From assembly GCA_047967505.1 (NCBI GenBank), contig CM106538.1: a DNA stretch of 64,000 nucleotides; one strand, given 5' to 3'. A model generated the notes under the pieces. The model was not told where the DNA came from and searched no databases. It worked only from the letters and a program-made list of their open reading frames with translations. The first letter of the stretch is position 1. Each line of letters starts with the position of its first letter. This DNA is from Dipteris shenzhenensis (lineage: Eukaryota). Below are positions 1 through 64,000 of the stretch, piece by piece. The translations under genes were made by a program, and so were the position numbers.

Positions 1-1992
1 ACTCAGGGGACATCCTTGCCTGACAGAGCAAGCAAGAGTCCAGGATGGAGAAATATCTCCTGAAAGTATACAGGCAGCTTCACTATCTTGATATAGCCAA
101 TTGATGAGTTGCTGCATTTTTATGCCAAAACCCAATGCCTGCATAGTCGATGAAATAAAATCCCACTGAACAGTATCAAAGGCTTTGGCAATATCAACTT
201 GCAATAACAAAACATCCTGCTGTGTGTATTTGGCATATTCAATTCCAATGTAGGCATTAGCAATGTTTTCTGTGATATGCCTATGCGGGACAAAGCCATA
301 TTGAGCAGGATGCAACCCATCATGTAAAAAACCCTTTAGCCGATCAACAATCATTTTGGTAGTGACTTTGTAAATTACGGGCATAAGAGTGATAGGTCTC
401 CAGTCTGCCAAAGACTCACAAATTTGTTTTTTGGGAAGGAGTTTAACAAGACCTCTCTTCCATGTGTCCGGCATTTTCTGATTTTGCCACGCAACATTCA
501 CCATATATAGCAATGAATGCTTCAAAATAGGCCAGTATGCGAGAAAAAACTCGACTGCTAAACCATCCCATCCTGGGGATTTCCATCTGCCACATGATTT
601 GATCGCATCTAACAGTTCCCTCTCAATAAAGGGTTCCTCCAATTCCAAAGCTTGAGTAGGGGAAATGATTGGAGAAACATGTTGCAACAGTAAATTTCGT
701 GCAAGCAAAATCTGTTGCGAGGGAGGAGCTGCAGAGCCAAATTGCTGAGAGAAATGATGCACACAAACAGAGGCAAGCTGTGACCGTGAAGTAGTCCATG
801 ATCCATTGGGCATAAGCACTCTGCAAATTTCTGTTTTGATTCTCCTCTGATGTAAACTTTTGAAAAATTCTTTGGAAGAGCAACCTTTATCTGTGAAAGC
901 TCTTTGTCTTGCTCTAGTCTCCCATTTTGCCAGTTTCCTATGATCATTTAGTTTAAGACAATGTCTGGCCTGGCATAGTGTTGTTTGCTCATGCATGGAC
1001 AACGAACGATGATGATTGAGTTCAGTGAGGTCTTGACAAGTAGATTTGGCTTGAGCAATGGTTTCCCTCAGAGTCTTCATGTAAGACTTACCATAAGCTC
1101 TAATCACCACTAGCATTTTAGAAATAAAAGAATCCCAGGCACCATCAACATGAAGATGGCTGCTAGAGGAAAGACAATGAGCTGCTTCAGTAACCATTGC
1201 CTTGAAATCAGCATGTTGCAAATAACTATTGTTTATGATTAGATGTCTCCTTTGTGGCAATCTATCATCTGGCATATGATAAAAAGATAACCGCAGCCAT
1301 AGCGGTGCATGCTCTGAATGCACAAAGGCATAGTCAATCCACATTTTGCATGTGAAATCCCCACTTTGTTGGGGAGTGACACTATACCATCAATCCAGAC
1401 GTGCCTGATAAGCTGAAAGAGCATTATGTTGAAAAGTGTAGCCCGGTGACAAAGGCTGCAATTCCTTCCAAAGGTCAACCAGATCCAAATGCAAAAGTAG
1501 TTGAGACCATGCATGCCTTTCAGGAGATAACATATGGTCATGTCTGGAGGTGTTGTCTCCCTGTTGTGGAGCATTATTGAAATCCCCACATATGTAGGCA
1601 TGATATCTCCACGGATATTGTTGCATGGCATCCCAAATTGCAGTTCTTTCTCTAGAGAACTGAGGTGCATAAACTGAAGCAAATTCAAACACCTCTCCTC
1701 TAATAATGCATTGGAGAACAAGCCATATGCCTTTGTTGTCATTTAATGCAATGACTGGTTGAAGCTCATGTTTGCTCAGAAGGACAACCCCTGAGAAAGA
1801 GTGCTCCCCAGCATAGAAAATATCATATCCACAGTAGTGTCCTGTCTTGCCTGCATAAATATGTTGGTTGTGCTCTTGTAATGCCACTATGTCAGGCTGA
1901 AATCTGTTGATGTACAGCCACACAGATTTCCATTTTCTACTATCACACATGCCCTGAACATTAAGTGTAAAACATTTGATGTAAGCAATCAT
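1..1992 (-). pseudogene. L1 ORF2 (APE endonuclease + reverse transcriptase), disrupted
   Basis: APE motifs: TLNVQG, DIVALQEH, SVYAP, ICGDFN, YTF..RLD*WY (CGA>TGA at 1390), SEHAP. RT motifs read by hand: KSPGWDG, DWRPITLM, QYGFVP, VDIAKAFDTVQW, VRQGCPLS (ends at base 1). Confidence 0.93.
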
Positions 1993-2048
1993 ATATACAG
2001 GTATTTATAGTAATGTAACAACTATGTACAGCAGCAAAATTTATGCGG

Positions 2049-3500
2049 TCAGCCTTGCATTTCTATCTCAGGGTCGAGGCCTCGCCCCTGAGAAGAAGTA
2101 GCCGCCTGAGAAGTAGACAACAAAGCAGCAACCTCTTCTTCAGGGAAGAGTGTTCTGCTGGCTGTTACTGCAGCCCATGTAATCCCAATTCCTGAATTTA
2201 TCTCTGGGGTATTTCCGCTAGAAGATGCACCATTCCAAGTACGGGGGGGTGGAATTCTTCGAGCAGAAATAACTTTTCTTTGGCTTTGCCAGCCATCAGT
2301 TGAAGGTTGCTTTCCTTTGGTCGAGGATTGAATAGCAGGAGGTGAATGTGAGGTGAGATTCCCATTGGGAGCCACCGGAGCTTTGCCTTTATCCTAACTC
2401 CCAGAAGGCTGTCTACCGCCTTTATTTTTGTTGGCAACTGGAGTAGGAGCATCTTTAGTAGACATGTGAACTGGCAAGGTGACATGAGGCATTTTATGTT
2501 GATTCATTGGACACTGTGAAGCCATGTGTCCAAACTTTTTGCATTCAAAACAAGCCCCTGCAAATAAACCCCATTTGAGTTTATAGAAAGCACTTCCCAT
2601 GTTTACATTATTCACCGTGACTGAATAAGAGTCCGGTGTGGGATTATCAGTATCCCAGAGAATACAAAATCTGTTTGAGTTGCCATTTGGCCGTGGTGGG
2701 CAGACCACTTTACCTAAAGATGTTGCAATTTTAGGCAAAAGTGAGGCCATACATTGGGGGAAATCAACAACTTCAACCCAAACTGGGCATCTGTGTCGGA
2801 TTAAAGCCTGAAAGTCCCTTGTGGGAGACCATGGCAAGACATGCACCGTTTGCTGCCCAAAAAAGAGAGGTGAATGTTCCAAAAGCATTTGTCTGTGGAT
2901 CTCATCCACCATGATAACCTCAAAAAAGCCCCTGGCTGCATAGTGCACTTTACGAACAAAAGAGCCAGCCAATGTGCGTGTCAGCCAGTTGCCTATCTCT
3001 GCAGCAGGTGGCATCCGGCCTGGAAAGAATAATATGACTGCATTCTTGGCATATTCTCTGACTGGATCCACAATTTCATCGACCTCAACCATGAGGCCAA
3101 CTGAAGGAACCGAGTCTTTCCACTCTTTTCTCGTATCTGCAAATCCTTCATGTATTACATCATATACCAGTTGAGCCTCAAGAGTATCATGCATCGGGTC
3201 ATGCTGACCCTCAACCTGCTTTTGCTTCTTGCAGGGAGCCGAGCGCTCCTTTTGAAACGTTTTTTCATGTGAATACTTGCCATGACGTTGTAAAAAAGGG
3301 AGCTTGAGAATGAAATACCTGTAAAAGGGTAGTGAAAGCCAAAAAAACCAGTCCCAAAGAAAGTAAAAGAGAGGATAAGGAGAGTATAACTGGTAAGGAG
3401 AGAGCAGAGGGATAAGTGAGATTTTGGCAGAAGACACAGGACTGCTAGGGAAGACACCGGAGCAGAAAAACCCCAAAAACCGTACAGCAAGAGGTACCAA
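2049..3500 (-). pseudogene. L1 ORF1 (DUF4283-like domain + CCHC zinc knuckle)
   Basis: GFFEV..HVLPWSP..PVWVEV..IATSLGKV and CFECKKFGHMASQC. ORFs 2394-3500 and 2049-2375 share a frame across one TAG. True start uncertain. Confidence 0.85.
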
Positions 3501-3885
3501 AACTGTACGGACGATGATGAGCTGTGCTGTATAGATACGGGCTGCACGGGGGGGAGTCTAACTGTACGGGAAGATCGAGCTGGTACGGAATCGTACAAAC
3601 GTACGGACGTCGTATGACGACCGTACAAATGTACGGACAAAAAACTGCACAGGGTTCCTAGCGAAAACAGGGATGCTGACAGAAGGCAGGCGAGCTGAAA
3701 CGGTACGGAGATGACAAAAGTGTACGGAGGCACAAAAAAAGGCTTCGGAAGAGAGAACGATGTCGACGCACACACGAAGAGTTTGAAACAGGATTACACA
3801 AGTTGCGCAGGGGTGAGCAGACTGAGCGTACGGTCTGTCCGTACTGACGTACGGTACCTGTACGGGCAGAAGGAGCTGTACGGAG
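3480..3885. promoter_or_regulatory. GTAC/CCGTAC motif cluster in the L1 5' UTR (SBP/SPL-type binding cores)
   Basis: 17 GTAC counted in about 405 bp, 14 of them as GTACGG/CCGTAC. Includes TCGTACAA (3591) and CCGTACAA (3621). Confidence 0.55.
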
Positions 3886-3916
3886 CTCTGTCTCTTAACC
3901 TGATCTCCTCTCCAAG

Positions 3917-4605
3917 CTCTCTCTCACACACACACGAAATAATACACACACACACACACACACACAAACACACACATATATATATATGTATTTATATGTA
4001 TGTATACATATACATATATGTATTTACAGATATATATATATATGTATATATATGAATTTACATATGTAAATACATACATATATATATATAATATATGTAT
4101 TTACATATATATTTATTTATTTATTTATTTATTTATAATATGTATTTACATATGTAGATACATATATATATATATATATAATATGTATTTACATATGTAA
4201 ATACATATATATATATATATGTATGTATGTATGTACATATATATATATATATGTATTTATATTTATATTTATATATATATATATATATATTTATATACAT
4301 ACATACATACATACATATTTATTTATTTGTTTATTTATTTATTTATTTACATATATGTATGTATATATTTATATACATATATGTATGTATATATATGTTT
4401 GTATATATATATGTATGTATGTATACACACACACACACACATATATATATATGTATGTATTTACATACATACATACATACATATTTATATTTATATTATA
4501 CTTATGTTTGTATACATATATGTATGTACACACACACATATATGTGTGTGTGTGTGTGTATATACATACATACATACATATATGTATACAAACATATATA
4601 TATGT
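3917..4605. repeat. Compound microsatellite (CA/TA/TATG/TATT)
   Basis: Directly visible; the ORFs over it are artefacts. Confidence 0.97.
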
Positions 4606-5694
4606 AAGACTTTGTATAAATGGGTGCTCAAGTATGTGTGGGTGTGTGGATTTGTATGTGTGAGAGCATACTTTTATACTATGGTCTACACCCACTGTTA
4701 GGCGCTGATGACGTCAGTGGGGATGTCATAGTAGCTAGTCCCTGCTATGCGTGATGGAGTTTATGGTTTTCAATCTTATGAGTGACTCTTGTGAGATTGA
4801 AACTGCACTATGTTGTGTTTTTAGAGGATGAGTTTGGGAATGTTCCTGGATTCATCTAGGTATATGCTTCTGCCGTATTAGCGGACATGCAAATTTCACC
4901 TTGCGAAGTTTTCGTGCAAGTTGCGGCCTGCTGGTATTGCGATATTTCTTTCTATCTTAAATGGTGCGTTGCCCTATCAGCTAGTTTAGATTTAGATGCT
5001 CGTTTAGGAGAGACTAAAATGAAATCGTTTAGACTTCACAAGCAGTTGAAGCTTGAATGAAGAGATTTGTACTACTTTTTGATTAGCCTTCTCCTTTAGT
5101 GCTAGCCTTCATCATGGCTGAGTTTGTCCTTCACATCCGGAGTGCCGATAGAAACTCAGTATGAAGACTTTGTATAAATGGGTGCTCAAGTATGTGTGGG
5201 TGTGTGGATTTGTATGTGTGAGAACATACTTTTATACTATGGTCTACACCCACTGTTGGGCGCTGATGACGTCAGTGGGGATGTCATAGTAGCTAGTCCC
5301 TACTATGCATGATGGAGTTTATGGTTTTCAATCTTATGAGTGACTCTTGTGAGATTGAAACTGCACTATGTTGTGTTTTTAGAGGATGAGTTTGGGAATG
5401 TTCCTGGATTCATCTAGGTATAAATGGGTGCTCAAGTACGAAGACTTTGTATAAATGGGTGCTCAAGTATGTGTGGGTGTGTGGATTTGTATGTGTGAGA
5501 ACATACTTTTATACTATGGTCTACACCTACTGTTGGGCGCTGATGACGTCAGTGGGGATGTCATAGTAGCTAGTCCCTACTATGCATGATGGAGTTTATG
5601 GTTTTCAATCTTATGAGTGACTCTTGTGAGATTGAAACTGCACTATGTTGTGTTTTTAGAGGATGAGTTTGGGAATGTTCCTGGATTCATCTAG

Positions 5695-5695
<1 letters not shown>
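4606..5695. repeat. Partial tandem array R-U-R-R of a hairpin-rich dispersed element (R about 256 bp: 4606-4861, 5164-5419, 5441-5695; U 4862-5163)
   Basis: Near-identical R copies AAGACTTTGTATAAATGGG...TTCATCTAGGT. The same family recurs at 61449-63405 and a distant relative at about 56210-56340. Confidence 0.9.
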
Positions 5696-5741
<46 letters not shown>

Positions 5742-5875
5742 TACATACATACATGCATGTATGTATGTATGTACACACACACATATACATATGTATGTGT
5801 GTGTGTTTGTGTGGGTGTGGGTGTATTCTCACCAAAAAAAAAAAAAAAAAGGATGTGTGTGTGGGTGTGTGTGTG
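5696..5875. repeat. Compound microsatellite (TA/TACA/GT) with poly-A run
   Basis: Directly visible. Confidence 0.95.
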
Positions 5876-6159
5876 TTCACTTTAAACTTCACATGCTTTG
5901 AGACCAAACCAACAAGATTGTTTGTAATGCAAGTCACATGTGATCATATGAGTGCAATATGCAAGTGCATGGACTGACCAACATTCTGAAGCTTACACAA
6001 AAACCAGCATGCAAAGGGGAGACACATCCATTGCAGTACGAAGCTAATAACATAGGAAATCACTACTATCTAATGTTTAGTCACGGGGCCATGCTCCACA
6101 AACAGGAGCAAGCCAAACAAACAAGCAAAACACGCGTGGGCATAGAGGACTATAGATAC

Positions 6160-6258
6160 CTGTTCACGGCAAAGGGCTTCCAAGTCCTCCAAACGCTTAG
6201 TTGAAGCCAACTCTCTGGCTTTCCGGATGTCCTCCTTGTTCTTGTAAAACTCATAATT
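6160..6258 (-). CDS. PPI1: PPI1-like coding exon 5
   Basis: NYEFYKNKEDIRKARELASTKRLEDLEALCREQ; TGCAG acceptor, CAG|GTATCT donor. Confidence 0.85.
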
Positions 6259-9200
6259 CTGCATCATCAACCAGACAGGAGTGAACTCGAATACACAAGC
6301 AACCAAGGGTCAAGACTAGCATAATTGGAACAAATACTGCTGAAGAAAGAAAATTTCTCCTTATGCCTGTGATAATTTCTCAGAATGGTGATAATTTCTC
6401 AGAATGTATGCATTAGCATTTCAAGACAGAAAATCCATTGTAAATGTGTCAGCTTCCCTATACTTGCATAAGCGTGGTTCAACAGAGGATACAGATTTAA
6501 ATCCACCAAGCACAGTACAGATGCACAAGCAGACACGTGTTTCCGTGCACACAAGCACATTAGATATGTATGTATTGGCAAAGTAACTTCAACTTTGGAG
6601 TGCATTTTAAATTGAAGCAAACAAAATAAGAAATAAACAAAATGAGAACTACTAGGTAAATGCCAGGTAAGAAAGACTGGTTTTCATCATCTCAAAATGC
6701 AGAAAGTCACCGGGTGCACCTGGATCTAATTGTGTGTCTTAAGGGAATGTCATCAATGACAATGGCTCCCTCTCATCTTCCTCTCCCTTCCACCCCCTCT
6801 TGGCCATTGCCTCCTTTCCTAGATGCTTCTCAACTTCCGTAACATCAGAAAATTGATGAGCAACCAATAACAGAGTAGTTTTTTAAGGGGAATGAAGTGA
6901 CCTCCTAAGGAACTTTCATGGCAGGGGAGGTCACATTTAAGAAAAATCAGAACTGGTCGTGAACCATGAGCATCCCAACCCAGCATGGAGGACGAGGCGG
7001 CTCCACGCCAAGTAGAGCCCCACAGAAGAACCTCCACTTCTGCAGCAGCACCATCGGAGGTACAGGTGACTGTCCGGAATAAGGAGTCACCTCCTGATCT
7101 GAGAGCCCCCATTTGAAGGACATGGGAGAGGTTGCACTGTAGCAACCATGGAAATCTCAGGGTGGCCATGTGGGAAAAAGAACAGGCCACGGAGGCTGGA
7201 CTGAGAGATAATAAAGATAGGCACTGGTACTCTGGTGGCTGCCATGTGAGCAGCAAGATAGGCTGCCACATGAGCAGCATCTAAAGGGCTGTTGCCAGGC
7301 CCAAGGAGGTGGGCGAAGGGCCTGCAAAGAAGGCAGTAAACACGGGCTCCCATGGTCATTTCTAGACCCTAAAGTAACGAACCAAGCAGCCCTTGTCTTA
7401 AAAGGGGGCAGCTGGATGAACTTGATGGATTTACATATATAGCTCGAGGTTGCTGCCATGTTCATGATCAAGGAGAGTGGTACCATGGACGGTTGGTGCT
7501 ACTCAGATGGTAGCTGTGTTCCAAGACGGTTTACCTGTGCAGAGCTCGGCTTGGAGGAACGCGACCTGCAGGTTCAAGGACCGAAGATCAAGGATGTCTT
7601 CCACTTGTTCCCGAGAGCTTCTCCATGGCTCGGTGAGAGGGGTGTTGGGAATTAGGAGTCATCTCCCCACCTGTGAGCCCCTGTGTGAGGACATGGAGTT
7701 GACCTGTAGCAAGCATAGGGATCTCAGGGGGCCCACATGGGCTGAGAAAGAACAGACCACGGGGGCTAGGCTCAGAGAAAAGAAAAATAGGCATGGGCTA
7801 CAATGGTGGCTGCCATGTGGGCAGCATCTAGAGGCCTACAAAGGGTTATTGCCAGGCCCAAAGTGGTGGGCAGAAGGGCCTCTACAAGGCAGCAATGAGG
7901 GCTTCCATGGATCAATTGAGGTTGAGGCTGCTGGTCGGCTGTACGCACAGGCAGGTCGAGCTCACTTACAGCAGTTGGCAGTAGACTGCAGCACACAGGT
8001 CGGCTGCATACCTGTATGGTTGGTCAGTACGGGTTGGGCCAGAAGCAGGATTGGCCTGGCAAGGCATGAATCTGGCCAGCCATCAGCAGGTGTGGGGATC
8101 CTTTTACCTGTTGAGTTTCCTGCCCTTAGCAGGAGTGTTTTGGCCCAGGGGAAGCTGGTCTCCTCTACTAGGTCGGGTAAGCCTTTCCATCCAGCATCCT
8201 CCTGTCAATGAGGATAGTCAGCTGGAACATACAGGGCCTAGGCGGAGTTCCACACTGTCGCCGTAGGCAGCTGATTTGGAATCAGCTTCACCCAGGTGTC
8301 ACTGGAGGTGCTATTGATATCCTTTTTATCCAAGAACACAAGTTGGATGCCAGTGATTGCTCTAAAAGAGAAGCAGGGAGGTCTAGGGATCCATTCAGTT
8401 GTGCTTCAATTTGCAGAACTCCACAAGGGAGAAGTGCAGTAAGGAGAGCACTTGGAGCAGCACTTTGCGGCCTACTGAAGCTCCGTAGACTGACATATGT
8501 TATGTGGGTGTTCTATGGACGTGGGCACGGCAGTGCTTACAGCCCACATCTAGGCAACATCCAAGCTGCTGGAAGGTGGTAGTTGAGCATACCATTTCGA
8601 ATCAGGACTTGCCTATTTTTGGAGCTTTCTACACTACATGTTTTCGCAGTTCTACTCCATGTGCATGTTCTAAGTCTGTGTCTGTGATTTACCTCAGTAA
8701 CAATTGTGTGCACAAGGTGGAGTAAGGTTTGTTTATGATGCATTGTGTGGACCCTGGGACATCTTCTGCTGCAGGACTACAGCAAGCGACTCTCTATCGA
8801 TGACATGGTGTTGAAGATACATGCATAGTCTTTCTAAGATTGACTCCATCTGCCAGCCATGATGCAGATGCAGGCACAACAGTGGTCAAAGTAGACATGC
8901 AGGGAAGTCCAATTGAGACGCCCATTCTGCTACAACAATTTTGAGACATGTTCTCAGGTCTGCACAATAGGCTGGCATGTGAGAGAGAGTTGGATCAATA
9001 TGTTCATTAGGAAGACGAGGGTCAAAAAAGATTCAATGGCAGATCCGGGAGCTTATACACATAGCCAATGTTGCTACCTGTGTTACTCGTGGAGGCAGAG
9101 GATGGTTTAAGCCTGTTATTCCTACCGTCAATGCTCCCTTAGATGATCATAAAGAGGCCAAGGGCCTCACTGAGGTATACGTAAGGTCTGGTATTTGACA

Positions 9201-11031
9201 CATCAGCATTAAAGAAAGAGATGAATCAAGACAGCTTCATAACTGAAAGGGGTCTATTGGAATTTTGGATCCTGCACTTTTTACTACTTCTGAATATTCA
9301 TAAATTAGATTTTTCAACCTCATCTTTTCAGGTCCTCCCACTTTTTGTACTCTGATATCGGAAGGGTAGAGTCAAAAATAAAATTAGACACCTGTTCGCC
9401 CTGCAACTTCTTCAGGTCTTTACATGCAACAAAAGCTTCATGCTGAATGTGCTTGGCATGTTCCAACTGCTTGACAAGATCATCCATCGTCACGTTCATA
9501 TCCTGACAACCCCTTTCCACGGGCTCACACTCAGCTCGTGCCTGAGCTTGCTGATGTCTCAAAATATTCAATTCTTGATATAGTATCTGAAAGGCACAAA
9601 CAATCTCGTGTTAACAAAATTCTCAAAGCTCGTACATTTGACAAGACCTTTCAGGCTACTCACCGAACATTGCCCCTGAATGTCCTCTTTAGAACCGAGG
9701 GTCTCGATTAACTCTGTCTGTGCAGCTACATTTGCGATAATTTGGCTGCGGGTAGATTCAAAATGCTTGATCTCCCTTATCAACTGTTTTTCCTCTTTTA
9801 AAGGAATGCTCTCATGCTGAATTCGGTGCTGCAAGTAGGCAATCTGTAGCATGCAAAATCAATCCTAATGAATATATGTTTCCCAATAACATTACGGGGA
9901 GATTTGGATCGGAACCAGAGACCAAATAGATCTTGCCAGCGGTCATGGTATTGCTTTTCTATTCCAATTATAAATAGAAAAGAGATTAGATAGATTGCTT
10001 GCCCTGTCGTTCAATTCTTCTTCCGAGGAACAAACATCTCCTCTCGTTGTGTTGTGTGCGACCTTAAACTTGTTCAGAGCTGCCTGAAGAGGATCTAACT
10101 CCATCAGCTTCTTCTGGGTTGCCTCTTTGCAAGCCCTCTCTTTATCTCGCACGATCTTCAACTTGTCAACAAGTTCCGTCTTACTAACCTTCGCAATCCC
10201 ACAAAACCTCGACGTCACCTTTTAAGCATAAAGATTCAAAAACATACATGACATACTAATATAAATTGGCATGTCTGCGGAGCGCTTGCCGAAGTCGATC
10301 AAAATGCAGAAACTCACCCTTTTCAACTGTAAGGCAGCTCGTATGAAGTCCCTGTTCTTGCACGCCTCCTCTAGCTGCAGCTCAGCCAATCTAATCTTGT
10401 TCCTTAACTTGCTATCCACGGTTCTTGGCATTTTGACTATGAAAAATGTATGTCGTCTGGATATGGGTACAACTCTATGGACAGGTAATTCTGCGGTACC
10501 AAGTGCCATATGATTGTCGGCAGCAGCACCAAGTGCCACATGATTGTCGGCAGCTAACCAGCCGGAGGCACTCCCTTCGGCAGAAGAATCCACACCGTTT
10601 GTCCATCCATCGTCAGACCTTTCTATCCTGGTGATATGTCCGGAATCGTCCGCTTCCACACCGTTGACGCCAGCTCCGTCGCTTACTACGACGCCTTCAT
10701 CCGAAATCACAGGAACGGCCGTCTCCCCTTGCAATGTATCTACAAAAGAAGCGCTGGCCGAACCAGGCTCGAGCAGTGGAGCGTCATTCTCGCTAATGCC
10801 GTCCAAAATCTGACCTGCAGGCGCATCCAGGGAGGGTGATCCAATGTCGGCCGGAGCTTCCGCGTTGTCATCGACGGCGAGATGGAGCAAGGGGTGATGG
10901 ATCGAGTCATCGAGGGTGTGCTCGAAAGGAGGGGAATCATGGAGAGGGATGGATCCGTTAGAGGAGGGAGGGGGATCGAGGGGGGGGGGAAAAGGGGGCA
11001 AAGGGGGAGCAATGTCGGCGGGGAGCTCCAT
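6160..11031 (-). CDS. PPI1: Proton pump-interactor 1-like gene, 5' part (exons 11031-10318, 10188-10003, 9843-9664, 9586-9392, 6258-6160); 3' exons presumably beyond the left edge
   Basis: The spliced product contains FFIVKMPR..DSKLRNKI, CSSEEELNDRIAYLQHRIQHESIPLKEEKQLIREIK and FYKNKEDIRKARELA, matching plant PPI/BIP103 coiled-coil proteins. All junctions are phase 0 and in frame. Confidence 0.9.
6950..9110 (+). mobile_element. Internally deleted L1-like LINE relic in PPI intron 4 (antisense to the gene)
   Basis: ORF2 start MRIVSWNIQGLGG...IDILFIQEHKL at 8208, then loss of frame and homology. The upstream part has a diverged duplication of about 250 bp (about 7103-7355 vs 7675-7910) and matches 58160-58340 and 60230-60400 in reverse. 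Confidence 0.7.
9392..9586 (-). CDS. PPI1: PPI1-like coding exon 4
   Basis: ILYQELNILR...KKLQGEQ; TTTCAG acceptor, CAG|GT donor. Confidence 0.85.
9664..9843 (-). CDS. PPI1: PPI1-like coding exon 3
   Basis: IAYLQHRIQHESIPLKEEKQ...QGQCS; CAG acceptor, GTGAGT donor. Confidence 0.9.
10003..10188 (-). CDS. PPI1: PPI1-like coding exon 2
   Basis: VSKTELVDKLK...CSSEEELNDR; AAG acceptor; GC donor AGG|GCAAGC. Confidence 0.85.
10318..11031 (-). CDS. PPI1: PPI1-like coding exon 1 (Pro-rich/acidic N-terminus)
   Basis: ATG GAG CTC at 11031; donor AGG|GTGAGT; 238 codons. Confidence 0.85.
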
Positions 11032-11114
11032 GGGGGGGACTAAGAAGGGGGCATGGGGCAAGATCTAGGGAAGGGGGAGGGAGGATTGGCTATGGCGGCG
11101 AGCAAAGCTTCAAG

Positions 11115-11228
11115 CTACACAGCAAACATACAGCAGATCCCAAAAACACAATATATAAAGTTTGAAAAGCAAAGCTTTTTGATGATTATATGAAGAAGAC
11201 GACGACGCCGACCTTGTGTGAATCTTAC
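11115..11228 (-). other. Probable 5' UTR intron of the PPI1-like gene
   Basis: AAG|GTAAGA donor at 11228, T-rich body, TGTGTAG acceptor at 11115 upstream of the ATG. Confidence 0.7.
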
Positions 11229-11514
11229 CTTTCCTCTTTGTATTTGGAAACCCCCCCCGCCTCCTGGGTCAAGTTCAACCCTCTTTCCCTCCCTCTGTCT
11301 CCTAGCTTGCACTACCCTCCTTTTTTATTGCACTGCCTTCTTCTCTCTCTTCTCTTTCAGTGTCCACCCACAGAGCATGCTCGTGTGCCATGGCACCCCC
11401 AGGGCGCTACATTAGCCTCCACATCTCGCCCAACACAGTCCTTGCTCCTCGACAACCACAGATGATGTCAGTTGTTGTGAGGGGTAGCTCTTTGGCCCTT
11501 GCCATTCTTCATCC

Positions 11515-11741
11515 CCTAGTCGACAATGATGGCCACCTTTGGGCTTCAGTGGACACCACAATAGAAGTGCTCGCACGTCTCTCTCTCTCTCTCTCTCTCC
11601 TAGTCGACAATGATGGCCACCTTTGGGCTTCAGTGGGCACCACAATAGAAGTGCTCGCACGTCTCTCTCTCTCTCTCTCTCTCTCTCCTAGTGATGGCCA
11701 CCTTTGGGCTTCAGTGGGCACCACAATAGAAGTGCTCACAC

Positions 11742-11790
<49 letters not shown>
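11515..11790. repeat. Three tandem units of about 80 bp, each ending in (CT)n, in the PPI promoter region
   Basis: CCTAGT(CGACAAT)GATGGCCACCTTTGGGCTTCAGTGGGCACCACAATAGAAGTGCTCGCACGT(CT)n x3. Confidence 0.95.
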
Positions 11791-11794
<4 letters not shown>

Positions 11795-12000
11795 TAGAGA
11801 CATATTTCCAACATAATTATTTTACAAATGGCCACATGGCACCATGTGATGTCAGAGCTTTCCCAAGTTAAGAACTCCAAACCATTGTGGTAGCTCGGAG
11901 TACACTCATCCAATATATAGCCATGTCATTCTCCACCGAATGGGCTGACCTTAAGGAAGAGGATTGCCACAATATTACCCCTCTGACATGATTTGTGACC

Positions 12001-12003
<3 letters not shown>

Positions 12004-12057
<54 letters not shown>
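12004..12057. repeat. (CT)n microsatellite
   Basis: Directly visible. Confidence 0.97.
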
Positions 12058-12059
<2 letters not shown>

Positions 12060-12667
12060 CCATGTCACCCTTCCCCCACCTCTCCCTTTCCCGCATGCCT
12101 CCCCCTCTCCCATATTGCCTATCCTCTCCTTTCTCCCTTAAAGTGCAACTTGTCCTCACTATGTGCACCCTACCACCCACCCAACCTAGGTGTCTCAACC
12201 CCCCTAAGGGAACTTCTTGGACATCTCACTAGTACCATCCATGGAGGGTACTGTACCAATCCCAAAAAGGGGTTTTGGGTACCTCAAGTGGACATAACTC
12301 CCTCGTGCTCAAAAAAGAATGGCTTGCCTTCTCTTGAGGGGGTCCACACGCACAAAAAGTAAGTGCATAGACCATGGTAAGTCGTGTGTGATTGAGTGAG
12401 GTAAACAAAACTTAACCCCTCGAGAAGGACTATGGTAGCACTAGGCTTGCCCCCCCCTTATCTAGGATGACATGTACATCGAGGAATTGTATGGATTATG
12501 GTAAGCCATGTGTCTGTTTAAATGAGCAAAGAGCATGTATATTGTGCTAAGGGGGATTGTCAAGGTGTGCTCAACCACCCACAATCCTCATATATCTTTC
12601 TCAAGGAGGCAAAGTCTTGTAGAAGTACTAGTTACAAATTTTGATGTGAATTCAACAATTGAGGAAA

Positions 12668-13350
12668 TGTGATTTGCAAGCATGTGTGCAATGAATCCAC
12701 ACCTTCCAACCCCAAACTTTTGAATGAATCAAGCTAAGCCACCATATGCTTCATCATTTTAGTCCAACGGATGGTTCTTGACTAAAGGTTGTGGTTTGCA
12801 AGCATGTGTGCAATGTCCACACCTTCCAACCCTGAAGCATTTGATCAATAACAAAGCCACAATGTACTTCATCATGCATTCAATGCCATTTCAATCCAAA
12901 AGATGATTTTGACTCAAAAGTTCGTGAACCTCATGGATCTACCACTTTTGGAGACAAAAGTGCAAGGTTTGATGATTAAGCCTATGTGTAGAGAGCCTTT
13001 CAAAAGTACAAAGGCAATAATAGCATGACCTTCAAGCATTCTCAATGTCATTCATTATACTCCAAGTCTTGTATTCTTTGTTAGTAATTGCTTGAAGTGA
13101 GTTTCCTCTCAATCTATTCATATTATCTAAATGACTAGCTTAACCAAGAGTATCTTAACTCCAATTTGTTGAGATTGCTAAAGGATTTAAAATGAATATT
13201 TCATATCCCCCTGTAAAGGAGGACCTAAAATAGAAAAGAGGTGTGGTAGCCATGTTATGGTTCATCATGCACACACTGTCCTAATGGTTGATTTTTCAGC
13301 ACAAGTACAAATGCCTCATGGATCTAGCACTTTCAGAGACAAAAATATAA
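12668..13350. repeat. Diverged local direct repeats (probable TE relic)
   Basis: TTTGCAAGCATGTGTGCAATG..CCACACCTTCCAACCC at about 12673 and 12795; CCTCATGGATCTA.CACTTT..GAGACAAAA at about 12929 and 13314. Confidence 0.7.
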
Positions 13351-14099
13351 CTTTTTGTGGTTAAGCCGTTCAGTTGAGCTTGTGGACATACAAAGGTGAT
13401 ATCATGATCTGTCCATGATTGGACTATACTTCTTAGCAAGTTGTTAATTCACCAAGGTTGTTAAAGGACTAACAACGTCTCTCTTTAAAGAGGGACCTTG
13501 TGTTAGAGATGGAGTGCTACCATGCCCAAGGAGAATTGCCTCACCTATAACATGTGCATCATATTATACCATCCATCTCACATAACATCCATCTCACCTA
13601 AGTGTCCTTGCTATGATAGGTTCCTTTGTACTTATTAGGGAGAAAAGTGGAGTCAATGTCAAGACAACTCATGCCATTCTTGTTTCCCAAGCATAATTGA
13701 AGGTACAAAACTCTTAAAGGAATGTGATTCCCTTTCACTCCTTGCCAACTCACCACATGGTTTAGGTTTGTGGATTAGGTTTGATTAAGTTGCATGTTGC
13801 GATCATCCTATTAAACTATAACACAATACCACCAAAACATGTCACTCAAAAAGTTCAAATATGAATGATTTGTTTCATTAATTTAAAATATGTCATGCTG
13901 TGCAAGCTACCTTGATAGGGAACACTCAAAAAGTTCAAATCCCTATTATTGAGCAAGGATAATAGAAAGGAAGTTTCCAAGGGGATCTAAGATTGATGAG
14001 TAAAAAGAGCACAAATTTTATAGATAAAATAACTTGCTTTCAGAACACCTATTGTTTAAGGTTGTCATGGTGATAAAGTGCCCAAGTATTAAATACTTA

Positions 14100-14420
14100 A
14101 AGAGGTGGTTTTGATAATGAATTATGAGAACGATTCTTCCTGAATATTTTATTTTTGTGCAAGAAAATTTGATGTACAAGATATTCACAAGCAATCAATG
14201 TCAAATTGGTAAGCACATAATTGTATTTTAATTGTTTAAAACTGTGATCGTGACTTTTTTTCAAAGAGCCCAATTGCCAAGTCCTTGTTTAGAAAACTAA
14301 GAAAATTTTGCACTGATTGATGTAAAATTATGACATAGCATAAGAGGCTTTGGTGCTAGTTGTAGGTGGATGAAAGTAAAAATTACTCAATAAAATGGCT
14401 TGTCGTACTTATGATATTGT
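14100..14420 (+). mobile_element. Possible highly decayed hAT-like transposase fragment
   Basis: FRKLRKFCTD*CKIMT*HK resembles the hAT KLxGFxxDGAxVMTGxK motif; many stops. Confidence 0.25.
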
Positions 14421-17400
14421 TTGTTTGAATGACTACCTCAACAACGCAAAGGAGTTGCATGAATGCATTGAGTAACAAAAAATTAGGATGCACAACATGC
14501 TTTGAGTGCATTTGAGACAAGTATTTCAATATTTACGATAAGGTCCAAGAAGTTAACACATGTGCAGAACCCTCCTTTGTGTGTGTCATTTATCTTTATG
14601 CCTTCTTCTTTTTGTAGTTTGTGATCTAAAAGGAATACAAGAGCACATCACACAAAATCACTCTAGTTGAATAGTCTTACTAGAAGAGAATTACTTGCCA
14701 TGGAGATAAAAGGCAATGTAGGTAGAATAGGGAATTTGTGAAAAAGAAGAGCAAAAAAGAAGAGAGAATTTGAACTCTTCGATAAAGCCAATGAAAAAAT
14801 GCATGCTCTAAAAACCACATTATATGAAGCATCAAGTTTTCAATTATTTCTATTTAAAATATGTGAGAAGAAGCACACAAGTAAGGTGTAGATTTAGGCA
14901 ATGCAAATTTGCTCAAGTCTATTTACCAAGTTGAATATTCATCACTTAGCTTATTTACAAAAACATGCTTATATTAAATGGGCGAACACTACCATGAGAT
15001 AACTTTTATTAAGACCCTCAATAATAGAAGTAAGGTATCATACCTTTACAAACAACTCCTCATTGTCCTCTCATCTACCATGGTGGCTACTTGTTTTTGT
15101 CCTAGTGTTATGTATATTCGTATAGTTGTTGCTCTAACTAATGCTTCTTATGCTTTAGTTGTTGATGTATGGTCATTGAGTGTATGTATGTACAATGTAA
15201 CAAGTTAGGGATAAAGAGGTCCCTTATGGGATGTCTAGTAAGCAAAGCCCAAGAGGGGCTAAAGTGGCATCTTAAGTAGCATACCAACTCAGTGGTAGCC
15301 ACAACAACATTGAGACATAAGGCCTTGTATACGCTGAAGGCTCCATGAAAAGTTTCAGTTGGATGATGGCAAAATAAGGAGCTTTGGGGAATTCAACAAA
15401 ATTTATTGGATGATAATAATATAAGGGAGTTCAACAAAAAGTATTGGAGGATGATAACATAAAGGCTACTTGGAGAGTTCAACATAGTCATAGTTGCCAA
15501 AGTGCATAGAGTTACAAGAGTGCAATAGCAATCAAGTGGGAGCCATAGAAGTTGGGCACTTCAAACTAAGCACAGCGGTAGCATCTTAAGTAGTGCAAAG
15601 GAATTTCTTGGGCAATTCAAAGCATATTGGTAGCATCTTTGGTAAGGCAAAGGAGTTTGTAGCATCAAATTTTAAAGAGGACCCAGACGTATTTTAGGCA
15701 TAGCCTTCTTTAGGGGCTTTAGTAGTGCACAAGAGTTTGCAACATCACATTTAAGGAACATTTATACATACTTTTGGCATAATTTTGTGCACTCACAAGG
15801 TGATGTCGTTCATTATTCTACAAAAGCACTATACTTGCCTTGTTACCTATTTACAAATTTTGTATTCATCCATCTATTTTTTGAAAAACTATTAGCACAT
15901 ATGGGATGCATTGTCTTGTTTTGGGATGCTAATGCCCCCTAAGGTAGCTTCTTTTGATTGGGTGATTGTTTGTTGGACTAGTCTTGCCACAAGTTGGTGG
16001 AGGATGGGGGTATTGAGCTTTGCTCAAATGGCGGTAGGCGATACTAGAAAGGAGATTACTCTACCAATGAGTTAGGGAATGTTGCTTGGGCAAGACATAC
16101 TATTAAGGATTGATTATAGGTATGATAGGTTGCATGGGGTATACCCTCATAAGATCCTCAATTACACCTAGGGGGAACTAGAGAGTTTGTACACTCAATT
16201 GGAATGGGATTAGCACAATATAGGTCACATTCACTCACTATGCCTTGTCACATAGTTATGGGTTTTTCATAACCCATTTGCTTTGGCACTTGTGCTAGCA
16301 TGGGCGGTATGGACTTCAATATACTAATTTGGGCATTGTGGGACCTATTTGCATTGTTTTAATGATTTATGGATTAAATTGCTTAAGTTTTGCCATAGAA
16401 TGGAAAGAGGGTTGGGGTTTCCTGATTAATGGTAAGGAATCTTGGATGGAGTATGTTTTGCCGATGAGTAAGCAAATTTGTGAGAGTGTAAGTTGATGTG
16501 GTACCCACAAAAATCAAGCAATGCATGGATTTTTATGTTTTTATTTCATAGATAGTCACATAGCCAAAACTTGCAATCTCCTACCTAGTACTAACCTACC
16601 ATAGCCAAAAATTCTAATATCAATTTTGGCTACACTAGGAAGCCAAACACTCACATTGCCCTATTGTAATAGTTCATAGTTGCCTCTTGTATTGGGATTT
16701 TATCGAATGTGTTTCTTCTCATTTCTTATGTGCCATCAGCAATATGCATATGCCAGTTCATCAACACATTGTATCGCACTCACTTTGCACACGTATTGTT
16801 GGATTGTGCATACGCAATATTAAGTGCATGCATTATTGAGGACATATGCTAATGATCAATACTGGTTCAATGGATTGCTTCTTGTGGCTGATGATCTTAT
16901 GGATTGAAGAGTCCTCAACTCACTTGAATGGTGATGTCACCCATAGATGTATATGAGCATATATGTAATTTTACTCTATGTTGTGTGTGGTGATGCACTA
17001 GGATTGTGGCATGCATTCTTAGATTATGGCCAGTTCATCATATAAAGTTGTTGAGAGATGCCTCATTGATGATGTGTATGGGCTGTTGATACTTCTTGGC
17101 ACATGATGGATGTCTTTGATCACAGTCATGATGTAGTGCCTTTTGTATGCTTCATATGTTGGTGTTGATCGAGTGTGGCTAGCCCGCAGGGTTGATTCAT
17201 GTGTTGGTGTTGATCAATGGTTAGCCACAGTGTTAGTTTTTGCTTTGTTTGGTTAGTGGGTGGAGAAGTAACAATATGCCACATCTCAGCTATCCATTGG
17301 ACCCTCCACTCCATTGTCTCTCCACAATCTCTTCCTTACAACCGTTTTGCTCCACCACCTTATCTCCTCTCCTCCTTAAGTCAACTCCTATTCAATTACC

Positions 17401-17502
17401 AAGATCATCTTTATCGAACCAAGTACTAGAACCAAACCACATAGTGCTTCATCTAGAACTCACCCCCAAGAACCCAAGGACATAAGAAAGACACATGGCT
17501 TG

Positions 17503-18763
17503 AACCTAGGTCAGAAGACCTCTACATCCCATGTTATAGATGCCCCATCCATGAAGGATGCATCAACCTAGCTTGTTAGGTACAATTATGTCTCTATTAG
17601 GAATCATTGTCTTATACTAATCAGTCTCCCAAGCATTGAGCCCCCTATGCCAATACATAGCTATATTCCATGGCTATAATTATCATACACGCCCTATTCC
17701 CTTCGTTCAAATATATCACTCTAGTTAGGATTACTCATCCTAAGCTCCTGAGTCCTAAATCCACCCGTTAAGGTCTCATTGACTTGTGGGTGGGGTCGTG
17801 AGGCAAGGAAGGAGATGGGGGGGGGGGGGAGGGGGAGGGAACTACATGAGCAGAAAAGGGAAGCTGTGGAGTGGGAAAGGGAAGCTATGGGGTGGGAGAG
17901 AGGCTGTCAAATTGATCATCATGATTGATAACAAATGCACGAGGAGGGGGGAGAGGGAGCTAAGGGAGGGAGATAACATGGAGAACAAGGGAGGAGGGGA
18001 GAGAGTGGAGGGAAGATGCAACTATATAAGGGGATGAAGGGAGGAATTGAGGGAGGAAGAGAGAAGTGGAGAGGGAGATGAAGAGAGGAATCGAGGAAGG
18101 AATTGAGGCAAATGAATAGAGGAATTGAGGGAGGAAGAGAGAAGTGGTGAGGGGACAAGACTATATAAGGGATAGGAATCAAACGATGACTAGAGAGGAT
18201 GGAAAGGAGAGGAGGAGGAGAGGAGTTGTGGTAAGCAAGAGAGGAGTGCATAGGACAACAACTAAGGGAGGAAGAGAAGCTTAGATGAGTGAAGAGGGGA
18301 TGGGATTATAGAGGGACTATGTGAGGGGTACGAAGAGAAGAGATGAGTGGAGAGGGGCAAGACTATATGAGGGGATGAAGAGTGAAGGCGATCAGGGTGG
18401 AAGTGAGGAGTGGAGAGGAGATGTGACTATATGAAGGGGATGAAGTTTACATTACTAGCTAACCTCAGTTAGCCAATGAATCACATATTGGTCAAGGGAT
18501 ACCCTAATGGGTGGAGTTAAGGGGTTAAGATGAGCAATCATAATTAGATTGATATATTTGGATGGAGAACTAGGGCTATATGCTAACTATAACCATGGGC
18601 AGTGGCTATATATTACCATAGGGGGCTTAGTATTGAGGAGACTGATCAATACTAGCTAATGATTCCTATTAAAGGCATGGTTATACCTAACAAGCTCAGT
18701 GAATGCAACCCTCATGGATGGAACTTCCATGTATGAGATGTAGAGGCCTACTGATCTAGGGTT
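17503..18763. repeat. Diverged inverted repeat of about 280 bp (17503-17783 / 18491-18763) around a purine-rich tandem core
   Basis: The arms align in reverse complement (CCTCTACATC, GCTTGTTAGGTA, TAGGAATCATT, ATCAGTCTCC, GCCCCCTATG, CAAATATATCA). The core has repeated GACTATATRAGGGGATGAAG. Confidence 0.8.
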
Positions 18764-19179
18764 GGGGGGCCATATGTTGTCCCTATAGCCTCGGTACTCG
18801 AGAATGATTGCTCTTTGGTTGGGTGGTGAGTGAAACTAGGAGTGGAAGAAGACAAAAAGAGACTCCCGCATTTCATCCATTTGGATAGGCAGGTCGCATT
18901 ACCCTCGTTTGAACATCTAGACGAACTTGGAACCTCTGATATTATATCCTTAGAGTGCTAGTCCCAATCTATAGGTTCAATAATGAGTCACCTGAGTATG
19001 ATTTCAACCTTCACTCGCCTGGGAATTTCAACATGTTCAAGCCTTTCAATCATTTTGTTTATTATTTGGTAATTATTTTGCATCTAGGTGCTCCTACTTT
19101 TGAAGCAGTCGAACCTCTTGCAATCAATTTTCCACAACCATATCGATCCTTTGCAACAATTAGTCAATTATATGCTAGG

Positions 19180-19884
19180 TGTTAGTGGGAATGCTTTGCC
19201 AAAACAACTCGAACATAAAATCTGGGTAATGTGCACTTCTAGTAGGGAATTAACATACCTGCTCATGTTTACTAGATAATCTAATGTAAGTACTCTTTCT
19301 TTGTATTGCATTGCATTGCAATTTTATTTTCGTTCTATGTAGTCTTGATGGTGACTCACGTGTCATGGGGATCTTGAAGGAATGCCAATGGAGCCTCCAC
19401 TCCAAGCTACTCCTTGTGAGAGCAACAATGCAAAGCATGAGCTGTCCGCACATGTCACTCAAGCGGCTCCCGGATTGTTGCAATGTGTTGCCACGAGAGA
19501 AAAAGGGAAAGGGGAGATGGGAGAAGAGAGAGAAAAGGGGAGGAGGCAAGGAGAATGAATGGGGATGGAGTAGCAAACACAAAGGCACTATAAAGGAAAC
19601 AAGAGAAACTCAAAAACACTCTTGGAAGAGAAGAGGGAGCTTGCATTCCAAACTTGTGTATCTAACAATGAAGACCAAAGTCAACCACTTGGCCTTTTAT
19701 ACATGTCCCCTTTTAAAGGGAGAGCCAACCCTATTCTCTTTATACCACTCTCTCTTCTCATTCTTTTACAATCCTCTTGGGCCCATCTAGCTCCAAGACA
19801 CAATCTTGGCTCTACGGACTTGCCATTGTCCATCAAATCATATCACTAACTAGCGGTGGCATATTGTTAACCAATCGGTTAACA
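19180..19884 (-). mobile_element. Probable 3' LTR of a minus-strand Gypsy-like element
   Basis: Termini TGTTA...TAACA. On the minus strand a PPT AAGAAGGGGAGCA immediately precedes TGTTAACC at 19884. The left end is inferred from the terminal motif only. Confidence 0.6.
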
Positions 19885-19949
19885 TGCTCCCCTTCTTAAG
19901 ATCGATCCAGTCCTCTAGATCATGCAACGTTCATGGTTGTTAGAGTGTT

Positions 19950-22900
19950 TGTTGAGAGATCATGCTCAACATCATGTGATCAAATGTGCATAGCACTAAC
20001 ACGTATAGAGTGCTATAAAGGAAAGGGTTAGATGCCCTAAACCTAATCCTAAATGGGTTTGTATATATTCTACATTTTCAACTAAATTAGTGTACAGTTA
20101 GTCATTTGTAGTGTGCTCTCTAGTTGTGCCCTCTCTCCTCATCTCCACTCTTCTCCTCTCCCCTCTTCATATTTTGTCATGGTATCCAAGCTTGGTTCAG
20201 CCTTTCGCTGAGGCACCATCCTTGTGAGAGATATTGAGTGATCGAGAGATCGAGAGATCAAGTGTTCTCTTCCATTGAGAGAACTTCCGCTTTATTGAGA
20301 GAGAAAATTTCTCACTTGAGAGGGAAATTTTCAGTCCATCCATTTCATGAGAGATTCATGAGTGATTTCTATTGAGTGTTCATTCAGATTTGAGAGCATC
20401 CTTTGACAGATTTTTGCTGAGAGGAAGAAGAGATTTCTGTTCATTGACAACTTTTTGTCATTTGCTTTCTTGAAGATTCTCTAAGAGAGATTTCTATATT
20501 GTGACAAAAGAGAGAGAGTCTTTAGAAAAAGAGTCTCCAAAGAGACCTTTCTATTCATGATAAAACATCTCTTCTTTAGCTAGCATGCTGGATCAAAGCA
20601 ACTGAGTGTTCTACAAATGGTTTCTTGGCTAGACCATAGAGCCAAAGCAACTAAAGGTTCTTCTTCAAACTATATGTCTACAGCTACCTAATCCTCACGA
20701 CAGCCGACAACCCCTCTAAGCCAACATATGACTCAGCCTACAAGGCAAGAACTCACAACAAATATCTACAACAACCATATGTGAAGCTGCACCTCGAGCA
20801 ACCCTGCCTCCACGAAGCTACGTCAAACATCTCCTCCAGACTGTAGCACCACAAGTCCAACAAATGCCTCCATAGCGCAGCTCTGGCAACCACCACCAAA
20901 GGGTGACCAATGACCACGACTACTTCTGCAACGTCTCCTTGTATCAGACGACTGCTCCTCCATGCTCCTTGCTCACACAACAAGGTGGCTCTAGCCTCCC
21001 ACCAGCCAATAGCACCTATAAGCTCCTACACAGCCATGGTTGACTTTTGGCGACTCCAACTTGACCACAAGGTAGCTCATGGTCGACTTCTGGCGATGCC
21101 AGAGGACTCTGATGGTCAACCCTCTCCAAACGAACACAACTCCCAGCCTCTAAGCTCCTACAATGATAGCGTGCAATGACCTCGACGGAATCCTAAGATT
21201 TTGTTAGAATCTTAGTAGATTCTGATCTCCACATAGTCGACACATGGAGGATACCATATCCTCAAAGTCACACCCCTTGGGTTTGGCCACCAACATGCCA
21301 TGTGGCACCTTATCATGTCACATTAGCATCTGGCACCTTGCATGCCACATCATCACTTGGCCATGTCACCCAACCATGTGGTAGATAAGCCACATCATCC
21401 CCACATGCCATGTCATCAAGCCACCTCATTAGTCTAGCCAGCAGTCTAGTCAACTACCACATCATCAGCCACATGGCACACACAGTGCCAACCAGGCACA
21501 ATAACCTCTCCACAGGCATAGTTTTCCCATAGCATGTGCACACAGCTACCACATCACCATTGTGCTTCATAGGCACACCTCTTTACAAGAACAATTTACA
21601 TGTGATCTTGACTGCCACATCACTGAGCACATTTTTCACCCTTTTTGCCCCTCCACCTAGATCGTCATGTCTCTTGATCCAGGAGGAATTTGGTGCAACT
21701 ATCACTCACTTTTGAGCCTCGCCAAAACAAATCCACTTCCTACATGCACATCAGCCTCTACATCGACGCATCTGACCCAGCGCATAAAAAGAATCAAAGA
21801 AAAAAAATTATTTGTTGTTCTTTCATCGATCAATGGTTGGTATACATCTAGATCAAAGTAGACTAGATCTAGAGGAGATGCTTTGAATTTCTCCAAGTTG
21901 CCAATCTAAGCCATGCCTAAAATTCCCAACTAGTTCCTACTCGGAGTCAGCCCCTATGCTCACATACGGTTTCACATCATCACATTACCTGAAACCTGAT
22001 GTTCATCAATTCAGTGAGAGCAAACTTTAGAGTGTTTAGAGGCATTGTCAATTGATCAGTGGGTAGATAGCACATGATTTGATTTCACACACGTGCCATC
22101 ACTGTAAAGCCTATTTGGCTATTTTCAAGGCATTGTGCACATCATTTTAGCCTTGTAAAGCCTCTTTGCTATTCCCTGCATCATTTGCCACAAGCCTTGT
22201 GATTCAGATCGGATTATATATATTGCAGTTCTATCCTCACTGATAGTTCAGATTTCACTTGTTGCCACAATCAGTGTTTTGCAGTTGATTCAGACATATA
22301 TTTTCACGACACTTTGAGTACATTTCTTGCACCATGTCTACAACTAGCAACCTCAATCTGGAGGCATCTGTTAAGCTAGACAACTTCAATTACGACACAT
22401 GGAAATACCGAATGGAGAGCATTCTTGTACTTCAAGACAAATGGGAGCATATCGATGGATCTACACCTAGACCATTGGACGGTCTAGCCAGCAGTAGCTC
22501 TACTCCACCTGTTGTCACAACACCAACAATGGGATCTCTAGCTACACTAGTAGTTTTTGCACCTATAATTGATCCTTCCATTGCCCAAGCATAGGCAGAA
22601 TGGGATAAGAAAGATAAGTATGCATATCTTTTGATCAAGCAGAATGTGCAAGATGTCATGCTAGGACAACTCAACACCATCAAGACATCAAAAGAAGCAT
22701 GGGATATGTTCATAGCTCTCTACGAGTCCAAGAGCACTTCCAGGATTCTCACACTGAGAAACCAAATCAACCAGAGTTTTCACAAAACAGTAGAGCAACG
22801 AAACCGTTCATGACTATGTACTCAGGATCAAAGACTATAACAATCAACTCGTAGCAGTAAGAGAGACTATGAATCCCACAGAAATGGTTCAAGTCATCCT

Positions 22901-24599
22901 GAATGGGGACTAGGAGAGGGATACAGGAATCTAGTCTAGAGTATTGCCATTCAATGGCAAATTTTGACACTGGAAGAACTTCAGTCAGTCTTACTTGGTG
23001 AAGAACTTTGCACAGCAATATGGTCAAGATTATGATGAGACTTATGCTCTAATAGCAAAGATGGATTCCATATGGTTTTTGATATCACTAGCGACACTCA
23101 GCAGATGCAATGTGTATCAGCTCGATGTCAAGATTGCATTTCTTAATGGTTACCTAGATGAGGAAGTCTACATGCAACAACCAGTAGGTTATGTTGAACC
23201 AAGAAAGGAGAATCAGGTTTGCCATCTTAAGAAAAGTCTCTACGGCTTAAAGCAAGCACCTAGAAGTTGGTATAGTAGAATCGACAAATATTTTGCTGAT
23301 CTGGGATACATGAAATCCAATGCAACAAATTATACTCTCTACTACAAAGTTTAAGGGGAAGACATTACTATTGCACTTTGTACATAGATGATCTGATTGT
23401 GACCAAAAGCAAGGATAGCTTCATCAGAAAGCTAAAACAAGACTTATTTGCAAAGTTCGACATGAAAGATATTGGACTTATGCACTATTGTCTTGGAATT
23501 GAGTTCTAGAAAGATTCAAACAGCACCTTCATGAGTCAACTCAAATATGTTGACAGTCTCCTGAAGAAGTTTCATATGGCAGATTGCAAGATTACATCCA
23601 CTTTCAGTTTGAAACTTACTAAAGATTCAAAAAATCCTACAGTCAATGACAGGTACTACAAGCAGCTCATCAGATCTCTTATATATCTGACTATCACACG
23701 GCTAGATATTTGTTATCAAGTAAGCTCACTTGCATAGTTTATGGCAAATCCAAAACAGTCTCATTGGAATGCAGCCAAAAGATTCTTGAGATACATCAGA
23801 GGTACAAGACAGTTTGGGATAGAATATAGAGGAAGTCATCCAAGGTTGCATGGATACTATGACAGTGACTATGTCGGAGATCATGAGACAAGGAGATCCA
23901 CACAAGGATATGCATTTTTCCTTGGTCAAGGTGCTATATCATGGTTGCCGAACAAAGAAATAGCCAACACTCACTACAGGTGCATGTGAGGCTATATGGC
24001 TCAAAAGACTATTGTCAGAAACAAATTACTTTGATGAATCAAAGCCAACAACAATATACTGTGATAATCAATCGGCTCCAGCATTGGCCAAGAATCTAGT
24101 ATATCACTCCAGGACAAAGCACATTGATGTCATAGATCACTTCATCAGAGAAAGAGGGTTATTTGGTGACATTACACTAAAGCATTGTGATAGCAAAGAG
24201 AATGTTGCAGACATATTTACCAAACCACTCGGTAAGGAGCTTTTTGAGAAACATCTACAAGCTCTTGGTTTGACATAGAGGAAGGACATTCCCATCAAAG
24301 GGGTGTGATGGAATGTAATGCTCAGTCCTTCTTCGATTCCCCAGAATCTTCATGATGTTGATCTTGAGGGAAGGTGTTGAGAGATCATGCTCAACATCAT
24401 GTGATCACATGTGCATAGCACTAACGTTTATAGAGTGCTATAAAGGAAAGGGTTAGATGCCCTAACCCTAAATGGGTTTGTATATATTCTCCATTTTCAA
24501 CTAAATCTAGTGTACAGTTAGTCATTTGTGGTGTGCTCTCTAGCTATGCCCTCTCTCCTCATCTCCACTCTTCTCCTCTCCCCTCTTCATATTTTGTCA
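19950..24599 (+). mobile_element. Ty1/Copia LTR retrotransposon with both LTRs, internally deleted (no integrase) and nested in the Gypsy-like element
   Basis: LTRs 19950-20179 and 24375-24599 (TG..CA); TSD GTGTT at 19945-19949 and 24600-24604; PBS TGGTATCCAAGC (tRNA-iMet type) at 20180; PPT GAGGGAAGG. Confidence 0.97.
22334..24278 (+). pseudogene. Copia gag joined by deletion to RT/RNase H
   Basis: gag KLDNFNYDTWKYRMESIL; RT QLDVKIAFLNGYLDEEVYM, LKKSLYGLKQAPRSW; RNase H IYCDNQSA..HSRTKHID..ADIFTKPL; several stops. Confidence 0.95.
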
Positions 24600-24604
24600 G
24601 TGTT

Positions 24605-27600
24605 GTCAATGAAGATCATGCAAAGTATTCTTTCTTGTGCACTAGGCTGAATCTTCTTTTGGTCCATTGCAGCAGAGGGATGTAGTGGCTCCTTGTTTAT
24701 GGAATGATTGCTAGAATTATGGATGAGTGATTCTTTTGGAACTAGCACCTCAAGGATTTAGTGAGCCGAGTTGAGTAAAAATAAAAATAAAATTCTAAGG
24801 GGTAAGTTACCAGGCAGAAGGTGTTAGTAGAGTTGACATAAGATCCTAGTGGTGTTAGTGTTAGTAGGGTAAGTATAGTGTATTCTCATGCTCCTCCTTA
24901 AGTCCCATATTTTATTTGAGTGGACTTTTATTAGATTCTCATCAGACTATGTCTTTGACTTGCCAAGCCTGTAAGTCAAATGTTTTGCATGACATTTTTC
25001 ATTGCTTCTCTGCTTTGAAGTTCTTTCAAAATCCACTTTATGGATTATATTTTGTTGAGGGCTTTTCTTGGAATTATTTGAGCCCAATAAGGTTGTGGCA
25101 CTATCTTGAACTTTATTTTGTCTGAGTCATCAAATCCAGAGGAGTCGAATAATACACCATACAAACTCCTAAAATGAGGACTATGGTTGAAGAGGTTTGT
25201 AGCATTTGGAATCTAGAAAAGGCTTCTAAGCTAGAAGTAATAAGAAAAGACGAAGTCAAAATAAAGAGAAGAGGATAATTTGGAGTTAGATATTTAATAG
25301 TGGAGTTAGTAAGGGAATGTGGAAAAAGCTTTGAGGGTCACAAGAAACTCATCCAGACCTCTTTTTTTTATCATCAGAGTCACCCTGCAATCAAACTCAT
25401 CTTGTAGAGCTATTGGTGTAGGATCACTTGTTGCTTTGGGATACCGAGGGTTAATGTGTCTTTGACTAGCCCCAAACCTTTGTTGGACAGGAGCTTCTTC
25501 CATGATAGCAACGTGTTGTGAAGGGCTCCAACATCTTTTGTTGCAATAGGTTCTTGTGGATGTACTCCATTTCTAGGAGTAGGTTCTTGTGGGTCTACTG
25601 CTTTGGATTTGCCTAAATGTCATACTGAAAGAATGGGTTTGTATTTCTTCATGGGAAAAATGATGAAGGCCTTGAACTAGCATTGCCTTTCCCTTTGTGG
25701 ACCTTGCAATAGGTTCTTGTGTTACTACTCCCTTTTTGGGAGTAAGTTCTTGTGTAGCTACTATCGGTGAATGCTTCTTTGTTGGTGTTGTAGACTCAAA
25801 CCTTTTAGATATCTCTTCTTATTTTTGTGGCTCTAGAGGGGTGAAGCTAGCCATGATACAAGCATGAGAATGTGGGCTGACATGTTGATGATGCTTACGG
25901 ATTCACATTGCCATTGTAAGATCATTGAGCTTGTAGTGTCCTTCTGGATCCCATCTTTCTAGTGCTTTTGTCAATTACATCCTCTAGCCTGTTCAACTTC
26001 CATTGTCTCATTGTAATAAAGTGATATAAGTTTTATGTATCAAATGTGAGTAGGATTGCAATGTCTTAGATATCTTTTGCTTTTGTTGAGCCCAACTTTC
26101 AGTTGAGAAAGTTGTTAAGGATGAAGATAATTCGTTGTTCACATTGGAAGGTTCTTGTGGGACTTCCATTGTGATGGGCATTACTTGTGTGGCCAATTCT
26201 TGCATAGCTACCCTGATGATAGATGGCAAATTTCTCAGTAAGGAATGTCCTTGTTTGGCTCCCAACATTGATTCATCTTTAATCTTGGCAAGTTCTTGTG
26301 TTACTTTCTCTTTTTTCAAGACAGGTTCTTGTGTTACTACTAGTTCCCTTGAAGATGATGCAATAAATTGACATGCCTTTTGATAGACTTGCGGTTGAGC
26401 TGGTTCTTGTGTTATTGTCTCCCTTTTTGAGACAGGTTCTTGTGTGACTACTCGAGAGGTGGTAGATGAATTCCTTCGTGTATGATCCTCTTGCATTGGT
26501 GCTTTTCCCTTATCCTTGCAAGTAGGTTCTCGTTGTTTTTGGCATCTTTGCAGAATAGGTTCTTGTGTGACTACTACTGGTGCATCTACACTCATTGATG
26601 CTTTTGTATTGATAGAGTTGGGGCTTTGCTTCTGCTTTTGTGATGGTGTACATTTAGCTTAGAGCAAGCATGGATGGGCTATTGATTGGTCTAGCAAGGC
26701 TTGGGTACCCATATATAAGAGTTGCTGAGGTAATATCCATGGGCCTCGAGTAGTCTTATGGAAACCCATTGGTAATGTACCTTCCTTGTTGGATGGCATC
26801 GTCTTCTTCTTTATGTTGAGGTTTATTGTTTACATGAGGGGGAGGCTGGCAATGGTGAGGCTTGATGTTTAGAGGAGGAGGTGGTTTTATATGTTGAGGT
26901 TTCTTTGGAATCCAAAAATATGATTCACACTCAAAGTATCCTTGAGCCTTCAGTAGATCCTTTCGGATTTGCTTGGTTGCCTTTTCTCTTTGTCTTCTTC
27001 CTTGGTGGCTTCCTTTTCGAGGTGGGGAGGTGGAAGTAGTTGCTGATGTCGATCCTTGGCTAGCGATTGGTGCATCTTGATGGGATGATTCATCACCAAA
27101 TAACCCTTTTTAAGTTCTTGCATCTAGCTTTTATCAACAATGGCGGCTTCCGTTAAGGTACCTGCAGGAGCTACAAAAAACTTGCAAGGCAGAATGTAAT
27201 TTTCCAAGGAAACATTCAACATTAAAGAACCAATAACATACCCTTTATGGATTGAATTTCAAAATCACTTTACTTCAAGGTGTACTGGCCAAGATGCTTT
27301 AATATCTCCGAGGAGATGAGGTTTTTGCTTGCTCTGCCATGGCTTGTATTTGCCATGTTGCACCTATTGGTGTCAACTCTACCCAAAGTTGAGATGGAAT
27401 CGTATCTATCTTATTAGGATCAATAACATTATCAATTGTGCAGGTTCAACTTGATTAGGTAGTACCACCCTTATGGTATAAAAAGGAGTAATGGTAGTAG
27501 GTTTATCATTGCCAAGGTGCATACATTGAGTTCCTTTCACACTTGGCAAATATATTGTGTCTAGTGTATGCATCCAATTTAGTGGATCTTCTAAATCAGG

Positions 27601-27900
27601 TATAGGAGCACACCAAGAGTCTTCAAGACTAGTTTGTTGACTGGCACCCTTGGAAGGTCTTGAGCTTGATTGGAAGATTCAACATTCTCAGGATTAGTGG
27701 ACTGGGGTGTCACTCTTTGCCTATTCATCCAATCACAAATGTCTCTCCAAACAGTTGGGTTGCCTTAGAGCAATGTCGCAATAGGCATCTCCACCTTTGT
27801 GGATAAAAATGAGGCTAATCCTATGTTGTCTTGAGGACCAATGATAGGTGCCCTACCTATCAATTTTGACCCTTCTAACCTCTTTTCCCTCCCCCCAACT
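24605..27900 (-). mobile_element. Decayed internal region of the Gypsy-like element with a TQEP repeat-rich ORF relic
   Basis: Continues past the Copia TSD. About ten (A)GGTTCTTGTG units at 25545-26570 encode (V)TQEP. No pol or PBS was recognised and the right end is approximate. Confidence 0.45.
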
Positions 27901-28086
27901 TCCCCTCACAAAGCACTAAGTTGAATAGGTCCCGCCACTCCATCAATCATTTCCACCACAATCCTCCCCCCATCTCCTTCTTCTCATCGATTTGGTCCCC
28001 ACATAGTCCTTTAAAATGTCAAGAAATGTAAGTCAGAAAAACACACTTAGATGGCACCCTAGAATGACTCCCCAAAAAACCCATCA

Positions 28087-28232
28087 GATTATTATCTCCA
28101 CGTCTACTAGGTTATTACATCCACGTCTATTGGGTTATTATCTCCACATCTATCGAGTTATTATCTCTATGTATGTTGGATTATTATCTCCACATCTATT
28201 GGGCTATTATCTCAGCATCCATCAGGTTGCTA
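28087..28232. repeat. Minisatellite with a unit of about 22 bp, 6-7 copies
   Basis: GGTTATTATCTCCACRTCTATY unit. Confidence 0.9.
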
Positions 28233-28820
28233 TTGCAACGGCATCCGCCTAGTTATTAGTGTAGCTCCCCATCTGTCCTACCAGTTGTAGACCAAGGACA
28301 TCTCAGATAACACAATGCATGTCAATGGGCAGGAAATAAAAAAATCAACCAAGAGTGTAACATCTAATTCGAGAACTGTAACCTAAAAAAGAGAACTCTA
28401 GGGGAATCTTTGAAAGATTCCCTTTTTTTCATGTGAATTTTATGTTTTTTTGGAAAACGAGCACAAACACCTATACTTGGAATACCAAAATTGCAAAAAA
28501 TACATTAATTTTTTAAAACCAATACAATAAGGGCCTATGCATCCAATGCACATAAAAGGACCATGGAATAACACATTTCAAAATCCTAAAAAGGTACAAA
28601 TCACATTGTTGCACAAACATACGTGCCACTGATCCTACAAAGAATAGTACTCATCTTCTGATCCTACACCTTCAAATGCACTAGAGCCTAAGCTTTGTGG
28701 GGTAGAAGTTGTAGGTCCTTCCTCCTCTAGGCTATCCCCACTAGAACATTCTCTGAGTCAACCTGGGCAAGTTTAGCTGCCACCCTCTTTTTTGCATGGC
28801 GTGTCTTGGCTTCCATTTGT

Positions 28821-29375
28821 TCACTGCATCCAATTAATGTCTTTGGATATTATGTATTGTGTCTCCTTTGGCAAATGCCCAGCTTGTGTTAAGTGAAATG
28901 CATATACCAAAATATCTACCTCATCCAATTGTAGAATACCAATTCTTAGACAATTCTTTGTCACCCTCTTCCCTTTTTGGCCATGCTTCCTTATTACCAC
29001 CATCTCTGGGTTATATCGACCCGTGAAAGCATCCATGGACTTGGTGAAAAACCAATGCACCTTTATTGACTTGGTCTTTGAACCTTCCTTTTCGACTTTC
29101 ACAACTTTAGCAATCTAAAATGGAAATCCACTAGGATCATATGTTACTAACACAGCAACCATCATACCCACTGCCAAGTCCTCGATGCTACCACTCCACA
29201 TTTCTTGAACCCTTTCCTTGGCTTTTTTGGACTTTCTTGCTCCAAGGTACATTACTCTCTCCTCCTCAAGATAGTTCTTCTTTGAAGGTGCATGTAAATG
29301 CGCACTTGAAGAAGCATTCATATGCACATTTACAAAATTTTGTCCAATGCATTGTGGCCAACTAAAATCTAACAC
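28821..29375 (-). pseudogene. TE-associated ORF relic with a Tudor/BAH-like beta-barrel motif
   Basis: LAVGMMVAVL..DPSGFPF*IAKVVKVEK..SIKVHWF...YAFHLTQAGHLP, in one frame across a W>stop at 29115. Confidence 0.5.
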
Positions 29376-30159
29376 ATCTTGGGGGTCATTTAGTTGGTGA
29401 TTGTTGATAAGTATTTGGGATGTAAAGAATGGATTCCACCATGGCTCATTGCACCTCCCTCACTGATTATAAAGGTTGTAAGGGTGCCACATACAACTCA
29501 CACTGTGGAACACACTTCAAGAACTTCAATCCTTTGACTAGAACCCAAGTCGGTGATGTGGAATAGAACTCCCCCACAACAACATCGTGCCTCCTTGATC
29601 TTTCTTCATTCAAAATTGGTGTTGAAAGCTTAACTCATTAAGCTTCTCATAGCCATAGTTCTCCTAACTACCAAACTACTATGCATTCTGCTAGGTCTGC
29701 CTTCCACGATTTCATCTCCTGTAATCCATTAGTTAATAGAGAGGAGGAGTTATTTCCAGTCTTTGATAAGAGCATAGATGTCCTAGCACCTACTTGGGAG
29801 CCCGAGACAATTTTGAAGACCTCATCAAGTACATGCAAGACCACATCACGAGTTTTTGCATATCAACTTGATGAGTCTACAAAAAGATGGGTCCCAATTG
29901 ATTATTAAAAGTATTGTTCAATCAAGAACCCGAGTTCGTGAAGCATTTAGATCGCTTTCGAGCCCAGCCCACATCCCTAGGGTTTAGGGAGGTGGACACT
30001 GATGACCTCCTAGCATGCAGAGTCATCGAAAACACAAGAAATAGGTTCCTATCCTATGAAATTACCTTTATTTTCCTTCTCCAGGAGGGACAAATGGAAG
30101 AGGAGGCCTGACCTCAAGCCCTGACATTGCCCTTGACATTTTTGATCCTCTTATTTCTA

Positions 30160-31415
30160 TAGATGAACCCAACATCTACAATGAAGAGCCCATAGATAAA
30201 GAAGCTGAGGAGTGGGAAGCTATATTGGCCCTCTGTTGGCCCTGAAAGTGCTCCAGTGACCTCCTAAACCCCATTCTACTTCTCAAATTCCATCCACCTC
30301 GAGCACCACCTCTATTGACCATGCAACAGTGATATGGTTTCTTGCTCCCCTTCTTGTAGATGGAGAACAATAGCTCTTTCTCCATGACATCGAAGTTATG
30401 TTTGGTCTTTGGGAGGATGAAGCTCTTGATGTCCTGTGTGGATACGAGGTGGACACGACTATGCAAGAACCTAGGTTTTTGGGAGCAGATGATTTAATAG
30501 ACATCGAGGTTATGTTTGGTCTTTAGGAGGATGAAGCTCTTAGTGTCCTGTGTGGATACGAGGTGGACACGACTATGCAAGAACCTGGGTTTTTGGGAGG
30601 AGATGATTCAATAGAAGAGGTTCTTGCTTTAACACTGGCCAAAATCAAAGATGCAAAGACATTAATCTACTCTGACCTACCTGATGTTCCAGAAGAAGCC
30701 TCCACATCTCACTCCGGATAGCAGGAGGCCTCTGGATCCATCCTCATTGACAAAGAGGAAGGGATTGAGCATGATGACTCCATAGTGGTAAGAAACTATG
30801 AGCTTTGAATTTTTTCTCTCTTGGTATAATTTTTCTTTAACAGAATTCTAATGTAATGTTGGACTGTTGCAGGAGGCATTTGAGGTCAACCTGTTCTCAT
30901 CTCAGCAATGCCTTATTCACAGTAGCTTCGGCTGAGATCACTCACTGGCACATTACCTTGGCCAAGCAAAAGGGCGCTTTGTGTGGTTATCCATAAAAAG
31001 TTTTCTCCACATGGTACTGATGACCTCCTGAAGTGCAAGGCCTTGTCACAAGTGATTGGTCATGCTGACAAGGTCATTTTGGTGAACTGCATGGTTGCCC
31101 TGAATGCTTTTGGAACCAATTTTCAAGGTATGGCATTGACGGCAGCAGCCATGTCCCTCGCTAGTAGGACAATAGTGTTGACTCTCTATCAAATAGGTTT
31201 AGAGCTAGGAGTGTATTTGGGAATTCAAATCCCGATGTTCTCAGTGTTTTAGAGAAGAGAGAAAGGCTTTGGAGCCTTATTATATAGAACTTTTATTTTA
31301 TATGAATATAGATATACTTTTTATATAGTGTCCCATTTTGTGTTCTTTTATAAAATTTATTTTATACTGTCATTGTATTTTGTAACTTTAATTGTTGTTG
31401 GCATTAATATTTTCA
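30160..31415 (+). pseudogene. Spliced TE cargo gene 'A', 3' exons and 3' UTR (acidic exon, intron about 30788-30871, last exon); unknown function
   Basis: GTAAGA..TTGCAG intron conserved in the inverted copy at 32383-33505; internal duplication of about 115 bp at 30386-30614. Confidence 0.6.
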
Positions 31416-31498
31416 TTCACTATTCTGTTCAAAAGCATGTTATCAGATAAATTGTTGTGCTATAATGGTCATTTCGGAGCAATTTAGTAAGAATCTCA

Positions 31499-31810
31499 CC
31501 ATGGCACAGAAGGCAAATGTGTTCAACATCCTACGGGGAGCTCAAAAATGTCAAAACCCATTATGGGGTGTATGGAGCCTATTTGACTTGGCAAAAATGT
31601 CAAAATCCACTATGGGTGTATGGAGCCTGTTTGACCAAGTCAAATAGGCTCCATACATGCCATAGCAAGTTTTCACATTTTTCAGCTCCTCGCACAATGC
31701 CATATGGAGCCTATTTGACTTGGTCAAATAGGCTCCATATGCACCATAGTAGGTTTTGACATTTCTGAGCTCCCTGCACGATGCTGAACACATTTGCCTT
31801 CTGTGCCATG
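31499..31810. repeat. Palindromic (foldback/MITE-like) spacer with nested palindromes
   Basis: CATGGCACAGAAGGCAAATGTGTTCA...TGAACACATTTGCCTTCTGTGCCATG arms; internal TATGGAGCCTATTTGAC.nn.GTCAAATAGGCTCCATA palindromes. Confidence 0.92.
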
Positions 31811-31996
31811 ACAAAAAAACATCATTTGACCACTCAAATTCATAGTGAACTTGCATAAACTGATGGAAAGCATCATGTAACATGTATAATAACATGGGAA
31901 CATTAATAGAACATAAAAATATCTTTTATTCATTGGCCTCAAAGGGTAGAGATTTACAAAATGATTCAAATTACACCAAATGAACCTAAACAACAT

Positions 31997-32378
31997 CTAG
32001 CACCTAAGGGAGGGATCGGAGCAGATGCACCTGGCGAGTGCAAGGTCCTTGTCCATCACTATTACTCTTTTGGCATGGATAGCACATAAGTTTTGCATCT
32101 TCAAAAAGACCTATTGTCATCTGCTCCATTGCCTCTTGAATTGCTCCCATAGTGCCTAAAGTGAAATGCACATCATCCTTGTAATGCTATGCTATTTCAT
32201 GTACAACACATTGGAAGGGTGCATAGGGAATGAGATTGCCCACAGTGGTTTGGAACTTGCGGATCTCTTGAAGTGCCTTCACGCCTGAATTTTTGCACCT
32301 CTTAATCTTTAAGGGACCCTGCACTGTCCTCTGGACATGGCCCCATGGCCGCTTTGAAATTCTTTCACCTCTCCTCCC
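31997..32378 (-). pseudogene. Divergent histone H3-like gene (complete histone fold), 5'-truncated, one stop and one +1 frameshift
   Basis: [95 protein letters not shown], collinear with H3 alphaN-alpha3. Confidence 0.92.
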
Positions 32379-33514
32379 ATAAATGAAAATATTAATGCCA
32401 ACAACAATTAAAGTTACAGAATACAATGAAACTATAAAAGAAATTTTGTAAAAGAACACAAAATGGGACATTGTAGAAAAAGTATATCTGTATTCATATA
32501 AAATAAAAGTTTTGTATAATAAGGCTTCTCTCTTCTCTAAAACATTGAGAATATCAGGCTTTGAATTCCCAAATAGACTCCTAGCTCTAAACCTAGTCGA
32601 TAGAGCATCAATGCTATTGTCGTTGCTAGCTAGGGACATGGTTGTTGCCGTCGATGCCATACCTTAAAAATTGGTTCTAAAAGCATTGAGAGCAGCCATG
32701 TGATTCATGAAAATAACCTTGTCAGCATTCTGATTGATGTTGGCATGACAAATCACTCGTGACAAGGCTTGCACTTTAGGTGAAAACTTTTTGTGGATAA
32801 TCACAATGCACCCTTTTGCTTGGCCAAGGTAATGTGCAAGTGACTGATCTTGGCTGAAGCTATTGCGAACAAGGCATTGCTGAGATGAGAAGAGGTCGAC
32901 CTCAAATGCCTCCTGCAACAATCCAACATTACATTAGAATGCCGAAAAAGCAAAATTATACCAAGAGAGAAGAAATTTAAAGCTCATAGTTTCTTACCAC
33001 TATGGAGTCATCATGCTTGATTCCTTCCTCTTTGTCAATGAGGATGGATCTAGAGGCCTCCTACTGTTCAAAGTGAGATGTGGAGGCTTCTTCTGGCACA
33101 TTAGGTAGGTCATAGTAGATCAATTTGTCTGCATCTTTAATTCTGGTCAGTGTGAAAGCAAGAACCTCTTCTATAGAATCATCTGCTCCCAAAAACCCAA
33201 GTTCGTGCAGCATAGTCATGTCCATCTCGTATCCACACAAGACACTAAGAGCTCCGTCCTTCTAGAGACCAAACATAACCTCGATGTCATGGGTGGATAA
33301 AGAGATATTGTTCTCCATCAACAACAAGGGGAGAAAGAAACTATATCACTGTTGTGGTATCAGTAGAGGTGGTGCCCAAGGTAGATGGAATTTGAGAAGT
33401 AGAATGGGGTTCTAGAGGTCTTTGGAGCACTTCTGCCAATGTAGCTTCTCGCTCCTCGTCTTCTTTATTAATGGGCTCTTCATTGTAGATGTTGGGCTCA
33501 TCTGGAGAAACAAG

Positions 33515-35127
33515 TGTGAAAACATGCATGCCTGAGGATCTATGGAGCACTCTAAGGTGGATGGAACCTATGTGGAGACATGATGAAGAGAATGCTCATG
33601 ACATGTACCTCAAGTCAATTAGGTTCCAAGATAGATTATAGCTTGGACTCATAAACAGAATCTTGAGTGAATGTGCATTCCTCTATTGCAATGTGTTTTC
33701 AACAATACATGATAGGCCTCTTATATAGAGAGTGCCCTTTGAATAGTCAACACATGTGGGATCCTCTGATCCACATCTCTCCTTGTGGATATCCTCAATC
33801 CACATCTCCACATCGTGTAGTCCACATCCTAGGGTGGCTACTTTAATACATTCCTTATCACATACCTTAGCATCTAATTATGTGCTCAAGGCACTACAAC
33901 TCTCAACACCTCCCCGTGGTGCCATGATCCTTTGGCTACTGCAAGGTGGTCAGATGTGAGTTACATTCCATCACCTCCCCTTAGTGCATACATTGCTACT
34001 TAAGGTGGTAAAGTGTGGTTTTTACATGTCAATACCTCCCCTGGGTGCTTTCATAGCTACTCTCGTGCTGCCTTGCAGCTTCGTACTTAAGACCCAAGTG
34101 TTTGCTTATTGAATAGATCATCTCGTCAAATGCTAGACTGAGAACGTAGGCACATTGAAGGAGCGCTAAGGTCATAGAAGACGAATATAGTGGCTAGTTG
34201 CATTGCTTTGGATCACAGTGATGGAGTCATTGGAGGCAACTAAAAGGTGTATGGGATGCCTGTGGTCTTTGCTTCATCATCGCTGGTGTTGTGTGTAGTA
34301 CCTATGAAGCTCATTGCCTTGTAATCTTAATGCTTGGAGTGATTTTCAGTCATGCTGAGCCTTTGAGGGAGTCACCTTGCCTTTGCTTTAGGTTGTAGCT
34401 TGACTAGCCATCACTGGTTTGCTGCCGTTGGAGTCCATGTTGTTGTGTGACCTGGGTTGCCTCTTTTGCTATTAAAAGCTTTGGCTACTGACTATTTGCA
34501 TGGCTTCTTCTTCATTTTAAAGCTCTGATTTGATGCATTGATGCTGATTTTTCAAGAAGTGGAGGAGGGACTAGACTCAAAGAAACTTATAGAATTGTCT
34601 ATGAACTTTACAAGAATCTCTAATTAACTAACATAGGAGAAAACATGCGCTCCTAAGGCATGCCTACAACTAATCTAGGAGTCTAGACCTAAGCTCTGAT
34701 ATCATGTGAAAACATGCATGCCTCAGGATCTATGGAGCGCTCTAAGGTGGATGGAACCTATGTTGAGACATGATGAAGAGAATGCTCATGACATGTACCT
34801 CAAGTCAATTAGGTTCCAAGATAGATTAGCTTGGACTCATAAATAGAATCTTGAGTGAATGTGCATTCCTCTATTGCAATGTGTTTTCAACAATACATGA
34901 TAGGCCTCTTATATAGAGAGTGCCCTCTTTCTTGTTGTTTTTCTATCTTGTTTTGCTTTGAATAGTCAACACATGTGGGATCCTCTAATCCACATCTCTC
35001 CTTGTGGATATCCTCAATCCATATCTCCACATCATGTAGTCCACATCCTAGGGTGGCTACTTTAATACATTCCTTATCACATACCATAGCCTCTAACTAT
35101 GTGCTCATGGCACCATAACTCTCAACA
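33515..35127 (-). mobile_element. Non-autonomous LTR element (TRIM-like)
   Basis: LTRs 33515-33908 and 34705-35127; TSD ACAAG at 33510-33514 and 35128-35132; PBS TGATATCAGAGC (minus strand, 34693-34704); PPT GGGGAGG; about 800-bp interior without pol. Confidence 0.95.
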
Positions 35128-35693
35128 ACAAGAGGATGGGCAAGGGCAGGGACAGGGTAAGGAAAATAAAGGTCATTTCTTAGAATAGGAACCCAAGAAA
35201 TTCGTCAAGGGCATTCTCATGTAGGCACTTGCATGACCATATGGTTTTTGTTCTGTGCATCTCGATATTCTAAAAACAAGAATAAAAAATGTGCAGAGAC
35301 ATAACCTTACCCATTTAGAGCCAAATGTAAACTTCATGGCCATGCCCACATCCTTTGCAATCTTTTCCTTATCTAATTGCACTATTCTTGTGTCCACCGT
35401 GCTGCAAGCCATGTCTTCAAGTTGTGGTGTTGCAATGCATTGAAGATGTCCATAGCTTGATGCCATCCTTGAAGGAATGTACTAATAGATATTTCTCTGT
35501 TTCAAAGCAAAGGACTTCTCTCCAGCATGCATTTGCCTTCCTAAATCCTCATGAATGGCAGTAAACTTATGTAAGAAGCACTCCACTCCTCAAAGTCTGA
35601 AGGAAATATATATGCTATGTACAAGTGCTATTTCAAAATACAATTTCAAAATGACTCATTACACTTAGAAATCTTACACAAAATGCAGACTTA

Positions 35694-35975
35694 CAATGTA
35701 ATGATATTGTCGATTGATTGCTTGACGGAGCAAGGCACATGTTCTTCCCTATGTAGATGTGTTGCACCTTTGCAACAAGCATTCCTTTTTTCCCAAGCTT
35801 GAACTTCATATGCAGCCCTTCCATTCATGCAAAAGATCACCTCTCTTGCTCTTGGGAAGCTTATGTGGACACTTGGCAGATTCTCTCATGACTATCCAAT
35901 CATTCAAGTTGTAGTTGTAAGACACACATTCACCCAGTGCATTTTTGCTTCTCTGGGACATAGAGTGCTCACCAT
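35694..35975 (-). pseudogene. Exon relic with a BAH-like pattern (probable upstream exon of gene 'A')
   Basis: Repairing one frameshift and one CGA>TGA gives SYNYNLNDWIVMRES..KRGDLFA(R)MEGLHMKFKLGKKGMLVAKVQHIY. Confidence 0.35.
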
Positions 35976-36111
35976 GCTTGTACAATGGTCACAATAGCAA
36001 GAGTGGACCTAAAAGTGCATCTTGGAGGGAGAGAGCAGCTTCGATAGAGGGGGAGAGCGGGAGAGGGGGGGGAAGGTATAGAGGGTGTAACTAAAGGTGG
36101 AGAGCAGCTCC

Positions 36112-36345
36112 AAGAGGTATTGTAGCTAGGAATGGAGGGAGAAAGAGTAGAGGGGGATGAGCAGCTACTGTATGAGGTATTCTAGCTAGGAATGGAGGGA
36201 GAAAGAGCAGAGGGGGATGAGAAGCCACTATAGGAGGTATTGTAGCTAGGATTGGAGGGAGAAAGAGCAGAGGGGGATGAGCAGCTGCTATAGGAGGTGC
36301 TGTAGCTAGGAATGGCGAGAGAAGAGAAGTTGCTATAGGAAGTGC
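36112..36345. repeat. 60-bp tandem repeat, about 4 copies
   Basis: GAGGTATTGTAGCTAGGAATGGAGGGAGAAAGAGCAGAGGGGGATGAGCAGC unit. Confidence 0.93.
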
Positions 36346-36824
36346 TAGAGAGGGAGAAAGATAGTGGACCAAAGCAAGAGGGGCAAGAGCAACTACCACC
36401 AAATGAGTTTCCACATTTGAAAAATAGAGGGAGAATGGATCTGGACCAGAGAAGAGGAGGGGGCAGAACTACAACAAGCTGAGAGGGGGGTAAAATTCAC
36501 CTAGAAGGACCCACTACATCTTCTTAAATGAGTTATAGGATTATCTCGAGGAGGTGCATATGGGAGGAGGGTCAAGCATGGGTTGAGGGGGGGGGGGGAT
36601 GGTTTGAGTGGTCCCCGGTGTAAGAGGAGTAGCTAACATTAGGGGAGAATTGAGGTCTCAAAAGAGCCTCATAAGGAATGGATTAGGGAATTCTTAGTGG
36701 GATAATGCAAGGGGCTTGGAGGGTCCCAAAGAGGCCTAACCAGCCCAACCTAGGTGGGTTAAGCCCACATTTGAGCCCACCTTTCCCCCCATCAATGAGA
36801 GGGGACCACTTTTTGAAATTTGAA

Positions 36825-37310
36825 TTTCTCCCTCTCTATCTCCCTCTCCCTCCCTCCCTCTCTCTCCATCCCCCTCCTCCCTCCCTCCTCCGTCCCTCCC
36901 TCCCTCCACCTCCTTCTCTCCTCCTCCCTCTCCCTCTCCCTCCCTCGCCCTCCCTCCTCGTCTCCCCTCCTCCATCTTGCTCCTCCTCCTCCCTCCTCCC
37001 TCTCCCCTCCTCCTTCTCCTTCTGGCTCCTCCTCCCTCCTTCCTCTCCCCTCCTTCCTCTCCCCTCCTTCTCCATCCACCCAGGCTCCCTCTCCTCTGCT
37101 CCTCCCTCCTGCAGAATCTCTCCCCTCCTCCTCCCTCCTGTAGCAACTCTCCCCTCCTCCTCCCTTCTGTAGCAACTCCTTCCCTCTCTTCTACACCTGT
37201 CGCCCTACTCTCCTCCTCTTCCTCTTGCCCTAATCTACTTCTCCTCCTCCCTCTTCCTTGCTACTCTCTCCCTCTCACTGCTCCATCTTTGCCAGCTCTC
37301 CCCTACATTT
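36825..37310. repeat. Polypyrimidine (CCT/CT) low-complexity tract upstream of the transposase-like ORF
   Basis: Almost entirely C/T; includes a repeat of about 29 bp at 37095-37180. Confidence 0.9.
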
Positions 37311-37345
37311 TAGTCTGCATCATTGATACCTTTCTTTGAGTACTT

Positions 37346-38735
37346 ATGGCACCATTCGAGGACATATCCAACAAGTACCATGTGAATCTACAACTGGAGG
37401 TAGAATATGCAAGCACACGCCATTTGGGATATAGTAGAACTCCTCAAAGTGTGCTCCACAATCTTCGATTGCAAGGGGAGAAGCATCTTGACCTTTGGGT
37501 GGATGGAAACTTGTATCCTTTAGACCCTGCCACCCAAAAAAGTCCTCCTTTTCATACAATGCATGATGTTGTTCGGTTTGTTGGCAATGGACATGCTGGA
37601 TTGCTCGGTTATTGCAATCAATTGAACCATTCTCAGACATTGGCTATGCAAGCAAGCTAGGTGCAGAGAGCCCAAGCAGAAGAACTTGCACATTTGGGAA
37701 ATATTACTATTGTGGCAATGCATGATAGTATGCAGGATCTCCAATTACAAAACAAAGAACTCAGTGGACAAAGCACGTGCATTGGACTTGGAGGGACAAG
37801 AATTGGAAGAATCAATCCAGAAGCTTGTTGAAAGGAAACAAGATTTGGAAAGATCTATCTATGGTCAAGTTCAATGTGCTGTGGAGAAGGAACGAGAGAA
37901 ATTGATAGAATGAGTACAAAAGTTGAAGGGAACACCTTTGGGACTGAAGGAGAGGAAAAGGCAATTGCAATCTATGGATGCATTGTCAACCAATAGTGGT
38001 GCCCAAAAGAGGAGAATATGGGCTGCAAGGTTAGTTCCCCAAATTTTCAATGAAATTTCTTACTCCAAAATATTTGTGGTGTTGCATTATTTCCACTAAG
38101 ACTCATTTGTACTCTACTTTAGGAATTTCATGGAGGATGTGATGGGAACAATGGAAATGGATGATAGTGATCCTTCATATGTTCTAAGAAGTTTAATAAA
38201 GCCAAGTGATGTCATTGAAGTGTTGAAGGACCCTAGACAAAAAGGGCTATGTGAACAAGTTGCTAGAGAGGTAATGAAGGACTTCAAGGGCCTCGTGCAA
38301 GAAAAGGAGGTGCTTGGAGCTTGTGATGCTGCTGGTGTAAGCCGTGAAGCTTATAGCTCTGTTTTTAAAATTTTCAAGTCTGCTATGGAGGAAAAGTATA
38401 AGATATCTACAATGCCATTGCCAACACCGTGGTATGTAAGGCTTGCATGTCAAGAAACAAACCAATGTGGTAGAGAAAAGCTTGGAGGATACCATTGTGT
38501 AAGTGGCACAATGACTTGGAAGAGTAAAAAGAAATATGGGATCCAAACGTTTGAGATGAATACTTTCAATAATGTTTACATGGATGTAGAGAATTTGCAA
38601 AGAGCCATGGTCAAATTCTATGGGATGAGAGAAAGTAAGAGAAATTTCCTCTTCGCATTCAACTTTATTTCTTCTCATTTCTATATCCTTACTGTATTTA
38701 TCTTTCATTGTAGAGATGGCAAGCTAGTATTTGTC
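37346..38735 (+). mobile_element. Spliced DNA-transposase relic with RAG1/Transib-like N-terminal core, truncated before the catalytic Asp
   Basis: Coiled coil, then KERKRQLQSMDALSTNSGAQKRRIWAAR, intron 38030-38122 (in frame), then GACDAAGVSREAYSSVFK..MPLPTPWYVRLA..N..QRAMVKFY, probable intron about 38635-38713, GKLVFV. Confidence 0.55.
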
Positions 38736-38954
38736 ACAGACACACACACATTAACATACACACACGCACGCATGCACGCACACATAGGGCTAGAGGAAGA
38801 TCTCCTTGGGCATGCACATTCTGAAGGGGTTGACCCAACAAGGATTGGAAAAAGTGATAAATATCCATAGAGGAATGCCCATACAGGTGAGAGTTTTAGG
38901 CGTGATATAAAGACCGTAAAGCCATCCGGTCTAATCCCCCCCCCCCAAACACAT

Positions 38955-39017
<63 letters not shown>
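38955..39017. repeat. (CA)n microsatellite
   Basis: Directly visible. Confidence 0.97.
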
Positions 39018-39018
<1 letters not shown>

Positions 39019-39402
39019 CTCTAAACTTTTCCCCCTTTATGTCCAACATTTCTTGTTGAGAAAAGATCAAGTGTATCCTTTTAAATCATTTAAATTGAGT
39101 GTTCTAAAATTTGGGATAAAAGTGTGTTAAAGCATGGTGTGTTACAATCTAAAAAATACGCATTAACTTCAAGCTAGGCATTGTTCTCCCCTGCATTGAA
39201 AATTAATACTGTTATACATAATGTTGATGCTACTTGATTCTACAAGATGAAATAATATTTCAAGAAACATTTTACTTTTTAAAAAATATTATTGCCTATG
39301 AAATAAAAAAGTTTTCTTAAATATGAAGTATGCAAATGCAAGTCATGATTAAATTTCCACCATTTGGACAAATACGTTGATTAAATAATTACATTGCATT
39401 CA

Positions 39403-39657
39403 TTAATCTTCATTTACAAGGAATATATTTTTTCTATGTGTGCCATCTTTCTTGTTAACTTGAGATACATTGGAATCTTTAAAGAAAGACTCTAGAGGTA
39501 TTTCTTTCACATTCTCTATAGGAATTTCTTCAACAATCATGGGGATTTCAAATGCAATGTTTGAATGAAGATCCTCAAATGGATTCACAATTGGAGAAGC
39601 CCCAAAATCAAAGCTTGTCTCTCTTTCTTCCACTTTTGACCAAGCAGGGTTGAAAAC
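39403..39657 (-). CDS. GEX2: GEX2-like probable terminal exon (cytoplasmic tail)
   Basis: TAG acceptor, phase 0, 85 codons to TAA; no conserved motif. Confidence 0.65.
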   Translation of the reverse strand, partial: VFNPAWSKVEERETSFDFGASPIVNPFEDLHSNIAFEIPMIVEEIPIENVKEIPLESFFKDSNVSQVNKKDGTHRKNIFLVNED

Positions 39658-42600
39658 CTATAATCATTTGATAGAAAGATAATAAGAGACAGCTTTTAAT
39701 AGGAATTTAGCATCCAAATATATACATGATCAACAAAAATGGGCAAGAACTTTTTGCATGTTTTACTCTTGAAAATGGGTCTACAAATCTACTTTAATAT
39801 TTAAAAATAGAGGAATAATCTTGAACAAATGACATGTGATAACTATATGTGTACTTGATTATCATATTACAACCATAGGATTCAATAAGGATTTATTAAG
39901 TCTCAATAGCCATATTCTTATAACCATGCACTTGATTACAGCCATAGTGTTTCCATAGGGATTTCTTAAGTATCATGTGCAAAGATATCCTTATATTATA
40001 TTTTGTTTCAAGATATAGATCAATACATATTCATTGATTTATTAAGACATTTTTCACACATGATCGCTTTTCTTAGGAATCAAGGATAAATGCTCAACAT
40101 AGAGACATACACTAATTTACTTTTGTCAAAGGCAAATTCAAGTGTGTGTCAAACATAAGGATACATTTTTTAAAACATTTAAAATAGGGAAAATTTTGAT
40201 CAAAAGCAATTATAATTTCCCTTTTCTTTACCACAGGATCTCTTTGTTCCTTTATTTATCCAACTTTTTTTCTTTATTCAACTTTAATTATAATTGGTCT
40301 TTTCTTTACCTTAAGATCTCTTTATTCCTTTATTTATCCAACTTTAATTGAGCAAAATTTAGTTGATTATAACCATAGTGTTTCCATAGGGATTTGTTAA
40401 GTCTCATGTGCAAAGATATCCTGATATTTTTTTTTTTTCAAGATATAGATCAATACATATTCATTGATTCATTAACACATTTTTCACACATGATCGCTTT
40501 TCTTAGGAGTCAAGGATAAATGCTCAACATAGAGACATATGTTAATTTATTTTTTTCAAAGACAAATTCAAGTGTGTGTCAAATTTGCATAAGGATACAT
40601 TTTCAAACCATTTAAAATAGGGAAAATTTTGATCAAAAGCAGTTATAATTTCCCTTTTCTTTACCACAAGATCTCTTTGTTCCTTTATTTATCCAACTTT
40701 TTTTCTTAATTCAACTTTAATTATAATTGGTCTTTTCTTTACTACAAGATCTCTTTATTCCTTTATTTATCCAACTTTAATTGAGCAAAATTTAGTTACA
40801 ATCTTGGATTTTCATGAGTTAAGATGAGCGCTTGTATCTAAGTGATTATCGATAATGAGAATCCAATAAAATTTCATCAAAAAAAGAATTTTAAAATGGC
40901 TCAAATTACAAGGGCCTACTTTATGTATGGATAATTTTTCCCCTATTCCATGTATGGAATTTTTTTGGGTATTACATCTCATTACAAAATAGGTGGATAA
41001 ATATGCAAATACTTGACCCACATAATAGATGAAATGTATACTCCTTAAAGAATATTTCACTTCTTAAAATATAAGCTATTTGTAAATCTCATGTAAACAT
41101 AAGCTCAATCAAGTCTATATAGAATAATGATAATTTTTTAGAGCCAAGTTTTGCATAACTAGTCAATAAAAGGTGCTCTATGGGGAACATAATTTAAAGG
41201 AAAATAGTAGTGGATCCAAAGCTTTATAACACATAACCCTATTAAGGATTAATCTCCTCCTTTTCATATATGATAAAGCTATATTTTTGTGTGGCACAAA
41301 TGTCATTAATCATATGCTAGTGTATACATGTCAAATATGATGTACATGTTCCCCTCTACAAGCCCCTATTATAGCAAAATAAAAGTTCATGATTAATTTT
41401 CAAGGGTGGATTCATTAACGTCACAACTTTTTATGAGCTATGTTACATAAAAGGGAGATAAAAATGACTTGAGATAAAAATCATGAAATATATCCTAGAG
41501 TTTCAAGATTCTTAGTTCACCATGTCTAGCTTTGATGATAGATTATCATTCTCAAATTTAACACAAGCACTTTAGCCCCTTCATTACCTTTCAAGCTCTA
41601 CTCTCAAGTTTATGTGCAAGTGGGACTTAGAGACATAAGTGAAGAGGGGTACATTGAGAAACTAGTGAAATAGGGGAGAAGATGTAAGATAGAAAAAAGA
41701 AAGGGTTGAAGAGACCATGGAAGAGGAGATAAAGGGAGGGGGGGACAAATAGGCATTGGAGGTAATGCTAATATTACATCTAAGATTTTGCCTCCATAAA
41801 AGAATTTCCATTAAAGTGGAGATAGAATAAAGTAGCATTCTTAATTAGATATAGTGTATGATTTCTTTACTTTTATTTACATTAGTTCACCTATGACTTG
41901 TAATCAACCAAGCTTTCTATATCCCATCTTACAAATTATAGAAATTGGTCTCCTTGAAACATGCAATATTTCTAATGTGTAGAGAGTTAAATATCAAGCT
42001 TATGATACACATAGAAACTTGACCATGTCTATACTATAATAGGATTAGCATTATTCTAGTACATAAATATTCAACGGATGAAATTGACAAGTTGCTTCAC
42101 AATGTTTATTGTTGGCTAGATTGGGAACATAAATTATATGAGTAGATCCTAGAGAAAAAAGCTTGGAAAAGCTTTTAGATAATGATGATATTATTGATAG
42201 GGAAGAAACCATAAACAAATGATAATAGTTACATTCTAAACTATTACTTTTTAAATAAAGATGAAGATTAATATTACCCTTGTCATTTTTATCTCGTCTT
42301 CTTCAATACTTTCCTCTTCCTTGAAACCATATGCGAGTTGTCGTCGATAGCGCAATATCAAGATAACTATGTAGATGGTTACAATGAAACAACAGATCAA
42401 GCTAGCTGCAAGCTTTGCTCTTATGTCTGTGAGAAAGATAGTATCATATGGCTAGGAATGCAAACTCAATTTAACTTGGACATGTAAAGTATTTCTAGCC
42501 TATCATATCTATAGAACAATTAAATCTCATCATGAAAGCAATTATACCTGGAGGTACAGCCTCAAAAGTTAGATATATGTGTGCAATGCTCTCAAGTGGT

Positions 42601-42883
42601 ACTGAATCATTTTTTGTACAATCCCCGTAGCAACCAAAGTTGCCCATGTCATTTACTATGATAGTAAGTAGAATTTTATTTGGCATTTTCTAGAAAAAAC
42701 ACAATCACTTTTAAAAACATTTTCAAGGCCCTGGTTAGCAAACAAAAACACAACGATGACAAAATAGTAATGTACATTGATCAAATAAAGCATGGAAGTA
42801 ATAATTATTTTCATTTCATATATTTATTATGTAAAATTTCCTTTAAATTACTAATAATATTCTTATTGGAACGATTTAATTAA

Positions 42884-42955
<72 letters not shown>

Positions 42956-44543
42956 CTATCTTTAATTTTGTTTTACTAATATCTATGTCCTACAAATATC
43001 CCTTGATCCTAAAGACTTTGGGATGGCAATTGCTCCTACATTTGCCCCATTTGAGGAATATTTCTTTGTAGTTAACTTCTAGGTCTCAAGTAGGACAATA
43101 TGTGGTTCCCTTTTGTTCTCATTATAGTATTTGGTTCCCTTTTGTTCTTTGTTCTAGTTTTTTCTTGCTCATGGAATTTTGCTGACGGAGTGCACAACTT
43201 CTTCCACATCTATACACAAACTAGATCATCCATGTGTTCCTTTATTATAGGGTAGTTGTAGCTCTCTATCTAGCAAAAGATAATATAATGGCTATGATTC
43301 TTTTTTCTATTTTTAATCCAACAATTGGTTATGTGTGTTACGTCTTGCTTCCATTATCTAGGTTTATGATTCTATCTAATTTGCTTGCTTATCTCATATA
43401 TTTTAATGCATCTAGTGGGAACATGTCCTTGCTAAATACTAAATCAATCATAAATTCTACTTTGTAGAATGATTATCCATGAGTAACAAACCTCATTAGA
43501 TGGCTAAAACTTGTACCCTATCATGCACATGAAGGTTTTACCCTATCCTCTTCTTTTTTTCTTTGTTAACATAAAACTCTGGGGGGGGTGAGTAACCAAA
43601 TGCATTTTGTCATTTTTCTCTACTATAGTAGAAAATGGATTCTCATGTATATTGTTTGGCAAGTGAAATAGAATTGTGATGTGGGATGAGGAAAAGGCTA
43701 TCAATTCTTAATTCATGGGGTCAGAGAAGAATGATGAATAATATTAATGGGATGGGTTGGCATAACAGTAAAGATAATGCATATAATCTAGATGAGTTAG
43801 TAGTTACTACTTTGTGATTCTTGTCCATAGCTTTGGGGCCACTAACCAAGGAAATTTCAATAGGTTTGGATCATGCCCCAAAATTTTAATGCAAGTACTT
43901 CTTAATAGTGTTGAATTGGCAATATTGTGGTTCTTTTCCTTCACTCATTGCTTAGTTTCAATTAGGACTAATAGGTCCAGATGTGGAGTACCAATTTTGG
44001 AAGTTTCTCCTATCTACATTCTTGTGACTTCATTTTGACTGTTGTTATTCTATGGCCTCTTTTAGTGAGGAGGGATTGCCCATCTTGTTTCACTTCATAA
44101 AAGTTCATTCATATCTTGATATATTGCTTGTGCAATAATGCAATAATTTTTTGAATAGATCAAACTTTTTAATGATTTCTTGGGGACACCAATACCACAT
44201 TCCATATAATTTAAAAAACACTATGTCCTTTTTCATAAGGTTAACAGATTGTTGTTTTCCTTTTCTTACAACATGCTTACTCTCAATACCAATCACATGT
44301 AGATAAGAACATTGATACCTATCTTCCCAAAAAAGACTAACTTATGTTACTTTATGTTGGATTGTGATCACAATTAGGTCCTATCTTTGGAGTAATGATG
44401 TTTATTTATTCTATTACATGTAAAGTATTTTTTCAAGAAGGTCTTAAATGTAATCTTTTTTTCATACCCCTTAGGTTTATTATCTTCCAAAAGCACTACA
44501 TGTATAGGCACCTACTTGCAAGAATGATAGAACTCTCTCTCTT

Positions 44544-44575
<32 letters not shown>

Positions 44576-44872
44576 CATTGATACTTGTCCTCCTAACAAA
44601 GTCTAACTTATGTTACTTTATGTTGCATGGTGAATTAGGTCCTATCTTTGGAGTAATGAAAACTATCTTATCAATGAAGACTAACTTATGTTACTTCACG
44701 TTGGATAGTGATCATAATTAGGTCCTATATTTGGAGTAATGATGTTTATTTATTCTATTATGTGTAAAGTATTTTTCCAAGAAGGTCTACAATGTACAAT
44801 CCATTTCTCATACCCCTTAGGTTTCTTATCTTCCAACAACACTACCTATGTAGGCACCTCTTTGCAAGAAAT

Positions 44873-44939
<67 letters not shown>

Positions 44940-47900
44940 CCTCCCCCCTCCTTCTATGCAGAGCCTATGTCTCCTTCTAACATGATTATGCTTGTTCTTA
45001 GATTAAGAATTGGAGGTTCATATGCAAAGTACTACAAGACCTATAGATAAACTATCAAAGAGTAGCAGTGAATATTGATACTTGTTCTAAGATATATCAT
45101 CTTGATGCTCTTGGGCATGATGTTTGGGTAAATAATGAAATCATTAAAATAACGAGAGAATAGGAAAGTAATAAGGAAGCTATGAGCAATCAAATAGGAT
45201 AATGTGAGATAAGTGCAATTATGCAAATAATTGTAGGATAAGAGAATAGGAGAGTGGTGGGGAAGCTAAGGAAAAGTAAGGAGGACAATGTGAGATGGGT
45301 GAACAAAGTCTAAGAGCATGTGAAGGAAAGAACATTCAAATAAATAATGGGACAAAAGAATGAAGATAACTGAACAAGTGGAAGGAAAATAGACTTAGAT
45401 GTATGCAAAAAAAGAGCAAGAAACATGAAATTCATAGATTAGCAAAAGAGAAACTAAGCTTAGGAAATTACACTCTTTGGCTTAAAGCTCAAAATTTTCC
45501 TTCTTTATTGAGGAGAATATATTTAATCTATCATTCTAGAGGAACATATGTATTTATATATATTTAAAAGATATAAAGAAAATTTCAATAACTTATAAAT
45601 AATTATAAACAACACATTAGGGTTAATAATGATAAGGAATCAAGAAACATGCATTAGTTATCAAGGAGATGAAATGTAACATACTTTTATTGATCCCCTT
45701 ATGAACTTGAGTGACTTGAGGGCATTATTGCATGAATTTATACTATCTTGAAAATGAACTTTTTGACCAAGGATGATTATTCTTCCCTCCTCAGCATTAG
45801 AATCCATGGGAGTCATCCAAATATTTGAACCTTCCCTTTGTGATATTATTGTGGATATAATGGTTGAGTTTAAGGAAACTGCCAAGCTCCTTTGATTAAC
45901 TTCTAATGATATTTCAAGTTGTAGCTTTTTTATTTTTGCTGCACCAAATTAGAACATTTATGTAAGTTGTAGTTTCTTGATTTTTGCTGTACCAAAATTT
46001 GAACAAGCATGCCAGTTGCTTAAATGTATACATTTTCATAAACTAAACTATGTTCAGGGTATGTATGAATAAGATTAATGCCTAAAATCAATGTGCTAAA
46101 AAAAATTAAGTATAAGAGAACAAAGGCAAAAAATTTCTAAAATGAGATTTCATTAGCTCTTGCTTTCCCTCATAAACATTACTTAATGAAAAAGTCTAAT
46201 TTCATAAATGTAAGCGTGCTTAAAGTTTCTCTTTAAATTCTTTATCGTTTATACACATAAAGACACTCAAATGCACAAGTGCATGTAAACCAACTATGTT
46301 TACATGACCATTTGTGACTATTCAAAGAAATCATTGACATGCACATGCACACAACCATATGTCTTCTCTACAAGTATCATATTTGATCCTCTTGTCCTTG
46401 ATGTTATGTAGTCCCTAGATGCCTATTGATGACAATGGTTATGTAGCTTTAGATTATCCCCCATTACTATGTAGATTCTGGCTTGGTTGCTTGCTATTGC
46501 CGCTTCTGCCTTGAGTTTTGCTCTAATTGACCTCAGTTGATCCTGTCCCCATGCTGTGTAGTCACTTTCTAGGAGAGTCAGTTGTTCTTCAAGCTTATGA
46601 GTTCTCAGTGATCTAGCTTTGTTTGCTCTATGTTTGATTGCTTGCAAGAAGGTTTTAATCCTCTCTGTAGCTCTGATCCACTTATCAATAGCATTGGTTG
46701 TCCCTCCAAAGGCATTTATCCAAATTTTATCAATCTTGTCCCTGACGTACGGAAGCTGGAAAAAAAAAGGATTGGCTTTGAACCACGAACGGCCAGTGCT
46801 CCTCTCTTCCTTTTCCAAAACTAAGGAGATAGGCTTATAATCCAAAAAGGGAAGGGTGCACAACAATCTACTACCTGCACACTCTAAAAGAGACGGATTT
46901 TGGATATAGAGGATGTGTAGAATTTTTTAGAGTATGCCATGCAGATGACCAAGTTCTCTCCGCTCGAGTTGGAATGGCTAGAGCTGCTCCAAAGCATAGT
47001 CATCCACTCCCAGTACAAGTGCAACATGAAGGACTACTGTCTTTGGTACCACAATGCCAATGCTTATCAAGCTCTTCAAGATCTAGATGATGTGGTACCC
47101 CTAATCCAGGCAATCGGTCTACATACAGTGGCAAGTAGGTTCCCTTGCCATTTGAATCTATAGTAGGTGGTCAAATTTGTGGATAGGTACAACCAGTCAA
47201 TGAGCACAACAAGATGGCTTCATGCTAATGGAGAATACCACCATTATCACTTTATAGTGAAAACTGTCTCGTGATTTCAGGCTCCCTATCGTCTCCAAGC
47301 CATATGCAAACTTAAGGAATATGGACAAGTAGCTTGTAGAGGTGGTCCACTACATTACAAAATTACATAGAGGCGGTGTCCCTATTAGCTTGATTTAAAA
47401 TGTAACATTGGCAAATGCAACTCGGGTAGTAACTCTCCTCACCTAGATCCAGTTGATGGAACATCATAATGTAGTCCTACCCAATCTCTTGACACACCTT
47501 CAACTGGGCAGACTTCTTTTATAGGAAATTAATCGACATCTAAATTCATGGGGAAAAAATAAAAAATCCGATGTTCATCATGCCCATTATCCGCCACCTA
47601 TCCAATGACCCTATTCTAGAGGGGTATGGTGATGTGGCAAGAGATATTTCCTTATTATCAACCCCAGTTGGTCTATGCCAACCAAACCATCACCCAAAAA
47701 GAGAAGGGAGGAGCACAACAAGTAGGCCGAAGATGAAGTAGTTGCTAAAAGGTAGCAAGATGAAGAAGCCACCAAATGACAGCAACAAGAGGAGGCAAAA
47801 GCTAAAAGACTCCAAGATGAGGAAGTGGCAAAAAGCGATAGGACAATCTCCTCTAGCAATAAGCAGAGCTCTAGAGGATCCGTGAAGAGAAAGCCCACAA

Positions 47901-50900
47901 AAGGGAAGCAGAAAAGGCAAAAAAGCTCCGCAAGGAATGCCGACTAAAGAGATCCATTAGGGATGGAGAGGAAAATATTGATATGACACAAGAGCCCTCC
48001 TTGAACAAAATCCTCCACCGTAGCCAAGCCAATGCACACAAAGCCCTGGACAGCAGCCGCTACAACCACCGTACCGCTCCAACATCTATCAGCAAGCTCT
48101 AGAATTTTGTACCTCTAGCTCATACCAAACTACTAAGGGCTACAATAAATTAATGCTTGAAGACAATCAGACCACACAAAAGGAACTTGCTTTTCTAGAG
48201 TCCATTACGACCATGATAGTAGCTGCACAAAACATCCTAGCAAGGAGGCAGCAGTTTTCAATCCTCGAAAAACATTGTAGCAGTCAGGGCTAGCCTCAAG
48301 CTCTAGGAATCAGAAAAATTATTGCTATAGAAAGAGCAGCAAAGCAATTGGTCATGGAAGCCAGTGGATTAAAGGCCATAGAAATTAACAAACAACTTGA
48401 ACTAGGGTTGCAACAAACATAGGAGGCCTTGGCTATATAGCACTTGTGCAATGATACCATTCAGGATGACTATGACACTCTACAATGCCAAGCAACTAAG
48501 CTCATCGATGCAGGATTCATATAAGAGATAGTACACACATACTCCCATAGTCATTGTGCTAAAGAAGAAAGGCAAGATTAGAGTACGTGTTGATCTCATA
48601 AAAGGTAAATGTTTCCACTTATAAGGACCAGTATCCACCACTACCATTCATAGAGCATGCATTAGAGAGAGTCGCAAGAAAAGAAGCCTACAACTTTCTT
48701 GATGGATTCTTTGGATATAGCCAGGTATCCATAGCTCCAATGGATCAACTAAAATGGCATTTTCCATGGAATGGGGATTCTATGCTTCCTGAGTGATGTT
48801 TTTTGGGTTCATTAATGCTCCCACGACATTTCAAAGGCTGATGATCATTTCAATTGCCACAATCAGTGTAGTTGATTCAGACCGTGATTTTCACGACACT
48901 TTGAGTACATTTCTTGCACCATGTCTATGACTAGCAATCTCAATCTAGAGGCATCTGCTAAGCTAGACAACTCCAATTATGGCACATGGAAATACCGAAT
49001 GGAGACCATTCTTGTACTTCAGGACAAATGGGAGTATGTCGATGAATCTACACCTAGATCATTATATGACTTAGCCAGTAGTAGCTCTACTCCACCTGTT
49101 GTCATAGCAACAGTAGCAGGATCTTCAGCTACACCAACAGTTTTCGCAGGTGTAGCAGATCCTTCAATTGCCCGAGCACAGGCAGAATGGGATAAGAAAG
49201 ACAAAGTGTGCATATCATCTGATCAAGCAGAATGTGCAAGATGTCATACTAGTACATCTTAACATAATCAAGACATCAAAAGCATCAATTTCAAAAGCTT
49301 GATAGAGCTCAAGAACTACAATATGGCAATTATGATCCCTAAGCTACAGTTTCTTGGAAAAGTTTGTGAAGCATGCTGCTTTGGCAAACAAAAGAGAACC
49401 AATTTCGACAGAAGCACCTCTCGAGCACGACGTAATCTTGATTTGATTCATATAGACGTATGGGGTTATGCCCAGACCTATAGCATCAATGGTACATGAC
49501 TTCCATCGATGACTACAACAAATATTGTTGGGTCTACTTTCTGAAAGAGAAATTTGAAGTGCTTTCCATATTTCATGAATTCAAAGCCATGGCAGAAAAC
49601 CAGATAGGCAGAAAGATCAAAGTCATGAGATTAGATAGACGAGGTGAATACATGTCTTCAGTATTCATGAACTTTTGCAAAAGTCATGGCATTCGAAGAC
49701 AATTCACTTGTGCAGATACTCCTCAGTTGAATGCAAGAGCTAGAAGGAAGAATGGTACTTTAGCAAAGAGTGCTGGAGCAATGCTTAGTGAGAAGCATCT
49801 TCCGAATCAGTATTGGGTAGAAGCAATAGCCACTGTAAACTACTGGCTTAATCGACTTCCTACAAAACCGATTCAGGATATGACACCTTATGAAGCATTC
49901 ACTCGACAGAAGCCACACATTGGGCATCTCCGCATATCTGGTTGCATAGCATATGCCCACATACATGACGACCATCGCAGGAAATTGGATGCAAAGTCAC
50001 GCAAATGCATCATGGTTGGCTATAGTGAAGACAGCACACCGCAAGGTCATTATCTCTGGAGATGTAATCTTTGATGAGGAATCAAAATGGAAAACCTCAA
50101 ATACAAAGGAGATAGACACACCAATTACTCAGTCATCTACAGAAAAGATTGATGAAGAAGAGCAAGAATTGCCAGAAGCACCCCCAAAAGAACCACATCA
50201 ACTTAAACGATCTACTAGGGAAAGCAGACCTCCAGCCAGATTGACATATGCTGAGAAATGCAAAGCAATTCAGGTTGAAACCACCAGCTATGCTCTTGTG
50301 ACTACCATCATGGCTACAGAAGGACCAGTGTACTTTGAAGATGCAGTTGACAAGCCAAAATGGCAAACTGCTATGAATGACGAAATGGATGCTTTGTACA
50401 AGAATAATACTTGGAAATTATGCAACCTTCCACTAGGAAAGAAGGCCAAAGCAAACAAATGGATATACAAAGTGAAGTACAATCCAAATGGAAGCATTGA
50501 AAGATACAAAGCCAGACTAGTTGCAAAAGGATTTGCACAACAATATGGTCGGGATTATGATGAGACTTATGCTCCAGTAGCAAAGATGGATTCCATACGG
50601 TTCTTGAAATCACTAGCGACACTCAGTAGATGGACTGTGTACCATGGACTGTGTACCAGCTCGATGTCAAGAATGCATTTCTCAATGGTTACCTAGACGA
50701 GGAAGTGTACATGCAATAACCAGCATGTTATGTTGAACCAGGAAAGGAGATTCAGGTTTGCCATCTCAAACATGCAAAAGTGCAATAGTGATGTCTTCCC
50801 CTTGAACTTTGTAGTAGAGAGTATGATTTGCATTGGATTTCATGTATCCCAGATTAGCAAAATACTTGTTGATGCTGGTGTACCAACTTCTGGGTGCTTC

Positions 50901-53900
50901 CAGAACTCAATTCTAAGACAAATTCCAAGACAATAGTGCTTAAGTCCAAGATCTTTCATGTCGAACTCTGCCAGATAAGTCTTGTTTTAATTTCTTGATG
51001 AAGATATCCTTGCTTCCTATCACAATCAAATCATCTACATACAAAAGTGCAATAGTGATGTCTTTCCCTTGAACTTTGTAGTAAAGAGTATGATCTACAT
51101 TGGATTTCATGTATCCCAGCTCAACAAAATACTTGTTGATGCTGGTGTACCAACTTCTGGGTGTTTCCAAATCTCAATTCCAAGACAATAGTGCTTAAGT
51201 CCAAGATCTTTCATGTCGAACTCTGCCAGATAAGTCTTGTGTTAATTTCTTGATGAAGATATCCTTGCTTCCTATCACAATCAGATCATCTACGTACAAA
51301 AGTGCAATAGTGATGTCTTCCCCTTAAACTTTGTAGTAGAGAGTATGATCTGCATTGGATTTCATGTATCCCAAATCAGGAAAACACTTGTCGATGCTGG
51401 TGTACCAACTTCTGGGTGCTTGCTTTAAGCCATATAGACTTTTGAAGCAAGGATATCTTCATCAAGAAATTGAAACAAGACTTATCTACAGAGTTCAAGA
51501 TGAAAGATCTTGGACTTAAGCACTATTGTCTTGGAATTGAGTTTTGGAGAGATCCAGACAACACCTTTATGAGAGTCAGCTCAAATATGTTGGCAGTCTC
51601 TTGAAGAAGTTTCATATGGCAGAATGCAGGATTGTAGCCACTCCCATGGAACAAAGTTTGAAACTTACTAAAGATTTTGAAAAGCCTATAGTCAATGACA
51701 AGTACTATAGGCAACTCATCGGATCTCTTATATATATGACTATTACATGGCCAGATATTTGTTATGCAGTAAGTTCACTTGCACAATTTATGGCAAATCC
51801 AAAACAGACTCACTAGAATGCAGCCAAAAGAGTCTTGAGATATATTAGAGGTACAAGACAGTTTGGGATAGAATATAGAGTAAGTCATCCAAGGTTCCAT
51901 GGATACTGTGACAGTGACTATGCCGAAGATCATGAGACGAGGGGATCGACACATGAATATGCATTTTTCCTTGGTCAAGGTGCTATATTATGGTTGTCAA
52001 ATAAATAGCCAACTATTTCTTTGTTTTCAACTGAACCAGAATATAGAGCACTCACTACTTATGCATGTGAGGCTATATGGCTCAGAAGACTATTGTCAGA
52101 AACAGATTACTTTGATGAATCAAAGCCAACAACAATATATTATGATAATCAATCGGCTCAAGCATTGGCCAAGAATCCAGTATATCACTCCAAGATAAAG
52201 CACATTGATGTCAAAGAGCACTTCATCAAAGAAAGAGTGTTACTTGGTGACATTACACTGCAACATTGTGATAGCAAAGAGAATGTTGCAAACATCTTTA
52301 CCAAACCACTTGGTAAAGAGCTTTTCGAGAAACACCGACAAGCTCTTGGTTTGACTCAGAGGAAGGACATTCCCATTAAAGGGGTGTGATGGAATGTAAT
52401 GGTTAGTCCTTCTTCGATTTCCCAGAATCATCATCTTGAGGGAAGGCCTACTTCATGATGTTGATCTTGAGGGAAGGTGTTGAGAGACCACACTCAACAT
52501 CATGTGATTACATGTGCATTGCACTAACACATATAGAGTGCTATAAAGGAAAGAGTTAGATGCCTTAACCCTAACTCTAATTGGGTTTGTATATATTCTA
52601 CATTTTCAACTAAATCTAGTGTACAGTTAGTCATTTGTGGTGTGCTCTCTAGCTATGCCCTCTCTCCTCATCTCCACTCTTCTCCTCTCCCCTCTTCCTA
52701 TTTTGTCAAGCCCCACAGTAGAAAAGGCCTTCGACTCTTTTTTTTACAGATAAGAAATTTCATATGAAAAGGGGATACTATTCTTGTAACTTTTTCAATA
52801 GCCAAAAAACTCTCACAATTGGTGGAGAGGTTTTCTTGATTCATCCAAAAGGAGAAAGCTCCAAAATTGACAAAAAATATTGTCCAAAAGTCTTCAGGTA
52901 TCCCTATTTTACAATTTTAGTTAGTGATGTAGCTTTTCAATTTATATAAATTAAGTGGAAGAGGCCTCATTCAGGGCCACATTTGGCACCTCACTAGCAT
53001 TCTTTTCAAAAAGGAAAAATAATTTTTACCCTTAACTTGAAATCCATATCCATTTGGAGTAAAACTCCCTCTTCATGGCTTACCCTTCAAATTGCAGAAT
53101 TGAATAAATTGTGTGAGTATTGAGATTCACAAACTATTTGAGTACGTACAATAACATTCTTGGAATTTGCATTATCTATAATGGCTATATGTAGATAGGT
53201 AGATAAACATTAAAGATACATGAAGTGTGGCAATATGCATGAAATTATATCATCTATAGTGGGGGTTTAATATTAATAATTATATTTTTAATATTTAAGT
53301 TATACAAGAAAGGTATTGATACTAGCTTTGATAGCCTTATTGTGTCTACTAGCTTGGAGTTACCCCATGAAATACACATTAGTAGGAAATCAATGGGACA
53401 CACACAATTTATCTTCTCATTCCAAAAATTTCCATAGTTCCTAGTAAGGGATATATTTTTTATACTATTGTTACTTTTGGAACATCATTGATAAAGGTTT
53501 TTCACCATATTGTAATATGTATCCATAAGAAAATTCCCTTGTTCTATTATTTTCTCCCCTCCTTGTGCTATCATCCAAATAAGTTTGAGGCATAATGCTT
53601 AGAATTATATTTAAATGTTAAATGACTTTCTACTTAATAATCTAAGACAATAGAGTCATTTATACTATAAGAGAACTAGCACAATACCTTGATTGTCATA
53701 TTGGTCAGGATCTCCAATTGTAAACCCTTCTAGAGGGATCTCATTATGTGTCTTCCAATAACTATCATTAAAATATAATTGTGTCGATCCATTGATAAAC
53801 GGACGGTCATTCTTCGCTTGTAGCATTACTAAGATAGTCTTGATATCACCCTCCAATTTTCGATTATAGAGTTTAAGCTTGATGAAGTCATTTCCATTAA

Positions 53901-56648
53901 AATATGCATTCCTGTGTAAAGCCATATGGATAACATCATATATGTATATTATTCTAAGCCGACATATGACAAGATTCTCAATTTATGTATTAAGGACCCA
54001 TTCAACTACCTAGAAACCAAAAATGAAAAATTTCAATATAGCATTATTGCAAATATAAACAAAGTAAAGGAGATCAAAATGCATCGTATTGATCTACAAG
54101 ACTTCAAAATCATCATCATTAAACCTAAACATATTAGTCTATTATTTACATGATTATACATGTTTTTTTTGAACAGCCCTCCTCCATCTGGCTATTTATT
54201 AAACTATTCAAGTACATGAAGGCTCTTTTTGGTTGTAAGTAAAATTACTATCTTTTTGAACTGTGATTTTTCTTAGGCACAAATATTGGACCCATGTTCA
54301 AATATATGCATATAGCTATATAGCTCGGATTAGGCTAGCACATCTTCAGATGTATATTCACATTATTCAAGTCATCATGTTTTATACTTGTCATGGACCA
54401 CCCAAGTCACATTATTTGAGTCACATTTTCAAAGACTTATTGTGGACCACTCACTCTCATAAAAAGAACTTATCCTAAAATCAATTATCTCGTTCCCCTC
54501 ATGTCTTCTAAGTCTGTATATTTTGACTTTTGGATTCCCAATCCCAGAGAATCTAATTCCTAATCCTAGCTGTCCAATATTAGAACTTGCACAATGGCAA
54601 ACTCACATTGCGACACTAATTACATCACCTCTATAGAGAACACCGGACATACAGTAAAACTAGCCAACTTAACAACTACATCGCCTCCTCGATTAAAATT
54701 AATAGTCGCCTCCTTGCCCCCCCGATGCTAACCAAGAACACGAGCGGCCAAAAGAAAACAAATGATTGAATGACACATGTAGAACTCGGCCCCGATGAGC
54801 CAATGGCCGAAAATCGACGCCAGTTGGCGGTTCGGGGCCTTGGCTGATCTCACGGTTTCCTCCTCGCGGCCACCTATTTTGGGAGGGTTCCGTGCATTAC
54901 CCTGTATAACGGAGTGCTTGGACTGCAGTGAACATGAGGGCAAACGGTCCCATGAACTTCAACATCGGCATGGTAGAGTTTGGTTGCGAGTCTTCCTCGT
55001 TGTCGTACGATAGTATCTGGATCCCTTGCCATAGATGCGCCGAGTCCTCTGCAAACCGCAGATGCCCGTTTTCTGCCTCAGCTTCGATCGTCAACGTATC
55101 AGCAATATTAGGGCTCACAATTTCGAAACCTTGTATGCCCCTGCAGAACAGGAAATAGTAAGCATAGCGATAAACTACAATGGGAACGAGTATAATCTGG
55201 TTGAATTAAGATTTAGGTGTCAACAGTAAGTAAATGTCTGAGATTTGTCGGAAGGACAAGCATGGCGATAAACTACAATGTGAAAGAGTATAATCTGATT
55301 GAATTAAAGATTTAGGTGTCGAACAGTAAGAGGAAATGATAAGCATGGCGATAAACTATAATGTGTGAGCGTCTAATCCGATTGAATTAAGATGTAGGTG
55401 TCAAGAGTAAGTAAATGTCTGGAAGGATAAGCATGCGATAAACTACAATGTGAAATAATATAATCTGACTGAATTAAGATTTACGTGTCAACAGTAAGTA
55501 AACGTTTGAAATTTGTAGGAAATATATGTATGCGGTACCCTTTAGCTGGTATGGATTGATCTTCCAAGCCTACAATCACTTCGGGTGATGAGATAAACCG
55601 TGGTACTCGTGTATACACAGATATCTTCACATATCCTCTGGCGATTCGATCTTTGGGGTCCCTAATGGTATATATCAGACTGTCGCTCCCTGAAAAGTTC
55701 GCCCGGGGAGTGTACCTTAGCGAAGTTCCAATAATTTCGACTGTTCCGTTCCCGGGGGCCTACGTCAATGAAACAAGTACATTAGTGCTGCGTAAAGCTG
55801 GCAAAAGCTGCCCTCCGAGAAGTTACACTAAGGCCCTTCACAAATAGTCTAAGACTGTATGGTTAACGGGCGTTTGGAACAGATTGTTACGATAGAAACT
55901 GGCGTTATTGTATGCTCTCAATTCTATGCTTCTCACATCTGGCATTGGAAACAAAGTCTCCCTGCGCAGCCTCTTCTTCTGTCGTAGTGATTTAGATTAG
56001 ACCTCGGTGTAGAAGGTTAACGCTGAAAATATTTTGTCCCGAGTCTTTCGGGGAATCGAGGATTCTCTCACTTTGTTTGGCATCGTGCTCTAGGCTAACC
56101 GCATTTCAAAAGTTTTAAATTTAGACATGCAAAATTGTATCAACTCCCTTTACTTATCTTTTCTGCTTGGAAATATTTTTGCCTTGATGTGACAAATGGA
56201 AATGACTCGTGTTCACAAGCAGTTGTAGCTTTGGGTGAAAGGAATGCGGGATGTTTGTTGACTAGCTTTCTTCTAATTGCTAGCCTTCATCATGATTGAG
56301 TTGCCTTAATCACCTGTGGATCTAGCAGAAACTCAGTCCGGAGTCAAGGATGCTCATGTATGACATCCTAGGAACAATCCCAAGGGGCCACAAATGGCTC
56401 GTCCGATGTTGATCCGAGGGTTGGAAAGTTTAAGAGATTCCACTTCCAATCAACTGTTACATAATTTATCGCACTGCTCTTCAAATATGCACTAAATCGA
56501 AAATAAGATAATATTGGGCATACCTGACAAATTCCAGTCAAGGTGGGTGAACCGTAGGCTACACGATCATTTGAAAGTGGGTTGAAGCTTACAAAACTAT
56601 TCTCCCATGTCCACACCGCATCTTCCATCGCATTTGGTAGAATGTCAA
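39403..56648 (-). CDS. GEX2: GEX2-like gamete membrane protein gene, 3' part (exons 56648-56524, 55759-55539, 55140-54901, 53911-53688, 45938-45685, 42689-42548, 42426-42278, 39657-39403)
   Basis: All GT-AG junctions are phase-compatible. Product: LPNAMEDAVWTWEN..FNPLSND..LRYTPRANFSGSD..YTI..EDQSIPAKGGIQGFEI..LRYTGNAYFNGND..NDRPFI..FTIGDPD..VNDMGNFGCYGDC, a TM helix and an acidic tail. Collinear with angiosperm GEX2 as recalled. Confidence 0.87.
39932..40797. repeat. Tandem duplication of about 430 bp in the last GEX2 intron
   Basis: 39932-40364 vs 40363-40797 highly similar. Confidence 0.95.
42278..42426 (-). CDS. GEX2: GEX2-like exon (transmembrane helix)
   Basis: IRAKLAASLICCFIVTIYIVILILRYRR; positive-inside residues follow the hydrophobic run. 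Confidence 0.85.
42548..42689 (-). CDS. GEX2: GEX2-like exon
   Basis: LTIIVNDMGNFGCYGDCTKNDSVPL. Confidence 0.9.
42885..42960. repeat. (CT)n(CTAT)n microsatellite
   Basis: Directly visible. Confidence 0.97.
44333..44936. repeat. Tandem duplication with (CT)n tails (two full units, one partial)
   Basis: AAGACTAACTTATGTTACTT... at about 44333, 44598 (partial) and 44677. Confidence 0.9.
45685..45938 (-). CDS. GEX2: GEX2-like exon
   Basis: KIKKLQLEISLEVNQ...VHFQDSINSCNNALKSL; phase 1/0. Confidence 0.8.
46423..47110 (-). mobile_element. L1 ORF2 fragment (end of endonuclease and linker)
   Basis: LDYKPISL..SWFKANPFF..DKIDKIW..KW..IKTFLQ pattern. Confidence 0.7.
48490..48850 (+). mobile_element. 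Gypsy reverse transcriptase fragment
   Basis: PIVIVLKKKGKIRV, KDQYP.LPFIEHALERVA, FLDGFFGYSQV, FGFINAPTTFQRLM. Confidence 0.9.
48853..52708 (+). mobile_element. Second, 5'-truncated Copia of the 19950-24599 family (gag start, integrase, rearranged RT, RNase H, PPT, 3' LTR 52478-52708), in a GEX2 intron
   Basis: Same gag start and LTR; CEACCFGKQ, IDDYNKYCWVYFLK, KLDAKS, YKARLVAKGF; duplicated PPT at about 52432-52477. Confidence 0.95.
53688..53911 (-). CDS. GEX2: GEX2-like exon
   Basis: NAYFNGNDFIKL...NDRPFING...FTIGDPDQYDNQ. Confidence 0.88.
54901..55140 (-). CDS. GEX2: GEX2-like exon
   Basis: GIQGFEIVSPN...VQALRYTG; phase 2/2. Confidence 0.88.
55160..55505. repeat. Four tandem units of about 80-100 bp filling a GEX2 intron
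   Basis: AAGCATRGCGATAAACTACAATG..TAATCTGATTGAATTAAGATTTAGGTGTCAACAGTAAG x4. Confidence 0.93.
55539..55759 (-). CDS. GEX2: GEX2-like exon (Ig/cadherin-like repeat; absent from the ORF track)
   Basis: APGNGTVEIIGTSLRYTPRANFSGSDSLIYTIRD...EDQSIPAKG. Confidence 0.9.
56524..56648 (-). CDS. GEX2: GEX2-like exon
   Basis: DILPNAMEDAVWTWENSFVSFNPLSND...ICQ; CAG|GTATGC donor. Confidence 0.85.
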
Positions 56649-57288
56649 CTGTTTTCCATGTACTTTAAATTTGGAATTAGAAAATTAGTGTCATAAATCA
56701 TTTTGAATTAAGTGCAGGCTACTGATACTAAAAGAGACGTTCTTTCTTATGCATGGAAAAATATCCCAGATTGACAGATGAATAGACGTGTGATTATATG
56801 AAGATTGAAGCTTTTGAAGTACAGTATGTTCACTAAGGCCTGTATGCTTTTGTGGAATCTTTGTGAACAAACAGAACGAGGGAAAAAAGGAGGGGGGAGG
56901 AAACGTGTCACATGGCACCTGCATCATGCTCTCTATTAGAGATACATCGTTTTTTGAGGTCAGTTGACATCGCATATCCCCATCATTCATGTACATATTC
57001 TTTATGCTAGTAAAGACCCCTTGAATCGGCTTGTGGACAGCCCAATTGGCTTATAAGCATGCTAGAGGTAGCTGTACTAGCCCTCCCTCTTGTCTATTTA
57101 AGGGAGGCCATCATGCAAGTGGCATTGAAGGAGTGGAGCCAGCCCAAAGAGGACAGCTTCTAGCAAGCCAACGGCCCCAAGTTCAGTATGGAGGTCTTAG
57201 CTCTGTTCCCCAGTTTGGCACACCAGCCATTTAGCTTTATTCAAAGAGAAGTTGAAGCTCCATACATTCAACAAGTAGATAGAAAGTC

Positions 57289-57453
57289 AGGATTCTGCGA
57301 CATCCTCTCAGAATTTGACATCACTACTCTTCTCTGCCCTCTCCCTTTCAGAGTGATGAGACATTCAGAATTCTGTGACATCCTCTCAGAATTTGATATC
57401 ATCACTTTGCGAAAAGCATTGATAAAGCAGAGTGATGATGTCAAATCCTGAGG
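57289..57453. repeat. Small direct plus inverted repeat cluster
   Basis: ATTCTGYGACATCCTCTCAGAATTTGAYATCA x2 and an inverted GAGTGATGATGTCAAATCCTGAG. Confidence 0.7.
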
Positions 57454-58159
57454 GGGAGAGGAGTGTCTAAAGTTTTCCTATAGTAGGAGGAAAAATGAGT
57501 AGTTGGGATGTGAGTGAGGTAAATCATGAACCTTTGAGAAAGAGATGTCTTCAATTTTGAAGGTCTTCGAAAGAATGGCCAAAGAGTTTGAACCTTCAAC
57601 TATGTGAAAGTCCCAAAGGGATTATTATCAGAGAAATATTAGCAATAAGGAAGAGAGTTGATGTTTCCTTTTCAGAAAATGGAGCCTGGAGGTGTGAGTT
57701 TTTAAATTTACTCATCTCTTTGGTTTCTTGCGAACCTCTTGGGATCCTCTACAGGCAAGAGTGCACTTGTTGCGAGCAGGAGGTTGTCCCTGTAGTTCAT
57801 AGCATTATTTTTTTCAGTTCACAGCATTTTTAGAGAAGTAGGCAGGCGCAGCTTAAGTACACCCCCTTGAAGAGTCTTCCGTTTGTGCACATTGGGCTGC
57901 TGTGACCTACCTGCATTTTTTCGCTTGCACCCCTCAGAGCAGCATATACAATTCTGCTTCGCGAGACGCTCATCGTGTGGCATGTGGATAGGTGCAGAGC
58001 TTTTACTTTTTCAAGGTGTGGGATCGAGTATGAGATGTCTGCCATGTTGGAATAACAGATGGAGGTTGCTTGTTGTAGCAACAGTTAAGACTATGCACTA
58101 TGCCCAGGAATCACACACTGGGTAAAAAAATCTCACTCCTCTATCAGTGCATACAAGTA

Positions 58160-60870
58160 AACTCATTGCAAGCACAGCTGTGGCCTCTCTCAGATCCCCC
58201 TTTTTGCTACAGGTCATCCTCCGCCATGTCCACATTTGGGGGTTCATTGGTGGGAAGGTGAGTCCTATATCCCGACACCCCTCTCACCGATCCACTATAG
58301 GTACATCCACTTCTCAATGCAATGCTCCATCAGCATCCATGGAGAATCTCTCGGAGGTGTTTTGCAGAGAGAGAGATCTAATGGTCAACCTTGGGAAAAC
58401 TAAGGTTATGATCTTCAACAACGAGCAGTGACTCACCGACTTAGTTTCACCTATCGTGGTGAGCCAGTGGAGATAGTGCAGTCATACACACATTTGGGAG
58501 CAATCTTCACAGGATCCATCTTCACGATGAAACATGTAGCCCAGGCACAACTCACACGAGGGCGTAGTGCTTTGGCTAGACTAGAGTGGCAATGTTTTCA
58601 GGTGCACTTCCAGGATCCACTGACGAAGGGCTGGCTTTTCGACACACTGGTGCTACCAACTGTCATGTATGCAACACCTTTCTGGGGGTGCGATCTTCCG
58701 AGGACACCTTTTTGGAGGTGCGATCTTCTGAGGACAGATTGGAGGAGCTTCAAGCGGCTACAGGTGACGATGGGGTCCGGGATGTGATCCAATGTAAGCC
58801 CTCAGTTCCACATGAGATAGGACAGGCAGAGTTCACCATGACACCTCTCCAGGTTGATGCCATCTTTCAGACAGTGACTTTCATCCACAGAGTCTGGGAC
58901 TTACCCCATTGGAGACTTCCGAGGTTGGCCCTAGAGTCATCCAGATGACTCGCAGAGAGCGGGGCATACACATGGTATGCACGCATATCTACATGGCTTG
59001 CTAGGCACGGTATCTAGATGGACAGGCTTCCCCCCTTTCAGTATAGCATGGATGCACCTCCTAAGTCGATCCCACGAGATGGGATCAAGCGTATCATACG
59101 GTTAGACCTCCTCCAGTTTCACACATCTTGGACTTAGAGGGAGGACCAGGAGCTCCCCATCAAGACCCAATTTTATTGCGATCACTTCCTGAGAGTATCA
59201 GAGGAGGGATTCATTATCAGACCCCAGTATCTCGAGGATAGAGGAGTCTCCCATGCACTGAGGATTACCATTGGTCAGATGCGGCTTTCGTCCCATTAGC
59301 TGAGGATCGAGGCAGGGAGAGCAATGGGTATACCCAGAGAGCAACGGGTCTGCACACTATGTACGCTGGGGGCGGTTGAGGTAGAGGAGCATTTTCTTTG
59401 TGTTTGCCCAGCCTACCACGAGATTCGGGGACGCTACCACTGTCTCTACCTAGAGGGGAGTGGCTTCGGTCCTTTGTCACAACTGATCCATTTCCATGAC
59501 CAGGTCTGTATTGGGCTTTATCTGATGGAGATGCAGGGACACAGGGAGATGCTTCTACGACACATCAGAGAGTAGCAATGGATGGTCAGACCACTATAGG
59601 ACATAGAGGGTGATCGGGCACAGCAACACGTCACAGACTTCTATACATTTGAGTCAGCCCCCGGACATAGTGGAGTGGAGGAGGAGGAGCTAGTCGATAT
59701 GAGAGTAGTGTGGATGAGCAGCCGGCACAGTACCATTGAGAGAGGTGGAGAGGTCACATGTGCGACAAAGAGCCCCTAGAGGACACTCTATTGAGGTCTG
59801 ACCTATCACAGCTTTCCTCAAGGGAGACTGACAGAGATGAGGGATCACTCTAGACATACCAGAGAGCGAGGAGACCGCGTCCCCCATCGCAGTGCGAGAG
59901 ACAGCTCGACAGACGTAGATTTGAGACATCTTCGCAGCCCACCAAAGAGCCATAACTGTGCCAGGCTTCGGTTTCGTCCCAACGTTTGGATAGATTGATT
60001 GATATGGCCCACTCTGCAGTTGTAGTTGACTTTTTTTTCTATGATTATGATTCTATTAGCATAGATTAGTACTTAGCAAGGGTCCTAGCATACCCTTTGC
60101 TTCAGCCCACTGAGGCTTGTATGAGTTCACTTTTCTATGCACTTTGTCCCATAGGCCCGTGAGGCCTCCCGTGGACGTTAATATATCTTTCTCTCAGGGA
60201 CAAGTCAGAGACTAATATTTGCTCCTTGAACCCACAGCTCTTGTTCCAGCTCACCAAGGTAAGCCATTCTAGAATAACAATCCAAGTAGCACCAACCATC
60301 CATGGTACCACTCTCCTCTCAATCCCGAACATGCCAACAATCTTGAGAAATACAAGTACCTATACTAGGTACATCCAGCTGTCCCCCTCATGAGCCAAGG
60401 ACAGCCTGGCTCCATCCAAGCACCATGCTCCCGAGGTTTGTTTCTACCCGTCACTACTCTGACACCATCTGCAGACTGCAACCAAGAGAATAATGAGATC
60501 CTTGTGGTTACTCCACATAGATCCCCATCACTAAATGCTTTTCCAGAAATCCTGAATCACCCTCCAGCAATCTCAGACATGAGCTCCAAATGAGCTTCAT
60601 CCTGAGTAAGCCTGCAGTAAGGTAGACCCTCCTGATCTGATGATGTTCTTGTTTCCACCCTAAAGGCATCAATAGGTTCACGTGTTTCTGCTTCCAGTAT
60701 CCTGTAAGTGAGCTTTAAAGAAGTCTCCAAAGCACCTGTCCATATGAGCAACTCACGCTCAAAGCCATCATCACCACTCCTACAGAAGATATGTAGCAGG
60801 CACTAATAGCCTCTACAACAAGACTTCTCCCTCTTCTGCCAGGAAGGCTTTCACCCTCCATCCTCTCAAT
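58160..60870 (-). mobile_element. L1-like relic of the 6950-8200 family, split by the RTEX insertion
   Basis: Reverse-complement matches GGAGAGTGGTACCATGGAYGGTTGGTGCTACT (about 60290-60320) and TCGGTGAGAGGGGTGT..GGACATGG..TGACCTGTAGCAA (about 58200-58290). Outer limits approximate. Confidence 0.65.
58345..60140 (+). mobile_element. 5'-truncated RTEX-like LINE (RT C-terminus and C-terminal zinc finger)
   Basis: VNLGKTKVMIF, EIVQSYTHLG, LFDTLVLPTVMYA..WG, RLSSH*LRIEAGR..REQRVCTLC..EVEEHFLCVCPAYHEIR. Confidence 0.85.
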
Positions 60871-61448
60871 ACTGGAGAAAGTTGTTTGTTGTAATAACAT
60901 TACAATTCAGTTTACTGTGTTTTCTCTGAGTATTTACAGAAGTTGAATGCGTGTTATGAACTCCCTATCCAAAGGCACATATTTTGCTCTGGTTTTTCTA
61001 CAAAAATGACCAATATGTTGCAACATTACGACCATCATTCTTACAGAAAAAGATGCTTATGAATTTGTATTTTTCACTAATTTTCAAACACTTTGCAGGA
61101 TTAGGATTTTTGCTCTGTGCTGCCGTTATTAGCAAGCTAGGGTCTTATTTTTCCATACTAGATCAAAAACGTTCTCCATCTATTGAATCCTTATTTCTAT
61201 GAATTCTTACAGGCTATAATATCATTGTGATATGGTTACATTATTTTTTGAAACTAGATTTTGTCTTAGTTCTTTGGATTCATTTGGTAACTGCAACATC
61301 TTCAGGACAGCTATAGTATGGCACCAACCGAATATTATTTTATTCTTGATAATATCCTTTTGGAATGTGCTCCACCATTATTGGTGATGCTCTTTGTTTA
61401 GCTCAGTTGGGTCCTCTGCCCTGATTGTTCAAGTTGCTCTTGTGTTCT

Positions 61449-63405
61449 TGGACTACTTTTTTATTAGCCTTCTCCTTTAGTACTAGTCTTCGTCATGGCT
61501 GAGTCTGCCCTTCACCTCTAGAGTGCCAACAGAAACTCAATACGAAGACTTTGTATAAATGGATGCTCAAGTATGTGTGGGTGTGTGGATTTGTATGTGT
61601 GAGAGTATATGTTTATACTATGTTCTACACACACTGTTGGGCGCTAATGACGTCAGTGGGGATGTCATAGTAGCTAGTCCTTGCTATGTGTGATAGAGTT
61701 CATTTTGATGATTTGACGCTTGAGTTTTGGTGACACTATCCTCCATTAAGGCAAACATATTTGGGTGCACCTGGTATTTGGTGTGATTTCTCTCTTGTAG
61801 GCACTAGCATTTGGGATTTTGCTTTATTTGTATCATGGCATTCTCTTCCATGTTTAAAAAGGATTTTTCAAGCATTAAAAAGTTTGATGGAATAAAATTT
61901 TCTCTATGAAAAGAACAGATAAGAGATGTGCTTATTACAAAGAAGCAGATTAAACCCTTGGCAGGGATTGAAGCCAATCTTGTAGCTTTGTCTGAGGATG
62001 ATTGGAATGAGTTGGATGCATTAGCAAAGTCTACTATTAGACTTCGTCTTGAAGAGTTAGTTTACTTCACAGTAGTAAATGAGCAGACTATGGAAGATTT
62101 GTGGAAGAAATTATGTATCACTTATGAGAAGGAAACTATCTCTAATAAAGTTTACCTCATGAAGAGATTGTTTAAGCTGTAGATGAAGGAAAGGATCTCC
62201 ATTGATTTTCTCATTTGAATGAATTCAATATTATTTTCAGCGAGATTTAGGCTCAGAAGATGAATTTTGATGCAGAGACTAAAACAACATTCTTCTTGTG
62301 TTCACATTGTCATCCTCAAGGGATATCTTCTGTACAACTGTCATCAGTAACTTTGCATCTGGTGGAGTACTAAAGTTTGATGATGTTGTGGGTAGCTTGT
62401 TAGCCGAGGATATTAGATGGAATTATATGGATGGCAATAAGTAGGATGTAGCCTTAAATGTGCAAAGGGGCATATCACAGTTCAGGAGAAAGTCCCAAGC
62501 AAGAGGGAAGTCTCATAGCAAATCCAAGGAATGGGGATCTGCATAAGAAAATTTACATGGAACAATCAAAAGGCTTTGAAAAGGGTAAAGAGAATTTGGT
62601 TTGTAAGATGAAAAAGAGTCTCTATGGCCTAAGCAAGCACCTAGATAATAGTATCAAAAGTTTGATGCTTTCTTTTGGTCCCAAGGTTTCAAAAGAAGTG
62701 AGATTGATCACTGCCTCCACACTAAAAGAGCTAAGGATAATAGCCTGATACTTTTTGCACTTTATGTGGATGATATGCTATTGGCTAGCAAGAACACTTA
62801 TCAGCTAGATCCATTGAAGGACAAGTTGCATGAGACCTTAGACATGAAGGATTTGGGACTTGCAGGTTATATTCTTGGTATATGCGTCACACGTGACCGG
62901 AGTAGGAAACTCCTTTGGCTTTCATAGAAGGAGTATGCTACAAAAGTATTGCAGCATTTCAATATGGAGGGGGGGAAGGATGTAGTTACTCCATTGCCTC
63001 CATATGTAAAACTGAGTTAGCCAAATAGTCCCAAATCAGATGAGAAGAGGGCCATGATGGCCAATGATAGCTACTAGAACGGACATTGCATTTGCAGTGG
63101 GAGTTCTTAGTTGGTATGGCTAATTCAGGAAAGAGGCATTGGGAGGCAGAAGTGCATCATGAGGTACCAGGGATGTTTTCATCGAAGGTATAGAAATATA
63201 GTATTATAATATCATGGGAAAATTTTTAATAGATTATTTTTCAAAGTTTCAAAGCATTGGCGAATTCCAGCTTTTTCTAGAATTTTTGTTTCAAATTTTG
63301 GCGAGATATTATTGACCTAATGAGTGACTATCATGAGATTGAAACTGCACTATGTTGTCTTTTAGAGTATTAGTTTGGGCATGTTCCTGGATTCATCTAG
63401 ATATA
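61449..63405. mobile_element. Dispersed copy of the hairpin-rich repeat with a 14-bp TSD, interrupted by a Copia relic
   Basis: 61452-61700 matches 5071-5320; 63320-63405 matches the R end; TGCTCTTGTGTTCT at 61435-61448 and 63406-63419. Confidence 0.8.
61835..63168 (+). mobile_element. Tork/Tnt1-like Copia relic (gag fused to RT fragment, no LTRs seen)
   Basis: IKKFDG..AKSTIRLRL..LWKKL..YEKETISNKVYLMKRLFKL; IYMEQ..KKSLYGL; LYVDDML; DMKDLG. Confidence 0.9.
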
Positions 63406-64000
63406 TGCTCTTGTGTTCTAGATGGTGCATTCAACTTCTCAAGCATCTGGCTATGCTTTTAGGTCAAACCTGGCATCTGGCTATGCTTTTAGGTCAAACC
63501 TGTGGGATTTGTCACAGTAGGGTCTGACAGGCCTTTTCATTCACATTTTCAGCTTCATATGCTGCTCTTTAACTGCTTTGACTAGCTTTGACCTCGTTTT
63601 GCCTTGCTAGTTAGCCGAGATTGGATTACTCCCAATTATTCGATGAGGCTTAGGGATCGACCTCAAGTTTTGATGCCAAACGTTGGAAATCAGGATGCAA
63701 ACATGCCATGCTTGGATGCCATTGTGAGAAGATTTGCATGCAAACAAATGGATTAGAAACTTGTAATGGCAGCTGATAATAAGAAAATGAATTATATACA
63801 AGATGTACAACACTCTATTGTAAAACAAGGCTCACTAAGATGGCAGACCAGACATCATATGCAATGGGTTTGTAGATATAGATTATGGATGTGGTGGTAG
63901 CTTAAGACGAGAGCACCTTAACCTTGCCAAAATCTGATCCCAAATGAGGGGTTTGGGGCCTTTTAGGTCGGACTTGTCAATGTGTTGACTTTTAAGTCAT

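Follow-up and report, generated by a model that had tools for sequence, protein, structure and literature searches.

A decayed histone H3-like fragment, probably derived from an unannotated variant family, inside a non-autonomous inverted-repeat DNA transposon

A histone H3-like pseudogene lies between the inverted-repeat arms of a DNA transposon in the window, by which we mean the whole stretch of 64,000 nucleotides that was analysed. The H3-like sequence is single in the 64-kb window, where no second copy was found, and it is read on the minus strand without gap from position 32378 down to 31997-31999. The transposon that surrounds it (30044-35193) is likewise present once in the window and measures 5.15 kb, or about 3.5 kb without a nested insert. 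The features of the locus are, from left to right:

30035-30043: left target-site duplication, CAAGAAAT(A), with the 8 bp at 30035-30042
30044-31417, plus strand: left inverted-repeat arm, holding a 114-bp tandem duplication at 30386-30615
31418-31499: short spacer of unique sequence that separates the left arm from the palindromic insert, dissimilar to the right arm and lacking poly(A)/poly(T) runs
31500-31810 (311 bp): MITE-like palindromic insert with internal 84-bp repeats and hairpins
31811-31996 (186 bp), minus strand: 3' flank of the H3-like frame, with AATAAA at 31930-31925 and no poly(A) tract
31997-32380, minus strand: H3-like pseudogene, with an out-of-frame ATG at 32380-32378 and the natural stop TAG at 31997-31999
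32382-33514, minus strand: inner part of the right inverted-repeat arm, adjoining the ATG of the H3-like frame
33515-35127, minus strand: non-autonomous, TRIM-like LTR element nested in the right arm, with no ORF of at least 150 aa
35128-35193, minus strand: outer end of the right arm, with the nested LTR element between it and the inner part
35194-35202: right target-site duplication, CAAGAAAT(T), with the 8 bp at 35194-35201

The pseudogene retains a recognizable histone fold interrupted by a stop codon and a frameshift. Both breaks had been reported in a preliminary description made from the letters of the window, and both are recovered: an in-frame TAG lies at 32187-32189 (cta on the plus strand), and one surplus A within an AAAA run (TTTT on the plus strand, 32091-32094) shifts the following frame by +1. 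P0002, the 127-residue read-through of the window copy with X set at both breaks, matches the Pfam Histone family PF00125 with an E-value of 4.6e-22 and a score of 79 bits (cut-off 26.4). The best PDB matches are H3.3 and H3.1 (E ~1e-23; 2.4e-23 for H3.3), and the solved H3.3 aligns gap-free and residue for residue with query positions 30-118 of P0002. The fold is one uninterrupted block without an intron, and it has the helix N and the CAIHAKRV segment typical of H3. P0002 contains IPYAPF, FQCVV, HF at H3 R83-F84, FEDA where H3 has FEDT, and a C-terminal end SDPSLRC. The residues highlighted earlier (IPYAPF, FEDA for FEDT, and F84) are all found here, as is the H3-like length of loop 1, which shows no gap against H3; Q68 and F84 are also H3-like.

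The 5' end of the histone-like block is damaged and incomplete. The ATG at 32380-32378 shares its frame with the C-terminal third of the block and not with the middle, which indicates that a second frame-changing indel, a short 5' deletion near 32345-32355, is probably present in the window copy. Directly after this ATG the window frame gives K-E-F-Q, at the place where relatives of the window copy give K-K-F-K just before KRPW. Similarity to these relatives, which are described below and are known only from ENA, begins at 32375-32380, where the inverted-repeat arm ends (inner edge at 32382, two bases from the ATG), and the tail of the window copy is therefore cut short. The right arm has no similarity to the N-terminal extension of the ENA relatives, and tblastn searches of the whole 64-kb window with the extensions of P0140, P0114 and P0113 returned nothing below an E-value of 0.085 outside the locus. 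A K27-type ARKS motif is not found in the visible part of the tail, as stated in the preliminary description, and that visible part belongs to a truncated tail. On the 3' side, the read-through ORF of one relative, P0116, aligns weakly past the stop and into the 3' flank. Compensating frameshifts behind the divergent loop-1 block were considered and rejected, the other two frames being unlike the ENA family.

An open frame for a full protein is absent at the locus (TAG, +1 frameshift, out-of-frame ATG). Given the stop, the one or two frameshifts and the 5' truncation at the transposon arm, the window copy is a dead, 5'-truncated passenger and the locus itself is not a working variant. Judging from its reading frame, the locus would make no histone now.

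The carrier has very long arms and belongs to the non-autonomous terminal-inverted-repeat DNA transposons. The inverted copies at 30150-31417 and 33514-32382 are 81-84% identical, the arms extend over 1.2-1.4 kb, and the outermost 35 nucleotides (30044-30078 versus 35193-35159) are 91% identical. When the nested element is removed by coordinates, both termini align. The target-site duplication is identical at 8/8 positions on both sides, while the ninth base differs (A versus T, 8/9). A terminal 33-mer occurs at only two places in the window, the ends of the element, with 0 occurrences expected in shuffles. The aligned termini, the presence of CAAGAAAT on both sides and the restriction of the terminal 33-mer to the ends together delimit the transposon unit. 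A transposable-element context had been noted before, and the inverted arms and 8-bp duplication give it stronger evidence than was stated at the time. Apart from the H3-like block, no ORF of at least 150 aa is found in 30044-35193, no Pfam family was detected in the read-through frames of either arm at E <=0.01, and there is no transposase or other transposable-element domain fused with or adjacent to the H3-like block.

The length of the target-site duplication bears on the class of the element. Counted as 8 bp it points to hAT, and counted as 9 bp with one mismatch it points to Mutator, for which duplications of 9-11 bp are typical. The terminal motif (GGTTCC...) was matched to neither hAT-type nor Mutator-type ends, and neither a Mutator-type terminal motif nor a related autonomous element was identified for this transposon. 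At 1.2-1.4 kb the arms far exceed the usual ends of Pack-MULE or hAT elements, and as an alternative they may represent an inverted duplication inside a shorter-ended element.

Two further elements, the LTR element at 33515-35127 and the palindromic insert at 31500-31810, arrived after the transposon had formed. The LTRs of the nested element, located at 33515-33908 (~394 bp) and 34705-35127 (~423 bp), are 89% identical, show the TG...CA termini and enclose ~800 bp of internal sequence, giving an element of 1.6 kb in all. It is flanked by a 5-bp target-site duplication, ACAAG, at 33510-33514 and 35128-35132, and a stretch adjoining the 34705 LTR on the minus strand resembles a primer-binding site. 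The palindromic insert ends in 88-nt inverted repeats (31500-31587 versus 31723-31810, 89% identity) and contains internal 37-nt near-perfect hairpins, TATGGAGCC...GGCTCCATA. No clear target-site duplication was found around this insert.

The rest of the window is rich in repeats and remains of retroelements. A LINE-type retroelement on the minus strand (1239-3793) contains an endonuclease/exonuclease/phosphatase ORF at 1390-2004 and a 387-aa ORF at 2394-3557 encoding DUF4283 and a CCHC zinc knuckle. Of the eight matches to the intact LINE ORF, only three are named, all proteins of Adiantum nelumboides with 43-48% identity; they give a hint, short of an identification, that the host is probably a fern or a fern relative. 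Copia-type remains are present at 48854-52708 and 22262-24599, with integrase core, SH3-like and RVT_2 domains at 49484-50696. Between these two regions ~2.3 kb is repeated with 84-87% identity, partly rearranged, and a 231-bp piece recurs at 19950-20179. Near-identical tandem copies (98-99%) of a 277-bp unit occupy 4601-5696, adjoined by an (AT)n-rich array at 3976-4603, with a further copy (89-92%) at 61448-61703. A 433-bp tandem duplication (93%) at 39932-40797 lies in an AT-rich stretch (GC ~0.29-0.35 across 38-46 kb). Finally, a GC-rich patch (0.50) at 36687-37339 gives overlapping ORFs of 161-174 aa on both strands, which derive from a CT-rich (CTCCCT-like) low-complexity repeat and in which no Pfam family was found.

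Sequence comparison places the window copy in an H3-like family that is distinct from canonical H3. When P0002 served as query in a word-seeded search of 5.8 billion proteins, the best matches were three ENA-only proteins (56-62% identity), and the first named matches were plant CENH3-type proteins at ~50% (Rhynchospora, Tasmannia, Actinidia, Rhododendron and Anthurium). A search with the family alignment yielded eight matches above 140 bits, all of them ENA-only and unnamed, with the next match at 128 bits. A ninth ENA member, P0140, is 96% identical and cut short, scoring 116 bits. With clusters read out, the family consists of 31 distinct ENA proteins, none of which has an NCBI or UniRef name. 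The ENA assemblies also hold relatives of the window LINE and thus plausibly contain related plant DNA.

The ENA proteins differ in how much of the histone they cover. The region from helix N to the C-terminal end is spanned by 17 of the 31, at 76-98% identity to P0113, while four lack the C-terminal end (three frameshifted, one running out earlier) and ten have an internal Met start. The KRPW tail is present in 11/31, three reach upstream to an EVLTFQ stretch, and only P0140 extends to a KQTARKS stretch, which corresponds to a K4/K9-type context. A second ARKS is found in none of the 31. The ENA ORFs possess a long divergent tail of ~125 residues before helix N and reach ~95 residues farther upstream than the window copy. 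Changes of R>C/H, frameshifts and lost starts are seen among these copies as well.

A full HMMER pass over 1.84 billion representatives, using a profile built from database members only, identified P0003 as the only family-level single-domain representative (303 bits). Single-domain matches then drop to ~137 bits and consist of unnamed proteins and of divergent H3s from mites, a tardigrade, a springtail and a nematode. In the atlas, P0003 falls in only generic H3/CSE4 clusters. Ten multi-stretch matches listed at the top (P0228-P0237) were examined as candidate fused family members and rejected, as they are gene models that fuse canonical H3 copies. In them, pieces of H4, H2A or H1 are joined to two or three copies of canonical H3; by whole-protein HMMER score such models outrank true relatives, and they may mislead searches for fused forms. 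Further multi-stretch rows were taken to be artefacts of this kind, and the search offered no evidence of a fused family member. When metagenome contigs were scanned with P0113, the best 80 of 209 relatives were all at or below 57% identity and represented ordinary eukaryotic H3, with no family member among them. A scan of viral contigs returned no relative and gave no support for a viral origin.

Phylogenetic analysis agrees with this assignment. A maximum-likelihood tree of 41 rows unites the window copy with the ENA family (98/98). Angiosperm CENH3, itself a clade at 98/94, fungal CenH3 and canonical H3 all fall outside this group; the backbone lacks resolution and the window branch is long (1.44). 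The ENA variants form at least two subfamilies (98/94). Across 107 aligned columns, 23 positions unite the window copy and the ENA member against H3, and 11 unite the window copy and H3 against the ENA member. Identity to H3 over the same columns is 53/107 for P0113 and 47/107 for the window copy. A C-terminal SDP(A/S)LR(H/C) extension and the KRPW motif are common to the window copy and the family and absent from H3.

The window copy carries the marks of cytosine deamination, which account for part of its divergence. The observed/expected ratio of CpG is 0.24 in the CDS and 0.31 over the whole window, and TpG (1.48) and CpA (1.35) are in excess in the CDS, which fits the deamination that the preliminary description had assumed. 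Comparison of the window copy with the ENA family consensus over 125 columns gave 68 identical and 57 different positions. Undoing C>T/G>A is the only way to reverse 17 of the 57 differences, the opposite direction, used as control, is the only way for 5, and the remaining 35/57 are reversed by neither transition direction, in line with the earlier statement that many substitutions go beyond deamination. Among these 17 deamination-type changes are four Arg>Cys and two Arg>His, the Gln codon that became the TAG, and the Tyr of IPYAPF. This Tyr is encoded by TAT where the family consensus has Arg, a change accounted for by double CpG deamination, and the same Tyr is found in one ENA copy, P0384. 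This residue, which had appeared CENH3-like, is thus a product of deamination. Decay of the window copy would mainly have proceeded by methyl-cytosine deamination, producing CAG>TAG, several Arg>Cys/His/Tyr and Thr>Ile, with the 1-nt insertion and the probable 5' deletion adding to the damage.

The divergence from the family is unevenly distributed along the fold. Identity is 6/20 at H3 positions 70-90 and 47/66 over the rest of positions 44-131 (Fisher p 0.0014, with the block chosen post hoc). We take positions 70-90 to comprise the end of helix 1, loop 1 and the start of helix 2. This pattern fits change while the gene was still under selection and is no proof of it. The parent family looks, from these comparisons, like a real H3 variant, and a variant lineage with past constraint on the fold is plausible. 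By analogy with H3, intact members would presumably pair with H4. The preliminary description had proposed a distinct variant evolving under constraint; this is plausible for the lineage and does not hold for the locus, with its stop, one or two frameshifts and 5' truncation.

The ENA family consensus combines CENH3-like and H3-like traits. CENH3-like are LIP.A.F, RW in loop 1, FEDAN, VTLM, ALQEI and the long divergent tail, and the CENH3-like residues of the family sit in helix N, helix 1 and helix 2. H3-like are the KQTARKS tail, for which P0140 is the only ORF that reaches far enough, and the length of loop 1. A loop 1 longer than that of H3 is generally taken as a defining trait of CENH3/CENP-A; neither the window copy nor the ENA consensus has a gap against H3 in this loop, and P0003 alone has one additional residue. 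The mixture of H3 and CENH3 features seen in the preliminary description is present in the family consensus, and part of it in the window copy, such as the Y of IPYAPF discussed above, is a deamination artefact.

These traits raise the possibility, which we regard as real and still doubtful, that the parent is the lineage's own centromeric histone CENH3 and that the window copy and the ENA sequences are its retrocopies or pseudogenes. The named best matches of the window copy are plant CENH3-type proteins, and the family resembles plant CENH3 (Actinidia, Rhododendron and Anthurium HTR12; P0023, P0038 and P0044) in LIP.A.F after helix N, FEDA(N), VTLM and ALQEI, with the ENA relatives also sharing RW in loop 1 and a long divergent N-terminal tail. 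The intronless fold is what a retrocopy would have. In approximately unbiased (AU) tests, the tree constrained to join the family with plant CENH3, in a set holding no fern CENH3, gained 6.4 log-likelihood units over the free tree (p-AU 0.695). Joining the family with canonical H3 was likewise not rejected (p-AU 0.402), at 2.5 log-likelihood units below the free tree, and the free tree itself sets the angiosperm CENH3 clade apart from the family. Further differences from plant CENH3 are a loop 1 no longer than that of H3, the C-terminal end SDPALRH, the KQTARKS of P0140, the absence of introns and the multi-copy state. CENH3 is described as usually single-copy (PMC7738545), and a set of 31 different ENA variants falling into two or more subfamilies would be unusual for it. 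In addition, the single-domain matches nearest to the family are not plant proteins; they are divergent H3s from mites, tardigrades, springtails and nematodes.

The family is also set apart from known atypical H3 variants of plants. The sperm-specific or K27-lacking H3 variants of Arabidopsis differ from H3.3 at only a few residues of the fold. The window copy resembles such variants in that it is a diverged H3 in which a K27 ARKS context is not seen; unlike them, the ENA family is only ~50% identical to H3 over the 107 columns. For ferns, the account in PMC5809374 reports only H3.1 and H3.3.

Taken as a whole, the relic is likely an intronless, 5'-truncated copy from an unannotated H3-variant family, carried as a passenger by a non-autonomous terminal-inverted-repeat transposon in the manner of Pack-MULE or hAT transduplication. 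The element would have acquired the fragment, probably from a transcript-derived or intronless parent, and the captured H3-like fragment would then have moved with the element. The H3-like piece could instead have entered a pre-existing element later.

The closest precedent for this locus, by analogy, is the capture of H3 by a fungal hAT element. In Pseudocercospora fijiensis, a hAT element with 20-bp ends and an 8-bp duplication is described as having caught an intronless H3 and as present in hundreds of copies, all inactivated by RIP (PMC6710886, Dhillon et al. 2019). As in the Dothideomycete hAT-H3 described there, an intronless H3 copy lies inside a transposon with terminal inverted repeats and an 8-bp duplication, and the inactivation is of C>T type, so that the histone can be recognized only once these transitions are taken into account (PMC6710886). 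The two systems differ in that the fungal element is described as autonomous and ~9.5 kb long, with a hAT transposase domain and 20-bp ends, whereas the element reported here has no transposase and arms of 1.2-1.4 kb (PMC6710886). They also differ in cargo, which in the fungal account is the host canonical H3 subjected to RIP and here is a member of a divergent variant family, with decay fitting methyl-CpG deamination in a plant-type genome (PMC6710886).

Plant Pack-MULEs, of which ~3000 are given for rice (PMC5861414), offer a second comparison. Like Pack-MULEs, the element is non-autonomous with long inverted ends and a short target-site duplication, and it carries a host-gene fragment placed 5'-end-first against one end. 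Unlike in Pack-MULEs, the duplication is perfect over 8 bp (9 bp with a mismatch) and the captured piece is without introns. In the literature we found no account of the ENA-only H3-like family or of a transposon-carried H3 in plants, although supplementary tables might list H3-like sequences of ferns.

An unlikely origin of the fragment is a processed pseudogene of an H3-type mRNA that was made by LINE machinery and landed amid an older foldback element. The copy is intronless and 5'-truncated, and LINE sequences with endonuclease and DUF4283/zinc-knuckle ORFs are present in the window at 1.2-3.6 kb. Against such an origin, the sequence beside the H3-like block (31418-31996 and 32381) contains neither a poly(A) tract nor a target-site duplication, and the 3' side passes into the palindromic insert and then into unique sequence. 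The 5' end, moreover, falls within 2 nt of where arm similarity stops, a coincidence that insertion at random leaves unexplained.

We consider it improbable that the DNA transposon family bears a functional histone, for example one that alters chromatin at insertion sites or escapes K27-type silencing, with the window holding a decayed member. The gene does lie between the arms with its 5' end against one of them, the ENA family is multi-copy with 17/31 proteins spanning helix N to the C-terminal end, and no named cellular gene is found in the family. Compared with the ENA ORFs, which reach ~95 residues farther upstream, the window copy is cut short, and this resembles a capture accident more than a designed cargo; no transposase or transposable-element domain is fused or adjacent. 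The R>C/H changes, frameshifts and lost starts of the ENA copies are typical of neutral decay.

Neutral decay of a canonical H3.1 or H3.3 can practically be dismissed: the best PDB matches are H3.3 and H3.1, gap-free over the fold, and loop-1 length, Q68 and F84 are H3-like, but the window copy forms a 98/98 clade with the ENA family, shares with it 23 derived positions (versus 11 shared with H3), including the SDP.LR. extension absent from H3, and differs from the family consensus by deamination-type changes at just 17/57 positions, so that the rejection of a decayed canonical H3 in the preliminary description stands, also in view of the 35/57 differences that neither transition direction reverses and of their clustering along the fold.

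The locus itself is debris, and its value lies in revealing an H3-like family that has no named protein entry in the searched collections. The CENH3-like and H3-like traits are mixed in the family consensus and are not merely artefacts of decay, and the locus provides a plant-side parallel to the transposon capture of histone H3 in fungi. Should such elements be numerous in the host genome, their histone-fold sequences could confuse the annotation of CENH3 and H3 variants in large fern genomes. The signature residues and the transposon termini provide a handle for finding the parent gene, be it CENH3 or a new variant. A wider reading, for which we see a small chance, is that an undescribed H3/CENH3-like family, probably of ferns, has been amplified by DNA transposons, with some copies perhaps retaining whole frames, the KQTARKS tail, no K27 context and the C-terminal extension. 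If such copies were expressed, they would represent not debris but a transposon-spread histone variant with a chromatin role of its own, for example in the germline or at centromeres.
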